Shown one piece after another: positions 1 through 64,000 of a DNA stretch of 64,000 nt. Every line of letters starts with the position of its first letter. Within the stretch, counting starts at the first letter, position 1. The stretch spans positions 224,001 to 288,000 of the forward strand of contig JBGARZ010000012.1 in the NCBI GenBank assembly GCA_044229975.1. The letters run 5' to 3'. Source of the DNA: Polyangiales bacterium. GTDB taxonomy: Bacteria; Myxococcota_A; Polyangia; Polyangiales; Ga0077539. The position numbers were made by a program, and so were the translations under genes. Below the pieces are notes generated by a model. The model ran no database searches. It was not told where the DNA came from and saw only the letters and a program-made list of their open reading frames with translations.

Positions 1-1003
1 CGGCGAGCGACGCCTCCGTCACCGCGGGCAGCGCCATCGGGCGCAGGTGCTGCGGCGGCCGCAACGCCACGAGCGCGCGCAGCGACGCATCACCCCCGTC
101 CCCTGCGATCTGCGCGGTGAGCTCCGCGACCGGAACGTTCCACACCCGCGAGCACGTCACCCGCCGCGCGACCGCTTCTTGAGCGTTGGGGTCCTGGTCC
201 TCCTGCAACTCGGGCCGCACCGGCACCCGCAGCGCGGTCGGCCGCTCGGGACACTGCCCACGCAGCACCACGCGGGTGAGCTCGTCGTCCATGGAGAAGC
301 CGCCCCCCCGCAGCGCGTGCGCCACGAAGATCACGCCTCCTGTGCGCTCTCGATCGGTGAGCACGTCGAGCAGCCCGTCGCGGTCGAGGTCACCGAGCCG
401 AACGCCCACTCCGCCAAAAGGCAGCGGCGCCACCGCGAGCCCCCCGTCAGCCGTGACCGAGATCACCGACCCCCGGCCGTTGTCGCAGGTCACCACCGCC
501 GACGGTCCACCCCCGACGCCCGGCTGTACGCCGAGCGCGGTGCCCTGGAAGCCCGGTGTGCTCGGGTCGTTCGCGCAGCCCGGCGGCGTCGCGCGCACGC
601 TCGTCCCATCGGGGCGCACAAACACCACCGCGACGCTGCGCGCCTCCAACGCCAGCGCCCACGCCCCCTCGGGCCCCCGAACGCACTCCCACCGCCGCCG
701 CACCTCCGCGCGCCGCGACGCCCCGTAGATCACCGGCACCGACTCGGTCCCGTGCGCCCTCACCACGGCGTCCCACTGCGCGAGCGACGCAGTGGTGAGC
801 GCCTCGCACGTCGCCTGGAGTGCGCTGCCCGGCGCAGGCGTCACCACGTCGTGCGCGTCCGCCGCGACGTCCGCCAGAACATCCCTCCTCGGGAGTCCGG
901 CGTCCGTCGCGGCGACGACGACATCAGCGGTGGGAGCGGCGGGTGGTTGGCGGCACGCCGTGAGCGCGACGAGGCCGATCGATGCGAGGTGGGTACGGGT
1001 CAC
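1..1003 (-). CDS. Putative lipoprotein, runs off the left edge of the window
   Basis: Hand translation from GTG at 1003 gives MTRTHLASIGLVALTAC (lipobox-like) and stays open to base 1. It includes GDLDRDGLLDV, an FG-GAP/EF-hand-like motif. Absent from the ORF track because no stop lies in the window. Confidence 0.6.
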   Translation of the reverse strand, partial: MTRTHLASIGLVALTACRQPPAAPTADVVVAATDAGLPRRDVLADVAADAHDVVTPAPGSALQATCEALTTASLAQWDAVVRAHGTESVPVIYGASRRAEVRRRWECVRGPEGAWALALEARSVAVVFVRPDGTSVRATPPGCANDPSTPGFQGTALGVQPGVGGGPSAVVTCDNGRGSVISVTADGGLAVAPLPFGGVGVRLGDLDRDGLLDVLTDRERTGGVIFVAHALRGGGFSMDDELTRVVLRGQCPERPTALRVPVRPELQEDQDPNAQEAVARRVTCSRVWNVPVAELTAQIAGDGGDASLRALVALRPPQHLRPMALPAVTEASLA

Positions 1004-1042
1004 GTCAGGTCATCTCCCAGCGAATGCCGGGACAGGACCTTC

Positions 1043-3448
1043 TCACGCCGCGGGGCGCAGCGCGTCGTCGTTGGCCTTCGCGGGCGAGCCCGGCGTGACC
1101 AGCACCTCGCCCGAGGAGCCCACGGGTTCGAGCGCCGCCGCGAGCACCTCGCGCATGTCGTCGGCGAAGATGAACTCCATCGCCTCGCGCACCGCCGTCG
1201 GCACGTCCTCCAGGTCGCGCTCGTTGCGCGCCGGGAGGATCACCCTCGCGATGCCCGCGCGGTGCGCCGCGAGCACCTTCGCCTTGATGCCGCCGACGGG
1301 CATCACCTTGCCGCGCAGCGTGCACTCGCCGGTCATCGCCGTGTCGGGCCGCACCCGCCGCCCGGTGAGCAGCGACGTCAGCGCCGTGAACATCGTCACG
1401 CCCGCGCTCGGCCCGTCCTTCGGAACCGCGCCCGCCGGCACATGGATGTGCACGTCGTGGCCGTCCATCACGTTGCCCGACAGCCCGAGCTCGTCCGCGT
1501 GGGAGCGCACATACGTGAGCGCCGCGCGGGCCGACTCCTTCATCACGTCACCGAGCTGCCCGGTGATCTCCAGACCGCCCTTGCCCGGCATGCGCGAGGT
1601 CTCGATGAAGAGGATGTCCCCGCCCACCGGCGTCCACGCGAGGCCCGTCGCCACGCCCGGCGCCGCCGTGCGCTCGGCCACGTCGCTGAAGAACTTCGCG
1701 CGCCCCAGGTACTTCGCCACGTCCGCCGCATCGACCACCACCTTGGTCGGCGCGTGGTCGGTGGCGCGGGCGACCTCCAGGGCGACGGCGCGCGTCACCT
1801 TGGTGATCTCCCGCGTGAGCTGCCTCACGCCCGCCTCGCGGGTGTAGTCGCGGGCGATGGTTCGGAGGCCCTCGTCGGTGATGGTGAGCACCTCGTCGGG
1901 GATCGCGTGCTCCTTGCGCTGCTTGGGCACCAGGTGCTGCCGCGCGATCTGCACCTTCTCCTCGGTCGTGTAGCCCTGGAGCTCGATGATCTCCAGGCGG
2001 TCACGCAGCGGCGCAGAGATGGCCCCGAGGTCGTTGGCCGTGCACAGGAAGAGCACCTCCGACAGGTCGAAGGGGATCTCCAGGTAGTGGTCGGTGAACG
2101 ACTTGTTCTGCTCCGGGTCGAGCACCTCCAGCAGGGCAGCCTCGGGCGACCCGCCCCACCCGCTGGTGAGCTTGTCGATCTCGTCGAGCAGCACCACGGC
2201 GTTGCGCGCCTTGGCCTTCTTGAGCGCGTTCAGCAGCCGACCGGGCATCGCGCCGACGTAGGTGCGGCGGTGACCGCGAATCTCCGCCTCGTCGCGCACG
2301 CCGCCCAGCGAGATGCGCACGAAGGGTCGCCCCGTCGCGTCGGCGATGGACTGCCCGAGCGAGGTCTTGCCCACGCCCGGCGGACCCGCGAGGCACAGGA
2401 TCGTCCCCCGCGCGTTGCCCGTGAGCTTGAGCACGGCCATGTGTTCGAGGATGCGCTTCTTCACGTCGTCGAGGCCGGCGTGGTCGGCGTCGAGCTGCTT
2501 CGCGACGGCGTCGACGTCGTCCTTCGCGACGGAGCGCTTCGACCACGGCAGGTCGGCGATGAGCTCCAGGTAGTTGCGGATGACGTGCGCCTCCGCCTGC
2601 TGGCCGTTCATGGACTCCAGGCGGCGCAGCTCGCGGTCGGCGACGATGCGCGCGTCCTCCGAGAGCCCGGCGTCGTCGAGCTTCTTCTTGAGCGCTTCGA
2701 GGGAGGCATCGCCGTCCTGGTCGTCGCCGATCTCCTTCTTCAGCGCGCGAATCTGCTCGCGCACGATGGCGTCGCGCTGGTTGCGGTTGACCTCGCGGCG
2801 CACGTCCTGATCGATCTTCGACTTGATGTCGTTGAGCGCGCGGGCCTCGGAGACCAGGCTCGCGACGAGGCGCAGCCGGGCGCCCACCTCGGTCTCGCGC
2901 AGCACGCTGAGCTCCTTGTCGGAGGCTAGGCCCATGAGCGCCGCGACCTGGTCGGCCACGAGCCCGGGGTTGTCCTCGTCGGCCTGGACGGCGCCGAGCG
3001 TCCCGCCGTTGCGGGCGGCGAGCTCGGTGACGTGCTGCTTGAGCGACTGCGCCAGGAGCCGCGCCTCGGCGGGGTCGCTGACGGTCTCTTCGAGGGCCTC
3101 ACCCTCGGCCTGCCAGTACGGCTCGCTGCGCGCGAGGCCCGTCAGGCGAAAGCGGCTCAGGCCCTCCAGCACCACGCGGTAGCCCCGCTCGCGGGTGCGC
3201 TCGATCTGAACGATCCGAGCAACGGTCCCGACTTCATGGAGGTCGCCGAGGGAGGGGTCGGCCACGCCGGCCACCCGCTGGCTCACGACGCCGAGGATGG
3301 CGCGGGGGCCGAGGTCATCGAGCATGGCCACGGAGCGGCTGCGGCCCACCGGAAGCGTGAGGGTCGTGCCGGGAAACAGGGTTCCGCTGCGAAGGGGCAG
3401 CAGGGCAAAGGGGGCGCGAGGCATCACGGTGTCGTTTCGCTGGCTCAT
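1043..3448 (-). CDS. lon: ATP-dependent Lon protease (endopeptidase La)
   Basis: LON N-domain (LLPLR..LFPG), Walker A GPPGVGKTS, GHRRTYVGAMPG, LLDEIDK, catalytic PKDGPSAG and GGIKAK. Start placed at MSQRND, which follows AAGGAG. Confidence 0.97.
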   Translation of the reverse strand: MSQRNDTVMPRAPFALLPLRSGTLFPGTTLTLPVGRSRSVAMLDDLGPRAILGVVSQRVAGVADPSLGDLHEVGTVARIVQIERTRERGYRVVLEGLSRFRLTGLARSEPYWQAEGEALEETVSDPAEARLLAQSLKQHVTELAARNGGTLGAVQADEDNPGLVADQVAALMGLASDKELSVLRETEVGARLRLVASLVSEARALNDIKSKIDQDVRREVNRNQRDAIVREQIRALKKEIGDDQDGDASLEALKKKLDDAGLSEDARIVADRELRRLESMNGQQAEAHVIRNYLELIADLPWSKRSVAKDDVDAVAKQLDADHAGLDDVKKRILEHMAVLKLTGNARGTILCLAGPPGVGKTSLGQSIADATGRPFVRISLGGVRDEAEIRGHRRTYVGAMPGRLLNALKKAKARNAVVLLDEIDKLTSGWGGSPEAALLEVLDPEQNKSFTDHYLEIPFDLSEVLFLCTANDLGAISAPLRDRLEIIELQGYTTEEKVQIARQHLVPKQRKEHAIPDEVLTITDEGLRTIARDYTREAGVRQLTREITKVTRAVALEVARATDHAPTKVVVDAADVAKYLGRAKFFSDVAERTAAPGVATGLAWTPVGGDILFIETSRMPGKGGLEITGQLGDVMKESARAALTYVRSHADELGLSGNVMDGHDVHIHVPAGAVPKDGPSAGVTMFTALTSLLTGRRVRPDTAMTGECTLRGKVMPVGGIKAKVLAAHRAGIARVILPARNERDLEDVPTAVREAMEFIFADDMREVLAAALEPVGSSGEVLVTPGSPAKANDDALRPAA

Positions 3449-3681
3449 GTGTGGGGACTCCTTCGCGATCATTTGGACGCAGGCGCACGTTCGCGATCGG
3501 AGTCACACTCACCCGCTGTGAGTTGCACCCCTACCGCTCACGCCGTCGCTCCCGCCGCTCATCCCCTGGTGTGCATCGACGACATCCATCGGGTCGTCGC
3601 AGGGCTGTTTGTTCGAGAGTGAACGGAAACTAAATTCGTTCACGGCTTCGTCAAGACTCAGAGTCGTCGACGGCTCGATCG

Positions 3682-3720
3682 TTTCAATTGTGAAATACAT
3701 TTCATCCACATTTGAAATGT
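3682..3720. promoter_or_regulatory. AT-rich inverted repeats, candidate enhancer or regulator binding sites
   Basis: TTTCA-ATTG-TGAAA (3682-3695) and ACATTTCA-N8-TGAAATGT (3697-3720) in the intergenic region upstream of lon. Confidence 0.45.
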
Positions 3721-3770
3721 CCGGGAGTCGGACACTTGTCCATGCTCTTGAAAGCAGGGACTTCGACCCT

Positions 3771-3785
3771 TGGCACGGACCCTGC
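3771..3785 (+). promoter_or_regulatory. Sigma54 (-24/-12) promoter candidate
   Basis: TGGCACGGACCCTGC: TGGCAC with exact GG-N10-GC spacing. Confidence 0.6.
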
Positions 3786-3796
3786 GATGTGTGTAC

Positions 3797-3856
3797 TCGG
3801 CGGCGGCGCCGGCGTCCTCCCCCCCCAACGCCATTGGTGCCGTCGCTTTATTAATT
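3797..3856 (+). ncRNA. Candidate small RNA: GC stem with C-rich loop and U-rich tail
   Basis: Begins about 12 nt after the -12 element. Stem 3800-3810 pairs with 3836-3846 (G-U pairs work only on the + strand), inner stem GGCGT/ACGCC, loop CCT followed by C8, then TTTATTAATT. Confidence 0.5.
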
Positions 3857-3891
3857 CTGCTTCCTCGCCAGAAGCAGTGTCCGCCCGAGAC

Positions 3892-6144
3892 TCAGGGGGC
3901 GCGGACACCCAGGCGATCTTCGACGAAGGTGAACATGCGCGTCAGGCGCCGGAGTTCATCGGAACGCTGGGTTCCGGCTCCGTGCCCGACGTTGCGCTGC
4001 ATGTAGAAGAGCACCGGGGCGTCGCTGGTGGTCTCGTCCTGGAGGCGAGCGGCGAACTTCGTCGAGTGTCCCCAGTGGACGCGGGTGTCGTGGTCGGCCG
4101 TCTCGATCCAGGCGGCGGGGTATCGCACGGCCGGGCTGACCCGATGATAGGGCGAGTACGCGTGGAGCCAACGGAACGCGTCGGGCTGGGCAGGGTCGCC
4201 GTACTCGCTGGTCCAGATCTCGGCCGGGGGAAAGTGCGCGAAGCGAACCATGTCGTAGAGGCCGACGCCCGCGAAGGTGGCCGCGAAGGTGTCGGGCGCG
4301 CGGGTGAGCATCGCGCCCATGAGCAGCCCGCCATTGGAGGCGCCGTTGATGGCGATGCGCTCGGGTGAGCTCCAGCGGCTGGTGGAGAGCCAGCGCAGCA
4401 CGGCCTCGAAGTCTTCGAAGACGCGCTCCTTGTTGCCCATGGCGCCGGCGCGGTGCCAGTCCTCGCCGAACTCCGATCCGCCGCGCAGGTTGGCCACGAC
4501 GTAGATGCCGCCGCGTTCGAGCCAGTAGATGGGGTCGCGACGGAAGGTCGGGAGCAACGGGACGTTGAAGCCACCGTACCCATACAGGAGCACGGGGTTG
4601 TGGCCGTCCTGGGTGGCGGCGCGCGGGCGGAGGATGAAGGCGTTGATGGGGGTTCCGTCGCGAGAGGGGACGGAGGCGCGCTCCATGACGAAGCGGGAGT
4701 AGTCGACGTCGCTGGTGGCGTGGTCGAGGGTGGCGGGACGGAGCCCCGTGGGCCGCGCATCGACCGCGAGCACCGCCGACGGCTCGAAGAACGACTGAAA
4801 CCCGAAGGTCACGAAGGGACTGTCCCCATTGGAGACCACGGTGGGCGCGCTGCCCTCGGCGGGGAGCGGGATGTCGCGGGGATCGGTTCCGTCGAGGGTG
4901 TACGAGCGGAGGTGGGAGGCGATGTTTTCGAGGTGCGAGGTGACGAGCCGGTCGCCCGCGAGGGTGAAGTCTTCGAGCGGGTGCTGACCCTGGGCGATGA
5001 CCGTGCGCCACGCACCACCCGACGCGGGCACCGATGGCGTCGCCGCGGGCAGCATGAGCTGCGCGGCAGGCGCGGCGTAGAGGGCGTAGCGGGGCGCCTG
5101 GTCGTTGCTGAGGACGAAGACCGTGCCGCGGTGGATGGTCGCGTGCGAGATGCTCTCGCGCCCGGTGATGACGGGCACCGCGCGAGGGAGCGCACCGCGG
5201 GCGACGGGGGCGCGACGATCGATGAGGTGGACCTCCGTGCGGCTCCAGCCCTTGAAGAGGTTGACCACCACGTAGCGACCGTCGCTGGAGACGTCGGGTG
5301 ATGGCGCGTCGGTGCGCTCGGTGGCCTCGTAGACGCGGACATCCGCGGTCCCGTCGGGGGCAGTTCGCAGACGGTGGAAGAACATCGCCCGCCAGTAGGA
5401 GTCCTCGTGGGCGGGGTCGTGGTGGGCTTCGCCCGCGCGGGGGTAGCGGGTGAAGTAGAAGCCGGACTCGTCGGGCAGCCACGAGAGGCGGCACCACTTG
5501 GCGTGAGCGATGGCCTCGGGGAGCATCTGCCCGGTGGTGACGTCGAGGACGTGCAGCACGGAGCGCTCGTCGCCGTTTTGCGAGAGGCCGAGGGCGAGGT
5601 AGCGGCCGCGCGGGGACGGGGTCATCCAGTCGACGGCGGTGCGATCACCGAGGGTGTGCGGGTCGAAGAGCTGCCGCGGGGCGGACCACGCTCCGGCCGC
5701 GTTGCGCTCGCTGACCATGACGACGGCCTGTTCGCGCTCGCCGTCGCGCTTTGTGTAGAAGATGCGCGAGCCGCCCATGGTGGCACCGCGGAGGTTGCCG
5801 ATGGCGAGGAGCTGGCCGAGGCGGCGCTCGATGTCGGGGCGCGGGTGGGCGGCGAGGTAGGCTTCGGAGCGGGCGTTCTGGGCGTCGACCCAGGCGGTGG
5901 TGACGGGGGATTCGGTCTCGAGGGCGCGGTAGGGGTCGGCGACCTCGGTGCCGTGGAGGGTCTCGGTGACGGCGCCGACGCGGGCGGGCGTGTTGATGGC
6001 GTCCGTCTCGCGCGCGGCGCGGGCGGGAGGCGCGGGGTTGGCGAGCGCGGGGGGCGCGGGCTCGGGGCCGGCCAGGACCGGCGGCGCGGCGTGGGCGCAC
6101 GAGAGGGCGACGAGGGGGAGAACGAGCCAGAGGGAACGACGCAT
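3892..6144 (-). CDS. Prolyl oligopeptidase (S9A), probable lipoprotein
   Basis: ADPYRALE, YGYGGFN, NLRGGSEFGEDWH, catalytic GASNGGLL, DHDTRV and GHGAG. Signal/lipobox MRRSLWLVLPLVALSC. Confidence 0.95.
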   Translation of the reverse strand: MRRSLWLVLPLVALSCAHAAPPVLAGPEPAPPALANPAPPARAARETDAINTPARVGAVTETLHGTEVADPYRALETESPVTTAWVDAQNARSEAYLAAHPRPDIERRLGQLLAIGNLRGATMGGSRIFYTKRDGEREQAVVMVSERNAAGAWSAPRQLFDPHTLGDRTAVDWMTPSPRGRYLALGLSQNGDERSVLHVLDVTTGQMLPEAIAHAKWCRLSWLPDESGFYFTRYPRAGEAHHDPAHEDSYWRAMFFHRLRTAPDGTADVRVYEATERTDAPSPDVSSDGRYVVVNLFKGWSRTEVHLIDRRAPVARGALPRAVPVITGRESISHATIHRGTVFVLSNDQAPRYALYAAPAAQLMLPAATPSVPASGGAWRTVIAQGQHPLEDFTLAGDRLVTSHLENIASHLRSYTLDGTDPRDIPLPAEGSAPTVVSNGDSPFVTFGFQSFFEPSAVLAVDARPTGLRPATLDHATSDVDYSRFVMERASVPSRDGTPINAFILRPRAATQDGHNPVLLYGYGGFNVPLLPTFRRDPIYWLERGGIYVVANLRGGSEFGEDWHRAGAMGNKERVFEDFEAVLRWLSTSRWSSPERIAINGASNGGLLMGAMLTRAPDTFAATFAGVGLYDMVRFAHFPPAEIWTSEYGDPAQPDAFRWLHAYSPYHRVSPAVRYPAAWIETADHDTRVHWGHSTKFAARLQDETTSDAPVLFYMQRNVGHGAGTQRSDELRRLTRMFTFVEDRLGVRAP

Positions 6145-6180
6145 AGGGCGCGGAGAATCGCACATAACCCAGGGTGATCG

Positions 6181-6315
6181 GTGGGGAGGGGGCAGGGTTG
6201 AGGGTGGGGGGTAGGCAGGGTTGAGGGTGGGAGGGGGGAGGGTTGTCGCTGGGGGAGGAGCAGGGTGATCGCTGGGAGGGGGAGAGGGACATCGGTGGAG
6301 GGGATGGAGGGTCAT
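6181..6315. repeat. G-rich low-complexity tract with a direct repeat
   Basis: Many G3-G6 runs, with GGCAGGGTTGAGGGTGGG occurring twice, in the divergent intergenic region. Confidence 0.6.
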
Positions 6316-6479
6316 CCCTGGGGTTGAGAGAAAAACGACATCGGACACGAAACTCATCGCAACGGGGCCGACGACAAGAGCGCGTGACACGTCGGGAGCG
6401 TCCGCCGGTGAGCCGCCACAATGGTTGTGGCGCCGCCGACGGAGGGCCCGAGCGGGGTCATTCAAGAACGGAGTTCACC

Positions 6480-7052
6480 ATGAACACTTCCCGTACTCGC
6501 TCGTCGTCCATCACCACCATCACCACCACCACCACGCCGGACTTCGATGACACCATCGACCGGACGCGGAAGGCGCCCGCCATCGACGCGAGCGTCTTGC
6601 CGAAGTGCTCGGTGGGGTGGAGGCCCACCTCGCCCGAGGAGCGCAGCCGTCGACTGCGACACCTCTCCGAAGACAACCGCGCTGAAGCCATCGAGGCCGG
6701 TGAGGAGATCGTCGCCCTCGCCGAACACTACGAGAGCGACTTCGGCACGCTGGGCCCCGACCCCTCGAAGATCGCCTGGGTCATGGGCGAGCTCCAGCGC
6801 ACCCTCGACGCGGCCCACCGCATCGAGCAGCTCCGCGCGTTTCATGCCGAGCGCGCGGAGATCCTCACGCACGACCTCTTCGTCGCGCTCACGGAGGTGA
6901 ACCGTGAGTACGTCCACCGCGTCGACCGCGTCCCTGCGCTGGCCGAGCGGTACCGCAAGCTGCCCGCGCTCTTCGCCGCCATCAGCCGGGACATCACGGA
7001 GGGCATCGCCGCCGCCAACGCGAAGCGCGAGTCCGCCGCCCCGAAGGAGTGA
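6480..7052 (+). CDS. Hypothetical alpha-helical protein
   Basis: ATG after GGAG, GC3-rich codons, Thr-rich N-terminus; no family recognised. Confidence 0.75.
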   Translation: MNTSRTRSSSITTITTTTTPDFDDTIDRTRKAPAIDASVLPKCSVGWRPTSPEERSRRLRHLSEDNRAEAIEAGEEIVALAEHYESDFGTLGPDPSKIAWVMGELQRTLDAAHRIEQLRAFHAERAEILTHDLFVALTEVNREYVHRVDRVPALAERYRKLPALFAAISRDITEGIAAANAKRESAAPKE

Positions 7053-7159
7053 CGGCGCCGCAGCGCTGTCGTCGCTCTCCTCCGCCTTCCCTTCCCTCTC
7101 TCCCCTCGACCATCCGCGGACGACGATCGGCGCCACGCGCTGATAGAGTCCGCCGCGCC

Positions 7160-7831
7160 ATGACGAAGCTCTCACTCGCGTCGGTGACGCTCGACGACCT
7201 CTCCGCGCTCGCGCGCCTGGAGAGCCGCGACCTGGACACCAGCCAGTGGGAAGCGTCCGTCGAGCCCCTCGACGACTCCACGCAGGAGCAGCTCCGTTAC
7301 CTCGCGACGAAGCTCGCGGCGACCCGATCGACCACCCTCAACGAGGCGACCATCTGGTCGCGCGCGATCTACCCGCTGCTCGAACTGGCCGAGACCGACC
7401 AGGTGCGCGCCTGGGCCGAGGTTCCGCTCGCCGCCCGGGACCCGTACTCCGAGACGGAGCTCGCGGGCATCGTCGATGGGGTGCTCGCCGTCGAGGGTGT
7501 GCTCGCCGGGGCGCCGGGGGTGCCGTTTCTGTTGGTGGTCGAGGCGAAGCGCGGGATGGACGGGGTCGACCCGCGGCCGCAACTCATCGGCGCGCTGCTC
7601 GCGGTGCTCTGGTCGGAGCTCGTTCGCGGGGGCGGCGACGCCGCGGAGTCCTACGGGTGCTTCACCGTCGGCGACATCTGGACCTTCGTTCGCGCCGAGG
7701 CCCGCGTCGGGTCGGCGGGAGGGGCCGGACCGCGGCTCGGGGTCACGCTCTCGTGGTCGCGCGAGTACGCCGAACGCACCGAGGCATTGGTGATACTCCG
7801 CGCGCTCCGGCACATCGCACGTCGCAGGTAG
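7160..7831 (+). CDS. Hypothetical protein, PD-(D/E)XK nuclease-like fold
   Basis: Pattern E...GIVDGVL...LVVEAKRG...PQL...YGCFTVGDIWTF resembles restriction-endonuclease-like proteins. Confidence 0.65.
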   Translation: MTKLSLASVTLDDLSALARLESRDLDTSQWEASVEPLDDSTQEQLRYLATKLAATRSTTLNEATIWSRAIYPLLELAETDQVRAWAEVPLAARDPYSETELAGIVDGVLAVEGVLAGAPGVPFLLVVEAKRGMDGVDPRPQLIGALLAVLWSELVRGGGDAAESYGCFTVGDIWTFVRAEARVGSAGGAGPRLGVTLSWSREYAERTEALVILRALRHIARRR

Positions 7832-7884
7832 CGTCGCCGCGATTGACGCCCACCACGGCGCCCGGCATACCCCTCCCCCCGGTC

Positions 7885-8931
<1,047 letters not shown>

Positions 8932-8941
8932 GAACCCCGTC

Positions 8942-11404
8942 ATGCGCGTACCGCTCTCCTGGCTGCGTTCGTTTGTCCCCGTCACCCTCGACACCCCCGC
9001 GCTCATCGAGCTGCTCACTCGCGCGGGTCTCGAAGTCGACGCCGTCCACACCGTCGGCGCCCTCGACCCGCAGGTGCGCGTCGGCCGCGTGGTCGCTCGC
9101 AAGAGCGTCAACAACACGCCCCACCTCACCGTCGACGCGGGCCCCGATCACCCTGCGGTCAGCGTCATCACCAAGGCGCCCAACGCCGAGCGCTTCGACG
9201 TCGGCGCTGCCGTCGCCATCGCCCTCCCCGGCGCAACCATCATCGACGGACACGGCGACGACTTCGCCCTCGTCACCGTCGCGACGGCCAAGGTCTACGG
9301 GGTGATGTCCGAGGGCGTTCTGTGCTCTGAGCGCGAGCTCGGCCTCGGCGACGACCACTCCGGGCTCATGGCCCTCCACACCGACGCCCCCAGCGGAACG
9401 CCCCTCTCCACCGTCGTCTCCGTCCCCAAGGACGGCGAGGCCGATGAGGTGCTGGAGGTTGCCATCCTGCCCAACTTCGCGCGCTGCCTGTCCATGGTCG
9501 GCATGGCCCGCGAGGTCGCAGCGCTCACCCACGCCACCGGGAACTACGACGTCGCGCTCGACGACCTCGACGTCGTCCCTGGCGCAGTCGACGCGCTCGT
9601 CACGGCCACCGACTCGTGCCGACGCTTCAGCACGGCGCGCGTCGAAGGCGTGCGGGTGGTCGCGTCGCCGCGGTGGATGCAGCGGCACCTCGTTCTGGCG
9701 GGCGTGACGGTCATCGACCACCTCGTCGACGTCACCAACTACTGCATGATCGAGCTCGGGCAGCCGATGCACGCCTACGACATCGCGCGCCTCGGGGCAC
9801 CGACGGTGGGCCTGCGCCGGTCGCGCGCGGGCGAGTCCATGCGGCTGCTCCACCAGAAGGCCGACGAGGCGCCCGCGGTGCTGCCGGACAACACGCTGGT
9901 CATCACGGCGGCCGACAAGCCCGTCGGCGTGGCCGGAGTGATGGGCGGGGCGGACACTGCCATCGGCAAGGACACCACGGCGGTGCTGCTGGAGAGCGCG
10001 TGCTTCGACTGGCCGGCGGTGCGGCGCAGCAGCGCGGCGCTGAAGATACACACCGACGCCTCGACGCGGTTCGCGAGGGGTGTGGACCCGACGCTGAGCG
10101 GGCGGGCGATTCGTCGCGCGGTGAAGCTGTGGCGCGAGTGGTCGTCGCCCGACTTGAAGGTGACCGCGACGGGCGACTGGCAGCGGGCGCCCATCACCGA
10201 AGGGGTGGTCGGGTTTACCCTGTCGGGTATCGCCGGGTTGCTCGGACTCGAAGTGAAGCGCGACGAGCTGACGGCTGCGCTCGCCCAGGTGGGCATCGCG
10301 GTGCGCGACGCGGGCGGGGCGTTGGAGGCGGTGGTTCCGCCGGGGCGCGAGGACGTGACGCGGCCGTGCGACATCGCCGAGGAGTTCGCGCGGGTGACGG
10401 GCTTCGATCGCATCCCGGAGACGATGCCGTCGGAGGCGCTGCCCTTTCACACGCCGTCGCGGCGGTACGCGCTGCGCGAGGGGCTGCGCGATGCCCTCGT
10501 GCGCGGCGGGATGCAGGAGCTGCTGACCTACTCGCTCATCGCGCCGGAGTCGGAGTCGCTGCTGGGCGCAGAGCCCGCCGAGACGCCGCGGCTGCGGGTG
10601 ATGAACCCCATCAACGTCAACCGCACCACGCTGCGGCGCACGCTGCTCGCGGGGCTCATGGAGACGCTGCGCGAGAACCACCGGCACACGCCCGACGCGC
10701 AGGTGTTCGAGATCGGCGCGGTGTTTCTCCCGGAGGAGCCGTCGCCGTATGGGCGCGGGTTGCCTGCGGAGAAGCTGCGGGTGTCGTTTGCGCTGCTGGG
10801 CCGCGTCGACCGCACCTCGCTGCACGGCGGAACCAACCGCGACGCCGACTACTTCGACGGCGCCGCGGTGGTGGAGCACCTGCTGCGCGCGCTGCGGTTG
10901 GGTGACGTGGCGGTGGAGGCCGACGAGGGCGCGCCGTGGCAGCCGGGGCTCTGCGCGACGCTGCGACGCGGCGGGAAGAGCTACGGGCGTTTCGGGGTGG
11001 TGCACCCGGACGTGTGCGCGCGCTTCGACCTGGAGGGCAAGCGCGTGGTGGCGGGTGAGCTCGACCTCGATGCGTTGCTGGATGTGGCGGGGACGACGTT
11101 CAAGACGGCGGCGCCGCCGAGGTATCCGTCGCTGCCCATCGACGTGTCGATGTTCGTGGAGAAGGGCGTGAGCGCGGGCCAGGTGGTGCGCGCGGCGCTG
11201 GGCGTCGGCGACGCGCTGCTGAAGGGCGTCACGGTGATCGATGAGTTCAGCGGGGCGCAGGTGCCGGAGGGGATGCGGTCGCTGACGGTGCGGCTGGACA
11301 TCAACGCGCCCGACCGGAACCTCACGGTGGCGGATGCGACCGCGGTGCGCGCGGCGGTGACGGCGGCGCTGACGAAGGACCTGCGCGCGCAGGTTCGGGA
11401 GTAG
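8942..11404 (+). CDS. pheT: Phenylalanine-tRNA ligase beta subunit
   Basis: MRVPLSWL start, SEGVLCSERELGL, VDVTNY..ELGQPMHAYD, DIAEEFARVTGFD, C-terminal anticodon-binding domain; directly after pheS. Confidence 0.97.
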   Translation: MRVPLSWLRSFVPVTLDTPALIELLTRAGLEVDAVHTVGALDPQVRVGRVVARKSVNNTPHLTVDAGPDHPAVSVITKAPNAERFDVGAAVAIALPGATIIDGHGDDFALVTVATAKVYGVMSEGVLCSERELGLGDDHSGLMALHTDAPSGTPLSTVVSVPKDGEADEVLEVAILPNFARCLSMVGMAREVAALTHATGNYDVALDDLDVVPGAVDALVTATDSCRRFSTARVEGVRVVASPRWMQRHLVLAGVTVIDHLVDVTNYCMIELGQPMHAYDIARLGAPTVGLRRSRAGESMRLLHQKADEAPAVLPDNTLVITAADKPVGVAGVMGGADTAIGKDTTAVLLESACFDWPAVRRSSAALKIHTDASTRFARGVDPTLSGRAIRRAVKLWREWSSPDLKVTATGDWQRAPITEGVVGFTLSGIAGLLGLEVKRDELTAALAQVGIAVRDAGGALEAVVPPGREDVTRPCDIAEEFARVTGFDRIPETMPSEALPFHTPSRRYALREGLRDALVRGGMQELLTYSLIAPESESLLGAEPAETPRLRVMNPINVNRTTLRRTLLAGLMETLRENHRHTPDAQVFEIGAVFLPEEPSPYGRGLPAEKLRVSFALLGRVDRTSLHGGTNRDADYFDGAAVVEHLLRALRLGDVAVEADEGAPWQPGLCATLRRGGKSYGRFGVVHPDVCARFDLEGKRVVAGELDLDALLDVAGTTFKTAAPPRYPSLPIDVSMFVEKGVSAGQVVRAALGVGDALLKGVTVIDEFSGAQVPEGMRSLTVRLDINAPDRNLTVADATAVRAAVTAALTKDLRAQVRE

Positions 11405-11451
11405 GCCCCCACTTCCGATCGCGGGGGGGCCGGTGGTAAGGGGTCGGGACG

Positions 11452-12372
11452 ATGTCCCGAACGACCTTGCTTGCGAACCGATGGATGTTGATGGCCGCGC
11501 TGCTCGTGGGGGGCGCCGCGTGCGCGACCGGCAACGGCTCGGACAACGGGATCGACCCGGTGGCCGACGGCGGCTTCGACAAGGAGGACACGGGGACGGA
11601 GAAGGATGCCGGGTTCGTCGAGGACCGGTACTTCCCGAAGGACACGGGCGCAGCGACCGAGGACGTCGGTGAGGCCGATGCGGGCGCGATGGACAGCGGG
11701 GTGGTTGATCCGCCGGACGTCGGGGTCGACAGCGGAGCGCGCGACGTCCAGGTGGCGGACACCGGGACGCGGGACACGGGTGTGTTGGACGCAGGGCCGC
11801 GAGACGTCGGGACGCCGGACACCGGGGTGATCGACAGCGGGCCGCGAGACGTGGGGACACCGGACACGGGACCGCGGGACACGGGCGTGATCGATACGGG
11901 ACCCGTGGACACCGGGCCGAGGGACACGGGGACACCCGACGTTGGGACGCCGGACGTGCCGCCGGCGTGCGTTCCGATCACGGAGGTCTTCAACGGGCGT
12001 GATGACGACTGCGACGGGGTCGTCGATGAGGGGTTCACGACCAACGGTATCGAGATCACGTGCACGGCCAACCTGCCGACGCTGCCGGACTCGGACATCG
12101 ACGACGGCGGTGGGACGGGCAGTCGCGACGGGCTGGAGGGCTTCTGCGTGCGCGGGATCCTGCGCTTCTGCCTGACAGGCGAGGCGTGCCCGTGGCGCGG
12201 CGGAGCGACGACGACGGACGACCTCCAGACGTGCTCACCGGCTGGGCTGGTCGGGCCGTCTTACTTCATGGCGTATTACCGCACCGGGTGGTTCTACTCG
12301 GGCGCTGGGCGCTACGACGAGTGGTACTGCCCGCCCAACGGGCGCCTGCGGATGGCGCTGCGACCGTTCTGA
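11452..12372 (+). CDS. Lipoprotein with Asp/Thr/Gly/Pro repeat stalk and putative metal-binding motif
   Basis: Lipobox GGAAC, repeated DTG/PRDVG units, then EVFNGRDDDCDGVVDEG, a motif common in myxobacterial surface proteins. Confidence 0.75.
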   Translation: MSRTTLLANRWMLMAALLVGGAACATGNGSDNGIDPVADGGFDKEDTGTEKDAGFVEDRYFPKDTGAATEDVGEADAGAMDSGVVDPPDVGVDSGARDVQVADTGTRDTGVLDAGPRDVGTPDTGVIDSGPRDVGTPDTGPRDTGVIDTGPVDTGPRDTGTPDVGTPDVPPACVPITEVFNGRDDDCDGVVDEGFTTNGIEITCTANLPTLPDSDIDDGGGTGSRDGLEGFCVRGILRFCLTGEACPWRGGATTTDDLQTCSPAGLVGPSYFMAYYRTGWFYSGAGRYDEWYCPPNGRLRMALRPF

Positions 12373-12438
12373 CCAAAGCGCTTCTCACCTTCCACTGCCT
12401 CGACATCACCGCCGCGCGCGCGGACCATCCCTCTCGCG

Positions 12439-14190
12439 ATGACCTCCCCCGCGCTCGACCTCGCCATCAACGACGGCCTCTTCTTCGACGGCACCGGCGC
12501 CCCGGCTCGCTCGGTGAGCGTCGGCATCCGCGACGGCCTCGTCGCCGAGCTGCGCGACACTCCCTTCACCGCCGCCGAAGCGCGCGAGCTCATCGACGCT
12601 CGCGGCCGCTGGGTGATGCCCGGCTTCGTCGACCTGCACACCCACTACGACGCCGAGCTCGAAGCCGCGCCCGCGCTGTCCGAGTCGCTGCGCCACGGGG
12701 TCACTACGCTGCTCGTCGGGAGCTGCTCGCTCGGCACGGTGCTCTCTTCGCCGCTCGACATCGCCGACATGTTCACGCGCGTCGAGGCCATCCCCCGCGA
12801 GCACGTTCTCCCCATCTTCGAGTCCAGGAAGACCTGGAACACCCCGCGCGAATACCGCGACCACCTCGACTCGCTCCCGCTCGGTCCCAACGTCGCGGCC
12901 TTCCTCGGTCACTCCGACCTGCGGTGCTCCGTCATGGGCCTGGAGCGCTCCGTCGCCGACGACGCCCGCCCCACCGCCGACGAACAGCGCGCCATGGAGC
13001 GCACCCTCTCCGACGCCCTCGACGCGGGCTTCGTGGGCCTCTCGGTCAACACCAACTTCTGGGACAAGCTCGGCGGAACCCGCCTGCGCTCCCGCCCCCT
13101 CCCCGGCGCCTACGCGAGCTGGCGCGAGATCGACCGCCTCGCCGCCGTCGTGCGCGACCGCGACCGCGTGCTCCAGGGCATTCCCAACATCTCCAGCAAG
13201 TACGACGCGCTGCTTCTCTTCTGGGAGAGCCTCGGGGTGTTTCGGAAGAAGCTGCGGACGACCATCGTCTCGATGGCGGACGTTCGCTCCAACCGGCTGA
13301 TCTATCGGGTGCTCGGTTGGATGACCCGCGTCGCCAATACCCTCTTCGGTGGTGACGTTCGCTTCCAGGCGCTGCCGGTTCCGTTTCAGATGTACGTCGA
13401 CGGGCTCGACGCGCCCATCTTCGAGGAGATCGGCGCGGGCACCGCGGCGCTGCACATCGAAGAGATGGCCGAGCGCACGGAGCTGCTGCGCGACCCGAAG
13501 TACCGCGCGTGGTTTCGCCGACAGTGGACCAGCTTCCTGATGCCGCGCGTGTACCACCGGGATTTCCGCGACTCGAAGGTGGTCGAGTGCCCTGATGCGT
13601 CGCTCGTGGGGCGCTCGTTTGCCGACATCGCGAAGGAGCGCGGGACCGACGCGGTGGAGGTGTTTCTCGACCTGTGCGCCGAGCACGGGGCGAAGCTGCG
13701 GTGGTTTACGACCATCGCCAACGACCGACCCGATCACCTGCGCAACATCGTCGCGCACCCCGACGTGCTGGTGGGCTTCTCCGATGCGGGGGCGCACCTG
13801 CGCAACATGGCCTTCTACAACTTCGCGCTCTTCGCACTTCGCATGGCGCGGGACGCGAAGCGCGATGGGGTGGAGTTCATGAGCATCGAGCGCGCGGTGC
13901 ACCGGTGCACGGGGGAGATCGGTGCGTGGCTGGGGCTCGACGCGGGGCGGCTGGCGGTGGGGTCGCGGGCCGACGTGGTGGTGGTCGACCCGGCGAAGCT
14001 CGACGAGATCGACAACATGGTCGAAGCGCCCATGGCGGAGTTTGGCGGGCACGTTCGGATGGTGCGGCGCAACGACGGCGCGGTGCCTGCGGTGGTGGTG
14101 CGCGGACGGGTCGCGCTGCGCGATGGGGTGCTGGCGGAGGCCTTGGGGCGAGAGAAGGGCTTTGGCGGGTTTCTCGCAGCGGGGCTCTGA
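12439..14190 (+). CDS. N-acyl-D-amino-acid deacylase family amidohydrolase
   Basis: FFDGTG, VMPGFVDLHTHYD, HGVTT, SDAGAH, GRLAVGSRADVVV. Confidence 0.9.
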   Translation: MTSPALDLAINDGLFFDGTGAPARSVSVGIRDGLVAELRDTPFTAAEARELIDARGRWVMPGFVDLHTHYDAELEAAPALSESLRHGVTTLLVGSCSLGTVLSSPLDIADMFTRVEAIPREHVLPIFESRKTWNTPREYRDHLDSLPLGPNVAAFLGHSDLRCSVMGLERSVADDARPTADEQRAMERTLSDALDAGFVGLSVNTNFWDKLGGTRLRSRPLPGAYASWREIDRLAAVVRDRDRVLQGIPNISSKYDALLLFWESLGVFRKKLRTTIVSMADVRSNRLIYRVLGWMTRVANTLFGGDVRFQALPVPFQMYVDGLDAPIFEEIGAGTAALHIEEMAERTELLRDPKYRAWFRRQWTSFLMPRVYHRDFRDSKVVECPDASLVGRSFADIAKERGTDAVEVFLDLCAEHGAKLRWFTTIANDRPDHLRNIVAHPDVLVGFSDAGAHLRNMAFYNFALFALRMARDAKRDGVEFMSIERAVHRCTGEIGAWLGLDAGRLAVGSRADVVVVDPAKLDEIDNMVEAPMAEFGGHVRMVRRNDGAVPAVVVRGRVALRDGVLAEALGREKGFGGFLAAGL

Positions 14191-14413
14191 CACCAGGCGG
14201 GCTGTCAGGCGCCCTTGTTCCTGGCGTCCCAGACCTTCGGCTCCCAGAGCTCAACCTTGTTGTCGTCGGGGTCCATGATCCACGCGAACTTGCCGTTTTC
14301 GTGCGACTCGGGGCCCGAGATGACCTTCACACCTGCCGCCCGCAGTTGCGCCGTAAGCGCTGCACGAGCCCGCGTTCTTCCGTTGTCGATTCGTCGGAGG
14401 CAGGGTTCGCGGT

Positions 14414-14755
14414 ATGGCGATTGTCTCTTCCAGAAAGATGTCCGGTTCGGTTCCTTCCACGGTGCAGCGATGGCGAGAGCGGGTGGACGCATGGCGGACG
14501 AGCGGCCTGACGGCGGACGCGTTCGCCGCGGGCCAGACGTTCTCCGCAAGCACGTTGCGCTGGTGGTCGAGCCGTCTTGGGCGCGCACCGTCGGTCGCGT
14601 TCCTGGAGTTGCTGCCACGCCCCTCGACGGCGTCGCCTCCGCCTTCCTGTGACCTGGTGATCGAGGTGGGCCCCGCACGCGTCCGCGTCACGCCGGGCTT
14701 CGACCCGACCCTCCTGACCGCCGTGGTGCGCGCTCTCGCCGAGGGGGCGCGATGA
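14414..14755 (+). CDS. tnpA: IS66 accessory protein TnpA (HTH)
   Basis: WRERVDAWRTSGLTADAFA...STLRWW pattern; first ORF of the IS. The start may be 14438. Confidence 0.85.
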   Translation: MAIVSSRKMSGSVPSTVQRWRERVDAWRTSGLTADAFAAGQTFSASTLRWWSSRLGRAPSVAFLELLPRPSTASPPPSCDLVIEVGPARVRVTPGFDPTLLTAVVRALAEGAR

Positions 14756-15105
14756 TCCCCGTCGGGGTTCAGGTCTTCGTCGCGCTCGAGCCCGTCGATC
14801 TGCGCTCGGGCTTCGAGCGCCTCGCGGGCCTCGCCCTGCAACACACCGGCTACGACGCGCGCAGCGGGGCGCTCTTCGTCTTCGTCGGCCGGCGAGGCAC
14901 GGCCGCGAAAGTACTGTTCTTCGACGGCACCGGGCTGTGCCTGTTCCACAAGCGCCTCGATCACGGCGTCTTCCGCGTGCCGGTGGCGGCGCCCGGCGCG
15001 ACCCATCTGGAGATCGACGAGGCGACCTTCGAGACGCTGCTCGATGGACTCGCCATCGCGCCAGAGACCGCCCCCGCACGACCGCCGCGGCGCCGTCTGC
15101 AATGA
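14752..15105 (+). CDS. tnpB: IS66 accessory protein TnpB
   Basis: PVDLRSGFERL, LFVF, KVLFFDGTGLCLFHKRL; ATGA overlap with tnpA. Confidence 0.95.
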   Translation: MIPVGVQVFVALEPVDLRSGFERLAGLALQHTGYDARSGALFVFVGRRGTAAKVLFFDGTGLCLFHKRLDHGVFRVPVAAPGATHLEIDEATFETLLDGLAIAPETAPARPPRRRLQ

Positions 15106-15155
15106 ATCTTACCTGATGATGTAAGATTCACTCGACAACGGATCACGCGCTGCCT

Positions 15156-16937
15156 ATGGGTCGCGCGATGTCTCCGCGCACTCCCTCGACGACTCCGCCC
15201 ACCGACGCGGCGCGCCTCACGGAGCTCGAGCGGGAGAAGGCCGCGCTGACCGAGCGCCTCCACGACACGGAGGTCTCACTGGAGCGCGTGCGACGGGCGT
15301 ACACGCACGCGCTCGAGCAACTCCAGCTGATGCGTCGTCGGCTCTACGTGGCCTCCGCCGAGCGCGCCGAGGTGGACGCCACGCAGCTCGCCTTCGACGC
15401 GATGTTCGACCAGGTCCAGTCGCTCTCCAAGGCGCTCGACGCGGCCGCGCTGGCCGAGGGCGACGAGGGCGGGGAGGACGACGAGGCGGGCGCCAAGACC
15501 AAGCGCAAGCGCAAGACGCCGCCGACGGGCCGCCGCGACCTCGCCGAGACGGACCTGCCCGTCGTTCGCGTCGAGCTGATCGACCCGGAGATGGAGGGGA
15601 CGGCCGAGCGCATCGGCTTCGAGGAGAGCTCGCGGCTCGGCTATGAGCGCGGCGGCGCGCGGCGCATCGTCGTCGCCCGCGCCGTCTACAAGGTCGCCGA
15701 GACGGCGGTTGAGCCTGCGGCGGATGCTTCAGCGGAGTCGTCGCCGACGTCCGAGACGCCGCCCTGCTTCGTCACCACGCCGCTGCCGCGGGAGCTGTTC
15801 CGGCGGGCCTTGCTGGCGCCCTCGATGATCGCCCACGTGCTGGTGAGCAAGTACCTGTTGGGCGTGCCCTTCTACCGCCTGGAGCAGAGCTTCGCGCTCC
15901 AGGGCTTCACGCTCGATCGCGGCACCATGAGCCGCTACGCCGAGGACGTCGGCGCGACCCTCGGCGCGATCGTCGAGGCCGCCCGCGACGAGGCGATGCG
16001 CACCGCCTTCTGTCTCTCCACCGACGCCACCGGCGTGCGCATCCAGCCCGGTCCGCTGCAAGAGCGCCAACGTGGCCCCTGTCGCAAAGGGCACTTCTTC
16101 GTGGTGCTCGCCGACCGCGACCACGTCTTCTTCGAGTATCAGGAGCGGCACACCTCGGCGGCGGTCTGCTCGATGTTCAAGGGATACTCGGGCTACCTCC
16201 AAGCCGACGCCCACGCCGTCTACGACGCCCTCTTTGCGGGTCGGCCGCCCGTCGGAAAGCCGCCCGATCCCGAGCAGGGCCCGCCCCCCAAGGAGGTCGG
16301 CTGCTGGAGCCACTGCCGCCGCGGGTTCTGGGAGGCCGCCGTCTGCAAGCAGGCGATCGGCGTTGAAGGTCTGCGCCGCATCGACGCGATCTTCGCCGCC
16401 GACCGCGCCCTGGCCGACCTGCCGCCGGCGCTTCGCAAGCGGCGTCGGGAGGAGCGCGTGCGCCCGTTCGTGGACGCCTTCTTCGCGTGGGTCGAAGCCG
16501 AGGCCGTCGTGCCTCGTCCGCGGGGCTACGCCACGTCCGCCCTCGGTTACGCGAGGAACCAGGTCGGCCCCTTGCGGCGCTTCCTGGAAGACGGTCGATT
16601 GCGACTGGAGAACAACGGGTCGGAGCGGGCGCTGCGGCCCATCGCTTCGGCGCGCAAGTCGTGGCTCTTCTTCGGCAGTGACGACCACGCCTCGGCCGCC
16701 GCCAACCTCTTCTCGCTGGTGGCCTCCTGCAAGCTCCACCGGCTCGATCCCGAGAGCTACCTCGCCGACGTCCTGCGCGTCATGGCGTACTGGCCTCGCG
16801 CTCGGTACCTCGAGCTCGCACCCCGGTACTGGGCCGAGACCCGCGGACGACTCGACGCCACCGAGCTCGCGCGGCCCCTCGGGCACGTGACCGTCCCCCC
16901 GCCGCGCGCGGCGGAAGAAGAGACGACGACCGACTGA
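15156..16937 (+). CDS. tnpC: IS66 DDE transposase TnpC
   Basis: KYLLGVPFYR, DATG, GYLQADAHAVY, CWSHCRR, NNGSERALR, SCKLHRLDPESYL. Confidence 0.96.
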   Translation: MGRAMSPRTPSTTPPTDAARLTELEREKAALTERLHDTEVSLERVRRAYTHALEQLQLMRRRLYVASAERAEVDATQLAFDAMFDQVQSLSKALDAAALAEGDEGGEDDEAGAKTKRKRKTPPTGRRDLAETDLPVVRVELIDPEMEGTAERIGFEESSRLGYERGGARRIVVARAVYKVAETAVEPAADASAESSPTSETPPCFVTTPLPRELFRRALLAPSMIAHVLVSKYLLGVPFYRLEQSFALQGFTLDRGTMSRYAEDVGATLGAIVEAARDEAMRTAFCLSTDATGVRIQPGPLQERQRGPCRKGHFFVVLADRDHVFFEYQERHTSAAVCSMFKGYSGYLQADAHAVYDALFAGRPPVGKPPDPEQGPPPKEVGCWSHCRRGFWEAAVCKQAIGVEGLRRIDAIFAADRALADLPPALRKRRREERVRPFVDAFFAWVEAEAVVPRPRGYATSALGYARNQVGPLRRFLEDGRLRLENNGSERALRPIASARKSWLFFGSDDHASAAANLFSLVASCKLHRLDPESYLADVLRVMAYWPRARYLELAPRYWAETRGRLDATELARPLGHVTVPPPRAAEEETTTD

Positions 16938-17304
16938 CGACGGGGAGTCCATGCGTCCGTGCATCGTGGCGATTGAGACTCGCCACGTCGAGAACGCGGG
17001 CTCGTGCAGCGGTTACGTTGCGCCAGCAGCCCATCGAGGTCGTCGACCCGGTAGTTGATCATGAAGGAAGACGAGCTCGGGCTGAACCACTGGCTGTCCT
17101 TATTCGCGACATGCCACACGGTAAGTCCCTGATCATCGGCCTTGTCGTCTGGCCACTTCAGAACGGCGCCGCCAAAGTCTTCCAGCGCCATGCCCAGATG
17201 CTCCCGATACCACGCGGCAAGGGCAGTGTGGTCGCCCTTGCTCTTGAAGAAGACGCCGCCGATTCCGGTAACCTTCGCCATCGTAAAGCCTTCCTGATTC
17301 CTCG

Positions 17305-17339
17305 TAGCCGCCGATGTCTCGCAGCGAGCGACGTTCAGC
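17305..17339 (-). other. Decayed attC remnant
   Basis: R''-like GCTGAAC overlaps the upstream gene's TGA and is followed by a fragment resembling the attC arm (GCTGCGAGACATCGG); no intact R'. Confidence 0.4.
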
Positions 17340-17997
17340 CATCAGTCGGCCGAAGTGATCGCAGCCACCGAGGGTAGTCCTGTGCGTAGTAGCCGACCAG
17401 AGTGCCGGGGAGCTTCGCCCGCGCCGCATCGACGCCTTCCGCCTTGTAGCAACGCCGGATACGCTCCCGCTCCTCGTCCAGCGTGGTGCGCTCCTCCAGC
17501 GTGGGCATTCGTCGGAGGCGGCCCATTGGGCGAGGAATCGGGGCGAGCAGGCGCCGAACTCGCTCGGCCTGGATCATGAACTCCTCGTCGCCCGGCGCGG
17601 CAGCGCGACCCTCGATCGCGCAGACGGCGCAGTCCACGATCCACTGCTTGTGCCCGGACACCTTGTTACGGACCGAGAGCAACGGCGCCAGAAACTCCTC
17701 CCGTGGTTCGAGCATCGCCAGCCATGCTCCCCAGACAACACCCCGCCACGTCAGCTCGAATAGAAGCATTTCGAAGAAGCCGCGGTTCAGAACGCCGAGG
17801 TTGCGAAGGCAGGTGTAGAAGAACTCCAGGGGCTCGATCTGGAGCGCGGGATAGTCGCCGAGGGCCGCGGCGCACTCTTCACCAGCCTCAAGCTGCCACT
17901 TCAGGTGCCTGAGCGCCGAGGCGGGCTTCGCCATGACCAGATACCGACTCGCGCGGAGGAAGTGTGCAACGTCCTCGCGGTAAGGTCGTTCGGTCAT
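17335..17997 (-). CDS. Cassette-region hypothetical protein, possibly DUF6000-like
   Basis: Same orientation as the other cassettes; LLFELTWRGVVWGAWLAM resembles that family; start uncertain. Confidence 0.6.
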   Translation of the reverse strand: MTERPYREDVAHFLRASRYLVMAKPASALRHLKWQLEAGEECAAALGDYPALQIEPLEFFYTCLRNLGVLNRGFFEMLLFELTWRGVVWGAWLAMLEPREEFLAPLLSVRNKVSGHKQWIVDCAVCAIEGRAAAPGDEEFMIQAERVRRLLAPIPRPMGRLRRMPTLEERTTLDEERERIRRCYKAEGVDAARAKLPGTLVGYYAQDYPRWLRSLRPTDG

Positions 17998-18068
17998 CTG
18001 CGTCTGCCCAAGGTAATGAGATTCAGCCGCCGCCACTAGAGCGCGACCACCCGGTGTCTTCGCCGTCG

Positions 18069-18494
18069 TCACTGCGGGGGCGCCTTCCATCCATGGCTCA
18101 CCAACCACGCGATCAACTCGCCGGGGTGGACGAGTCGTGCATCGCTGCTCCAGCCGCGCCAGCGGATGAAGTCAGGATGGATGTAGCTCACGGTGGCGAG
18201 CAACTCGCGGCCGACAACGAAGTTCAAATCGAGAACCCCAGGTGTCATCAGAACCGACCCTTCTGCGAAGGATCGGTCATCCACCTCGATGCAACGCCGC
18301 AGGTGCTCCAGCGCTGCAGAATCTGTTGCAACGAACAACGGCTTCGTGCGGCCGCGATGGCGCGGGTCGAGCTCTCCGACGTGGGTAACTCGCACGGACG
18401 TCGCGTTCGTGATCGCGGTGGTGAGGGCTGCGGAGTTCACGATTGGTGACCTCCCGGACCTTGAAGGGCTGGTGTCATCACGGCGCTCGGCCAT
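18069..18494 (-). CDS. Cassette-region hypothetical protein
   Basis: ORF in cassette orientation with globular-looking sequence (FIRWRGWSSDARL...LIAWL). Confidence 0.6.
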   Translation of the reverse strand: MAERRDDTSPSRSGRSPIVNSAALTTAITNATSVRVTHVGELDPRHRGRTKPLFVATDSAALEHLRRCIEVDDRSFAEGSVLMTPGVLDLNFVVGRELLATVSYIHPDFIRWRGWSSDARLVHPGELIAWLVSHGWKAPPQ

Positions 18495-18545
18495 GAAAAC
18501 GAGGGGACGCCGGATCGATTGGTGGCGCAAGGCGCCTCACGGCAT

Positions 18546-18608
18546 CGCAGCACCTCAGGCAGATTGGTGGGCACATTGGAAGCGGTCGGCACCATCGGCT
18601 TGTTCGGC
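18546..18608 (-). other. Partial attC (R''/L'' half intact, R' half lost)
   Basis: Minus strand GCCGAAC-AAGCCGATGGTGCCGACCGC matches the array consensus; the complementary arm is replaced. Confidence 0.75.
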
Positions 18609-18631
18609 AGGTCTTGCATCGAGACCACGTC

Positions 18632-19225
18632 CTACCTTCTCGCGAGCCTCATTGACATACCGGGCATGTTCGGGACCCACGCCAAATCGCCGCACCGCTG
18701 CCTCTCGGCTGGGTTTGCCTGGCGCTCTTCGTAAAGCTTCTGCCAGCGTTCGAGTTCCGCCTCGTAGCCATCTACCATCTTGAACACCCACGTAGCGAAT
18801 GACAGCGGCGGTCGAGCGACCTGATCAGCCTCGTCATCACCACCGAAACCGCTCCACACCAACGGATCGTCCGCTCCGAACTGGGCCGCCATGAGCATAC
18901 CGCTGTGACAGTGGAAAGAAAACACCAGACTCTCGACCCCTTTTCGAGTCTCGATTGGAGGCTCTGAATCTTCAGACATATTTCGTAGAAATACCTCCCC
19001 GTCCATCGTTGCCTCGAGAAAGCAAGCCAGCGGCAAGCACGAGTAGAACTCCCGCAAAGCGCGCGGCACGTGGTGCCCGCAACTGGACTCGAACTCCGCC
19101 AGACCGACCTCTGTCCCGAGCCTCAAGAACCAGTCAGGCACTTGATCTCGGAGCGCGATGACCTCGGGGTAGCGGAAGTAGCCACGCGCTTCCGCAAGCT
19201 CAAACGCGCGCTTCAGGTGGTACAT
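18632..19225 (-). CDS. SMI1/KNR4 (SUKH) family protein, cassette gene
   Basis: LAEFESSCGHHVPRALREFY, DDPLVW, SFATWV fit the SUKH pattern; GGAG RBS just after the attC. Confidence 0.75.
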   Translation of the reverse strand: MYHLKRAFELAEARGYFRYPEVIALRDQVPDWFLRLGTEVGLAEFESSCGHHVPRALREFYSCLPLACFLEATMDGEVFLRNMSEDSEPPIETRKGVESLVFSFHCHSGMLMAAQFGADDPLVWSGFGGDDEADQVARPPLSFATWVFKMVDGYEAELERWQKLYEERQANPAERQRCGDLAWVPNMPGMSMRLARR

Positions 19226-19245
19226 AGGGTCTCCACTCCGCCCGC

Positions 19246-19336
19246 GCCGAACGCCTGGCCGATGTGGCGCCGCAGTGGGTGCAGCAGGTTGCTAGCGGGT
19301 GAAGCGGGAGCGGTCGGCACCATCGGCTGGTTGGGC
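19246..19336 (-). other. attC site, 91 bp
   Basis: Minus strand GCCCAAC...GTTCGGC, imperfect palindrome with an unpaired G in GATGGTGCCG. Confidence 0.9.
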
Positions 19337-19358
19337 CGAACTTCTTCCCCGTTACTTG

Positions 19359-20198
19359 TCAACGATAGCCCCAGTTCCACCAATTCGAAAAGGCACGCAT
19401 GCCTTGCCGAAACGAGCGCTCGTTGTTCGCGATGTGCCAGAAACCATGCTTTTTAGGCTTCCAGCACCACAGATCCAGATTCCATTCTCCCCCGTCCACC
19501 TGCCGAGACCAGCCTAGACCCACCAGCCATCCTTCAGACCACTTACGCTCGTAGCCCTGCCATTTCCAGCCGGTTTCAGCATGATTCGTCCAGATCAAGT
19601 CCTTCTGCTTTTCGCCCCAAATGGCACTCATCTCGCTCAGATAAGCGCGTGCCGTTACCTTGGCGTCCTCATTCTCCGGTCCCCGAAGCAGCGTCTGCAC
19701 ACGAGCGGAGTCGGCGGCAGGCGGAGGGAAGCGCGCGCTAGCGCCAGTTGCCTCTTTCTCAACAAGCGACGGTAGACGGCCGTGCCTGACTGCGTATGAC
19801 AGAAGTGCGTTGCCCTCAACAGCCGAGGGGAATGCATCTCCTCTTGCGTCATGCTCCCATATCGTCGGAACCGGACACAGAGCCACACGAAACTGCTGAT
19901 GAGTAGGACAGGGGTCCAGTTCAGTCCAACGAAGTCCTCCAGAATGTCCGGCCCTTGTTCCTCCGAATCCAGCGCTTCGCCCGAACTCCAGTAACCGCTG
20001 CCTGAGAGTTCGCCTATGAGTTTCCCCGATATAGACGACCTCCCGCTCCGTGGGGTCGACAATCTTCGGAGGATCAACTGCAATAGAATAGGCACCTGGC
20101 CTTTTCAATGCCTCCGATAGCAGGGGATCGGAAGTAGCTACAATGTCATTCCAGGAATGCCATCCCGTCCACACTGGATCACTCAGCTCTGAATTCAT
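19359..20198 (-). CDS. GIY-YIG-like nuclease domain protein, cassette gene
   Basis: PGAYSI...VVYIGET..TLRQRL; bounded by attC sites; visibly lower GC than the backbone. Confidence 0.7.
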   Translation of the reverse strand: MNSELSDPVWTGWHSWNDIVATSDPLLSEALKRPGAYSIAVDPPKIVDPTEREVVYIGETHRRTLRQRLLEFGRSAGFGGTRAGHSGGLRWTELDPCPTHQQFRVALCPVPTIWEHDARGDAFPSAVEGNALLSYAVRHGRLPSLVEKEATGASARFPPPAADSARVQTLLRGPENEDAKVTARAYLSEMSAIWGEKQKDLIWTNHAETGWKWQGYERKWSEGWLVGLGWSRQVDGGEWNLDLWCWKPKKHGFWHIANNERSFRQGMRAFSNWWNWGYR

Positions 20199-20342
20199 CG
20201 ATCATTCTCCACGGGCGGTTGACGAATGTTGGGCTTCGGAGTCGCACAGATCGCCGCTTGTTCTCGGCCGAAGACTTCCGGTGACATTGGCGTCGCGAGT
20301 TGTCGCCCCAGCAACCCACGCAGACGGGGTTCTTTCACTGTA

Positions 20343-20433
20343 GCCCAACGGGTGGCCGATGTGCCGCCGCAGTGGGTGCGATGGGTTGCTGGTGGGTGAG
20401 GAGTAGGCGGTCGGCACCATCGGCTTGTTGGGC
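20343..20433 (-). other. attC site, 91 bp
   Basis: Minus strand GCCCAAC-AAGCCGATGGTGCCGACCGC...GCGGCGGCACATCGGCCACCC-GTTGGGC. Confidence 0.92.
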
Positions 20434-20437
20434 CCCT

Positions 20438-20911
20438 TCAGCGCTTGATGCGCAGAGACTCTACCCAGATGTTTGGTCGTCCCTCGAAGTGGTCGCGTAA
20501 CCTGTCTTCGACATGGCTCGCGTCCCAAACAGCGAGTCGCTCGTACGACTCACACTCTTCCGGCCGCACCAGTCTTCCAGTAACACCGTCTTCGGTCAGG
20601 AGAATCTTCGCCGGATTCACGGGGTCCTGGTTGAAATACAGTGCGGGAAGCTCCAAGGGAGCCTGAAGTGCAGCATCTCCGATCTTTTCCCAACGACCGG
20701 AGCCGTGTGCGTGCCGCATAACCGCCAACCGAAAGATGACGGTTCGTCCTGCCACCTGCGCAGCTTCGGACCGGCCCGCATCAAGACCATCGAAGAATGC
20801 ATACTCGGGTTGATTGAGCATCTGGCCGTAGGCGAACTGCCCGTTGCCGAGCGGAATGCGTACTACCGCTCCGCGCTTCCAGCGCTGCTGCTTCGGTCTC
20901 GTCGAGGTCAT
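20438..20911 (-). CDS. Imm26-like immunity protein, cassette gene
   Basis: KQQRWKRGAVVRIPL.NG..AY, AFFD, W.KIG, ERLAVW...HVEDRLRDHF.G.PN.W match Imm26-type proteins. Confidence 0.75.
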   Translation of the reverse strand: MTSTRPKQQRWKRGAVVRIPLGNGQFAYGQMLNQPEYAFFDGLDAGRSEAAQVAGRTVIFRLAVMRHAHGSGRWEKIGDAALQAPLELPALYFNQDPVNPAKILLTEDGVTGRLVRPEECESYERLAVWDASHVEDRLRDHFEGRPNIWVESLRIKR

Positions 20912-20919
20912 GTCACGCT

Positions 20920-20981
20920 GCCCAACCCCTGGCCGATGGGTCGCCGCAGCGTGTGAAGTAACTCAACCTCACTTGTTGAGC
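20920..20981 (-). other. Shortened or degenerate attC, 62 bp
   Basis: R' half (GCTGCGGCGACCCATCGGCCAGGG-GTTGGGC) conserved; R''-like GCTCAAC-AAG present; interior deleted. Confidence 0.65.
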
Positions 20982-21129
20982 GTGGTTCGTCGAGCGTGGT
21001 TCGTCGAGCGCAGCCCACAGAACGCAGCTCGATGCTTGTTGTTCGTGGTCCGTTGCTCGTTGGCCCCAACTGGTGGTCCATGGCCCGCTGCTTGCTCTTC
21101 CGTAGCCTGTCGCTCGTCGCTCTGTGGCT

Positions 21130-21220
21130 GCCCAACGGCTGGCCGATGTGCCGCCGCAGTGGGTGCGACGGGTTGGCGGCGGGCGAAGCGGGAGCGGTCG
21201 GCACCATCGGCTTGTTGGGC
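21130..21220 (-). other. attC site, 91 bp
   Basis: GCCCAAC...GTTGGGC with the same arms as the other copies. Confidence 0.92.
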
Positions 21221-21318
21221 ACGTCGCCCACTGTTTGGCGTTGGATCGCCGCGTGAAGTTCGTTGTTGATCGTGCGTCGCTCGTAGCACCATCTGCGTGA
21301 CACATCGCCCAATTTCAG

Positions 21319-21822
21319 TTAAAGTGGTCGTACGATGAAAACTCGCCGATAGCGGTCGTCCAACCCGCGTGTCGGCGGAAGTTCGCCAAGTTCTATCCAT
21401 CCGCTTTCCGCCGCGATTTTTCGAATAGTTGAATTGCCGATCGCAACGTATGCGAAAAGGTAATGAAGCGGGCTCTTCTTCGCTTCAGAGCTCGCATATT
21501 GAAGTAGACATCGACCGGCACCTCTGGCTCTTCCATGCCGAACTACATACGTACTGCTCTCGGCCCATAGCCCTGATTTGATAGGATTTGATGTCGCACG
21601 TCGGAGTGATTGCCAACCGAGCACTTGGCCGTCGTCAGCGACATACACCCAGAAGTTGAATATCCCATTGCGACTCTCGAAGTTCTTCGCGAACTGGCTC
21701 TCGATCTCCGGAATGTTTGGGTCTTCGATATCGGGGAATGTACTGATCCCATCCAACCAAATTGCAAGGATCGCCGCGTAGTCGTCGTCTCGGGCAAGGC
21801 GAATGATCGGTTCGGTGTTCAC
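21319..21822 (-). CDS. GNAT family N-acetyltransferase (YncA/Pat-like), cassette gene
   Basis: IRLARDDDYAAILAIW, AESSTYV, RARGAGRCLL (acetyl-CoA motif), N..IRK; overlaps the DMT stop. Confidence 0.85.
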   Translation of the reverse strand: MNTEPIIRLARDDDYAAILAIWLDGISTFPDIEDPNIPEIESQFAKNFESRNGIFNFWVYVADDGQVLGWQSLRRATSNPIKSGLWAESSTYVVRHGRARGAGRCLLQYASSEAKKSPLHYLFAYVAIGNSTIRKIAAESGWIELGELPPTRGLDDRYRRVFIVRPL

Positions 21823-22763
21823 GCTCGGTCGGCCTCACTAGTTGCGGCGGAGGGGATGGGCGCTATCGGATTGGCGGCATCATCGCTAGGAGGGGTCGAT
21901 CGCCGACCCGCTACGTTGAGCAGGATCGCACCAACTGCTGCCAGCCCGTATCCGAACCAATCCTCCAGCAGCGGCCGATCGCCGTGTATTGCGCCAATGG
22001 CGACGGCCCAAATAAACGAAGTTGGGGCGAGCCCGCTTGCAACGGAGGCCGGCAATCGTGCGAACGACTGGGTGAGGAGGAAGTGACCCCCAGCGGCACA
22101 CAACCCGACGGCAACAATGAGTGCAGCGCCGCTGGGGGAAGGCATTCGCCAGTGTCCGCTAGGCATCAGTGGTGCAATCAAGCAGAGCATCGCAAACAAC
22201 GGGACGAGGGAGAGGGGGCCAGGACGCACGACGACGGCGCGCCGAAGAGCCACATATCCCGATGCGGCGAACAACGCACCGACAACGCCGCGCACGAGGA
22301 CTCGATTCGAAGGATGAGATAACGGCGAACGTTGCAATACTGTGACACCGGCCACAACCAGTCCGACTCCCACAATCTGCGCCGAGGTGATGCGCTCCTT
22401 GAGAACGACAGCGGCAAGCAACGAAACGAACAGGGGGGTCAGATTGAATAGAGCGTACGAAGTACCAACGCTGGCCTCCTGGAGGTTGCCAAAGAAGCAG
22501 AGGATGGACAAGGCACCGCCAAGGCCAAATGCCCACATTGACCCCGCCTGCGGTTGAGTCAGACAACGCCAGTCGGATCGAACAACGGGCGCGATAACAA
22601 TCAGGCCGATAATGCCGCGAGCGAAAGCTACTTGGGCGGCCGGATGCCCCCCAGAGGCATGGACCAGCGCGCTAGAAGTCCCCATCAGGGCGCTGGAAGC
22701 TAGGCCGTACACGACGCCCGCCTGCGCTGTGCCCTCTCCCCCGCCGATGCGTTCTGTGCTCAT
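21819..22763 (-). CDS. DMT/EamA family transporter, cassette gene
   Basis: About ten hydrophobic segments; PLFVSLLAAVVLKERI and AIHGDRP EamA-like motifs. Confidence 0.88.
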   Translation of the reverse strand: MSTERIGGGEGTAQAGVVYGLASSALMGTSSALVHASGGHPAAQVAFARGIIGLIVIAPVVRSDWRCLTQPQAGSMWAFGLGGALSILCFFGNLQEASVGTSYALFNLTPLFVSLLAAVVLKERITSAQIVGVGLVVAGVTVLQRSPLSHPSNRVLVRGVVGALFAASGYVALRRAVVVRPGPLSLVPLFAMLCLIAPLMPSGHWRMPSPSGAALIVAVGLCAAGGHFLLTQSFARLPASVASGLAPTSFIWAVAIGAIHGDRPLLEDWFGYGLAAVGAILLNVAGRRSTPPSDDAANPIAPIPSAATSEADRA

Positions 22764-22789
22764 CGTGAAGTTGGCCTTTGCTCGAAACT

Positions 22790-22880
22790 GCCCAACGGCT
22801 GGCCGATGTGCCGCCGCAGCGGGCGCGACGGGTTGCAAGCGGGTGAAGCGTGGGCGGTCGGCACCATCGGCTTGTTAGGT
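22790..22880 (-). other. attC site, 91 bp (first cassette)
   Basis: Minus strand ACCTAAC-AAGCCGATGGTGCCGACCGC...GCGGCGGCACATCGGCCAGCC-GTTGGGC. Confidence 0.92.
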
Positions 22881-23072
22881 ACGCCCAGCGTGGGCCACGA
22901 CGCAAACACTGCGGTTCCGGGCGTTGACGCCGGTACGATGCACTCGCCGCTCGATGCCCCTGTCGTTGTCCGGTCCGTCGCGACGTCACCCATCATCTCA
23001 TGTTCGCCGTTCGTCGGCTTTGCGCCAACCAGAGTTTCCAGGGTCGACTCGCGGTCAACCTCTTTGGGTTTT

Positions 23073-23498
23073 CTAGTCACATGCCCACATGGTAGGTGCA
23101 CACACGGCGCGCCCACCACGGTGACATATCTGTCTGCCGGGTGGGCACTGGATCTCCGCCTGTTGCGATGGTTCATTGCGAGGTTGTGTTGGCTGGTTTG
23201 ACTCACTGGTCGATCCCGGAGATGGCGTATCGTAATCCGGGTTGTGATCTACCGCGCCGCATCCTCCCACCATGTAGCGGTCGCAAGCGCGATGGAAGTC
23301 GCGGGACACACGACTCCTGCACTCTGTATCGGCGCATTCAAGATATCGCGCCCTGTACTCACTCTGGAGGGAACGAACCCTCGTAACTTCTTCTTCGATT
23401 TCTTGAGTTCGGCGTTCGTCGCGCTCTGTTTGGCTTTCCCAAGCCGTGCCGGAACAACCCAAAACGACAACGCAGATGAACATTGTTGATGCCTTCAT
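23073..23498 (-). CDS. Small Cys-containing putative lipoprotein, first cassette
   Basis: MKASTMFICVVVLGC lipobox-like start; several Cys; the ORF could start at 23588. Confidence 0.55.
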   Translation of the reverse strand: MKASTMFICVVVLGCSGTAWESQTERDERRTQEIEEEVTRVRSLQSEYRARYLECADTECRSRVSRDFHRACDRYMVGGCGAVDHNPDYDTPSPGSTSESNQPTQPRNEPSQQAEIQCPPGRQICHRGGRAVCAPTMWACD

Positions 23499-23873
23499 AT
23501 CCCGCCTCGGTTCCGTTATGCTGTTTTTCCAGGACTTTCGTTCATGCCGGTCGTAGTCTTTACGCTCGCTGGAGCAGAGAGTGGTCATGGAGCAATGTTG
23601 GCCGCCTCAGTCAAGCCATAAGTGTAAGCCCAGTACTGTCTGCTTGATGGACACGCACAACGTTGGCAGGAGCGTGGCCGTGGCAATGGCGAACGCATGG
23701 CGTTTGTGTGTCGCCGTCGTCCCTGTCATCGCTACGTCTCCTTGCTCGCTGTCACGTTGGGTCGGTGCTCGCTGGTCGACGTTCATCAGCCACTGTTGGC
23801 TGATGGCGTCTGCCGGGATTTGTGGCCCAGTTCGTGCTTTTCGCGGCCCACCGTGCACGCCGCTTTCCCGGCT

Positions 23874-23976
23874 ACCTAACATCTCAGTAGGCAGCGCTCC
23901 GCTGTCTATCCACACCATACGCGTTTTAGACGGCCGCCGTCTAATCACTCCGCACATTAGACAGCTGCTGTCTAAT
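23874..23976 (-). other. Candidate attI region
   Basis: Core GTTAGGT (minus strand, 23880-23874) is the exact complement of the first attC's R'' ACCTAAC. Two TTAGAC-N7-GTCTAA palindromes lie at 23926-23944 and 23957-23975. Confidence 0.7.
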
Positions 23977-24119
23977 CCCCGAGCGCCCCCTCGCTCCCCT
24001 TCCCGTCCGCCCGTTCCCCGTCTTTCCCCTCCGACTCTTCCCGCCCGACGCAACCTCTCGCCGCTGCGCCCGATAACCCCGCGCGCCGCACGTCGCCGCG
24101 CCCCTTCGGGAGACCCGTC

Positions 24120-25070
24120 ATGACCCTGTTCGAAGCCGTCTCGGCGACCACCCGTCGCCTGCACTACTCGCCGCGCACCGAGGAGGCCTACCTCGGCTGG
24201 GTGCGCGAGTTCGTCCGCTTCCACAACCGGCGTCACCCGCGCGAAATGGGCGGCGCGGAGATCACCGCCTTCCTCAACGACCTCGCCGTGCGTCGCCATG
24301 TCTCGGCCTCCACCCAGAACCAGGCCCTCAGCGCCCTGGTCTTCCTCTACCGCAAGGTGCTTGAGCTCGAGATGCCCATGCTCGATGACCTCCAGCGCGC
24401 GAAGCGACCCACGCACCTCCCCAACGTCCTCTCGCGCCGCGACGTCCTCTCGCTGCTCGATCAGCTCGTCCCCCCGTTCCGTCTCCTCGGTGAACTCCTC
24501 TACGGCGCCGGACTCCGCCTTCAAGAGGCGCTCTCCCTGCGCATCAAGGACGTCGACCTCCAACGCCACCAGATCACCATCCGTCGCGGAAAAGGGGCGC
24601 ACGACCGCGCGGCTCTCCTCCCCACCCGCGCTCGCGAGGGACTCATCGCGCAGATCGAGGCCGTCCGCCGACTCCACCAGTCGGAGCTCACCGCGGGACG
24701 CGGCGAGGTCGACCTCCCCCACGCGCTTCGCGCGAAGATGCCCGGCGCCGCGGCGAGCCTCGCGTGGCAGTACCTCTTCCCAGCGTCGCGCCCCTGCACC
24801 GACCCCGCGACCGGACGCATCGTGCTCCATCACCTTCACGAGACCGCGCTCCAGAGGGCCATGCGCGACGCCGTCGCGGCCGCTGGCGTCGATCAGCGCG
24901 CGACCTGCCACACGCTCCGCCACAGCTTCGCCACGCACCTCCTCGAAGCCGGAACGGACATCCGCACCATCCAGACACTGCTCGGGCACAAGGACGTTCG
25001 GACGACGATGATCTACACGCACGTCGTCGACCGAGGCCCGCTGGGCGTAGTGAGCCCCCTCGACCGCTGA
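24120..25070 (+). CDS. intI: Integron integrase
   Basis: HYSPRTEEAY, SASTQNQALSAL, LYGAGLR, HTLRHSFATHLL, LLGH, TTMIYTHV, plus the IntI-specific insertion VDLPHALRAKMP...WQYLFPA; divergent from the cassette array. Confidence 0.97.
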   Translation: MTLFEAVSATTRRLHYSPRTEEAYLGWVREFVRFHNRRHPREMGGAEITAFLNDLAVRRHVSASTQNQALSALVFLYRKVLELEMPMLDDLQRAKRPTHLPNVLSRRDVLSLLDQLVPPFRLLGELLYGAGLRLQEALSLRIKDVDLQRHQITIRRGKGAHDRAALLPTRAREGLIAQIEAVRRLHQSELTAGRGEVDLPHALRAKMPGAAASLAWQYLFPASRPCTDPATGRIVLHHLHETALQRAMRDAVAAAGVDQRATCHTLRHSFATHLLEAGTDIRTIQTLLGHKDVRTTMIYTHVVDRGPLGVVSPLDR

Positions 25071-25280
25071 TGCCCCCAACATGGAGTCGCCCTTCGCCCT
25101 CTCGCCCACCGCGGATCGGCCTCCCATCGCACACCCCTCGTAACACGAATCCCCTCGACCGAACCCCGCCTCACCCCTCCGCCGTCGTCACCCCCTCGGA
25201 GTTCACCGTTTCCACCCGGTGCGGATTGCTAGACACTCCTGAGGTTCGAGGCGCGCAGGGCGCCCCGCGGGAGAACCTCC

Positions 25281-28200
25281 ATGACACCTTCGTGGCACAG
25301 GGCCATCGCGCTGCTCGCACTACTCGGCGTCGCATCCTCTGTCGGCTGTACCGACGCCCTCTCCGTCGTCGGCGGACCCACCAGCGACGCCTCGACCACC
25401 ATCGACGTCGCCAGCGACATCACCAGCACCTTCGACGCCCCCGACACCTTCGACGCGCCCGACGTCCCGCGCGAGACCCGCTGCGGCCCCGCCGAGCAGA
25501 ACTGCAACAACGTCTGCGTCGACCTCGCCAGCAACGCCACCAACTGCGGCGCCTGCGGCCTCGCCTGCGGCACCCGCCAGGTCTGCCTCGCCGGTAGCTG
25601 CCAGGATAGCTGTCCGCCCGGTCAGCTCACCTGCGCGGGGCACTGCGTCGAGCCCACCACCGACCGCGAGAGCTGCGGCTCCTGCGGCAACCGCTGCGTC
25701 GGCGACACCGTCTGCGCGGGCGGTCGCTGCGTCGACTCGTGCGCCGTCCCCGCCCCCGACGCGGGCGACGCCGCAGCACCCGCGACGCTCACCGAGTGCC
25801 GTCCCGTCGAGGGCGTCCGGCTCTGCGCCAACCTCGACAACGACCGCACCAACTGCGGCGCCTGCAACGTTCGCTGCCCCCTCGGGCAGACCTGCTACGC
25901 CGGGCGGTGCTCGGTGCTGTGCCCGGCAGGACAGACCTTCTGCACCGACCGCTGCGTCGACGTTCGAAGCGACAGCCGCAACTGCGGAACCTGCGGCAAC
26001 GCCTGCCCCGCCGGCAACGTGTGCTCCGAAGGCCGCTGCCAGGTCTCGTGCCCGGCCTCGCTCACCAACTGCGACGGCGCCTGCCGCGACGCGCAGAACG
26101 ACTCCTCCAACTGCGGCAGTTGCGGTACCACCTGCTCGGCGGGTCAGCTCTGCGTCGCCGGAACGTGCCGCCTCTCCTGCCCCAGCGGGCAGACCGCGTG
26201 CGGCGGCGCGTGCGTCAACACCACCACCGACCGCTCCCACTGCGGCGCCTGCGACAACGCCTGCCCCGCCGGCAACGTGTGCTCCATGGGCGCCTGCGCG
26301 CTCGTGTGCGCGGCACCGCTCGCGCTGTGTTCGGGCGCGTGCGCCGACCCGCGCATCGACCCTACCAACTGCGGCTCATGCGGCAACGCCTGCGCCACCG
26401 GGCAGGTCTGTCGTGATGGTGCGTGCGTCGTGTCGTGCCCCGTCGGACAGACCAACTGCTCGGGCGTCTGCCGCGACACCGACGGCGACCCCGCCCACTG
26501 CGGCGCGTGCGGCAACGCGTGCCCCGCCGGGCAGGTGTGCTCCATGGGCGGGTGCCGCTTCTTGTGCCCCGTCGGGCAGACGGTGTGCGCCGGGACCTGC
26601 GTCTCCACCGCCACCGACCGCGACCACTGCGGCATGTGCGGTCGCGTCTGCCCGACCAGTAACGTGTGCTCGGCAGGGACGTGTTCGCTCACCTGCGCCG
26701 CGCCGCTCACGCGCTGCGGGTCGGGCGACACCGCCGGGTGCGTCGACCCGCGCGTCGACTCCGGCAACTGCGGCGCGTGCGGCAACGTCTGCCCCGCCGG
26801 TCAGGTCTGCCAGAGCGGGACGTGCACCGTGACCTGCCCGCCGGGACAGTCCATCTGCTCGGGCGCGTGCCGCGACCTCTCCAGCGACATCGCCAACTGC
26901 GGCGCCTGCGGTAGCGCCTGCGCCGCGGGGCAGATCTGCGTGGGGCGATCGTGCGTGCTCTCGTGCCCGACGGGGCAGACCGACTGCTCGGGGCGCTGCG
27001 TGTCGTTGCAGACCGATCGTGATCACTGCGGCGCGTGCACCACCGTGTGCCCCACGGGCAACGTCTGCTCGGGCGGCGCCTGCTCGCTCGTGTGCGCGGC
27101 GCCCCTCACGCTCTGCGCCGCGGGCTGCGCCGACACGCGCATCGACCCGGTCAACTGCGGCTCGTGCGGAACCCTCTGCGCCGCAGGTCAGGCCTGCCGC
27201 GAGGGGAGCTGCACCATCACCTGCCCGCCCGGTCAGACCAACTGCTCGGGCGTCTGCCGCGACCTCAACACCGACCTCGCCCACTGCGGCGGCTGCGGCA
27301 TCGCGTGCCCCGCGGGTCAGCTCTGCGCCGTCGGGACGTGCCGCGTGTCGTGCCCGCCCGGTCAGACCAACTGCTCGGGCACCTGCCGCGACACGGCGAG
27401 CGACCCCGCCAACTGCGGCGCCTGCGGGACGGCCTGCCCCGCGGGTCAGGTGTGCGGGTCAGGGACGTGCCGGCTGTCGTGTCCCGCGGGTCAGGCCGCG
27501 TGCGGCAGCGCCTGCGTGTCGACGACCACGGACCGCGACAACTGCGGCGGCTGCGGAACACGCTGCCCCACCGGCAACGTCTGCGTGGCTAGCGCGTGCG
27601 TGCTGGACTGCGCCTCGCCGCTCACCCGCTGCGGCTCCGGGCTGACGGCGGCCTGCGTCGACACGCGCCTCGACCCGGCCAACTGCGGGACGTGCGGGAC
27701 GGTCTGCGCCGCGGGGCGCACCTGCCAGTCGAGCGCGTGCGTGGTGACGTGCCCGCCGGGGCAGACCAACTGCTCGGGAACCTGCCGCGACACCGCGGTG
27801 GACGGCAGCAACTGCGGCGCCTGCGGGACGGTGTGCGGCGCGGGCCGGGTCTGCGCGGCGGGCTCGTGCACGTCGAGCTGCATGAGCGGACAGACCACCT
27901 GCGGCGGGTCGTGCGTCAACGCGCAGACCGACGACGCCAACTGCGGAACCTGCGGCACCGTGTGCTCTGGCGCGACGAGCTGCGTGGCGGGAGCGTGCGT
28001 CCCCTACGTGAGCTGCAACGCGCTGCACGTGGGGCGACCGGCGCTGCCTTCGGGCGAGTACGACATCGCGCCGGTGTCGAGCGGATCGTCGGTGCGGGTC
28101 TACTGCGAGATGACCCTCAACGACGGCGGCTGGACGCTCATCGGCTCGGTGGTCAACGGCGGGACGCGCGCGTGGTCGACGCTGGAGACCTTCCGTGATG

Positions 28201-28754
28201 CGGGGAGCTTCGGCACCGTCGCGACGCGCACGACGGTCAACTACAAGTCCGCGGCGTGGACGGCGGTGCGCGGCGCCGACCTGATGGTGCAGACCGAGGA
28301 CTACTCCTTCGGGTTTCGCACGCTGCTCGGCAACCAGAGCTTCGGCGCGTACATCGGCGCGACCTGGCCCTCGACCTGCGGAACCTCCTGGACCCGCTCG
28401 GGCGCCGACTTCGCCACGGGCCTCACGGCGACGCAGCAGCGGGCGTTCAACTTCGGGCTGCGCGCGCTCGACAGCAACTGCTCGTGCTTCCCGGGCTGCA
28501 ACGAGAATGTCGCGGTGGGCTTCCTCGCGGCGGAGTGCTGCTGGGTCAACGGCCTGGGCAATACGCCCGGCGGCCAGGCGTCGTGGCTCACCCACGACCT
28601 CTCGCTGCTGCGTGCCTCGCGCATCACCGCGGTGGCCTGCACCGCGGGCACCTACCCGTGCAACGCCAACGGACTCACCATCAGCGCGTCGGGCGAATGC
28701 TACGAGTACGACAACACCTGCAAGTCCCGCTACGCGCTCGTCTACGTGCGCTGA
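25281..28754 (+). CDS. Large Cys-rich repeat lipoprotein with C-terminal fibrinogen/intelectin-like domain
   Basis: Lipobox SSVGC; 19 counted repeats of D..[NHS]CG.C...C; C-terminal VYCEMTLNDGGWTLIGSV. Confidence 0.85.
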   Translation: MTPSWHRAIALLALLGVASSVGCTDALSVVGGPTSDASTTIDVASDITSTFDAPDTFDAPDVPRETRCGPAEQNCNNVCVDLASNATNCGACGLACGTRQVCLAGSCQDSCPPGQLTCAGHCVEPTTDRESCGSCGNRCVGDTVCAGGRCVDSCAVPAPDAGDAAAPATLTECRPVEGVRLCANLDNDRTNCGACNVRCPLGQTCYAGRCSVLCPAGQTFCTDRCVDVRSDSRNCGTCGNACPAGNVCSEGRCQVSCPASLTNCDGACRDAQNDSSNCGSCGTTCSAGQLCVAGTCRLSCPSGQTACGGACVNTTTDRSHCGACDNACPAGNVCSMGACALVCAAPLALCSGACADPRIDPTNCGSCGNACATGQVCRDGACVVSCPVGQTNCSGVCRDTDGDPAHCGACGNACPAGQVCSMGGCRFLCPVGQTVCAGTCVSTATDRDHCGMCGRVCPTSNVCSAGTCSLTCAAPLTRCGSGDTAGCVDPRVDSGNCGACGNVCPAGQVCQSGTCTVTCPPGQSICSGACRDLSSDIANCGACGSACAAGQICVGRSCVLSCPTGQTDCSGRCVSLQTDRDHCGACTTVCPTGNVCSGGACSLVCAAPLTLCAAGCADTRIDPVNCGSCGTLCAAGQACREGSCTITCPPGQTNCSGVCRDLNTDLAHCGGCGIACPAGQLCAVGTCRVSCPPGQTNCSGTCRDTASDPANCGACGTACPAGQVCGSGTCRLSCPAGQAACGSACVSTTTDRDNCGGCGTRCPTGNVCVASACVLDCASPLTRCGSGLTAACVDTRLDPANCGTCGTVCAAGRTCQSSACVVTCPPGQTNCSGTCRDTAVDGSNCGACGTVCGAGRVCAAGSCTSSCMSGQTTCGGSCVNAQTDDANCGTCGTVCSGATSCVAGACVPYVSCNALHVGRPALPSGEYDIAPVSSGSSVRVYCEMTLNDGGWTLIGSVVNGGTRAWSTLETFRDAGSFGTVATRTTVNYKSAAWTAVRGADLMVQTEDYSFGFRTLLGNQSFGAYIGATWPSTCGTSWTRSGADFATGLTATQQRAFNFGLRALDSNCSCFPGCNENVAVGFLAAECCWVNGLGNTPGGQASWLTHDLSLLRASRITAVACTAGTYPCNANGLTISASGECYEYDNTCKSRYALVYVR

Positions 28755-28770
28755 CTCTCTCCTCTCATCA

Positions 28771-30750
28771 TCAGTGACCGCAGCCGTCGCGCGGCGGGGT
28801 GATCACCCGGCGCGGCGGCGGCAGCAGCCCTGACGTTCGCGGTGTGAGCGTCACGTCGCGGGTCTCGTCGACGCTCAGCGTGGCGCGCGAGAAGTCGGCG
28901 CGCGTGCTGTGCAGCTCGGCCTCGACGCGGAGACGCACGCGGTTGTCGCGCACGATGGCGTCGAAGACGTCCATGGGGATGTCGCGCGGGGCGACGAGGT
29001 ATCCGCTCCAGGTGCCGTCGTTGCCGCCGCCGAGAGCGTCCCAGCGGTCGAGGGGGATGCGGGCGGTGGTTCCGGGCACCGAGAGGGTGGCGACCTGCGG
29101 GAGGTTGCGGAGCGATCGACCGCCTTGACCGACGTCGAAGGACAGCGCGTAGCTCAGTGTGTGCACGGCGGGGAAGGCCGTGACGCGGAGTGTTTCGATG
29201 GCGAGCGAGTCGGGCGCGAGGGCGGCCTGGTGCACGTCGATGACGCCATCGGAGTCGGCGTCGCCGAGACCGACCTCGGCCCAGAAGACGTCGTCGCGGA
29301 CGTCGTCGTTGAGGGTGCTCGCGTTGGCCATGAGGGTGCCGGCCCACTGCATGGTTCCGCCCGCGTCGGTGTAGCGATCGGTGGCGCCGAAGGTGTGACC
29401 GAGCTCGTGGGCGAGCAGCGACGGCATGAGGGAGTTTTGCGCGATGCGCTGCGTGCGGAAGACCATGCCGCCATAGGGGCCGAGGTCGACGGTGGGCGAG
29501 TAGACGAGGGTGCGGTCGTGGTCCTGATCGAAGCCGCGGAGGCAGCCGCGCGCCTGGAGCCACGCCTCGGTCTGGCGGTGCAGCACCTCCGGGGCGACGC
29601 TACCGGATGGTAGGCCGATGGTGGCGCTGCGGAGCCCGGCGAGAACGGTCCAGCGCCACGACACGGCGGGGCGGCCGATGCGGGCGGTGGAGACGCGGCT
29701 GTACCAGTGCTCGATCTCGTCGAGGCCGAGCTCGGCGCGGAGCTCGGCGGAGCGGTCAGTGCAGGGGTCGGCGGCGGGGGCATGGGTGTCGTCGACGAGC
29801 ACGAGCAGCACACGCTGCGGACCCGCGAGGGGCGTCGCAGAGAAGGCCACGGAGGTGAGGCCGCGGAGACAACGGCCGTCGCTGCACACGCCGCCGCCGG
29901 CGCAGTCCGACGACACGCAGCACTGCGCGGCCGGGTAGAACACCCCGCCGCAACACCTCGCCTCGCCGTAGTTGCCGCTGGGCCCGGCGATGAACTCCGG
30001 AAACCACCGCTCGCCGCAGTGCAGACCCTGGTTGTCGGGATAGCGCACCGGGATGAAGAGGGGCCATCCGCCGCGGGTGTCGACGCCGTCGATGCCGACG
30101 GTGGCCGCGACCTGTCGCCCCGGGTCGAGCGCGTTGCCGATGGTGGCGCGCATGTGCACGGTGACCTGCACCGAAGCGCCCGCGGCGACCGTGTGGGTCG
30201 ATGCGGAGGCGGGCTCTTCGGACTCGATGACCCACCCGTTGAGGGGGCTGACGTGCCATGTGAGCGAGCGCTCGGATGGAGAGGTGTTGCGGATGGAGAA
30301 CACCACGGTCTGCGAGGCGCCGATGGGGGCGTCGGTGGGGAGGGTGATGGCGGAGCGTTCCCAGCCGTCGCGGTCGTAGGTGCCCGTGACGATGGGAGGC
30401 GCGGCGAAGCAGACACCCGCGCGCACCTCGCCGTGGCAACGGAGGGCGTACTCGGCGGCGACGCATGGCGCGTGGCAGAGGCCCGCGGGGTCGAGGAGGC
30501 CGTCACAGGCGGTTCCGGCGGCGCAGCGGGTGGCGGGGACATCGGTGACGGGAGGGACGTCGGTGACGGGAGGGACATCGGTGACGGGAGGGACGTCGGT
30601 AGAGGGTGGGTGGTCGACTGGCACATCGACCGGCACGGGGACGTCTGTGTCACCGCCCGCGTCGGGTTGAGCCGTGGGCGGCGGGGACGTGGAGTCGCCG
30701 CATCCGTGGATGATCGTCGCGAGAACCAGGGTCGTCAGCGCTGTCTTCAT
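28771..30750 (-). CDS. Lipoprotein with zinc metallopeptidase motif
   Basis: MKTALTTLVLATIIHGC, TDVPPV tandem repeats, LAHELGHTFGATD and a downstream TLM (Met-turn-like). Confidence 0.75.
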   Translation of the reverse strand: MKTALTTLVLATIIHGCGDSTSPPPTAQPDAGGDTDVPVPVDVPVDHPPSTDVPPVTDVPPVTDVPPVTDVPATRCAAGTACDGLLDPAGLCHAPCVAAEYALRCHGEVRAGVCFAAPPIVTGTYDRDGWERSAITLPTDAPIGASQTVVFSIRNTSPSERSLTWHVSPLNGWVIESEEPASASTHTVAAGASVQVTVHMRATIGNALDPGRQVAATVGIDGVDTRGGWPLFIPVRYPDNQGLHCGERWFPEFIAGPSGNYGEARCCGGVFYPAAQCCVSSDCAGGGVCSDGRCLRGLTSVAFSATPLAGPQRVLLVLVDDTHAPAADPCTDRSAELRAELGLDEIEHWYSRVSTARIGRPAVSWRWTVLAGLRSATIGLPSGSVAPEVLHRQTEAWLQARGCLRGFDQDHDRTLVYSPTVDLGPYGGMVFRTQRIAQNSLMPSLLAHELGHTFGATDRYTDAGGTMQWAGTLMANASTLNDDVRDDVFWAEVGLGDADSDGVIDVHQAALAPDSLAIETLRVTAFPAVHTLSYALSFDVGQGGRSLRNLPQVATLSVPGTTARIPLDRWDALGGGNDGTWSGYLVAPRDIPMDVFDAIVRDNRVRLRVEAELHSTRADFSRATLSVDETRDVTLTPRTSGLLPPPRRVITPPRDGCGH

Positions 30751-30915
30751 GAGGACACCTCCGTGTCGATGTGGAGGTGCGAAGCAACGCGAAGGCCAAC
30801 GCGGAGGAGAGCGACGGAGGCGGGAGTCGGGACGACGTGCCGCAGGGCGATGAGGGTAGGGCGGTGTGCCAGGTTGGGGCGGCCCTATCGAGGTAGTCGC
30901 GCCGTGGCTACCGAC

Positions 30916-30945
30916 TTGCACCTCTTCTCTACCAGATGGTAAGGA
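30916..30945 (+). promoter_or_regulatory. Candidate promoter and TetR operator
   Basis: TTGCAC (30916) with palindrome TACCA-GA-TGGTA (30930-30941) just upstream of the TetR start. Confidence 0.45.
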
Positions 30946-30954
30946 CGCGCCGCG

Positions 30955-31614
30955 ATGGCGACGAGCGAGAGGAGCGAGGTGCGGGCGGCGGTCGTTCGTG
31001 AGGCCACGCGGCTCTTCGCCGAGCGCGGCTTCGACGGGACGGCGTTGCAGGACATCGCGGCCGCCGTCGGCGTCTCCAAGCCCGCCGTGCTGCACTACTT
31101 CCCCTCCAAGGAGCACGTTCGCGACGCGGTGCTCGATGGGTTTCTCGCCCACTGGAAGGAGGCGCTCCCGCGGCTGCTCTTCGCCGCGCCGACGGGCGTC
31201 GGGCGCTTCGAGGCCATCTTCGGGGCGGTGCGGCAGTTCTTCGCCGATGACCCCGATCGCTCGCGGCTGATGCTGCGCGAGATGCTCGATCGACCCGACG
31301 CGCTCCGCGCCCTCTTGCGCGAGGCGGTGCGGCCCTGGCTCGCCGCCATCGCGGGCTTCATCCGCGCGGGGCAAGCGGGCGGGACGCACCACCCCGACCT
31401 CGACCCCGAAGCCTATCTCCTCCAGATGCTCCAGATCACCATCGCGGCGGGGGTCTCCAACACCGTGCTGCCGGTGGCGCTCGACGACGACCTCGCCAAG
31501 GGCCGCGCCCGCAGCGACCGCGAGCTCGACCGCATCGCCCGCACCGCCCTCTTCGTCACCATCGACCCGAAGCCCACCACCGCACCCAAGAAGCGCCGCC
31601 CTTCCAAGCGGTAA
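30955..31614 (+). CDS. TetR/AcrR family regulator
   Basis: ATRLFAERGFDGTALQDIAAAVGVSKPAVLHYFPSKE. Confidence 0.95.
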   Translation: MATSERSEVRAAVVREATRLFAERGFDGTALQDIAAAVGVSKPAVLHYFPSKEHVRDAVLDGFLAHWKEALPRLLFAAPTGVGRFEAIFGAVRQFFADDPDRSRLMLREMLDRPDALRALLREAVRPWLAAIAGFIRAGQAGGTHHPDLDPEAYLLQMLQITIAAGVSNTVLPVALDDDLAKGRARSDRELDRIARTALFVTIDPKPTTAPKKRRPSKR

Positions 31615-31628
31615 GGACAACACCCCCA

Positions 31629-33545
31629 ATGGCCAGCTTCCTCACGGACAACGACGACCTACGGTTCTATCTGGAGCGCGGACTCGACTGGGACTCGCTG
31701 GTCGAAGTCACCGAGTACGGGTACCGCACGCCCGACGGGTACAAAGACCCGGCCGAGGCGCGGAAGTCCTACGCCGAGATCGCGACCATGATGGGCGAGC
31801 TCGTCGCCAAGGAGCTCGGTCCGCGCGCCGCGCGCATCGACCGCGAGGACAACACCCTCGAAGACGGCGAGGTGCGGGAGGGCGCTTCGATGGCTGCTTT
31901 CTTCGCGGCGCTCAAGGACGCTGAGGTGCACCGGCTGTGCATTCCGCGCGAGCTCGGCGGGCTCAACGCGCCGCTCACGCTGTACTTCCTCATCGCCGAG
32001 ATGGTGGCGCGCGGGGACGTCTCCGCGATGACCCACTTCTCGTTTCACGGCGGCATGGCCATGGCGATGCTCGCGTACTCCATCCACGAGGGCAGCACGC
32101 GCTTCGACGTCGCAGCCGGGCGCATCGCGGAGACACGCTTCGGCGACTACATCGAGGAGATCGCGCGGGGCGACGCCTGGGGCTGCATGGACATCACCGA
32201 GCCCGATGCCGGGTCGGACATGGCGCGGCTGCGCACCCGCGGCGAGCTCGGCGCCGACGGGCAGTGGCGTGTCTACGGAGAGAAGATCTTCATCACCTCG
32301 GGACACGGGAAGTTCCACTTCGTCATCGCCCGCACCGAGGAGGCCGGCAGCGGCGACGATGCGTTTGCGGGGCTCAAGGGCCTGTCGATGTTTCTGGTGA
32401 AGGCCTTCGACGAGCAGCCCGATGGGACGCGGGTGAGGCACGTCTCGGTGGAGCGGCTGGAGGAGAAGCTCGGGCACCACGGGTCGGTGACGGCGGCGCT
32501 GCTCTTCGACGGAGCGCCCGCGCAGCTCATCGGCCAGCGGGGCGAAGGCTTCAAGTACATGCTCGTGCTGATGAACAACGCCCGCGTGGGCGTGGCCTTC
32601 GAGTCCATCGGGCTCGCCGAGTGCGCGTTTCGCATGGCGCGGGAGTACGCGGCGGGGAGGCGTTCGATGGGCAAGGCCATCGCGCAGCACGAGATGATCG
32701 CCGACCTGCTCGACGAGATGGAGAGCGACCTGCTGGGGCTGCGGGCGCTCGCGGCGACGTCGGCCTTCCACGAAGAGATGGCGCAGAAGATGGCGCTGCT
32801 GGAGCGCTTCACCGACACCGGGACGGATGCGGAGAAGGCGCGGGTGAAGCGCGACCTGCCGCGGCACCGGGCGCGCTCGCGGCGGTACACGCCGCTGCTC
32901 AAGTACCTCGCGGCGGAGAAGGCCGTGGAGATCGCGCGGCGCAACGTGCAGATCCACGGCGGCGTCGGGTACACGAAGGAGTACGGCGCGGAGAAGCTGC
33001 TGCGCGACGCGCTGGTGCTGCCGATCTACGAGGGGACGAGCCAGATCCAGTCGCTGATGGCGATGAAGGACACGCTGCTCGGCATCATCAAGCGGCCACA
33101 GGCCTTTCTGCGAAAGCTGGGGCAGGCACGGTGGCGGGCGATGACCGCGACAGACGCGCTGGAGAAGCGGCTCGCGGCGGTGTCGGTGCTGTCGCTGTCG
33201 GCACAGCAGCACCTGCTGACGCGCACGGCGGCGGACAAGTTCAAGACCCTGGGCGGGACGCCGGTGGGTGATTGGAAGGCGACGCTGACGAAGGACTGGG
33301 ACCCGAAGCGCGACTTCGCGCTGGCGATGCTGCACGCCGAGCGGCTCACGCGGCTGCTGGCGGACGAGGCCATCGCGGAGATCCTGTGGGAGCAATCGCA
33401 GAAGCACCCCGAGCGGCGCGAGGTGCTGTCGCGCTGGCTCGATCGGTGCGAGCTGCGGGACCGGGCGCTGCACGAGGAGATCACGACGACGGGCGAGCGG
33501 ATGCTGGCGAAGCTGGCGGCGCAGCGGGCGGGGGTGGGGGCGTGA
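31629..33545 (+). CDS. Acyl-CoA dehydrogenase
   Basis: ITEPDAGSD, GEKIFITSG, EEKLGHHGS, QIHGGVGY, IYEGTSQIQ. Confidence 0.95.
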   Translation: MASFLTDNDDLRFYLERGLDWDSLVEVTEYGYRTPDGYKDPAEARKSYAEIATMMGELVAKELGPRAARIDREDNTLEDGEVREGASMAAFFAALKDAEVHRLCIPRELGGLNAPLTLYFLIAEMVARGDVSAMTHFSFHGGMAMAMLAYSIHEGSTRFDVAAGRIAETRFGDYIEEIARGDAWGCMDITEPDAGSDMARLRTRGELGADGQWRVYGEKIFITSGHGKFHFVIARTEEAGSGDDAFAGLKGLSMFLVKAFDEQPDGTRVRHVSVERLEEKLGHHGSVTAALLFDGAPAQLIGQRGEGFKYMLVLMNNARVGVAFESIGLAECAFRMAREYAAGRRSMGKAIAQHEMIADLLDEMESDLLGLRALAATSAFHEEMAQKMALLERFTDTGTDAEKARVKRDLPRHRARSRRYTPLLKYLAAEKAVEIARRNVQIHGGVGYTKEYGAEKLLRDALVLPIYEGTSQIQSLMAMKDTLLGIIKRPQAFLRKLGQARWRAMTATDALEKRLAAVSVLSLSAQQHLLTRTAADKFKTLGGTPVGDWKATLTKDWDPKRDFALAMLHAERLTRLLADEAIAEILWEQSQKHPERREVLSRWLDRCELRDRALHEEITTTGERMLAKLAAQRAGVGA

Positions 33546-34453
33546 GCGTCTCCAACCGATTCCTGCTGGACCAGGGGCCGATGCTGGCGACGCTCGCCCG
33601 CGTGGCGGTCTCGTCGTTGCGGAAGCCCACGGTGGGTGGGACGCCGAGCGCGCCTGGGGAATGGCTGGAGGTCGAGCTGCCGCCGCGGCCCGACGCGCTG
33701 GTCAACGCCTACGTGCGCCACGTCGGGGGCGACGTGAGCGCGTACAAGAAGACGCTGCCGGTGCACCTCTTCCCGCAGTGGGCAGTGCCGGTCGCGGCGC
33801 GAACGCTGGAGGGCCTTCCCTACCAGATGGTCAAGGTGCTCAACGCGGGGTGCAGCGTGACGGTCAACGGGCCGCTGCCGCGCGGTGAGGCGCTGGTGGT
33901 GCGGGCGCGGCTGGAGTCCGTGGACGACGACGGGCGACGGGCCATCCTGACGCAGCGGGTGGTCACCGGGACGCGCAGCAGCCCCGACGCGCTGGTGACG
34001 GACATCCGGGCGTATGTTCCGCTGGAGGGCGCGAAGGGCGGGGCGAAGAAGGAGCACCGGGGGGTCGCGCTCGACGCGCGGGAGATCGGGTCGCTGCGGG
34101 TGGGAGCCGACGCCGGGATGGACTTCGCGCGGCTCACGGGCGACCTGAACCCCATCCATTGGCTGGCGCCGTACGCGCGGGCCTTCGGGTACAAGCGGCC
34201 CATCCTGCATGGGTTCGCGACGCTCGCGCGGGCCGTGGAGGTGTTGCAGCGCGGGCGGTTTGCGGGGGACGTGCACCGGCTGCGGACGGTGGACGCGCGC
34301 TTCAGTCGGCCGCTGGTGCTGCCCGCGCGGGTCAATGTGTACCTCGTGGGGAGCGATCGCCTCGCGGTCGCGGATGCGCCGGGGGCGGCGCCGTATCTCG
34401 ATGCGACGTTCTCGGTGTCGGATTCCGGCGCTCTCACGAACGCCGGTTCCTGA
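33542..34453 (+). CDS. MaoC-type double hot-dog dehydratase
   Basis: FARLTGDLNPIH...ARAFG..PILHG hydratase motif; GTGA overlap with the upstream gene. Confidence 0.9.
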   Translation: MSVSNRFLLDQGPMLATLARVAVSSLRKPTVGGTPSAPGEWLEVELPPRPDALVNAYVRHVGGDVSAYKKTLPVHLFPQWAVPVAARTLEGLPYQMVKVLNAGCSVTVNGPLPRGEALVVRARLESVDDDGRRAILTQRVVTGTRSSPDALVTDIRAYVPLEGAKGGAKKEHRGVALDAREIGSLRVGADAGMDFARLTGDLNPIHWLAPYARAFGYKRPILHGFATLARAVEVLQRGRFAGDVHRLRTVDARFSRPLVLPARVNVYLVGSDRLAVADAPGAAPYLDATFSVSDSGALTNAGS

Positions 34454-34485
34454 AGCCTTTTCATTGTGACTTTGGAGATGAGCTC

Positions 34486-35910
34486 ATGAGTGATCTGCTG
34501 GTCGAACTCGGTCGTAACCCCAACGCGCGGCGCTTCGTGCAGGCGCTCGGGCTGCCACTGCCATTGCCGACGGCGCTGCGGCGCGCGAAGGGTCCATTGC
34601 CGTCGCAACCGCTCACCGATCAGACCGTGGTCGTCGGGGCGAGCGATGCGGGAGAGCTCGTCGACATGCTCGCGGCGACGCTCCCGGCGGCGGGCGCCAA
34701 CCCGGTGCTGGTGCTGTCGCAGACGCAGGCGTTTGCGGCGCCGGGCGAGGCGCATGGGCGTCCGGCGAAGGCGGCGGATGCGTTGCCCGAAGGGGCGCGG
34801 GTCGAGGCGCTGGTCTACGACGCGACGGGGCTCAGCGGCGCGGAAGCGCTCGGGGCCCTGCACAGCTTCTTCCAGCCGTGGGTGGGGCGACTCGCGCGCT
34901 CGGGGCGGGTGCTGGTGCTGGGTCGACCCGTCGACGAAGCGGGGCTGTCGGCCGACGCCGCGGCGGCGCAGTCGTCGCTCGACGGCTTCGTGAAGAGCCT
35001 CGCCAAGGAGCTCGGTCGCAACGGCGTGACGGCCAACCTGCTGCGCGTCGAGACCGGCGCCGAAGCGCTCGCCGGACCGGTGCTGCGATGGGTGCTCTCG
35101 CAGCGATCGGCCTTCGTCTCGGGGCAGCCGCTGCGGGTGTCACGCACTGCCGCCATCGGCGACGTGCAGATCACGGTGCGGCCGCTGGAGAAGCGCGTGG
35201 CCCTGGTGACGGGTGCGGCGCAGGGCATCGGCGCGGCGACGGCGCGGGCGCTCGCGGCGGAGGGCGCCCATGTGCTGTGCCTCGATCGCCCGCAGGAGGA
35301 TGCGGCGACGGCGAAGCTCGCGCGGGACATCCACGGGACGCCGGTGCTGGCCGATCTGTCGGACCTCGACGCGGCGATCGCGACGGTGCGCGCGGCGGTG
35401 GAGGCGCGGGGCGGTATCGACGTGATGGTGCACAACGCGGGCGTGACGCGCGACCGAACGATGGCGCGCATGAAGCGTGAGCACTGGGACGCGGTGCTGG
35501 GCATCAACCTGCGCGCGGTGCTGGCGATGGACGCGGCGCTCGACCCGCTGCTGCGAGAGCGCGGGCGGGTGGTGTGCCTGTCGAGCATCGCGGGCATCTC
35601 CGGCAACGTGGGCCAGACGGCCTACGCCGCGAGCAAGAGCGCGCTCATCGGGTGGGTGCGGGCGCGGGCGAAGGAGACGGCGGCGCGCGGGGTGACCGTC
35701 AACGCGGTGGCGCCGGGCTTCATCGAGACGCGGATGACGGCGGCCGTTCCGGTGGCGATTCGCGAGGCGGGGCGGCGGCTCTCGGCGCTGGGTCAGGGCG
35801 GGATGCCGGAGGATGTCGCGGGGGCCATCACCTTCCTGGCGACGCCGGCGGCGCAGGGGGTGACGGGGCAGGTGTTGCGGGTGTGCGGCGGGGCGTTTCT
35901 GGGTGCGTGA
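34486..35910 (+). CDS. 3-oxoacyl reductase, high-molecular-weight FabG4-like SDR
   Basis: Degenerate N-terminal domain, then VALVTGAAQGIG, HNAGVTRD, YAASK, NAVAPGFIET. Confidence 0.92.
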   Translation: MSDLLVELGRNPNARRFVQALGLPLPLPTALRRAKGPLPSQPLTDQTVVVGASDAGELVDMLAATLPAAGANPVLVLSQTQAFAAPGEAHGRPAKAADALPEGARVEALVYDATGLSGAEALGALHSFFQPWVGRLARSGRVLVLGRPVDEAGLSADAAAAQSSLDGFVKSLAKELGRNGVTANLLRVETGAEALAGPVLRWVLSQRSAFVSGQPLRVSRTAAIGDVQITVRPLEKRVALVTGAAQGIGAATARALAAEGAHVLCLDRPQEDAATAKLARDIHGTPVLADLSDLDAAIATVRAAVEARGGIDVMVHNAGVTRDRTMARMKREHWDAVLGINLRAVLAMDAALDPLLRERGRVVCLSSIAGISGNVGQTAYAASKSALIGWVRARAKETAARGVTVNAVAPGFIETRMTAAVPVAIREAGRRLSALGQGGMPEDVAGAITFLATPAAQGVTGQVLRVCGGAFLGA

Positions 35911-35925
35911 CCGATCGGTAAGGGA

Positions 35926-37230
35926 GTGACGAACATGAACGCGAACAACGGTCGGCGGGCGGTGGTGGTGGCGGGGGCGAGGACGCCGTTCGTGAAGGCG
36001 TTTGGGGAGTTCACGACGATGGACACCATCGCGCTGGGGGCGGCGGCGGCGCGCGGGGCGATGGCGCAGGCGGGCCTCGGCGTGAGGGACATCGACTCGG
36101 TGGTGTGGGGCGGCGTCATCCTGCCGAGCGGGTCGCCCAACGTGGGTCGCGAGATCGCGCTCGACCTGGGGCTCGACCCACGCGCAGAAGCGATGACCGT
36201 GACGCGGGCGTGCGCGTCGGGCTTGCAGGCCATCACGCTGGCGGCGGCGGCCATCGAGCGCGGTGAGGCCGACGTGGTGCTGTGCGGCGGGAGCGACTCG
36301 ACCAGCAACGCGGAGATCAAGCTGCCGCAGAAGGTGGTTCATGCGCTGGCGCCGCTGGCGCTGGGCAAGCCGACGCCCGCGGACTACCTCGGGGTGGTCG
36401 GGAAGATGTGGCCGCCGTCCGAGGTGCTGCCGCGGCAGCCGAGGATCGCCGAGCGCTCGACGGGCGAGGTGATGGGCGAGGCGGCCGAGCGGATGGCGAC
36501 GCGCAACGAGATCAGTCGCGCGGCGCAGGACGAGTTCGCGCTGCGGTCGCACCAGCGGGCGGCGGCGGCGATGGCGAGCGGGCGCTTCGACGACGAGGTG
36601 ATCGCGGTGACCACGCCGGAGGGCAAGACCGTGCACGCCGACGGGCTGGTGCGCGCGGAGAGCTCGCTGGAGAAGCTGGGGAAGCTGCGGGCGGTGTTCA
36701 AGAAGGGCGGAACGCTCACGGCGGGCAACAGCAGCCCGCTGACGGACGGCGGTGCGGCGGTGGTGCTGATGAGCGAGGCGAAGGCGCGCTCACTGGGGCT
36801 CAAGCCGCGGGCGGCGTTTCGGTCGTGGGCCTACGTGGGCGTCGACCCGGCGGACCAGTTGCTGATGGGCCCGGCGCTGGCGATGCCACTGGCGCTGGAG
36901 CGAGCGGGCTTGTCGCTGGCGGACATGGACCTGGTGGACGTTCACGAGGCCTTCGCGGCGCAGGTGCTGAGCGTGCTGAAGATGCTCGGCAGCGAGGCGT
37001 TTGCGAAGGCGCGGCTGGGGCGTGAGAGCGCCGTGGGCGTGGTGGCGGACGAGCGACTCAACGTGCACGGCGGGTCGCTGGCATTGGGTCACCCGTTTGG
37101 CGCGACGGGCGCGCGGATGGTGACGACGATGGCCAACGAGCTGGCGCGGACGGGGAAGAAGACGGCGTTGTTGGGCATCTGCGCGGCGGGCGGACTCGGC
37201 GCGGCGGCGGTGCTCGAACGGGTGGAGTGA
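35926..37230 (+). CDS. Acetyl-CoA C-acyltransferase (thiolase)
   Basis: RTPF, RACASGLQA, HEAFAAQ, GGSLALGHPFGATG, CAAGGLG. Confidence 0.96.
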   Translation: MTNMNANNGRRAVVVAGARTPFVKAFGEFTTMDTIALGAAAARGAMAQAGLGVRDIDSVVWGGVILPSGSPNVGREIALDLGLDPRAEAMTVTRACASGLQAITLAAAAIERGEADVVLCGGSDSTSNAEIKLPQKVVHALAPLALGKPTPADYLGVVGKMWPPSEVLPRQPRIAERSTGEVMGEAAERMATRNEISRAAQDEFALRSHQRAAAAMASGRFDDEVIAVTTPEGKTVHADGLVRAESSLEKLGKLRAVFKKGGTLTAGNSSPLTDGGAAVVLMSEAKARSLGLKPRAAFRSWAYVGVDPADQLLMGPALAMPLALERAGLSLADMDLVDVHEAFAAQVLSVLKMLGSEAFAKARLGRESAVGVVADERLNVHGGSLALGHPFGATGARMVTTMANELARTGKKTALLGICAAGGLGAAAVLERVE

Positions 37231-37368
37231 TGTCTCATCGCGACGACGTGTGCGGCTTCGAGACGACACCCGCGCTCGTCTCCCATCGCGCAAACCCACG
37301 GTGACTCCGCGCTGGCCGACGCCGTGCACGGGGCTCCGATCGTTCTTCCAACGAACGGAGTCCACGCC

Positions 37369-38142
37369 ATGAAGCACACCATCCTCTCTCTCGCGTTGCT
37401 CTCCCTCTCGGCCGTCGCGTGCGGCGGTGATTCCGCCGACGCCGAGGAGATCAACACCTCCGCCGACGCCATCGAAGGAACCTCCGACACGCAGGCCCTC
37501 GTCACCGCCGCCGTCGACCCGGTGACGGCCGCGACCACGCCCGAGGCCGCCGCGACCATGGCCGCCACCGCGGCGTCGACCTACTACCAGCCCGCGGGCT
37601 GCGTGGTGGCCACGACGTCAGGCGCCACGGCGACGTACCAGTTCACCAGCTGTCGCGGGCCGTACGGGCTCGTCAACGTCAACGGCTCGCTCACCGCGCG
37701 CTACGTCGCGCGCACCGCCACCGGCTGGACCGTCCAGGTCACGGGAGCGCTCCAGGCCAACAGCACCACGCTGCGCCCCGACGTGACGGCCACGGTGTCG
37801 AGCGCGGGCGCCACCCGCACGGCCACCATGACGCTGGCGGGCGGCGGAACGGGTCGTCGCGGCGTGGAATACACCAACCGCGGGACATACACGGCGACCT
37901 GGGACGGCACCTGCTTCGGCATCAACGGCTCGGTCACGAGCACCTCGTCGTCGGCGGGCGCGGTGACCTTCACGGCCAGCAACTACCGTCGCTGTCGCGG
38001 CGCGTGCCCCGACGCGGGCGGCGTCGTGTCGGTGTCGGGTGAGAGCGGGACGGTGACGGTCACGTACTCGGGCGGGGCGACGGCGATGGTGACGGGGGCG
38101 CGCACCAGCACGGTGCGGCTGTTCTGCTCGACCGGGAGCTGA
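37369..38142 (+). CDS. Hypothetical lipoprotein, Thr/Ser-rich beta structure
   Basis: MKHTILSLALLSLSAVAC lipobox after GGAG. Confidence 0.8.
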   Translation: MKHTILSLALLSLSAVACGGDSADAEEINTSADAIEGTSDTQALVTAAVDPVTAATTPEAAATMAATAASTYYQPAGCVVATTSGATATYQFTSCRGPYGLVNVNGSLTARYVARTATGWTVQVTGALQANSTTLRPDVTATVSSAGATRTATMTLAGGGTGRRGVEYTNRGTYTATWDGTCFGINGSVTSTSSSAGAVTFTASNYRRCRGACPDAGGVVSVSGESGTVTVTYSGGATAMVTGARTSTVRLFCSTGS

Positions 38143-38144
38143 CC

Positions 38145-39608
38145 CTACGGCGGGATGGACTCGCAGCGACCAGTCGCGGTCGCGCACACCAGCGGCTCGC
38201 AGCAGTCGGCGTCGGTGCGGCACATCCCGCAGCTCCCGCCCACGCAGGCCTGGCTCGTGCGGCACGAACCACATCGACGACACACCGTCGGCGGCGGCTC
38301 TTCGGGGCAGTCGTCGCCCGCCCGCAAGATCGACCGGTCGTAGTGAACGTCGAGGTCGCCGCCGGTGATGATGTCGTTGGCGAAGAGGGCGCCGTGGAGG
38401 TTCATGTACCCGGCGATGGTGACGGCCGCGCGCGGGGCGTAGACGTTGCCCACGAAGCGCGACGCGCCCAGCAGCGTGAACCCGCGGTTGCCGCCGATGT
38501 AGATGCGAACGCCCGATGGGCGGCTTGTTCCGCCCATGCGGAGGTAGCCCGCGCCGAGGACCGATCCGGCGATGAAGACGTCGAGCTCACCGCGCGGACC
38601 GAGCTCCACGTTGAAGAAGCCGCCGAGGTCGAAGTCGCCGCCGATGAAGAGGGCGGTGCGACCCTCCACGCGGAGCTCGATGCTGCCGAGGCCCGCGACG
38701 CGCTCGGCGTAGAAGCGGCCGCACGGGAGCGTGGTGACCTGCCGCCCGATGACGGCGTTGAAGCGCGTCGGGTCGAAGAGGCCGTCGACGTTGTCGTTGC
38801 GGGTCTGGGCGTCGCGCACGGCCGCGGCGGCGTCGAAGATCTCGCTCGCGCCGCACGCGCACGGCGGGTCGATGGTGATGTTGGCGCGCGAGCGGGTTCC
38901 GGCGACGCGGATGACGCCGATGGCGAGGGCGCCGTTCTGGTGGACGAGGTCGCCGCCGACGTCCATGGGGCCGAGGGCGGTGATGTTGCTGCGGACGCGG
39001 GCGTTGCGGTCGATGTCGAGGGTTCCGACGACCTCCAGCGGGCCGCCGAGGTTGAAGTCGTGGTCGAGGTTGTGCGCGCCGACGAGGCGCAGCGGCGAGA
39101 TGCCCGCCATGGTGAGCGTGTCGCCGATCTGGCTGTACCCGATGATGGAGTAGTTGCCGTTGACGCCCACGGCGCCGCCGCGCTCGCGGCCCATCATCGG
39201 GCCGCGCGACGAGTCGTAGGAGTCGGTGCGCAGGAAGCCCGCGAGCCCGAGGTTGTTGCAGCTACACAGCGAGTAGCGGAACACCGACTCCGCCAGACGC
39301 CCCGCGCAGCGCATGGCGCCGGGCGGCCCTACCTGCACGGGAGGACCAGAGCCCTCGCAGAACATCGCGCGGGTCAAGCCGACATCGGGGGTGCCGGCGT
39401 CGACGGGCTCCTCGGGGCGATCGGCCGCGGGTACGTCGAGCGCGCCGACGTCGAAGGTCGGAACGGGGACGTCGGCGCGGGGGAGGCCGAGGTCGGGGCG
39501 GGGTGTTCCGGAGTCGGCGCCGACGACGACGGTTTGTTCGGCCGCGCACCCAAGCGCGATCGAGCCGAATGCGAGTCGGACGAGCAGGCGGGCTGGACCA
39601 GCGTTCAC
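38145..39608 (-). CDS. Hypothetical secreted lipoprotein, beta-helix-like with Cys-rich tail
   Basis: SIALGC lipobox; FVGNVYAPRA.V...GALFA-type motif; C-terminal C...DCC.PLVC. Confidence 0.75.
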   Translation of the reverse strand: MNAGPARLLVRLAFGSIALGCAAEQTVVVGADSGTPRPDLGLPRADVPVPTFDVGALDVPAADRPEEPVDAGTPDVGLTRAMFCEGSGPPVQVGPPGAMRCAGRLAESVFRYSLCSCNNLGLAGFLRTDSYDSSRGPMMGRERGGAVGVNGNYSIIGYSQIGDTLTMAGISPLRLVGAHNLDHDFNLGGPLEVVGTLDIDRNARVRSNITALGPMDVGGDLVHQNGALAIGVIRVAGTRSRANITIDPPCACGASEIFDAAAAVRDAQTRNDNVDGLFDPTRFNAVIGRQVTTLPCGRFYAERVAGLGSIELRVEGRTALFIGGDFDLGGFFNVELGPRGELDVFIAGSVLGAGYLRMGGTSRPSGVRIYIGGNRGFTLLGASRFVGNVYAPRAAVTIAGYMNLHGALFANDIITGGDLDVHYDRSILRAGDDCPEEPPPTVCRRCGSCRTSQACVGGSCGMCRTDADCCEPLVCATATGRCESIPP

Positions 39609-39651
39609 GGAGACCTCCCTGTCGTGGGCGACGGTACACCCGAGGCGGCAG

Positions 39652-39772
39652 GGTGGGGACGGTTTCAGCTTTTCAAGTTGTTACGAATGAGCGCGCCCGT
39701 AACAACTTGAAAAGCTGAGACCGTCCCCACCGCCTCCCGCAACCAACAAGGTGAAACGCTGAAACCGTCCCC
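39652..39772. repeat. Long inverted repeat (34-bp arms, 12-nt loop) plus a partial third copy; REP/REPIN-like
   Basis: 39652-39685 is the reverse complement of 39698-39731 with one mismatch; GCTGAAACCGTCCCC recurs at 39758-39772. Confidence 0.85.
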
Positions 39773-39777
39773 GGCGC

Positions 39778-40860
39778 TCAGCGCGCGGCGGGCGGAGCGG
39801 CGGGGGGATCGGGCGTGTACGCGCCGAACGCCGCCGCATCGACAATGGCGGCGATGAAGTACCCGACGCCCATGCCGATGTAGATCGGGACGTTGACGTC
39901 GCTGGCGTTGGCCGACTCCGCGGTGAGGTACCCACCAAGCGCGCCGAGTCCGACGACGCCCGCGCGCAGACCGACGGACGCGAGCGCCGTGAGCGGGCGG
40001 GCGTGCGCGGCGTGGATGATGGGCGCGCCCACCGAGCCGATGACCGCGCCGGTGACCACCGCCTCGGACGACTCCAGGCCCGCGCCCGCACCGATGAGGC
40101 CGGCGCCCAGGAGGTCGGTGAGCAGGAGCTGCCAGCGGTACGACACCTCCGGCGGCGGCGCAGGCGGCAGCACGACGGGCGGTCGCACCGGCGCGACGAC
40201 CACGACGGGCGGCGGCAGCGGGCGCGGCGGCGGCGGCGCGGGGAGCACCGGCGCGGGAGGCGGTGGCGGCGGCGGCAGCGGGCGGAAGCTCACCCGGAGC
40301 TGCTGCTCGGTGCGCGCGAAGACCTCCACGCCCGAGCGGAACGTCACCATCCCATCGGCCTCGGCCACCACCTCGGCGTGACCCGTGGAGACCGCAAACG
40401 GAGCCGTCCACTGCGCCACCGGAACCTCGCGACCGTTGAGGGTCACGCGAAACCCGGGCGGGGTGATCTCCGGGAGCACCAGGCGAAGGCGACCCACCTG
40501 CGACTCGGTCTGCGTGACGACGGCCTGGCAGGCGGCCACGATGCGGACCCGGTTGCGGAGCGCGCGGTCGTTGCCCGCGTCGACGAGGCAGAGCGTGGCG
40601 GCGTCGAGGGCCTCGATGGTCTGCCCGAGCGCGAGGTGCTCCTGCGCGACGAGCATGCGGAGCGACGGGCTCCAGCGAAACTCGCCCGCCTGGAGTCCGA
40701 AGGCGAGGGCCTGGGCGTGCAGCCCCTCGCGCTGGGCGGTGTCGGCCTGCTGAACGAGCGTGCGCCGCGCGGCTTCGTTGGGCCCCGTCTGCGCCGCGGC
40801 GGGGAGCGCGAGGGCGGCGAGGGCGGAGCAGAGGGCGAGGGCGGGTGCGGTGCGCGTCAT
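39778..40860 (-). CDS. Secreted TPR/PEGA-like protein with Pro-rich linker and C-terminal hydrophobic segments
   Basis: Signal peptide, helical repeat region, RVTLNGREV..PFAVSTGH, poly-Pro tract. Confidence 0.75.
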   Translation of the reverse strand: MTRTAPALALCSALAALALPAAAQTGPNEAARRTLVQQADTAQREGLHAQALAFGLQAGEFRWSPSLRMLVAQEHLALGQTIEALDAATLCLVDAGNDRALRNRVRIVAACQAVVTQTESQVGRLRLVLPEITPPGFRVTLNGREVPVAQWTAPFAVSTGHAEVVAEADGMVTFRSGVEVFARTEQQLRVSFRPLPPPPPPPAPVLPAPPPPRPLPPPVVVVAPVRPPVVLPPAPPPEVSYRWQLLLTDLLGAGLIGAGAGLESSEAVVTGAVIGSVGAPIIHAAHARPLTALASVGLRAGVVGLGALGGYLTAESANASDVNVPIYIGMGVGYFIAAIVDAAAFGAYTPDPPAAPPAAR

Positions 40861-40945
40861 GGCCGACGGGAGTGATAACCGATGCCGGGGAAAGTCGCCT
40901 CGCTCCATGCTCGTGGATGGCCGGACGAGGCCGCGCGCTTCACCG

Positions 40946-41770
40946 CTACTTGATGATGACGAAGGTCTGCTGGTTGAGGGCGACGAGGGTTCCGCGGGCG
41001 GTCCAGAGCTCGCGAAACTCGGCGACGAAGCCCTCGTGGGTGGCGGGCGACGACGAGCGGTAGAAGAGCGGTTCGGCCGGGTCGAGCGTCGCCGGGTCGG
41101 CCAGCAGTTGCAGCGTGAACGCCACCGTCGCCATGGGCCGCGGCGTCGTCTCCATGGCGTAGATGGCAGGCCAGTAGGCGTCCATGAGCCCGATGACCTC
41201 GGGCACGCCCAACGCGACGGTCTTCGTGAGCCGAACCCAGCCCTCGGCCCCCGACTTCGGACCGCCGCTGAAGGGCCACGGACCCGTCGCGCGAAACTCC
41301 ATCATCCGCGCGAAGTGTGGCCCCATCGGCGGGCGCACCGGGATCACGTCCACCTCCGTCCATGGGGTCGTCGGAACGGGTGACACGAGGGTGGTTCCGT
41401 CGCGCTCGGTGGTGCGCGCCTTCCCCATGACGGCGCTGGCGTGGGCGAGCACCTCTCCGTTCTGCGCGAGCCATGCTTGCCAGCTCGACACGCCGTTGCC
41501 GCGGCGCAGTGCCTTCACCGTGACCTCGGCCGCCCCCGGTTGAACGGGACCCACGATCTCACCGCTCAGCGAGCGCAACGTGCGGTCGGCGTCGGGCTCG
41601 GCGTGGAGCGTGGCGCGGGCGAGGGTTCCGAGGACGAGGCCACCGAAGGCGCCGCGACCCTGCTGCCAGCCATCGGGGATGGAGGCGAGATAGCGGCCGT
41701 CGCCGTCGGGCTCGACGTGCGAGGCGAGGAGGAAATCGTCGGTGGTGGGCGGGGCGAGCTCGTCGGTCAT
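40946..41770 (-). CDS. Acyl-CoA thioesterase family (double hot-dog)
   Basis: WQQGRGAFGGLV, LRRG..VS, LMDAYWP. Confidence 0.9.
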   Translation of the reverse strand: MTDELAPPTTDDFLLASHVEPDGDGRYLASIPDGWQQGRGAFGGLVLGTLARATLHAEPDADRTLRSLSGEIVGPVQPGAAEVTVKALRRGNGVSSWQAWLAQNGEVLAHASAVMGKARTTERDGTTLVSPVPTTPWTEVDVIPVRPPMGPHFARMMEFRATGPWPFSGGPKSGAEGWVRLTKTVALGVPEVIGLMDAYWPAIYAMETTPRPMATVAFTLQLLADPATLDPAEPLFYRSSSPATHEGFVAEFRELWTARGTLVALNQQTFVIIK

Positions 41771-41813
41771 CGCCCGGTCATAGGGGCGCTGCGGCGCGCG
41801 TGGGAAGAGGCTT

Positions 41814-42626
41814 CTACGGGGTGAGCACTTCCACGAACTCTGCGACCACCCGCACCTCGGCGGCGTCGCTCTCGCGAAGCTCGATGGGCTTGTACTCGGC
41901 GTTGTCGGGGAGCAGGCGCACCCGCCTCGGGGAGAGGCGCTCGAAGCGCTTCACGGTGTAGCTGGTTCCGGTGTCGGCGTCGTGGATGCCACCGTGCTGG
42001 ACGAGCAGGGTGCGACCCTGGAGGTCATCGGGCAGCCGCATGTTGAAGAGGCAGTGCGACCCGTCGGGTATGCGGGGCTCCATGGAGCGGCCGACGACAC
42101 GCGCGACGAAGAGGTTCTTGTGGGCTCTGCGTGATCGGCCCAGCGAGACCCAGGTGACGGTCGGGTCGGTGGGGCCGGGCATGAAGCCGCCTGCGGCGAG
42201 GTCGATGCCGATGAGCGGGACACACGTGACGTAGCGCTCCGTCGCGCGGGGGTGGACGACCTTGAGCGGTGCATCGTCCGCGGCGTCGTCGGCGACGGTG
42301 CGCGGGCTCTGTTGGGCGGCGAGCAGGAGCGCTTCGAGGGCGGCGGCAGTGAGGCCGCGGGTCGCGTCGATGAGGGCGGCGCGGGTGCCGTGCTCGGGGA
42401 AGTTCACGAGGTCGAGCACCTCGACGTTGAGCCGATCGGCGATGGCCTTGAGCGACTGGATGGTCGGGCGAACGCGGCCGTTCTCGATGTCGGAGAGGTG
42501 GCCCTTGGCGATGGTGTCGCTCTCGTGGGCGAGCTTCTCCAGGGTCTTGCCGCGCTCCAGTCGGAGTCCCCTCACCCGCCGACCGATGGCCTCCGAGAGT
42601 GGATCAGGCTCGTCCAACCTCGGCAT
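41814..42626 (-). CDS. XRE-family HTH plus S24 peptidase (CI/LexA-like) repressor
   Basis: IGRRVRGLR...LSDIENG HTH; AAG cleavage-site-like motif; VVGRSMEP (Ser) and TVKRF (Lys) dyad. Confidence 0.9.
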   Translation of the reverse strand: MPRLDEPDPLSEAIGRRVRGLRLERGKTLEKLAHESDTIAKGHLSDIENGRVRPTIQSLKAIADRLNVEVLDLVNFPEHGTRAALIDATRGLTAAALEALLLAAQQSPRTVADDAADDAPLKVVHPRATERYVTCVPLIGIDLAAGGFMPGPTDPTVTWVSLGRSRRAHKNLFVARVVGRSMEPRIPDGSHCLFNMRLPDDLQGRTLLVQHGGIHDADTGTSYTVKRFERLSPRRVRLLPDNAEYKPIELRESDAAEVRVVAEFVEVLTP

Positions 42627-42661
42627 CGGGCGGGATCGTAGGGAGGCGCACCAACGACTCG

Positions 42662-42764
42662 TTCGTCGAGACGATCACAACCAATCACCCGTCATCTCCG
42701 CGGAAGAGACGAAGCGATAACTGGCCTTGCCGAAGGCATGGCGGTAGAACTTCGGCAAGACGAA
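42662..42764. promoter_or_regulatory. Candidate operator repeats between the repressor and the ssp-like operon
   Basis: TTCGTCGAGACGAT (42662-42675), TTCGGCAAGACGAA (42751-42764), and the 10-bp inverted pair CTTGCCGAAG (42726-42735) / CTTCGGCAAG (42750-42759). Confidence 0.55.
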
Positions 42765-42766
42765 CC

Positions 42767-43708
42767 ATGGCCGCCGGAAATGCGCGAGGAGCCACCGAGG
42801 GCGGGCGGCGAGAGGTGGGTTCGACGGTGTCCTTCTCCGGGCACGAGAGCTTCCCGCTGCGCTACGGATGGCCGAAGAAGTGCGTCGACGCGGTGGCGAA
42901 AGACCCCGACGTCTTCAACCGCGACGAGGCCATGGTCACGCTCGGCGTCGGCAAGAACATGGTCAAGGCCATCCGCCACTGGGGCCTCGCCACCCGGGTC
43001 ATCGAGGCCCGCGGCCGCACCCTCCAGGTGTCTGCCCTGGGTCACGCGCTCTTCGACGACGACGGCGCTGATCCCTTCCTCGAAGACCCGCGCACCCCGT
43101 GGTTGCTTCACTGGTTCATCAGCACCCACGCCGATCGCGCCACCACCTGGAGCTGGTGCTTCGGATCGCTCCAGCGCCAGGGCTTCACCCGCGACGACCT
43201 GCTGCGCGACCTCCAGGCCGCCCACGTCTCCGCCCGCACCACGCCGGCGACCCTCGCCCGCGACGTCGAGGTCTTCCTGCGTACGTACACACCCGCCCGC
43301 GCGACCCGCGCCGTCGCCATCGAGGACACCCTCGACTGCCCGCTGGTCGAGTTGCGCCTCCTTCGCGAAGACGTCGCCGAGCGGCGCTATGAGTTCGTTC
43401 GGGGGCCGAAGCCTACCCTCGACGACGTCACCTTCGGCTTCGCGGTGCTGGAGTTCTGGCAACGCGTCGCACCCGAGCGAGAGACGCTCAGCGTCGACGA
43501 CCTCGCGCGCCACCCGGGGTCGCCCGGCCGGGTGTTCCGGCTCGATGATGACTCGCTCGCGGCGCGCCTCGAACACGTTGTCCGCTGGTCGCACGGCGCG
43601 CTTCTGCACGACGACACCGCGGGCGTCCGGCAGCTCCTTCGCAAGAAGCGCGTCGACCCGGTGGCGTGGCTACTGACGGAGCTGCGGCGAGAGGGCGCAC
43701 GCGCGTGA
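42767..43708 (+). CDS. sspB: DUF4007 family protein (SspB-like)
   Basis: FSGHESFPLRYGWPKK, LGVGKNMVKAIRHW, DPFLED..T.WLLHW, SPGRVFRL; start uncertain (42767 or a later GTG). Confidence 0.9.
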   Translation: MAAGNARGATEGGRREVGSTVSFSGHESFPLRYGWPKKCVDAVAKDPDVFNRDEAMVTLGVGKNMVKAIRHWGLATRVIEARGRTLQVSALGHALFDDDGADPFLEDPRTPWLLHWFISTHADRATTWSWCFGSLQRQGFTRDDLLRDLQAAHVSARTTPATLARDVEVFLRTYTPARATRAVAIEDTLDCPLVELRLLREDVAERRYEFVRGPKPTLDDVTFGFAVLEFWQRVAPERETLSVDDLARHPGSPGRVFRLDDDSLAARLEHVVRWSHGALLHDDTAGVRQLLRKKRVDPVAWLLTELRREGARA

Positions 43709-46700
43709 CGCGGCCCGGTGATCTGTTCGAGGTGCAGCGGAGGTTCTTCCGCTCGGTACATCTCGCGACCGATTCGCAGCGCCACGACGCGAGCGAGGGC
43801 TACGTGCTCACGCCGCTCGGACGAGGAACCCTCGGGCGCATCCTCGACGGCCTCGGCGAGGGGCGCACCGAGCGGGCATGGACGCTGACGGGCCCCTACG
43901 GCGTCGGGAAGTCGGCCTTCGTGGTGCTGCTCGCGCAGCTTCTGTGCGCGGGCTCCGACGCGAGCACCAACACCGCGATGCGGGTGCTGCACGACGGCGA
44001 GCGGACGCTGGAGCGGCGCTTTCACAAGCTGCGCGACGGCAACCGCGGCTTCTGCCCGGTGCTCGTCAGCGGAACCTACGGTCCCCTCCTCCCCCCTCTC
44101 CTCGAAGCCGTCGAGCGCTCGGTGCTCGCGATGACCCGCACGAGCGCCCGGCAGCAACAGTTCTTGAAGGAGCTTCGCTCGCTGCGCTCGAGCCGCGCGA
44201 AGGCCGCCGAGCTGCACCGCCGCGTGGTGCGACTCTTCCAGGACCTCACCGAGCTGGTGGGGCAGCGCCACGGCGGCGTGCTGCTCGTGGTCGACGAGCT
44301 CGGCAAGTGCCTGGAGTACGCCGCGCGAGGAGCGGGCCACGCCGACGAGGTGTTTCTCCTGCAAGAGCTCGCCGAGGCGGCGTCGCGCAGCGGAGAGCGC
44401 CCGATGGTGGTCGTCACGCTCCTGCACCAGGCCTTCGATCGATACGCCAAAGACCTCTCCGCCGAGACGCGCGCCGAGTGGTCGAAGGTGCAGGGCCGCT
44501 TCGAGGACGTCGCCTTCCTCGACGCCCCCGGTGAGCTGCTGCGCCTCGCAGCGCGCACCCTCCACCGCCGCGCGCCCTCCACCGCCGCTCGCTACCAGCA
44601 CTGGGACGCCCTCGCCGAGAAGGCCATCGCGCTCGGGCTCGCTCCGCCCGAGCAGGGCCCGACCTTGCGTCAGCTCGCGCCGTTGCACCCCACCGTTGCG
44701 CTGCTTCTGCCGTCTCTCTGCCGCGGTCCGCTCGCGCAAAACGAGCGGTCGCTCTTCGGCTTCCTGACCTCCACGGCCGACGGGGCCTTCGGCGCCTTCC
44801 TCGCGGCCGACCACGCATCGAGCGCGCCCTCGTACACCCTCGACCAGCTCTACGACTTCATCGTCGCAACCCTCGGCCCCGCGCAGTACACGCTCGCCGC
44901 GGGTCGCCGCTGGGCGGCCATCGACGAGGCCGTTGCCCGTCTGTCCGGCGACGAGCCCGCCCTCTCGGCGCGGCTGCTCAAGGCCATCGGGTTGCTCGGT
45001 CTGTTGGGCTCGCGTGCGGTGCGATCGTCGCGCGAGACGCTGTGCTTCGCGCTCGTCGACGAGGTCACTTCCGAAGCGGAAGTAGGCGCCGCGCTCGATC
45101 GGCTCGCGGCGGCGTCGCAGGTGGTGTTTCGTCGGCACAGCGACGCGTACGCGCTGTGGGAGGGCAGCGACGTCGACCTCGACCAGCACTTCGACGAGGC
45201 CCGCCAGCGGCCGCCCGGTCTGGAGGAGGTGTCGGCGCTGCTCGGCGAGCGGATGCTCTTGCGTCCGTACATCGCGCGGCGGCACTTCTTCGAGACGGGG
45301 ACGCTGCGGCACTTCGACGTGACGTTCCGCACGTCCAATGGGGTGTCGTCAGCGCTCGCGGACGACGAGCTCGACGGGGCCGACGGGCGCATCGTGTACC
45401 TGCTACCGGAGGGGTCGGAGTCGCACGACGACCTCACGGGCCTGGCCGTCGGGGCGGCGCGGCGAGCGGACGTGGTGTTTGGTGTTCCGCGCGAGGCGAG
45501 GCAGCTCCTGGCGGGGTTGCATGACTGGTGCGCGTGGGAGTCGGTGCGCAGCCACGTAGGGGCGCTGGCGAACGATCCAGTGGCGCGGCGCGAGCTGTCG
45601 GCGCGGATCCACTTCGCCAACGACCGGCTCGACGCGGCGGTGCAGTCCTGCTTCGGGCTCGCGGGCGGAGCGCGGGTCGACTGGGTTCACGATGGAGCCC
45701 CGACGGGGTGGAGCGGCGCGCGGGCGCTCTCGCGGGCGCTGTCGGCGGTGTGCGATCGGACCTTCCCCGAGGCGCCGGTGGTGCGAAACGAGCTGCTCAA
45801 CCGTCGCTCGCTCTCGTCCGCGGCGGCGGCGGCGCGGCGCTCGTTGCTCGACGCGATGATGGCGCACCCGCACGAGGCCCGACTGGGCATCGAGGGGACC
45901 CCGCCGGAGTTCAGCATGTACGCGTCGGTGCTCGCCGCCGGGGGCCTGCACCGCGAGCGCGACGGGCGTTGGTCGTTTGGTCCGCCGCCGGAGGACGACC
46001 CGCTGCGGCTGCGGCCGGCGTGGGATCGCATCGAGCAGTTTCTCGACACCACGGAGGACGGACAGCGGCCCGTCCGTGAGCTCTTCGACGCGCTGGCGCG
46101 CCGGCCCATCGGGCTGCGCGAGGGTCCGGTGCCGGTGTTGTTCTTTGCGGTGGTGTTGTCGACGCCCGGCGAGGTGGCGCTCTTCGAGGACGGGAGCTTC
46201 GTGCCCGAGCTGAGCGACGCGGTGGTCGAGCGGCTGTTGCGTCGCGTCGATCACTTCACGGTGGCGCGGCATCGGCTCGACGGTCACCGGCTGGCGGTGC
46301 TGGGTGCGCTGCGCTCGACGCTGGGGTTGGAGGGTGAGCCCGAGGGGGCGATCGCGACGGTGCGGGCCATCGTACGGAAGGTGGGGCAGCTCCCGCGGTA
46401 CAGCCGGAGCACACGCCAGGTGGGGGCGGCGGCGTTGGCGGTGCGCGAGGCGATCCTCGGGGCGCGCGACCCGTTGCGGTTGTTGTTCCGTGATCTGCCG
46501 ACGGCGCTCGGACTCCCGGTCGTCGACCGCGGCGAGAGCGGTGACGTCGGAGCGTACCCGGCGCAGATGGCGGCGGCGTTGGGTGAGCTGGCGGGAGCGC
46601 ACCCGGCGCTGCTCGACGCGGTCGAGCGCAAGGTGGCCGCGGCGCTGGAGGTGTCGGGAGAGGGCGCGTTTTTGCGGGCGGAGCTGACGGCGCGGGCGCG

Positions 46701-47076
46701 GCGGGTGGCGGGGGTGGCGAGCGACCTGCGCTTGAAGGCTTTTCTCGGGCGGACCATGGAGGAGCGGGCGTCGCGGACGGACTGGCTGGAGGGCGTCGCG
46801 ATGGTGGTGGGCAACCGCCCTCCGTCGGAGTGGACCGACGGCGAGGTGGCGCGCTTCGAGGTGGGCCTGGAGGAGGTGCGGATGATGTTCCAGCGGGCCG
46901 AGGAGCTCATGACGGTGCCGCGCGCGCGGGTGATGAAGGTCGATGAGCCGGGGGCGCTGGAGGGGGCGGAGCGAGAGATCTTGCGGCTGCTGGAGGGGCG
47001 ATTCGGGGGCGAGCGCGGGGCGTGGCGGGCGGCGCTGGAGCGAGCGTTGAACGCGGCGCAGGAGGCGGGGCGGTGA
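43705..47076 (+). CDS. sspC: Large P-loop ATPase (SspC-like)
   Basis: FFRSVHL..D, Walker A GPYGVGKS, Walker B LLVVDELGKCLE, LQELAE, LHQ, EWSKVQGRF, QNERSLF; GTGA overlaps on both sides. Confidence 0.85.
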   Translation: MTRPGDLFEVQRRFFRSVHLATDSQRHDASEGYVLTPLGRGTLGRILDGLGEGRTERAWTLTGPYGVGKSAFVVLLAQLLCAGSDASTNTAMRVLHDGERTLERRFHKLRDGNRGFCPVLVSGTYGPLLPPLLEAVERSVLAMTRTSARQQQFLKELRSLRSSRAKAAELHRRVVRLFQDLTELVGQRHGGVLLVVDELGKCLEYAARGAGHADEVFLLQELAEAASRSGERPMVVVTLLHQAFDRYAKDLSAETRAEWSKVQGRFEDVAFLDAPGELLRLAARTLHRRAPSTAARYQHWDALAEKAIALGLAPPEQGPTLRQLAPLHPTVALLLPSLCRGPLAQNERSLFGFLTSTADGAFGAFLAADHASSAPSYTLDQLYDFIVATLGPAQYTLAAGRRWAAIDEAVARLSGDEPALSARLLKAIGLLGLLGSRAVRSSRETLCFALVDEVTSEAEVGAALDRLAAASQVVFRRHSDAYALWEGSDVDLDQHFDEARQRPPGLEEVSALLGERMLLRPYIARRHFFETGTLRHFDVTFRTSNGVSSALADDELDGADGRIVYLLPEGSESHDDLTGLAVGAARRADVVFGVPREARQLLAGLHDWCAWESVRSHVGALANDPVARRELSARIHFANDRLDAAVQSCFGLAGGARVDWVHDGAPTGWSGARALSRALSAVCDRTFPEAPVVRNELLNRRSLSSAAAAARRSLLDAMMAHPHEARLGIEGTPPEFSMYASVLAAGGLHRERDGRWSFGPPPEDDPLRLRPAWDRIEQFLDTTEDGQRPVRELFDALARRPIGLREGPVPVLFFAVVLSTPGEVALFEDGSFVPELSDAVVERLLRRVDHFTVARHRLDGHRLAVLGALRSTLGLEGEPEGAIATVRAIVRKVGQLPRYSRSTRQVGAAALAVREAILGARDPLRLLFRDLPTALGLPVVDRGESGDVGAYPAQMAAALGELAGAHPALLDAVERKVAAALEVSGEGAFLRAELTARARRVAGVASDLRLKAFLGRTMEERASRTDWLEGVAMVVGNRPPSEWTDGEVARFEVGLEEVRMMFQRAEELMTVPRARVMKVDEPGALEGAEREILRLLEGRFGGERGAWRAALERALNAAQEAGR

Positions 47077-47882
47077 GCGCCACGGAGAAGCCGGTGCGGC
47101 ACGTGCTGGGGTTGTCGGGAGGGAAGGACTCCTCGGCGCTGGCGATCTACATGCGCGAGCGGGTTCCGGAGATGGAGTACGTCTTTTGCGATACGGGGAA
47201 GGAGCTCCCCGAGACGTACGAGTTTCTCACGAAGATGGAGGCGTATCTCGGCAAGCCGATCCAGCGGCTGATGAGCGAGCGGGACTTCGATCACTACCTG
47301 GATGTGTTCAATGGGTATCTCCCGTCGAGCCGGATGCGGTGGTGCACGCGGCTGCTGAAGCTGAAGCCCTTCGAGCAGTACGTGGGCGACGACCGGGTGG
47401 TGAACTACGTGGGGATTCGCGCGGACGAGCAGCGCGAGGGGTACATCTCGACGAAGCCCAACATCACGTCGGTGTTTCCCTTCCGGGAGGACGGGCTGGT
47501 GAAGGCCGACGTGCTTCGGATATTGGAAGAGAGCGGGGTGGGGATTCCGGGGTACTACCGGTGGCGGTCGCGGTCGGGGTGCTCGTTCTGCTTCTTCCAG
47601 CGGAAGGAAGAGTGGGTGGGGCTCAAGCGGGAGCACCCGGACTTGTTTGAAGAGGCCAAAGGCTACGAGAAGACGGACGCGACGACAGGGGAGCGGTTCA
47701 CGTGGCGCAAGGGCGAGACGCTGGACGAACTGGTGGCCAGGGAAGAGGCCCGGGGCGGGGAGGAGAAGCGGCCCGAGCGCGCGGTGAAGCGGAAGAATCT
47801 GCCGCTGGTGAGCGTGTTTGCGGACGAGGGCGATGGGGACGAGGACGAGGATGAGCGGCCGTGTCTGATTTGTGAGTTGTAG
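47073..47882 (+). CDS. sspD: PAPS-reductase family protein (SspD/DndC-like)
   Basis: PP-loop SGGKDS, RWCTRLLK, GIRADE, SGCSFCFFQ, C-terminal CLIC. Confidence 0.88.
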   Translation: MSATEKPVRHVLGLSGGKDSSALAIYMRERVPEMEYVFCDTGKELPETYEFLTKMEAYLGKPIQRLMSERDFDHYLDVFNGYLPSSRMRWCTRLLKLKPFEQYVGDDRVVNYVGIRADEQREGYISTKPNITSVFPFREDGLVKADVLRILEESGVGIPGYYRWRSRSGCSFCFFQRKEEWVGLKREHPDLFEEAKGYEKTDATTGERFTWRKGETLDELVAREEARGGEEKRPERAVKRKNLPLVSVFADEGDGDEDEDERPCLICEL

Positions 47883-47893
47883 GGAGGACGGGC

Positions 47894-48535
47894 TTGAACT
47901 TCCCATTTCCTAGTTACCGCTTTGACGAGCTTGACCAAGCTCCTGATCAACCTGGCATTTACGCTTGGTACCATGAAGTCCGCCTCACCAGTGCCGACAT
48001 CGACCAGTTTGTGCAGCAGATCAAGAAGCTAGAGACCGGGGCGCGACCGCCAGTGGTCGAGAGCTACCTCCGCGAGCGAGTCTTCGATCCGTACAAGGAG
48101 TCACCGTACCAGATCGCGCTGCGGGGAGGGCTGAAGCCGGAGTACGGCGGGCACGTCAACCACCAGCCTCGGGTTTCGAAGACGACGATAGAGACGCTGG
48201 CAGAGAAACCCGACGGGATTCGCGAGATTCGTGATCTGCTGAAGCGAATGGTGCCGGTGTTTGCGAGTCCTATCTACATTGGGGTAGCGACCCGCTCCCT
48301 GCGCACCCGCCTATTGCAACACCAGACACTTCTGGTCGAGTATCGAGAAACGCCTGCGGCAGCAATCCCTGACGACGAAGACCACTCCTTTGCCTATGAG
48401 GCGATCTGCGAGCGCGGTTTGTCGCCTTTAGAGCTGATTGTCTACGCCATGGAGACGCCGGTGTCGCGCGAAATGCAGCTTGCCGCCGAGTACATCTTTA
48501 ATCGCATCAACTACCCGCTCTGCGGGCGAAGGTAA
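47894..48535 (+). CDS. GIY-YIG-like nuclease with long insertion
   Basis: PGIYAWY...PIYIGVA..SLRTRL.QH...E...N; TTG start after GGAGG. Confidence 0.75.
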   Translation: MNFPFPSYRFDELDQAPDQPGIYAWYHEVRLTSADIDQFVQQIKKLETGARPPVVESYLRERVFDPYKESPYQIALRGGLKPEYGGHVNHQPRVSKTTIETLAEKPDGIREIRDLLKRMVPVFASPIYIGVATRSLRTRLLQHQTLLVEYRETPAAAIPDDEDHSFAYEAICERGLSPLELIVYAMETPVSREMQLAAEYIFNRINYPLCGRR

Positions 48536-48540
48536 CGCTG

Positions 48541-50754
48541 ATGATCCCGAAAGCACCCAAGAAGCAGAGCGCGCTCGACCTGACCATCAAAGGATCCATG
48601 GGCGATTTCGTCGTATCGCAAGGAGGAACTTCCTCGGTGCGAGTCAACTATCTCCTGAGCCACATCGGGCTGGAGCTCGAAGGCGATCATCAAGAGCGCC
48701 TGCTGTCACGCATCGCCCCGTTTCGTGAGGTATTCGATACCCGAACGTTGGACTTCGACCAGATCATGCAGCGAGACATCGACGACTCGCGCGTCTCGGC
48801 TGACCTTATCCGATATCTACTAGAGAAGGCCAATACGGGATTGGTCAAGCTCTTCCCACCGATCATCGTAGTGCTGCTACCGACGGACGCGGGTGGCAAG
48901 CCCGCGTCCTTCTACCCACCGGTCGAGGGCGCGACCATTGAACAAGATGAGTCTCAATTCGAGGTGGTGCGCTCTGGAGCAGTCGGGCAGGAGGTATTTG
49001 AACTGCGACGCTGGCTTGTCGACGGGATGCCCCAGTCGCACGATTTCGCCGAGTTGCGCATCAACACCAATCGCTGCAAGTTGGTCATCGTCGATGGCCA
49101 GCACCGCGCGATGAGCTTGCTGGCGTTGTACCGCAACATCAAGGGCTGGCCCGAGCGCACCCGCAACGTTGAACCCTATTACAAAATCTGGACGCGTGCC
49201 CGGATCATGGATTTCGACCTGCACCGCGCCAAGATGCCGATCATGTTCTGCGTCTTTCCACAGCTCGACGGGCAGCAGGACAACGCCCAGCTCAAGGTTC
49301 ATGAGGCGTGTCGATCGATCTTCCTGGCTCTGAACAAGAACGCTCGCCCGGTTACGCGTTCGCGCAACATCTTGCTGGACGATCGGGATGTGGTCGCAAT
49401 GTTCCTGCGCGAGATCCTCGGATACATCAAGGACCGCAACATTGGCACCATGGAGAGCATTCGGCTGCCTGCGGTCGAGCTAGACAATGACAAGAACCAA
49501 TCGGTGTTGAAGTCACCGGTCGCCATCACTGGCGTTACCCATCTCAACGGGCTCGTCGAGCGCCTGATGCTCGCGATTCCCCCTCAGCCGGGGCTGACGG
49601 TCAAGGCACAGAACCTCTGGCTGAGCACGCGTCTCGACAAGTGCTTTGCTCGTCTGGGGGTTCAGGATCAACTCACGCCTGACATCGAGAAACGTGTACG
49701 TCGGGACGCGTGCGATCGCGAAGTGATGTCGGTTCTGCGGAGCGCCTTCGAGGTGGTCTATCGGCCGGTGCTTGTTCGCGGACTCGACGCTTTCGCGCCG
49801 TATCGCGTTCACCACGAGGCGTCTACGGCCATGCACATGAAGTTGGACGCAGGAGCAACGTCCGATTTCTATCGAGCGATCCTGTTTGAGGGCGAAGGCA
49901 TGAACCGGGTCTTCGAGGACTTCCAGAAGCGTCTCGGAGAAATGCTGGACGACGACGAGTTCGCGACGCCCGAGCTCAAGCAGACGCGCGACGAGTTCAC
50001 CGGTCGACAGGCCAGCCTCGCCAAGGAGGTAGAGGAATTTCAAACTGACCGTGTGACCCGACTGCTCGGTGACGTGCCGAAGGAACTCGCGGGTAGTCCG
50101 AAGATCCAAAAATGGATCAACGACGACCTCTATGGAGACACGCTGACGACCGCAGCGTTTCAGAACGCGCTGTTTTTGACGTTTTTCGGAGTCATCGAAC
50201 AGATCAACAGCGACCGATCGAGGCCACCCGCTGCGGCGCCCGCGCTGACGGCGGTAGAGATCGGCGAGATGTTCGAGGGCTACCTCTCAGACCTCAACGC
50301 GTTCTTCTCTCCCAAAAAGCGGGCGGGATTGGAGAACCTCGTTGCGGTGTTCCACGGCGAGCTTCGTTCTGATGGCGCGCTGATCGCGACCAACGCCAAC
50401 CTCAAGAAGATCCTGTTGCCCACGGAGCTCAAGCCCGATGAGTGGCCGAAGTTCCGCGCCATGTTGCAAGAACTCTGGCACCCGGCCCTGCCAGAAGCGC
50501 GCAGCCTGTTGGTGGCACACCGAGACATGGTGCGACGACAAGCGCTCGAACGTTACATCGCCCGGGCGGTCACTGAGTTCTGTCGGGACAAGGCGATTCG
50601 CGAGAAGGACCTTGGCGCCCCTGAACGTGAGCAGATCGAGCAGACCTGCACCGACCGGCTCGTGAAGGGGCTCTCGGCGCTAGGTTCTAAGGTGAACGCG
50701 GACGACCTACTGAAGAGCGTGCGCGCGACGCCCCCAGAGCAAACGGAGGAGTGA
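48541..50754 (+). CDS. DGQHR (DndB/ParB-like) domain protein with large C-terminal extension
   Basis: MQRDID..RV, FPPII, IVDGQHR, FLALNKNARPV; 5 bp after the GIY-YIG gene. Confidence 0.88.
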   Translation: MIPKAPKKQSALDLTIKGSMGDFVVSQGGTSSVRVNYLLSHIGLELEGDHQERLLSRIAPFREVFDTRTLDFDQIMQRDIDDSRVSADLIRYLLEKANTGLVKLFPPIIVVLLPTDAGGKPASFYPPVEGATIEQDESQFEVVRSGAVGQEVFELRRWLVDGMPQSHDFAELRINTNRCKLVIVDGQHRAMSLLALYRNIKGWPERTRNVEPYYKIWTRARIMDFDLHRAKMPIMFCVFPQLDGQQDNAQLKVHEACRSIFLALNKNARPVTRSRNILLDDRDVVAMFLREILGYIKDRNIGTMESIRLPAVELDNDKNQSVLKSPVAITGVTHLNGLVERLMLAIPPQPGLTVKAQNLWLSTRLDKCFARLGVQDQLTPDIEKRVRRDACDREVMSVLRSAFEVVYRPVLVRGLDAFAPYRVHHEASTAMHMKLDAGATSDFYRAILFEGEGMNRVFEDFQKRLGEMLDDDEFATPELKQTRDEFTGRQASLAKEVEEFQTDRVTRLLGDVPKELAGSPKIQKWINDDLYGDTLTTAAFQNALFLTFFGVIEQINSDRSRPPAAAPALTAVEIGEMFEGYLSDLNAFFSPKKRAGLENLVAVFHGELRSDGALIATNANLKKILLPTELKPDEWPKFRAMLQELWHPALPEARSLLVAHRDMVRRQALERYIARAVTEFCRDKAIREKDLGAPEREQIEQTCTDRLVKGLSALGSKVNADDLLKSVRATPPEQTEE

Positions 50755-50777
50755 CCGCCACAGGGTGACCCATCACC

Positions 50778-51113
50778 TCAAGCCGCCGCGTAGTCCCCAA
50801 ACCGTCGCCGGCTCAGGTGCTGAAACGCCAGCACGATGCGGTCCTTGGGGACGCCGGCCGCTTCGAGGTCGCGCGCGATGCCGCGCTCGGTTCCGTCGTG
50901 CTGGATCCATATCTTGCCGTCGATGATATCGACGTGAAGTAGCGGCGCGTGGACGCGCTTCGGCCCCTCCCACCCAACGGCCATGAGCAGGTAGTGGTCC
51001 TGCGCGCGGTCGAAAACCGTCGAGAGCGCGATGTCCCCGTAGGACACCGGCACACGCGTTTCCTCAGTCAAAAGGCTCTCGATCAGATCGCGCCACTCGG
51101 CTGGGGCATCCAT
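50778..51113 (-). CDS. xisI: XisI family protein
   Basis: FDR..DHYLLM.VGW, HVDIIDGKIWIQHDGTE.GIA.DL..AGVPKDRIVLAF. Confidence 0.93.
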   Translation of the reverse strand: MDAPAEWRDLIESLLTEETRVPVSYGDIALSTVFDRAQDHYLLMAVGWEGPKRVHAPLLHVDIIDGKIWIQHDGTERGIARDLEAAGVPKDRIVLAFQHLSRRRFGDYAAA

Positions 51114-51517
51114 CGGACGATCCTTTCCTGCGCGGGGTCGAAACACAAGATGCGATCGAGCGCGTGTTGCAACGCCACCTCGCCAATCGGCTCCTGAAAC
51201 AGGGTGTTCCACACGTCGTCGGGTACCGCAACGAAGAGCATGCGCCCGGGGTCCTGCTGCGCAAGCAGAGCGCGGTAGAGCACGTGCTGACCCACGGTCT
51301 GTTCCAGTGCCTCTACATCGGAGGGACCGCCGAAGGTCTTGATCTCCACGGCAATGCGCAGAGTGCCCTTCTCCGCTGCGAGCATCCGCTCGGCGCCGAG
51401 GTCGACGTAAAGGTTGCGGCGACCGGACGTCACCCGCAGCGGATCATGCGTCACCGTCCACCCATCGTGGATCAGCGCGTTTTTCAGTGCAGCGTGCAGA
51501 CGGTCTCTTGCGGGCAT
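51083..51517 (-). CDS. xisH: XisH family protein
   Basis: MPARD..H..KNAL..DGWTVTHDP, VDLGAE..LAAEK, IAVEIKTF, GQ..LYR. Confidence 0.93.
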   Translation of the reverse strand: MPARDRLHAALKNALIHDGWTVTHDPLRVTSGRRNLYVDLGAERMLAAEKGTLRIAVEIKTFGGPSDVEALEQTVGQHVLYRALLAQQDPGRMLFVAVPDDVWNTLFQEPIGEVALQHALDRILCFDPAQERIVRWMPQPSGAI

Positions 51518-51580
51518 GACTTGTGATCCAGTGCGAGGCTGTCCGTCGCACGCCCACGGCATGCCGGTCAACGCGCCCCC

Positions 51581-52420
51581 TCACCGCGCGCACCGAAACC
51601 CCACGAACGCGCTCCGGTACCCCATCTCGTAGCGCCCGCGCCCCAGCAGCTCGCCCGCCGTCCTGTCGCCGTCCGTCCACCCGTGCCCGCGCACCACGTG
51701 CGCCACCCTCACCGTGTCGTCGGGCCGCAGCACCCGGTCGGCCGTCCACTCCGCGACGTTGCCCGCCACGTCGAGCACCCCGTACGCTGACGCGTCCGCC
51801 GCGAAGCTCCCCACCGGCGCCGTCGCCCCGAAGCCGTCGTCCGCCGTCCGCCACGACCGGTGCTCCGCCCCGTGGCTCGCGAACCACCGCACGCACTCCG
51901 GCCCGCACAGGCTCGCCCGCGCCGCGTCCGCCGTCCGCTCGTCGCCCCATGGGTAGCGCCGCTCGTCGTCGCCCCGCGCCGCGTGCTCCCACTCCGCCTC
52001 CGTCGGCAGCCGCGCCCCGCGCCACCGGCAGTACGCGTCGGCGTTGCGCCAGTCGACGCAGTTCATCGGGTGCGCCTCCCCTCCGGCCCGCCCGAGGTTG
52101 CACGCCGGGTCGAGCGAACGCCGCACCGCCGCCGTCACCCCCGCCCACGCGACGGCGCGCTGGGGCGCGCAACGCCCCGCCGCCACGCAGGCCCGGTACG
52201 CCCGCACCGTCACCTCCGTGCGGTCGATGCAGTACGCCGCGAGCTCCACCTGCCGACGCGGGTTGTCCGGGCCGTGCACGTCGTCGCGCGAGCCGATCCA
52301 CGCCCGCGACGCGGCTAACCCCACCATCCCGTCTGGGCACTCCACCCCGCTCTGCGCCTCGACCGCGCCCGCGCCGAGCACCAGCGCCACCAGCGCCACC
52401 AGCACCACCCACGCCCTCAC
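51581..52420 (-). CDS. Secreted SUMF1/FGE-sulfatase domain protein
   Basis: Signal peptide, CP.GM, IDRTEVT, P.NCVDW..A..YC, RLPTEAEWE.AARG, GNVAEW, GFRCA; GTG overlaps the methyltransferase stop. Confidence 0.9.
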   Translation of the reverse strand: MRAWVVLVALVALVLGAGAVEAQSGVECPDGMVGLAASRAWIGSRDDVHGPDNPRRQVELAAYCIDRTEVTVRAYRACVAAGRCAPQRAVAWAGVTAAVRRSLDPACNLGRAGGEAHPMNCVDWRNADAYCRWRGARLPTEAEWEHAARGDDERRYPWGDERTADAARASLCGPECVRWFASHGAEHRSWRTADDGFGATAPVGSFAADASAYGVLDVAGNVAEWTADRVLRPDDTVRVAHVVRGHGWTDGDRTAGELLGRGRYEMGYRSAFVGFRCAR

Positions 52421-54477
52421 GCCACCACCCGCATCCCCGCGGGCGCCGTCATCCCCGCGAGCACCCCCCGCATCGCCTCCAGCCCCGGCCCGTACCCGCT
52501 CCAGTCCACCCCTTCGCCCGCCGCCACCCGCAGCGCCTCGTCGAACCCCCGCTGCCCCGCGTACCCCTCCATCGCCGCGTGCATGTACCGCGACTTCATC
52601 CACAGCGGCTGCGGCTCATACTCGCCCCCGTATGCGTAGTAGCTCACCTGCTGCCGCCGCAGGTCGATCTTCACCCGCTCCACCATCAGCGGAACCGCGC
52701 TCCCCTCGTAGTCGTCGTACCGCATCAGGCTCACCTTCCCGGAGCCGATGTGCAGCTTCACCACGTCGGCGTTTTGCGCCTCGCCGTACAGCTTGCCCGC
52801 GCACCCCACGTAGACCCTCAGCGCCGGCGGCAGCTCGTTGACCAACCTTGCATCCACCTGCAACGACTCGCCCGCCACCAGCGCCCCGATGCCCTGCGCC
52901 GCGGCCGCCTCGCACGCGGCCTCCACCGCCCGCGCGTCGCGCAGCGAAAACAGTAGCCGCTGCCCCGCCTCCGCCGCCTTCGCCTGCGACCCCCAGAACT
53001 CCCGCACATCCCTCGCCGCCCGCGCGCCCAACGCCCCCGCCGACCGCCTCCGCTCGAAGAGGTTCAACGCAAAGAACACCGACAGATCCCCCACGCGCCG
53101 CACCCGCGCCTGCTCCAGCTCTTCCGCGCCGCGCTCCTCCGTCAGACGCCGCAGCACCACTGCCGCCGACGCCACGTCGCGCGTCAGTTCGCCCATCCGC
53201 GCGAACTCCTCCTCGCGCGGAGCCCTCCCGATCGCCACGCACGCCCGCCAGAACTCCTCCACCAGCTCGGCGTGACGCTCCCATCGCGTCGGCGCCTTCG
53301 GCTTCGCCACCCGCGGCGCGCGCGGCTCTCGCGCCGGTCGTTCCACCGCGGGCCGCACCGGCATCGCCCCGAAGCGACCCGACGACCGCTGCCGCTCTTC
53401 GAGGAAGTCCTGCTCGTCCTCGTCGCGACGAAACACGAAGAACAACCCCGGCCCCACCGACACCGGCTCGCGACCGAGCGCCGCCGCGACGTAGTCGCCG
53501 AGCTCTTCGTGGCCGAAGTACTTCTGGAAGGTGCTGCGCGACGTGAGCACCCCATCACCAAACGCCCGGTGCTGCTCGCTCGCCGCGCGCCCGCCGAGAA
53601 TCGCCGACACCGCCAGCACCTTGCGGGCGAGCCCGTACGCGCGGGTGAGCGCCTCGCGCCGCTCGTCGGGGTCTTCGATGACGTTGAGGACGAAGCCCAG
53701 GTTGACCACGTCGGCCTCGGCGCGCGGAGCATCGGGGCGGTAGTACGGGTCCCAACCATCGGCCGTGACGCCGCTCGCCGCGAGCGCCGCGAGGTCGTCG
53801 CCGCGCCCGCAGCCGTAGTCGAAGACGCTCAGCGCCGCCCCGAGGTACCCGTGCCGCCACAGCGCCTGCATCGGCGTCGACAGCGCGCGTCGCGCCATGG
53901 CCGTGCGGTGACGCAACACCTCGGCCGACTCGACGGTCTCCAACGGCACCAGCGAGTGCCCCTCCACCCGCAGCCCCTTCGCCCGAACGATCTCCTCCCA
54001 CTGCCTCCGATGCCCGATCACCAATGGGTTGGCGAAGAGACCATGGCCCTCGGCCGCCGCCGTGAGCGCCGCAAACGCCGCGCGATGCGGGTCGTCGGTC
54101 GGTAGCAGCAGCTCCTTGCGGTGCAGCACCGGGGGATTGCGCGCGAGGTCGTAGGTGCGGTGCTCGCAGCGACGCTCGGCGAGGTCGATGGTCCAGGCGT
54201 CGGAGAGCAGCGGGAAGGGGCGCTCGAAGAAGTCAGGGTACGAGAGCAGCGACAACCGCCGCGCGTCGGGCGCCAGCTTGAGCACGTTGAAGCCCTCAGC
54301 CGGACCACCCACCGCCGCCACCTCTGCGCGCAGGTACGCCAGCGTCTCGTCGGGCACCGCGCTCAGATGCACGTAGCGCGCGCCGCCGACCACCTTGCCC
54401 GCGGTGATGCCACCGACGTGCGACCGCCACCGCCCCAACGCCTCGCCGTCTTCATCGCGGGGATCGGTCGTCGCCAT
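52417..54477 (-). CDS. DNA phosphorothioation-associated putative methyltransferase
   Basis: RHRTAM.R..LS.P, FDYGCGRGDD, GWDPYY, DVVNLGFVLNVIED, DGVLTSRSTFQKYF, NPPVLHRKE, LRVYVGCA..LYG, DVVKLH..SGKVS. Confidence 0.9.
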   Translation of the reverse strand: MATTDPRDEDGEALGRWRSHVGGITAGKVVGGARYVHLSAVPDETLAYLRAEVAAVGGPAEGFNVLKLAPDARRLSLLSYPDFFERPFPLLSDAWTIDLAERRCEHRTYDLARNPPVLHRKELLLPTDDPHRAAFAALTAAAEGHGLFANPLVIGHRRQWEEIVRAKGLRVEGHSLVPLETVESAEVLRHRTAMARRALSTPMQALWRHGYLGAALSVFDYGCGRGDDLAALAASGVTADGWDPYYRPDAPRAEADVVNLGFVLNVIEDPDERREALTRAYGLARKVLAVSAILGGRAASEQHRAFGDGVLTSRSTFQKYFGHEELGDYVAAALGREPVSVGPGLFFVFRRDEDEQDFLEERQRSSGRFGAMPVRPAVERPAREPRAPRVAKPKAPTRWERHAELVEEFWRACVAIGRAPREEEFARMGELTRDVASAAVVLRRLTEERGAEELEQARVRRVGDLSVFFALNLFERRRSAGALGARAARDVREFWGSQAKAAEAGQRLLFSLRDARAVEAACEAAAAQGIGALVAGESLQVDARLVNELPPALRVYVGCAGKLYGEAQNADVVKLHIGSGKVSLMRYDDYEGSAVPLMVERVKIDLRRQQVSYYAYGGEYEPQPLWMKSRYMHAAMEGYAGQRGFDEALRVAAGEGVDWSGYGPGLEAMRGVLAGMTAPAGMRVVA

Positions 54478-54554
54478 GGCTTCCGCGGTCGATGGTACTT
54501 GAAGCCTACCGGGTCGATCTGGCGCCTTGACGCGACCTCTCCGCTCACCCTTCC

Positions 54555-56690
54555 ATGCCGACACTCCTGATGCGCTCCCACCGCGCGATGCGCCTCGCCT
54601 GGACCGTCGTTCTTGCCCTGCTCGCGGGTGTCTCGGCGTCGCGTCCCTTCCGCGAGACGGACGTCTTCTGGCACCTCTCCCTCGGCCGCGCGGTGCTCCG
54701 CCACGGCGCCCGCGTCGTCCCCGAACCCCACGCCTTCCCCGCCTACGGTCGCCCCTGCACCGCCCAGGAGTGGCTCTGGGACGTCGCCACCTTCGCCCTC
54801 CACCGCGCCCTCGGCTGGACCGCCCTCGTCTGGCTCATCATCGCCCTCGCCGTCGCTACCGCAGTGCTCGTCGCGCGCGCCCTCTCCGCCGGTCGCGACG
54901 ACCCCCACCCCGGCGCCTTTGCCCTCGTCTCCGCGCTCGCCATGGTCGGCGCCCGCAACGCCCTCCACGAGCGCCCCGAGTGCGCCTCGATGGTGCTGCT
55001 CCCGGCGTTCATGCTCGTCGCCCGCGCGTACGCCGACGCACCCGCGCGCCGCCTGCGCCTCGGCGCCGCCCTCGTCGCGCTCGAACTCCTCTGGGCGCAG
55101 GTGCACCCCACCTTCGTCCTCGCGCCCGCCGTCTTCGTCCTCACCGTGCTCTTCGGGCGACCCATCGATCGCGCCTCCCTCCGCGACCACGGCCTCGTCG
55201 CCGCCGCGCTCGTCGTCGGCCTCGCCAGCAGCGCGTTCGGGCTCCGCGTCGTTCACAACGTGCTCGCCCACGCGGGCGGCGATGCCGCGCAGCACATCAC
55301 CGACATGGCCGCGCCGACGTGGGCGTTCTTCCACCCGCTGCGCATGGAACCGGGCGCCCTCTTCGCCGCGCTGCTCTCGCTCGGCGTCGCGGGGATGCTC
55401 GTCACCCGGCGTGTCCCGTGGCGCGAGCTCTCCCTCGCCGCCTTGGGAACCGCCCTCGTCGCCACCGCCGTCCGCGGCGTCGCGCCCGCCAGTGTCCTCG
55501 CTGCGCCCTTCGCGCTCGATGGTGCGCTCGCTCTCTTCGCGCTGGCGTCGTCGCGTGTGCAGGCGGCGCTCATCCCCGTCGCCCTCGCCGCGGCCGGTGC
55601 GCTGCTCTTCCACGATGCCAGGCCGTCGCTGCCGTTCTTCCCGCCGTCGGCCGCTACGGCGCTCGCACCCGGCTGGTATCCGCGCGCCGCGGCCGCGTGG
55701 CTGCGCCGCGTCCCGCCCGGGACCCGGGTGTTCACCACCTACGCGTCGGGAGCGCCGCTCGGCTTCTGGCTCGACGGGCGCGTCCACACCTTCGTCGACT
55801 CCCGAACGCCGCTCTACTTCGACGACGCCGAGTACGGCCTCGCCCGCGCCGCGTGGTTTCAATCCGGCGCCCTCGCGCGCACCGTCGATCGCTACGCCAC
55901 GCCCGTCGCCGTGGTCGAGCGCGACGCCGCGGTGTGCGAGCTGCTGCGCGCCGACGCACGGTGGTACCCGGTGGTCGTCGACGCCCGCACCACCACCTTC
56001 GTGCGCCGCGAAACGCCCCTCGACGCCACGCCTGTCACCCGCATGGCGGCGTGCGGCGCCGACTACCTCGCGCCCGACGCCTGCGCTGACGGTGGCGTGG
56101 TGCTGAGCAACGAGATCGCCGCCATCGCTCGTGACGCCGACGCTGCCTTCGTGCGCTACCTCCGCGCCGAGCGCGCGGTGCGATGCCGCATTGCTGGGGT
56201 GACGGTCGCGGCCGTGCGGGCGATGGTTCCGTCGGCGGAGGAGGCGGCGGTGTTTGCGGTGCAGCGCGACACGCTCATGGCGAAGGTGCTGGTCGCCGAA
56301 GGGCGCCTCGACGAGGCCTACGAGCTGGCCGTCGACATGGTGCGCCGCGGCGACGCGCTCGCATATCACACGGTGCTGGCACCGCTTGCCGCGCGACGCG
56401 ATCAGACGCGACTACGTGGGCTGCTCGAACCGGTGGCGCGCACCCTGGGCGACGACACGCCGGGGGATGTCAGGGCGCTGCTGGCGCAGCTCTGCGTCGC
56501 ACGTCGCGACGTCGAGGGGGCCCGCTTCCACGCGCTGCGGGCGGCGGCGATGGGGTCGGCGTCGGCGGTTCCGACGCTGTGCTGGTTGCGGGCGCGTCAC
56601 CCGGATGCGGCGGCGCGTGCCGACGCCGACGCGTGGCTCGCGACGATGCAGCGGGAGCGACCGGATCTCACCTGTCCTGCGCGGCGGTGA
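54555..56690 (+). CDS. Polytopic membrane protein, GT-C glycosyltransferase-like
   Basis: DVFWHLSLGR, QEWLWDV, ERPE, LWAQVH, FVDSRT after and between many TM helices; helical C-terminal domain. Confidence 0.7.
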   Translation: MPTLLMRSHRAMRLAWTVVLALLAGVSASRPFRETDVFWHLSLGRAVLRHGARVVPEPHAFPAYGRPCTAQEWLWDVATFALHRALGWTALVWLIIALAVATAVLVARALSAGRDDPHPGAFALVSALAMVGARNALHERPECASMVLLPAFMLVARAYADAPARRLRLGAALVALELLWAQVHPTFVLAPAVFVLTVLFGRPIDRASLRDHGLVAAALVVGLASSAFGLRVVHNVLAHAGGDAAQHITDMAAPTWAFFHPLRMEPGALFAALLSLGVAGMLVTRRVPWRELSLAALGTALVATAVRGVAPASVLAAPFALDGALALFALASSRVQAALIPVALAAAGALLFHDARPSLPFFPPSAATALAPGWYPRAAAAWLRRVPPGTRVFTTYASGAPLGFWLDGRVHTFVDSRTPLYFDDAEYGLARAAWFQSGALARTVDRYATPVAVVERDAAVCELLRADARWYPVVVDARTTTFVRRETPLDATPVTRMAACGADYLAPDACADGGVVLSNEIAAIARDADAAFVRYLRAERAVRCRIAGVTVAAVRAMVPSAEEAAVFAVQRDTLMAKVLVAEGRLDEAYELAVDMVRRGDALAYHTVLAPLAARRDQTRLRGLLEPVARTLGDDTPGDVRALLAQLCVARRDVEGARFHALRAAAMGSASAVPTLCWLRARHPDAAARADADAWLATMQRERPDLTCPARR

Positions 56691-56695
56691 GGCCG

Positions 56696-57655
56696 TCAGC
56701 CGAGCAGCTCGTCCGCCGACGCTGCCGTGAAGAGCCGCTCCGACCACGTCGTCAGCCGATCGACGTCCGACTCCGTGGCGACGAGTGCTGCCTGCTCTTC
56801 GGTGAGCGCGATGCCCCGCAATCGGCACCCCTCCAGGAGGTTGCGCGCCGTCACCACCTGCATCCGCGCGAGCTGGTCGACCACGTCCGAGCGCTGTCGC
56901 TCCGCTTCCGAGCGCTGCCGCTCCGCTTCCGAGCGCTGCCGCTCCGCCTCGTCGAGCGCTCCCTGTCGTTCGTCTGCGAGGGATTGCAGGCGGGCCACGA
57001 GCTCGCTTTCACTCGGCACCATGGACTGGTTGACGAAGAACCGCAGCCGCAGTTGCACGATCGCGAGATCGAGCCCGAGCACATTCGATCGCAGATACCC
57101 GCCCTGCGGAACAATCGGTTGATAGGTGCGGGTCCCGGGAGGCAGGCGCCATCCACGGAGGACGCCGCGCCGACAGTCGAAGCTGAAGTATTCGGGGATG
57201 CCCACGCGGGCGTAGTCGCGGACGTTCTCCACGACGTCCTTGTGCTTGCGCCCGAGGTTGCGCACCTCGACCACGAAGTCGACGCCGCGCTTCTCGTTCT
57301 GGACGATCCAGCTCTCGGGCTCGTAGTCCGGGTCGCAGTCGAGCACCGCCATCACGTCGGGCACGATGACCGCCTCGCCCGGATAGAACACCCCGAGCTC
57401 ACTGGCGAGCAGCACCCCGCGTCCCAGCCGACGGAAGTGAGCGTCGAGGTCGGCGGCAATACCCATCTTGCGCTTGGAGTGCTTCACGCCCTCGGTCATC
57501 GCCTCGCGGTACTCGTCGAGCACGGCCTCGATGCGCTCCACCACGGCGTCGCGCTCGCTCGGCGACAACCGACCCCAGGTCTCCTCGTCCGGGAACACGA
57601 TGCGCGGGTCGTCCCACACCCGAGGCGTCGCCGTGCGCTGTGATCCGAAGGTCAT
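56696..57655 (-). CDS. Uma2 family endonuclease
   Basis: IVPDVMAV, FVVEV, YARVGIPEYF; C-terminal coiled coil with EAERQRS three times (21-nt tandem repeat). Confidence 0.9.
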   Translation of the reverse strand: MTFGSQRTATPRVWDDPRIVFPDEETWGRLSPSERDAVVERIEAVLDEYREAMTEGVKHSKRKMGIAADLDAHFRRLGRGVLLASELGVFYPGEAVIVPDVMAVLDCDPDYEPESWIVQNEKRGVDFVVEVRNLGRKHKDVVENVRDYARVGIPEYFSFDCRRGVLRGWRLPPGTRTYQPIVPQGGYLRSNVLGLDLAIVQLRLRFFVNQSMVPSESELVARLQSLADERQGALDEAERQRSEAERQRSEAERQRSDVVDQLARMQVVTARNLLEGCRLRGIALTEEQAALVATESDVDRLTTWSERLFTAASADELLG

Positions 57656-57722
57656 GGTCGGTCCATGGTACCGCCGCGGGACGCTCGTTCGCCATCGGTC
57701 ATCGACGTGATACGAGCGCGCG

Positions 57723-59084
57723 GTGCATCGACCACGGCGCCCTCTCTCCGTCGCCCTCCTCTTCGGCAGCATCGTTGTCGGTTGCGTGGACGACCCACCC
57801 ACGACCGACGCTGCGCTTCAAGACGACGCCGCAGACGTAGCCCCGCTGGACGTCACGCGTAGCGATGTCTCCGTCGTCGATGTCTCCGTCGTCGACGTCC
57901 CCGTCGTCGACGTCCCTGCCCTCGACACACCCTCTCCGCACGACGTCGCGTTTGCGCCCGATGCCTCCATCGACATTGGCGTCGCGCCCGCGCTCGATGT
58001 CCCCGTCGACATCCCCATCGATGCCCCCGACGCGCCCACTCTCGACCGCCCCGACGCCCCCGCAGTCGACGTCCCCATCGACATCCCCATCGACGCCCCG
58101 CGCCCCGACCCGCTCGCCACGCTCGGTGAGTGTCTCGGCTCCTCCGCCCCGCTCACCATCTCGCGCCAGATGCCCTTCGTGTCGGTCCCCATTGGTGGGC
58201 TCCGTGGTGAGTTCGTCCTCGACCACGGAACCACCTTCTCCAGCATCGACCTCGCCGCCTTCCCCTCGCCCGGCCCCGCCACCTCGGGCTGCGACCCCAC
58301 GCGCCTCGGCGTCACCTGCACCGTCGACGCCTTCTCCTTCTTCGCCCCCGCCTCGCCCGTGCGCCTCGTCACGGCCGACTTCCGCGCCGTCGCCGCCTCC
58401 GTCCGCCAGGCCGGCATCGTCGGAACCGACTTCACCAGCCTCCGCGTCGTCGCCCTCTCCTACGCCACCGCGCGCCTCTTCGTCAGCAACACCACACCCC
58501 GCTGCACCGACGCGGCGTGGCGCTCGGCCGGCTTCGTCGCGCTCTCCTCCGCGGGCTTCTTCAGCGACGACCTCTCCACCCTCAACCCCATGACCACCGT
58601 CGACTCCAGCGCCGCGCCCGCCGCGCGCGTCCCCAACGTGCCGACGGTCACCGTGCGCCTCGCAGACACCACCGCCGTCGCCCAGCTCGACACCGGCTTC
58701 GACGATGCGCTCGTCCCCTTCTCGGTCAACGTCAATGACGCCTTCTACCGCGCCATCATCGCGCGTGACCCCGGCGCCCTCGTGCGCGACGCCGCCCACG
58801 ACCTCGCGCTCACCACCTGCGTCGTCGGCCTGAGCGAGTCCGTCGACGCGTACTCCATCGGTGCAGGCCGCGCGCTGGAGTTCGTCGACGACCGCGGCGC
58901 CGTCGCGAGGCGCTACCCCGGAGCGACCATCTTCGTGAAGCGCACCCCCACCGCCGCTCGCACCTGCGGCGGCATCGGAACCTGGACCGCTCCCGCCGCC
59001 CAGATCGCGGGGTCGTTCTTCGTGGACTTCGGGGCGGTGGTGTTCGACCCGTTCAGCGCGCGCGTGTGGGTGCAGCCGCGGTGA
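57723..59084 (+). CDS. Lipoprotein with aspartic-protease-like motifs
   Basis: IVVGC lipobox, DVP/DAP stalk, FVLDHGTTFS, GIVGTDF, AQLDTG. Confidence 0.6.
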   Translation: MHRPRRPLSVALLFGSIVVGCVDDPPTTDAALQDDAADVAPLDVTRSDVSVVDVSVVDVPVVDVPALDTPSPHDVAFAPDASIDIGVAPALDVPVDIPIDAPDAPTLDRPDAPAVDVPIDIPIDAPRPDPLATLGECLGSSAPLTISRQMPFVSVPIGGLRGEFVLDHGTTFSSIDLAAFPSPGPATSGCDPTRLGVTCTVDAFSFFAPASPVRLVTADFRAVAASVRQAGIVGTDFTSLRVVALSYATARLFVSNTTPRCTDAAWRSAGFVALSSAGFFSDDLSTLNPMTTVDSSAAPAARVPNVPTVTVRLADTTAVAQLDTGFDDALVPFSVNVNDAFYRAIIARDPGALVRDAAHDLALTTCVVGLSESVDAYSIGAGRALEFVDDRGAVARRYPGATIFVKRTPTAARTCGGIGTWTAPAAQIAGSFFVDFGAVVFDPFSARVWVQPR

Positions 59085-59847
59085 TCGGACGCTTCGGCGC
59101 GACGGCCTCGTGGCTCTCGGTCACCCGCCGCGCGAGCTCCTTCCACGACACCTTCGCGCCGTCGACGCGCATCGCGAGCCATCCCTTCGCGCCGATGTAC
59201 GGCGGCAGGTAGTAGCGCTTCGGGTGAGCCTCCACGAGCTCCGCGGCCTCGTCCCGATCCGCGCGGAAGCACACCGCCACGATGCCGTCGCGGTGCACGT
59301 TGTCGTAGAAGTACGCGTAGGGCTTCTTGCCGACGCGAAACGCCGTCTGCCACGACGAGGTCTCGGTCACCGACCCGGGCAGCGCCTCGCAGATCGCCGT
59401 GATCCGCGCGAGCGCATCGCGCACCACTTCGGGATCGGTCGTCGGGTACACCACTGCCTTCGGTGGGGGCTTGGGCTTCGCGGCCACGAGGCTCTTCGGA
59501 CACACCGAGCGCCACGCCTCCTCGACGATGATCGCGAGCGCCTCGAAGTCCGTCGTCGGCCGCTCCAACCGAACGCCCACCCACCCCTTCACGCCCACGT
59601 ACGGCGGGACGAAGTACACGTCGGGATCAGCCTTCGTGAGACGCCGCTGCTCGTCGAGCGTCGACTTGCACCACACCGCCACGCGCCCATCACCGTGATG
59701 GTCGTTGGCGAAGGTCACGAACCCCTTGCCCTTCACATGGAAGAACGGAGCGCCGTGGGAGAGCTTCTCTTCGGTCCCGGCGAAGTCGAAACAGATCTGT
59801 CGAACGCGGGTGAGCAGAGCCTCGGTCGGGTCGGTCGGTTTCGCCAC
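59053..59847 (-). CDS. Tandem MmcQ/YjbR domain protein
   Basis: Two repeats: YFVPPYVGVKGWVGVRL and YYLPPYIGAKGWLAMRV. Confidence 0.88.
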   Translation of the reverse strand: MAKPTDPTEALLTRVRQICFDFAGTEEKLSHGAPFFHVKGKGFVTFANDHHGDGRVAVWCKSTLDEQRRLTKADPDVYFVPPYVGVKGWVGVRLERPTTDFEALAIIVEEAWRSVCPKSLVAAKPKPPPKAVVYPTTDPEVVRDALARITAICEALPGSVTETSSWQTAFRVGKKPYAYFYDNVHRDGIVAVCFRADRDEAAELVEAHPKRYYLPPYIGAKGWLAMRVDGAKVSWKELARRVTESHEAVAPKRPITAAAPTRAR

Positions 59848-59873
59848 GCGCGGACTCTATCGCAGCACCCTTC

Positions 59874-60797
59874 TCATGTCGGCGCCCCCGCGAGCCGCAG
59901 CCTCCCCGGCTGCACGGTGAACGTCACCGGCGCCCTCCCCGGCGCCTCGCCGTCGAGGTCGAGCCACGCCGTGTGTTCGATCACCTCGACCCTCACCTCC
60001 GTGACCTTCGCGATCAGCGCGCCAGGGACGCGGCCGTGCGTCCCTCGGTACAGGTGGTGCCCGTGGGTGAGCGCGTGCGTGAGCCCGAGGTGCGGCATCA
60101 CCACCAGGTCAAGGGCGCCGTCGTCGAGCAGCGCGTCGGGGCAGAAGCGCATCCCGCCACCCGCATAGCGCCCATTGCCCACCACCACGAAGGAGATGGC
60201 GTGCACCCCGAGGTCGCGGCCGTCCGCCGTGATGCGCACGCGCGCCGGGTCGTAGCGGAGCATCGCCTGGATGGTTCCGACCGCGAAGGAGACGCCGCCG
60301 CCGAAGCGCTTGCCCGACGCGTTGACGAGGCGGTCCACGAGGCCCGTCACGCCGCACGACGCGAGGTTGATGAACCACCGCGTCGCGAGGCTCTCGTCGT
60401 CGCAGGTGTACTCCGCGTGGCCAACATCGATGGCCCGCGTCTCGCGCTCGCGCAACGCACGCAACGCCTCGCCGAGCGTCGCGACGCCGATGGTGCGTCG
60501 CAGGTCGCTGCCTGTGCCCGCGGGCAACACACCGAACGCCACGCCTGCGCCGTCGGGGTGCCCCATGAGACCGTTGACCACCTCGTGGTGGGTGCCGTCG
60601 CCGCCCAGTGAGAGCACCCGCTCGGCGCCTCCGTCCACGGCGTCGTGGGCGAGGGCTTGAGCCTCACTGGAGCGCGTCGTCTCGACGTACTCGAAGGCGC
60701 CGAGCGCCTCGCGGATGGTGCGACGGATGGCATCACGATCGCGGCCCACCCGCCCAGCGCCCGCGGTCGGGTTGGCGATGACGACGGTGCGGCTCAC
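59874..60797 (-). CDS. Diacylglycerol kinase family lipid kinase
   Basis: NPTAGAG, GGDGTHHEVVNG, PAGTGSD, NGRYAGGG, DGE; GTG overlaps the upstream stop. Confidence 0.93.
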   Translation of the reverse strand: MSRTVVIANPTAGAGRVGRDRDAIRRTIREALGAFEYVETTRSSEAQALAHDAVDGGAERVLSLGGDGTHHEVVNGLMGHPDGAGVAFGVLPAGTGSDLRRTIGVATLGEALRALRERETRAIDVGHAEYTCDDESLATRWFINLASCGVTGLVDRLVNASGKRFGGGVSFAVGTIQAMLRYDPARVRITADGRDLGVHAISFVVVGNGRYAGGGMRFCPDALLDDGALDLVVMPHLGLTHALTHGHHLYRGTHGRVPGALIAKVTEVRVEVIEHTAWLDLDGEAPGRAPVTFTVQPGRLRLAGAPT

Positions 60798-61540
60798 GGG
60801 CGGTCGTACCCCGGGACGAGCGTCTTGAACCACCGGTCACAGTGCGGGAAGAAGCCAGCGAAGTTGCCGCGGATCTTCGCGTGGTGGGCATCATGGTGGC
60901 GCGCACCGTCACTGCCCGGGAAGAGCTTCGACGGCGTCCAGGGGAGCTCGTAGCCGCAGTGACCTTCGGCGGCCTCCCATTGGCGGAAGGCGATCCAGAC
61001 CCAGACGGTGACGATGTGGGCGCCGAAGAGCGCAGGGCCCGCGAGCATGAGCAGCCCCGTGGTCACGAACTCCACCGGGTGCATGTAGTGCCCGGTGATG
61101 GCCCACGGCGTGACGATGCGGTGGTGCACGCCGTGGATGTGCTTGAAGAGCCAGCGCGTGTGCATCGCACGGTGCACCCAGTAGTAGAGGAAGTCGTCGA
61201 GCGCGGCGAAGGCGAGCACCTGGAGGGCGATGATCCAGAGCGGCGGCAGCGGGCCAAGCTGCACACGCGACGGGCGAAGCCACGGCCACGCCGCGACGAT
61301 GACCGCGGCGAGCGCGGCGTTGTTGACGAGCCAGCGGGCGATGGAGGGGAGCACGAGGGTCTGCGCGCGCGGCCGACGGGACTGGAGGCGGAAGCGGCGC
61401 AGGGACGGCGGGTCGCGCCACGCGAGCACGGTGAGGGGCGTCGCGAAGAGGAGGAAGGCGCCGACGCTCACGAGCTGACCACCGACGGCGAGGGAGCGGA
61501 AGAGTGGGTCTTGCCAGAGCCCGTTCCACGGGGTGCTCAT
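60794..61540 (-). CDS. Sterol desaturase / fatty acid hydroxylase family protein
   Basis: His boxes HRAMH, HGVHH, HHDAHH, plus HPVE and EGHCGY. Confidence 0.92.
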   Translation of the reverse strand: MSTPWNGLWQDPLFRSLAVGGQLVSVGAFLLFATPLTVLAWRDPPSLRRFRLQSRRPRAQTLVLPSIARWLVNNAALAAVIVAAWPWLRPSRVQLGPLPPLWIIALQVLAFAALDDFLYYWVHRAMHTRWLFKHIHGVHHRIVTPWAITGHYMHPVEFVTTGLLMLAGPALFGAHIVTVWVWIAFRQWEAAEGHCGYELPWTPSKLFPGSDGARHHDAHHAKIRGNFAGFFPHCDRWFKTLVPGYDRP

Positions 61541-61668
61541 CGCGGCGGAGGATAGTGGATGTGGGCGATGGGGTGGTCTGTGAGAAATCTCATCGCCCTG
61601 TCGATCTCGACCAACGTCGATCGTCGTCCGGGTGGGCCATGACGGTCCCGCCGAAGGAAACACCTCCC

Positions 61669-62097
61669 ATGCGATTCATCATCACCGCCACCACCGACCC
61701 CAACGCCCCGAAGGCCGAAGCCCACCACGACCCGGCGCTCTTCGCCGCGTACATGAAGTTCAACGAGGAGATGCACCGCGCCGGCGTCCTCATCGCCTCC
61801 GAGGGGCTCAACCCGGCGCACAAGGGCGCGCGCATCGGCGTCGTCAACGGCAGGCGCGTCGTGCTCGACGGCCCCTTCACCGAGACCAAGGAGCTCGTCG
61901 GCGGCTTCTATCTCATCCAGGTCGCCTCCCTCGACGAGGCCATCTCCTGGGCACTGCGCTGCCCCACTGGCTCCGGCATCGACGACCTCCTCGCCATCCA
62001 CGCCATGACCGACGAGGGAGACCTCCCGCCCGAGGTGCTTGCGACCATCCGCGAGCTCGCCCCGTCGTGGAGCGCGACCTGGTCGAAGCCCCGCTGA
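61669..62097 (+). CDS. YciI/DGPF family protein
   Basis: DGPFTETKELVGGFYLI. Confidence 0.93.
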   Translation: MRFIITATTDPNAPKAEAHHDPALFAAYMKFNEEMHRAGVLIASEGLNPAHKGARIGVVNGRRVVLDGPFTETKELVGGFYLIQVASLDEAISWALRCPTGSGIDDLLAIHAMTDEGDLPPEVLATIRELAPSWSATWSKPR

Positions 62098-62170
62098 CCC
62101 GGCGGGTCGGAGCTCACCGGGCGCGCTTGTGTGCGCCACCCCCGATCGCATCTACACTGCGCGCCGCGCG

Positions 62171-63325
62171 ATGGCCGGCACACGCCCCACCCGACCCCAG
62201 GACCCCATCGCCCGCGGCATTGGGGCCGTCGTCGCGGGGCGTTTTCGCCTCGACGCCCCGCTGGGCCACGGGGGCATGGGCGTCGTGTGGAGCGCGACGC
62301 AGCTCGTGCTCGACCGCCCCGTCGCCCTGAAGCTCGTGCGCCCCGAAGACCTCGGCGACCCCGCCCGGCGCGACGCCCTGCTCGACGAGGCCCGTGCCGC
62401 CGCGAAGGTCTCCCACCCCCACCTCGCGGCCGTCTTCGACGCGGGCCTCGACGACGACGGGAGCGCCTTCTTCGCGATGGAACGCCTCGACGGAGAAGAC
62501 CTGCGCGCCCTGCTCGCGCGCCGCGGACGACTGCGCCCCGACGAGGCCCTCGACCTGCTGCTCCCGGCGCTCGACGCGCTCGCCGCGGTGCACGCCGCCG
62601 GGCTCGTGCACCGCGACGTCAAGCCCGAGAACCTCCACGTCACGCACGCACCCTCCGGCGCGTCGCGCTGCGCCCTCGTCGACTTCGGCATCGCCAGCGC
62701 CGTCGACCGCGACGACGACGACGCCACCGGAACCCTCGCCTACCTCGCGCCCGAGCGCCTCCGCGGTGGCGCGGCGGCGAGCCCCGGCGACGACCTCTGG
62801 TCCTTCGCGGTGGTGCTCTACGAGGCCCTCGCCGGGAGGGCTCCCTTCGTCGGGGCACATCGTCAGGCCCTCACCGACGCCATCGAGCGCGGCGCTTTTC
62901 CTCCGCTGCGCGACCTCGCCCCGACGGTTCCGCCCGCGCTCGCGACGCTCGTGCACCGGGCGCTCGCGCGAGACCCCTCGCAGCGTCCCGCGTCGGCCCG
63001 CACGCTCCACGACGAGCTCGCCGGTCTCCGCGCCCGCCCCTCGCGGCGGCGCCTCGCGGCCCTCGCGGCCTTCGCGCTCGCAGCGCCCGCGGTGTGGTTT
63101 CTGCGGCCCGTACGCGAGCCCGCCTTGCCTCGGACGACGAGCGCGGTGCCGACGATCGTCCCCGTCGAAGCGACCTCGACCGCGACCTCGGACGTACCCG
63201 CTCCCGCCGCGCCGCTGCGCCCCGTGACGGTGGCTCCGCGACGCCCCACCGGACGCGCGGCTCCGACCCCCGCCGAACGCCCATGGTTGCAGCCGCTGCC
63301 GGGCAAGCTCCGGGGGACGCCGTGA
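62171..63325 (+). CDS. Ser/Thr protein kinase with one TM helix
   Basis: LGHGGMGVVW, VALK, HRDVKPEN, DFG, GTLAYLAPE, DLWS. Confidence 0.95.
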   Translation: MAGTRPTRPQDPIARGIGAVVAGRFRLDAPLGHGGMGVVWSATQLVLDRPVALKLVRPEDLGDPARRDALLDEARAAAKVSHPHLAAVFDAGLDDDGSAFFAMERLDGEDLRALLARRGRLRPDEALDLLLPALDALAAVHAAGLVHRDVKPENLHVTHAPSGASRCALVDFGIASAVDRDDDDATGTLAYLAPERLRGGAAASPGDDLWSFAVVLYEALAGRAPFVGAHRQALTDAIERGAFPPLRDLAPTVPPALATLVHRALARDPSQRPASARTLHDELAGLRARPSRRRLAALAAFALAAPAVWFLRPVREPALPRTTSAVPTIVPVEATSTATSDVPAPAAPLRPVTVAPRRPTGRAAPTPAERPWLQPLPGKLRGTP

Positions 63326-64000
63326 CCTCCTCGCGGCGCGTTGCGGCCTGCTTCGTCGCGCTCGTCCTCGCCGGGTCGTCGGCCCGCGCGCAGGAGGCAC
63401 CGCCCTCGCCCGCGGCGCTCCAGGGGCTCTTCGACCGCGCGGTGGAGCTCAGCCGCGCCGAGCGCCACGACGAGGCCATCGCCCTCTACGAGCAGGTGCT
63501 GCGCCACGACGACGAGCCCCGCGTGCGGCGCAACCTCGCCCTCGCCTACCGCGCCCGCGGCCGCGACGTGGAGGCCGTCGAGCAGCTCGATCGCTACCTC
63601 GCCGCACCGCTCCCGGAAGACCGCGACCACCTGCGTGAGCTGCACACCCTGCTGGACGACCTGCGCGCCCGCCTCGCGTCGGTAACGGTGCGGGTCACCC
63701 CCGCCGACGCCGAGCTACGCGTCGACGGCAGAGCCCGCCCGGGCGCGCGTGAGCTCTCCCTCACCGCGGGCCCCCACACGCTCGAACTCACCCGTCCCGG
63801 TCACCGCTCCCTGCGCCGCGAGCTCGACCTGCGCCCCGGTCAGCGCGCGGAGCTCGACGTCACGCTCGAAGCGCTCCCCGCCCTGGCGTCTCTGCGCGTG
63901 GTGCCGACACCAGAGCAGGCGTCCATCGCCGTCGATGGACACCACCGCGGCACCGGCGTCGTGGCGTTGGAGCTCACCCCCGGCGCGCACCTCGTGGAGG
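63322..64000 (+). CDS. TPR plus PEGA domain protein, runs off the right edge
   Basis: Hand translation from GTG at 63322: signal peptide, EAIALYEQV...NLALAYRARGR..EAVEQLDRYL, then VTPADAELRVDG...GPHTLE. Confidence 0.8.
   Translation, partial: MTSSRRVAACFVALVLAGSSARAQEAPPSPAALQGLFDRAVELSRAERHDEAIALYEQVLRHDDEPRVRRNLALAYRARGRDVEAVEQLDRYLAAPLPEDRDHLRELHTLLDDLRARLASVTVRVTPADAELRVDGRARPGARELSLTAGPHTLELTRPGHRSLRRELDLRPGQRAELDVTLEALPALASLRVVPTPEQASIAVDGHHRGTGVVALELTPGAHLVE

Follow-up and report, generated by a model that had tools for sequence, protein, structure and literature searches.

Which effector acts with the phosphorothioate (PT) writer encoded at this locus? SspBCD, together with IscS, writes single-strand PT, as is established for the family. 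In the available part of their paper, Wang et al. (2021) report that 83.9% of 2,678 sspBCD loci have neither SspE nor SspFGH, and ask whether further SspBCD partners exist (PMC8092258). The window, that is, the whole 64-kb stretch of DNA analysed, includes these features:

41814..42626, minus strand: XRE-HTH and peptidase S24 (LexA-like) regulator (Pfam HTH_3, Peptidase_S24)
42767..43708, plus strand: sspB (DUF4007), 313 aa (PADLOC SspB 312 bits, E 8.5e-94; PF13182 271 bits)
43705..47076, plus strand: sspC, large P-loop ATPase, 1123 aa (PADLOC SspC 952 bits, E 7.3e-287)
47073..47882, plus strand: sspD, PAPS-reductase-family sulfur transferase, 269 aa (PADLOC SspD 381 bits, E 7.8e-115; PF01507)
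47894..48535, plus strand: gene 4, GIY-YIG protein of a family without a name, 213 aa (motifs, predicted fold)
48541..50754, plus strand: gene 5, oversized DndB/DGQHR (ParB-like) protein, 737 aa (PF14072, motifs)
52417..54564, minus strand: TIGR04096 phosphorothioation-associated putative methyltransferase (532 bits, cut-off 150)

The original prediction described five co-oriented genes joined by GTGA overlaps or gaps of 5-11 bp, the last two perhaps forming a two-component effector. The coordinates agree with this layout: all five ORFs are open on the same strand, with GTGA overlaps at 43705 and 47073 followed by gaps of 11 bp (sspD to gene 4) and 5 bp (gene 4 to gene 5). Gene 4 starts with TTG, preceded by GGGAGG, and GC3 falls from 0.89-0.91 in sspB, sspC and sspD to 0.70-0.75 in the GIY-YIG and DGQHR pair. 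Artefact or mis-assembly is ruled out: the related locus L017 has the identical junction order at ~70% DNA identity. The XRE-HTH/S24 gene is divergent from sspB, a position kept in close relatives L017, L088 and L093, and its product may regulate the ssp operon. A promoter scan returned 0 sites, terminators did not exceed chance level, and the 64-kb window holds no tRNA genes.

The assignment of genes 1-3 as SspB, SspC and SspD holds, with PADLOC matches to all three and Pfam matches to DUF4007 and PAPS_reduct. The ssp locus itself has no cysteine desulfurase gene; elsewhere the host genome encodes the SspA homologs C38 (45% identity) and C31 (41% identity).

Gene 4 matches no PADLOC or Pfam model, and its GIY-YIG label was therefore verified separately by motifs and predicted fold. 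Proteins of this superfamily have GIY and YIG strands together with a conserved Arg, His and metal-binding Glu. Gene 4 has G21-I-Y23 and Y128-I-G130, separated by an insertion of ~100 residues, as well as R139, H143 and E199. The GIY-YIG motif residues are invariant across 68 aligned sequences, and among homologs R139 is kept in 79/79 and H143 and E199 in 78/79. The five best structural matches to the predicted model (pLDDT 93.7) are all GIY-YIG proteins (Z 7.7-9.1, including 1ycz at 9.1 with rmsd 2.5 over 85, 1ln0 at 8.8, 2wsh at 8.0 and 3mx4 at 7.7), with unrelated proteins at 4.4 or below. The fold resembles those of UvrC, I-TevI and Eco29kI, the UvrC repair nuclease domain being closest. 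Gene 4 thus belongs to the GIY-YIG nuclease superfamily, and cleavage activity is predicted.

Gene 5 is, as first proposed, a 737-aa DGQHR protein, and it belongs to the DndB family. It scores 31 bits on PF14072 (DndB; cut-off 29.1), DndB is its only PADLOC match (E 0.003), and its homologs are annotated DndB in RefSeq. Scores on the DndB equivalog TIGR03233 (16.3 bits, cut-off 328) and on TIGR03187 (35.8 bits, cut-off 58.85) are below threshold. A 60-sequence alignment places conserved motifs at M76-Q77-R78, D185-G-Q-H-R189 and F261-x-x-L-N265. In the predicted model (pLDDT 88.3), residues 30-270 match four ParB-fold (ParB-N) chains weakly (Z 4.1-5.3, within background). The long, helical C-terminal part matches no recognised family; for residues 275-737 the best ESM Atlas score is 0.86, in clusters with 11% DndB, and serves as a lead only. 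Foldseek with the full model gave no match at E 0.001, and a PDB sequence search (query A1) gave none. No nuclease domain is seen in gene 5, by Pfam match or as an HNH motif among conserved columns. A weak search of 8000 candidates of 449-2000 aa recovered 0 fused GIY-DGQHR forms, and a phage collection of 50,697 records contains no gene 5 homolog.

Gene 5 was first suggested to share the broad fold of the SspE N-terminus; it is of the DndB family and not DUF262. An hhalign comparison with three SspE proteins gave a probability of 2.6%, that is, no profile similarity; the model reaches a Z of only 4.3 against the SspE structure; and there is no match to the PADLOC SspE or Pfam GmrSD_N models. 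The M76-Q77-R78 motif was paired with Y-Q-R of SspE by motif order, without significant alignment. At the position of the PT-sensing Tyr of SspE, nearly all members of the gene 5 family have Met, Leu or Ile (among the members listed, Tyr in 1 and Phe in 3). Since profile similarity to SspE is absent, the "split analogue of SspE" proposed earlier stands as an analogy of parts and fails as a split gene.

No named effector was found elsewhere in the genome either. Searches of the host genome (93% complete) for SspE, SspF, SspG and DndC found none, the SspG result, like that of the DUF4007 search, carrying no weight alone because controls also gave no match. Six DUF262 proteins of the host are not SspE, reaching at best 38 bits on SspE models over an N-terminal stretch only. 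No PADLOC match to SspF, SspG or SspH was obtained for either pair protein or nine relatives with a library that did detect SspFGH at nine loci of the survey below. We found no account of the pair in the literature searched, and PADLOC 2.0 has no model for it, in keeping with the suggestion that it is undescribed.

The pair is a module in its own right, exchangeable, widespread and not special to this locus. Its two genes are adjacent in 68/79 related loci, and their neighbourhood is therefore not due to chance; among the 11 others, five end at a contig edge and three carry an HNH nuclease gene in the GIY-YIG slot. The locus includes sspD in 60 of the 68 pair loci, and in 39/42 of those with at least 8 kb of flank on both sides, against a base rate for SspD of 54/1504 sampled genomes. 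Across several phyla the pair lies after sspD, before sspA or sspB, or convergent, and it often adjoins sspA; its link to ssp genes thus outlasts rearrangement. Cultured carriers have it on conjugative plasmids (Asticcacaulis excentricus pASTEX02 and plasmid A of Trichormus variabilis ATCC 29413). The large DGQHR protein occurs without GIY-YIG in 6/79 related loci and 3/40 survey loci. DndC and BrxL were each found in 0/79 related loci. In the survey, a BrxL gene follows the GIY-less large gene at 2/40 loci.

The sspD-first survey covered 40 loci in 20-kb stretches, of which nine have SspFGH, seven the pair and two SspE; no pair locus has SspE or SspFGH in the same stretch. SspF is found in 1/50 pair genomes versus 9/33 non-pair survey loci. 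SspE is not depleted (4/50 pair genomes, 2/33 non-pair loci). Within the survey alone, mutual exclusion is not significant (p 0.16, or p 0.043 counting the two short-type pairs); the 20-kb length of the stretches restricts this comparison, and kin are not independent. We put the chance that the pair is a PT-dependent effector of SspBCD at about even. The two-component reading first proposed is partly supported: the pair is neither SspE nor SspFGH and recurs beside sspBCD across phyla.

The pair evolves independently of SspBCD. Over 46 loci, patristic correlations are 0.97 between the DGQHR and GIY-YIG proteins (0.85 within the main clade), 0.83-0.94 among Ssp proteins, and 0.07-0.17 between the pair and Ssp proteins (0.25-0.45 within the main clade). 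DNA similarity to L088, L091 and L093 stops at 47882-47893, at the sspD stop, and that to L001 and L002 covers the pair (47899-50758). The two pair trees agree with each other and not with SspBCD, which suggests that pair and writer are linked through a shared product and have not evolved jointly. The same would apply to SspE and SspFGH, which function with heterologous SspBCD according to the available part of PMC8092258.

Such uncoupled trees also fit a passenger, namely a PT-independent defence module carried on the same islands and plasmids as sspBCD, which we consider unlikely. In one form of this idea, equally unlikely, the pair would restrict modified DNA of invaders in a type IV-like manner, perhaps DNA with foreign PT or modified bases, as in GmrSD. 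Four of the 68 pair loci (L046, L067, L069 and L079) are in possibly incomplete assemblies without detected SspD, two of them with DndC; in L002 the pair and ssp genes are on different contigs, the pair having 10 kb of clear flank at either end; an SBD-HNH gene adjoins the locus in L069 and L058; and pair GC is below sspC GC in 47/48 loci. However, no other defence family recurs at pair loci as often as sspD, the junctions to sspD or sspA are tight in several orders, and SspF is depleted in pair genomes. GmrSD, Menshen NsnA and other DUF262 sensor-nuclease systems likewise couple a ParB-like sensor to a variable nuclease, fused or split, but are of the DUF262 rather than the DndB family and have no PT writer; in the available portions of these papers, DndB-like proteins are given no partner of the GIY-YIG kind (PMC4619093, PMC12065111).

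Alternatively, the DGQHR protein could restrain the nuclease for as long as PT writing or the NTP pools stay undisturbed, an improbable arrangement in our judgement. Equally improbable is its corollary, that a phage disabling Ssp would free the nuclease on the host and cause abortive infection. This matches the guard or backup suicide role proposed by Rakesh et al., in the part of the paper available, for DndB and stand-alone URI (GIY-YIG) nucleases. The latter likewise lie beside PT genes at Dnd-locus borders and are proposed effectors, but they are described as stand-alone and for Dnd systems, not as constant partners of a long DGQHR protein beside ssp genes (PMC10853773). The two-gene order resembles a toxin and its partner, loci L032, L058 and L075 lack the nuclease in assemblies without SspD or DndC, and the pair is stacked with SspE in the four genomes mentioned above; against this, the host and most pair genomes lack a second known effector for which the pair could serve as backup. 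A role in PT writing or upkeep, with a DndB-like ATP-dependent repressor and a nickase for site preparation or the repair of damaged PT linkages, would suit the PF14072 match, the RefSeq annotation, the UvrC-like fold and the proximity to sspA, but is very doubtful given that 33/40 survey loci lack the pair, that the same-genus genome G433 has near-identical sspBCD with no GIY homolog, that TIGR03233 falls far below cut-off, that co-evolution with SspBCD is absent, and that sspBCD with iscS already suffices for PT writing (available part of PMC8092258).

If the pair is a PT-dependent effector, it likely works like a split SspE, and a logic in which the mark activates is slightly favoured over one in which the mark protects. 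SspBCD and chromosomal IscS, whose genes are present in the host, would write single-strand PT. By analogy, the ParB-like N-terminal domain of gene 5 may then bind PT-DNA via a hydrophobic-Q-R patch, M76-Q77-R78, the putative motif counterpart of Y30-Q31-R32 in SspE, and may hydrolyse ATP or GTP through R189 of DGQHR. Its helical C-terminal part could bind DNA and hold the nuclease. PT sensing and NTP hydrolysis would switch on the GIY-YIG protein, which, given its conserved catalytic residues, may nick or cut unmarked phage DNA.

This proposed PT-dependent effector has the same writer as SspABCD-SspE and likewise adjoins sspD; it would also share a nuclease against invader DNA and a putative ParB-like NTPase domain, in which QR and DGQxR motifs occur. 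As described in the available parts of the sources, SspE is one DUF262 and HNH polypeptide with DGQQR and Y-Q-R (PMC9646914, PMC13251355), whereas the pair has DGQHR, M-Q-R, no HNH, and GIY-YIG as a separate gene. SspFGH is also an exchangeable multi-gene SspBCD partner, patchy across taxa, but comprises three genes with Walker A/FtsK-like domains (available part of PMC8092258). DndB of DndABCDE shares with gene 5 the DGQHR domain and the QR, DGQHR and FxxxN motifs; gene 5 is longer (737 versus ~355 aa) and is tied to Ssp and a GIY-YIG gene, not to a dnd operon.

The pair is a concrete and frequent candidate for the missing SspBCD partner. It could be a third major effector class, a PT reader in two parts, with an NTPase of the DndB family controlling a nuclease that can be exchanged (GIY-YIG, sometimes HNH), a reading we rate just short of even. 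Its frequency would then, with similar reserve, be close to that of SspFGH and above that of SspE, and about one in five of the ssp loci that at present pass as orphans would be accounted for. The DndB family, of which only a repressor role is known to date, would gain an effector role, and the PT mark a new reader and a further stackable anti-phage layer.

The TIGR04096 methyltransferase gene, overlooked in the original prediction, is 1.7 kb downstream of the pair on the opposite strand. It is an accessory gene linked to the ssp locus, with homologs in 19/79 related loci and 13/40 sspD-first survey loci. Its ORF was counted from the first GTG, and the actual start may lie ~30 codons further in.

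As originally predicted, five open, co-oriented genes lie at 42767-50754, overlapping by GTGA at the first two junctions (43705, 47073) and separated by 11 and 5 bp at the last two. The first three were also correctly predicted as sspB, sspC and sspD, the phosphorothioate (PT) writer (PADLOC 312, 952 and 381 bits). PADLOC has no model for gene 4 (213 aa) and gives only a weak DndB match for gene 5 (737 aa; E 0.003). Pfam places DUF4007, PAPS_reduct and DndB (31 bits, cut-off 29.1) in the five genes, with no match to gene 4, and gene 5 falls under the NCBIfam cut-offs for the DGQHR domain (35.8 of 58.85) and DndB (16.3 of 328). Flanking genes include:

41814-42626 (-), LexA-like XRE-S24 gene, divergent from sspB and kept in loci L017, L088 and L093
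50778-51571 (-), genes for XisI and XisH (Pfam), in the interval from the DGQHR gene to the methyltransferase gene
52417-54564 (-), TIGR04096 phosphorothioation-associated methyltransferase (NCBIfam, 532 bits), absent from the original prediction
56696-57802 (-), putative restriction endonuclease (Uma2), 2 kb past the methyltransferase, carrying a short heptad repeat

The XRE-S24 gene could couple the ssp operon to DNA-damage signalling, and the XisI/XisH genes are probably a later insertion, as they are not at that place in the match of the relative L056. The putative methyltransferase occurs in 19/79 pair loci and 13/40 loci of an sspD-first survey, tied to Ssp loci whatever the effector.

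Gene 4 is a GIY-YIG protein with an insertion of ~100 residues separating its two motifs. The predicted structure (pLDDT 93.7) matches UvrC-N (Z 9.1, rmsd 2.5, 85 aligned), I-TevI (Z 8.8), a plant Grx N-domain (8.2), T4 EndoII (8.0) and Eco29kI (7.7), against a background of Z <= 4.4 for unrelated rows. We found 76 homologs, and G21, Y23, Y128, G130, R139, H143 and E199 are invariant in an alignment with 67 of them. Among the 79 locus sequences, R139 is kept in 79, H143, E199 and Y128 in 78 each, and Y23 in 77, the other two sequences being cut by contig ends. These residues are presumably the catalytic set of GIY-YIG nucleases, and the product is predicted to have nuclease activity.

Gene 5 has 436 homologs among 7999 candidates. 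Q77-R78-D79, I-V-D-G-Q-H-R189 and N265 are invariant across the aligned 60 of 120 listed homologs; conservation of these motifs in the loci is circular because the locus scan used two of them as patterns. The same three motifs are given for DGQHR and GmrS domains in the sections available of PMC4619093. The gene 5 model (pLDDT 88.3) has a mixed N-terminal domain followed by a long helical remainder, with no nuclease domain seen and no Foldseek match. Residues 30-270 align weakly, within background, with the ParB-fold chains 5k5d (Z 5.3), PadC (5.0), SspE 6jiv (4.3 over 153) and KorB (4.1).

A GTDB scan, with 107 confirmed stretches, gave 79 loci; in 68 of these the large DGQHR gene is immediately preceded by a GIY gene. 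The other 11 stop at a contig edge (five), have an HNH gene in the slot (three) or have neither (three). The HNH nuclease genes (L003:3214-4452, L052:5978-7291, L004:3-482), with no ssp genes nearby, represent a possible nuclease exchange. The pair recurs beside sspBCD: sspD is present at 60/68 pair loci, and at 39/42 of those flanked by 8 kb or more in each direction, compared with SspD in 54/1504 sampled genomes; sspA is in 30/79 loci. For the eight pair loci without sspD, SspD was found elsewhere in the assembly for four and not found for four, two of which have DndC. Hosts include Pseudomonadota, Cyanobacteriota, Actinomycetota, Myxococcota, Planctomycetota and Acidobacteriota, among others. 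The position of the pair varies: it follows sspD in some loci, precedes sspA or sspB in others, and elsewhere is convergent with the operon. Homologs occur on seven plasmid records (two inspected, both inside ssp operons) and on no phage records. The pair is a real, conserved module without a name.

A Scytonema locus (L023:7195-12358) has one sspBCD followed by two convergent GIY-DGQHR pairs from different clades. A second pair type, in which the GIY-YIG gene is more divergent and the DndB-like gene short (407-453 aa), stands beside ssp genes at L099:10400-12244, L110:319-2221 and L073:312-2172, the last carrying both types. In two assemblies without SspD, SBD-HNH genes resembling the ScoMcrA sulfur-binding domain flank the DGQHR gene (L058:8932-9846, L069:12301-13188).

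The history of the pair is distinct from that of the writer. In a patristic comparison of the window and 45 of 48 loci with both (two frameshifted and one partial dropped), the two pair proteins correlate at 0.97 (0.85 within 39 main-clade loci), SspB/C/D at 0.83-0.94 among themselves, and the pair with SspB/C/D at 0.07-0.17 (0.25-0.45 in the main clade); shared ancestry inflates all values, and the contrast within versus between groups is what counts. The DNA of three close relatives matches the window as far as the sspD stop (47882-47893) but not beyond, where two of them carry a helicase; two others match only at 47899-50758. The two genes of the pair have a GC3 of 0.70-0.75, lower than the 0.89 of sspD. 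The GIY family occurs in 4/31 genomes of the host's taxonomic family and is missing from a same-genus genome with sspBCD. A module boundary therefore falls at the sspD/GIY junction. Gene order in L017 is the same as here. A second low-GC stretch (17000-24000, 0.58-0.64 vs 0.71) has few long ORFs.

For the survey, all SspD matches at E 1e-60 were collected from four phylum samples, and up to 20 kb was read around 40 of them; four centre genomes and ten small genomes with weaker SspD matches were left out (sspB/C absent from the three small genomes examined). Classified by hand, with several loci cut by contig ends and SspC in 37/40, the loci comprise the pair (7), GIY with a shorter DndB-like protein (2), the long protein without GIY (3), SspFGH (9), SspE (2), PbeA/C-like genes (3) and helicase-MORC(-PLD) (12). 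Of the seven pairs, three are distant relatives, first at 36-75 bits and afterwards included in the HMM, and the GIY of L112 was assigned by motif and a weak Pfam match. No survey pair locus has SspE or SspFGH (p 0.16; 0.043 counting the short type). Across whole genomes, SspF turned up in one and SspE in four of 50 pair genomes (one model each; the SspF positive control was detected). SspF stands at 9/33 non-pair loci vs 1/50 pair genomes (Fisher p 0.0008, an overstated significance given kinship and unequal taxon composition). The present genome (93% complete) has a single ssp locus, IscS-like genes on other contigs, no SspF or DndC found, and only weak DUF262 matches for SspE.

We read the pair best as an effector coupled to the PT mark. 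The nuclease gene is intact and co-evolves with the NTPase-motif gene; both track the writer through rearrangements, take the slot filled elsewhere by SspE, SspFGH or a helicase module, and are dispensable for the writer. Their lack of co-evolution with the writer also counts toward this reading. SspE lines its PT-sensing patch with Y30, Q31 and R32 (PMC9646914, in part) and requires the final Arg of DGQQR for GTP hydrolysis (PMC13251355, in part). By motif position, M76-Q77-R78 and R189 of gene 5 would be the equivalents, with the Tyr replaced by Met, Leu or Ile in nearly all family members. The chances are about even that an SspE-like cycle is divided over the two proteins: the DGQHR protein would bind PT at the M-Q-R patch, NTP would be hydrolyzed at the DGQHR motif, and the GIY-YIG nuclease would then be switched on against unmarked DNA, all steps beyond gene identity and linkage being our inference. 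The proposed "split analogue of SspE" is kept as a likely way of working. Profile comparison of gene 5 with three SspE proteins gave no similarity, and the pair most likely acts like SspE without belonging to that family.

Against an SspE-like cycle stand the pairs in four assemblies without SspD, the nine loci where the large gene lacks a GIY partner, the lost Tyr, the absence of a homology signal to SspE, and the co-occurrence of SspE at background rate. A PT-independent or type IV-like passenger is an unlikely alternative. A guard or suicide backup is somewhat less probable, and a regulator or repair accessory is the most doubtful of the three.

We found no description of the pair in the open-access literature. 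The nearest mention, in the portion available of PMC10853773, is of stand-alone URI nucleases at Dnd loci. The discussion of PMC12914056, also available in part, uses the label 'sspBCDB-brxCZL' without explanation, perhaps for the DndB-annotated gene. The accessible parts of PMC8092258, PMC4619093, PMC12065111, PMC13251355, PMC9646914, PMC12707154, PMC12839542, PMC2292703 and bioRxiv 2025.10.10.680097 hold no account of it.

Other modules also adjoin sspBCD. An SF2 helicase with a GHKL/MORC ATPase, in some cases with PLD, does so in 12/40 survey loci, and after sspD in the closest relatives of the window; the ATPase is in 14/79 pair loci. Examples are:

L074:12270-17040, helicase-MORC(-PLD)
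L097:12355-16912, helicase-MORC(-PLD)
L093:10344-13114, helicase-MORC(-PLD)
L088:10591-11708, helicase-MORC(-PLD)
L001:904-4421, helicase-MORC(-PLD)

PADLOC gives only weak MzaB, PbeA and ZacB/DrmC matches, and the module, which outnumbers the pair, is a further candidate partner of Ssp. The available part of PMC2292703 mentions MORC-helicase-HKD neighbourhoods, without Ssp. PbeA/PbeC-like genes (PLD-helicase, ABC ATPase), beyond their place at Dnd, also adjoin sspBCD in six loci (L101, L111, L113, L006, L009, L064). In a cyanobacterial SspFGH locus (L120:12255-16547), a protein kinase is fused to SspF (1430 aa).
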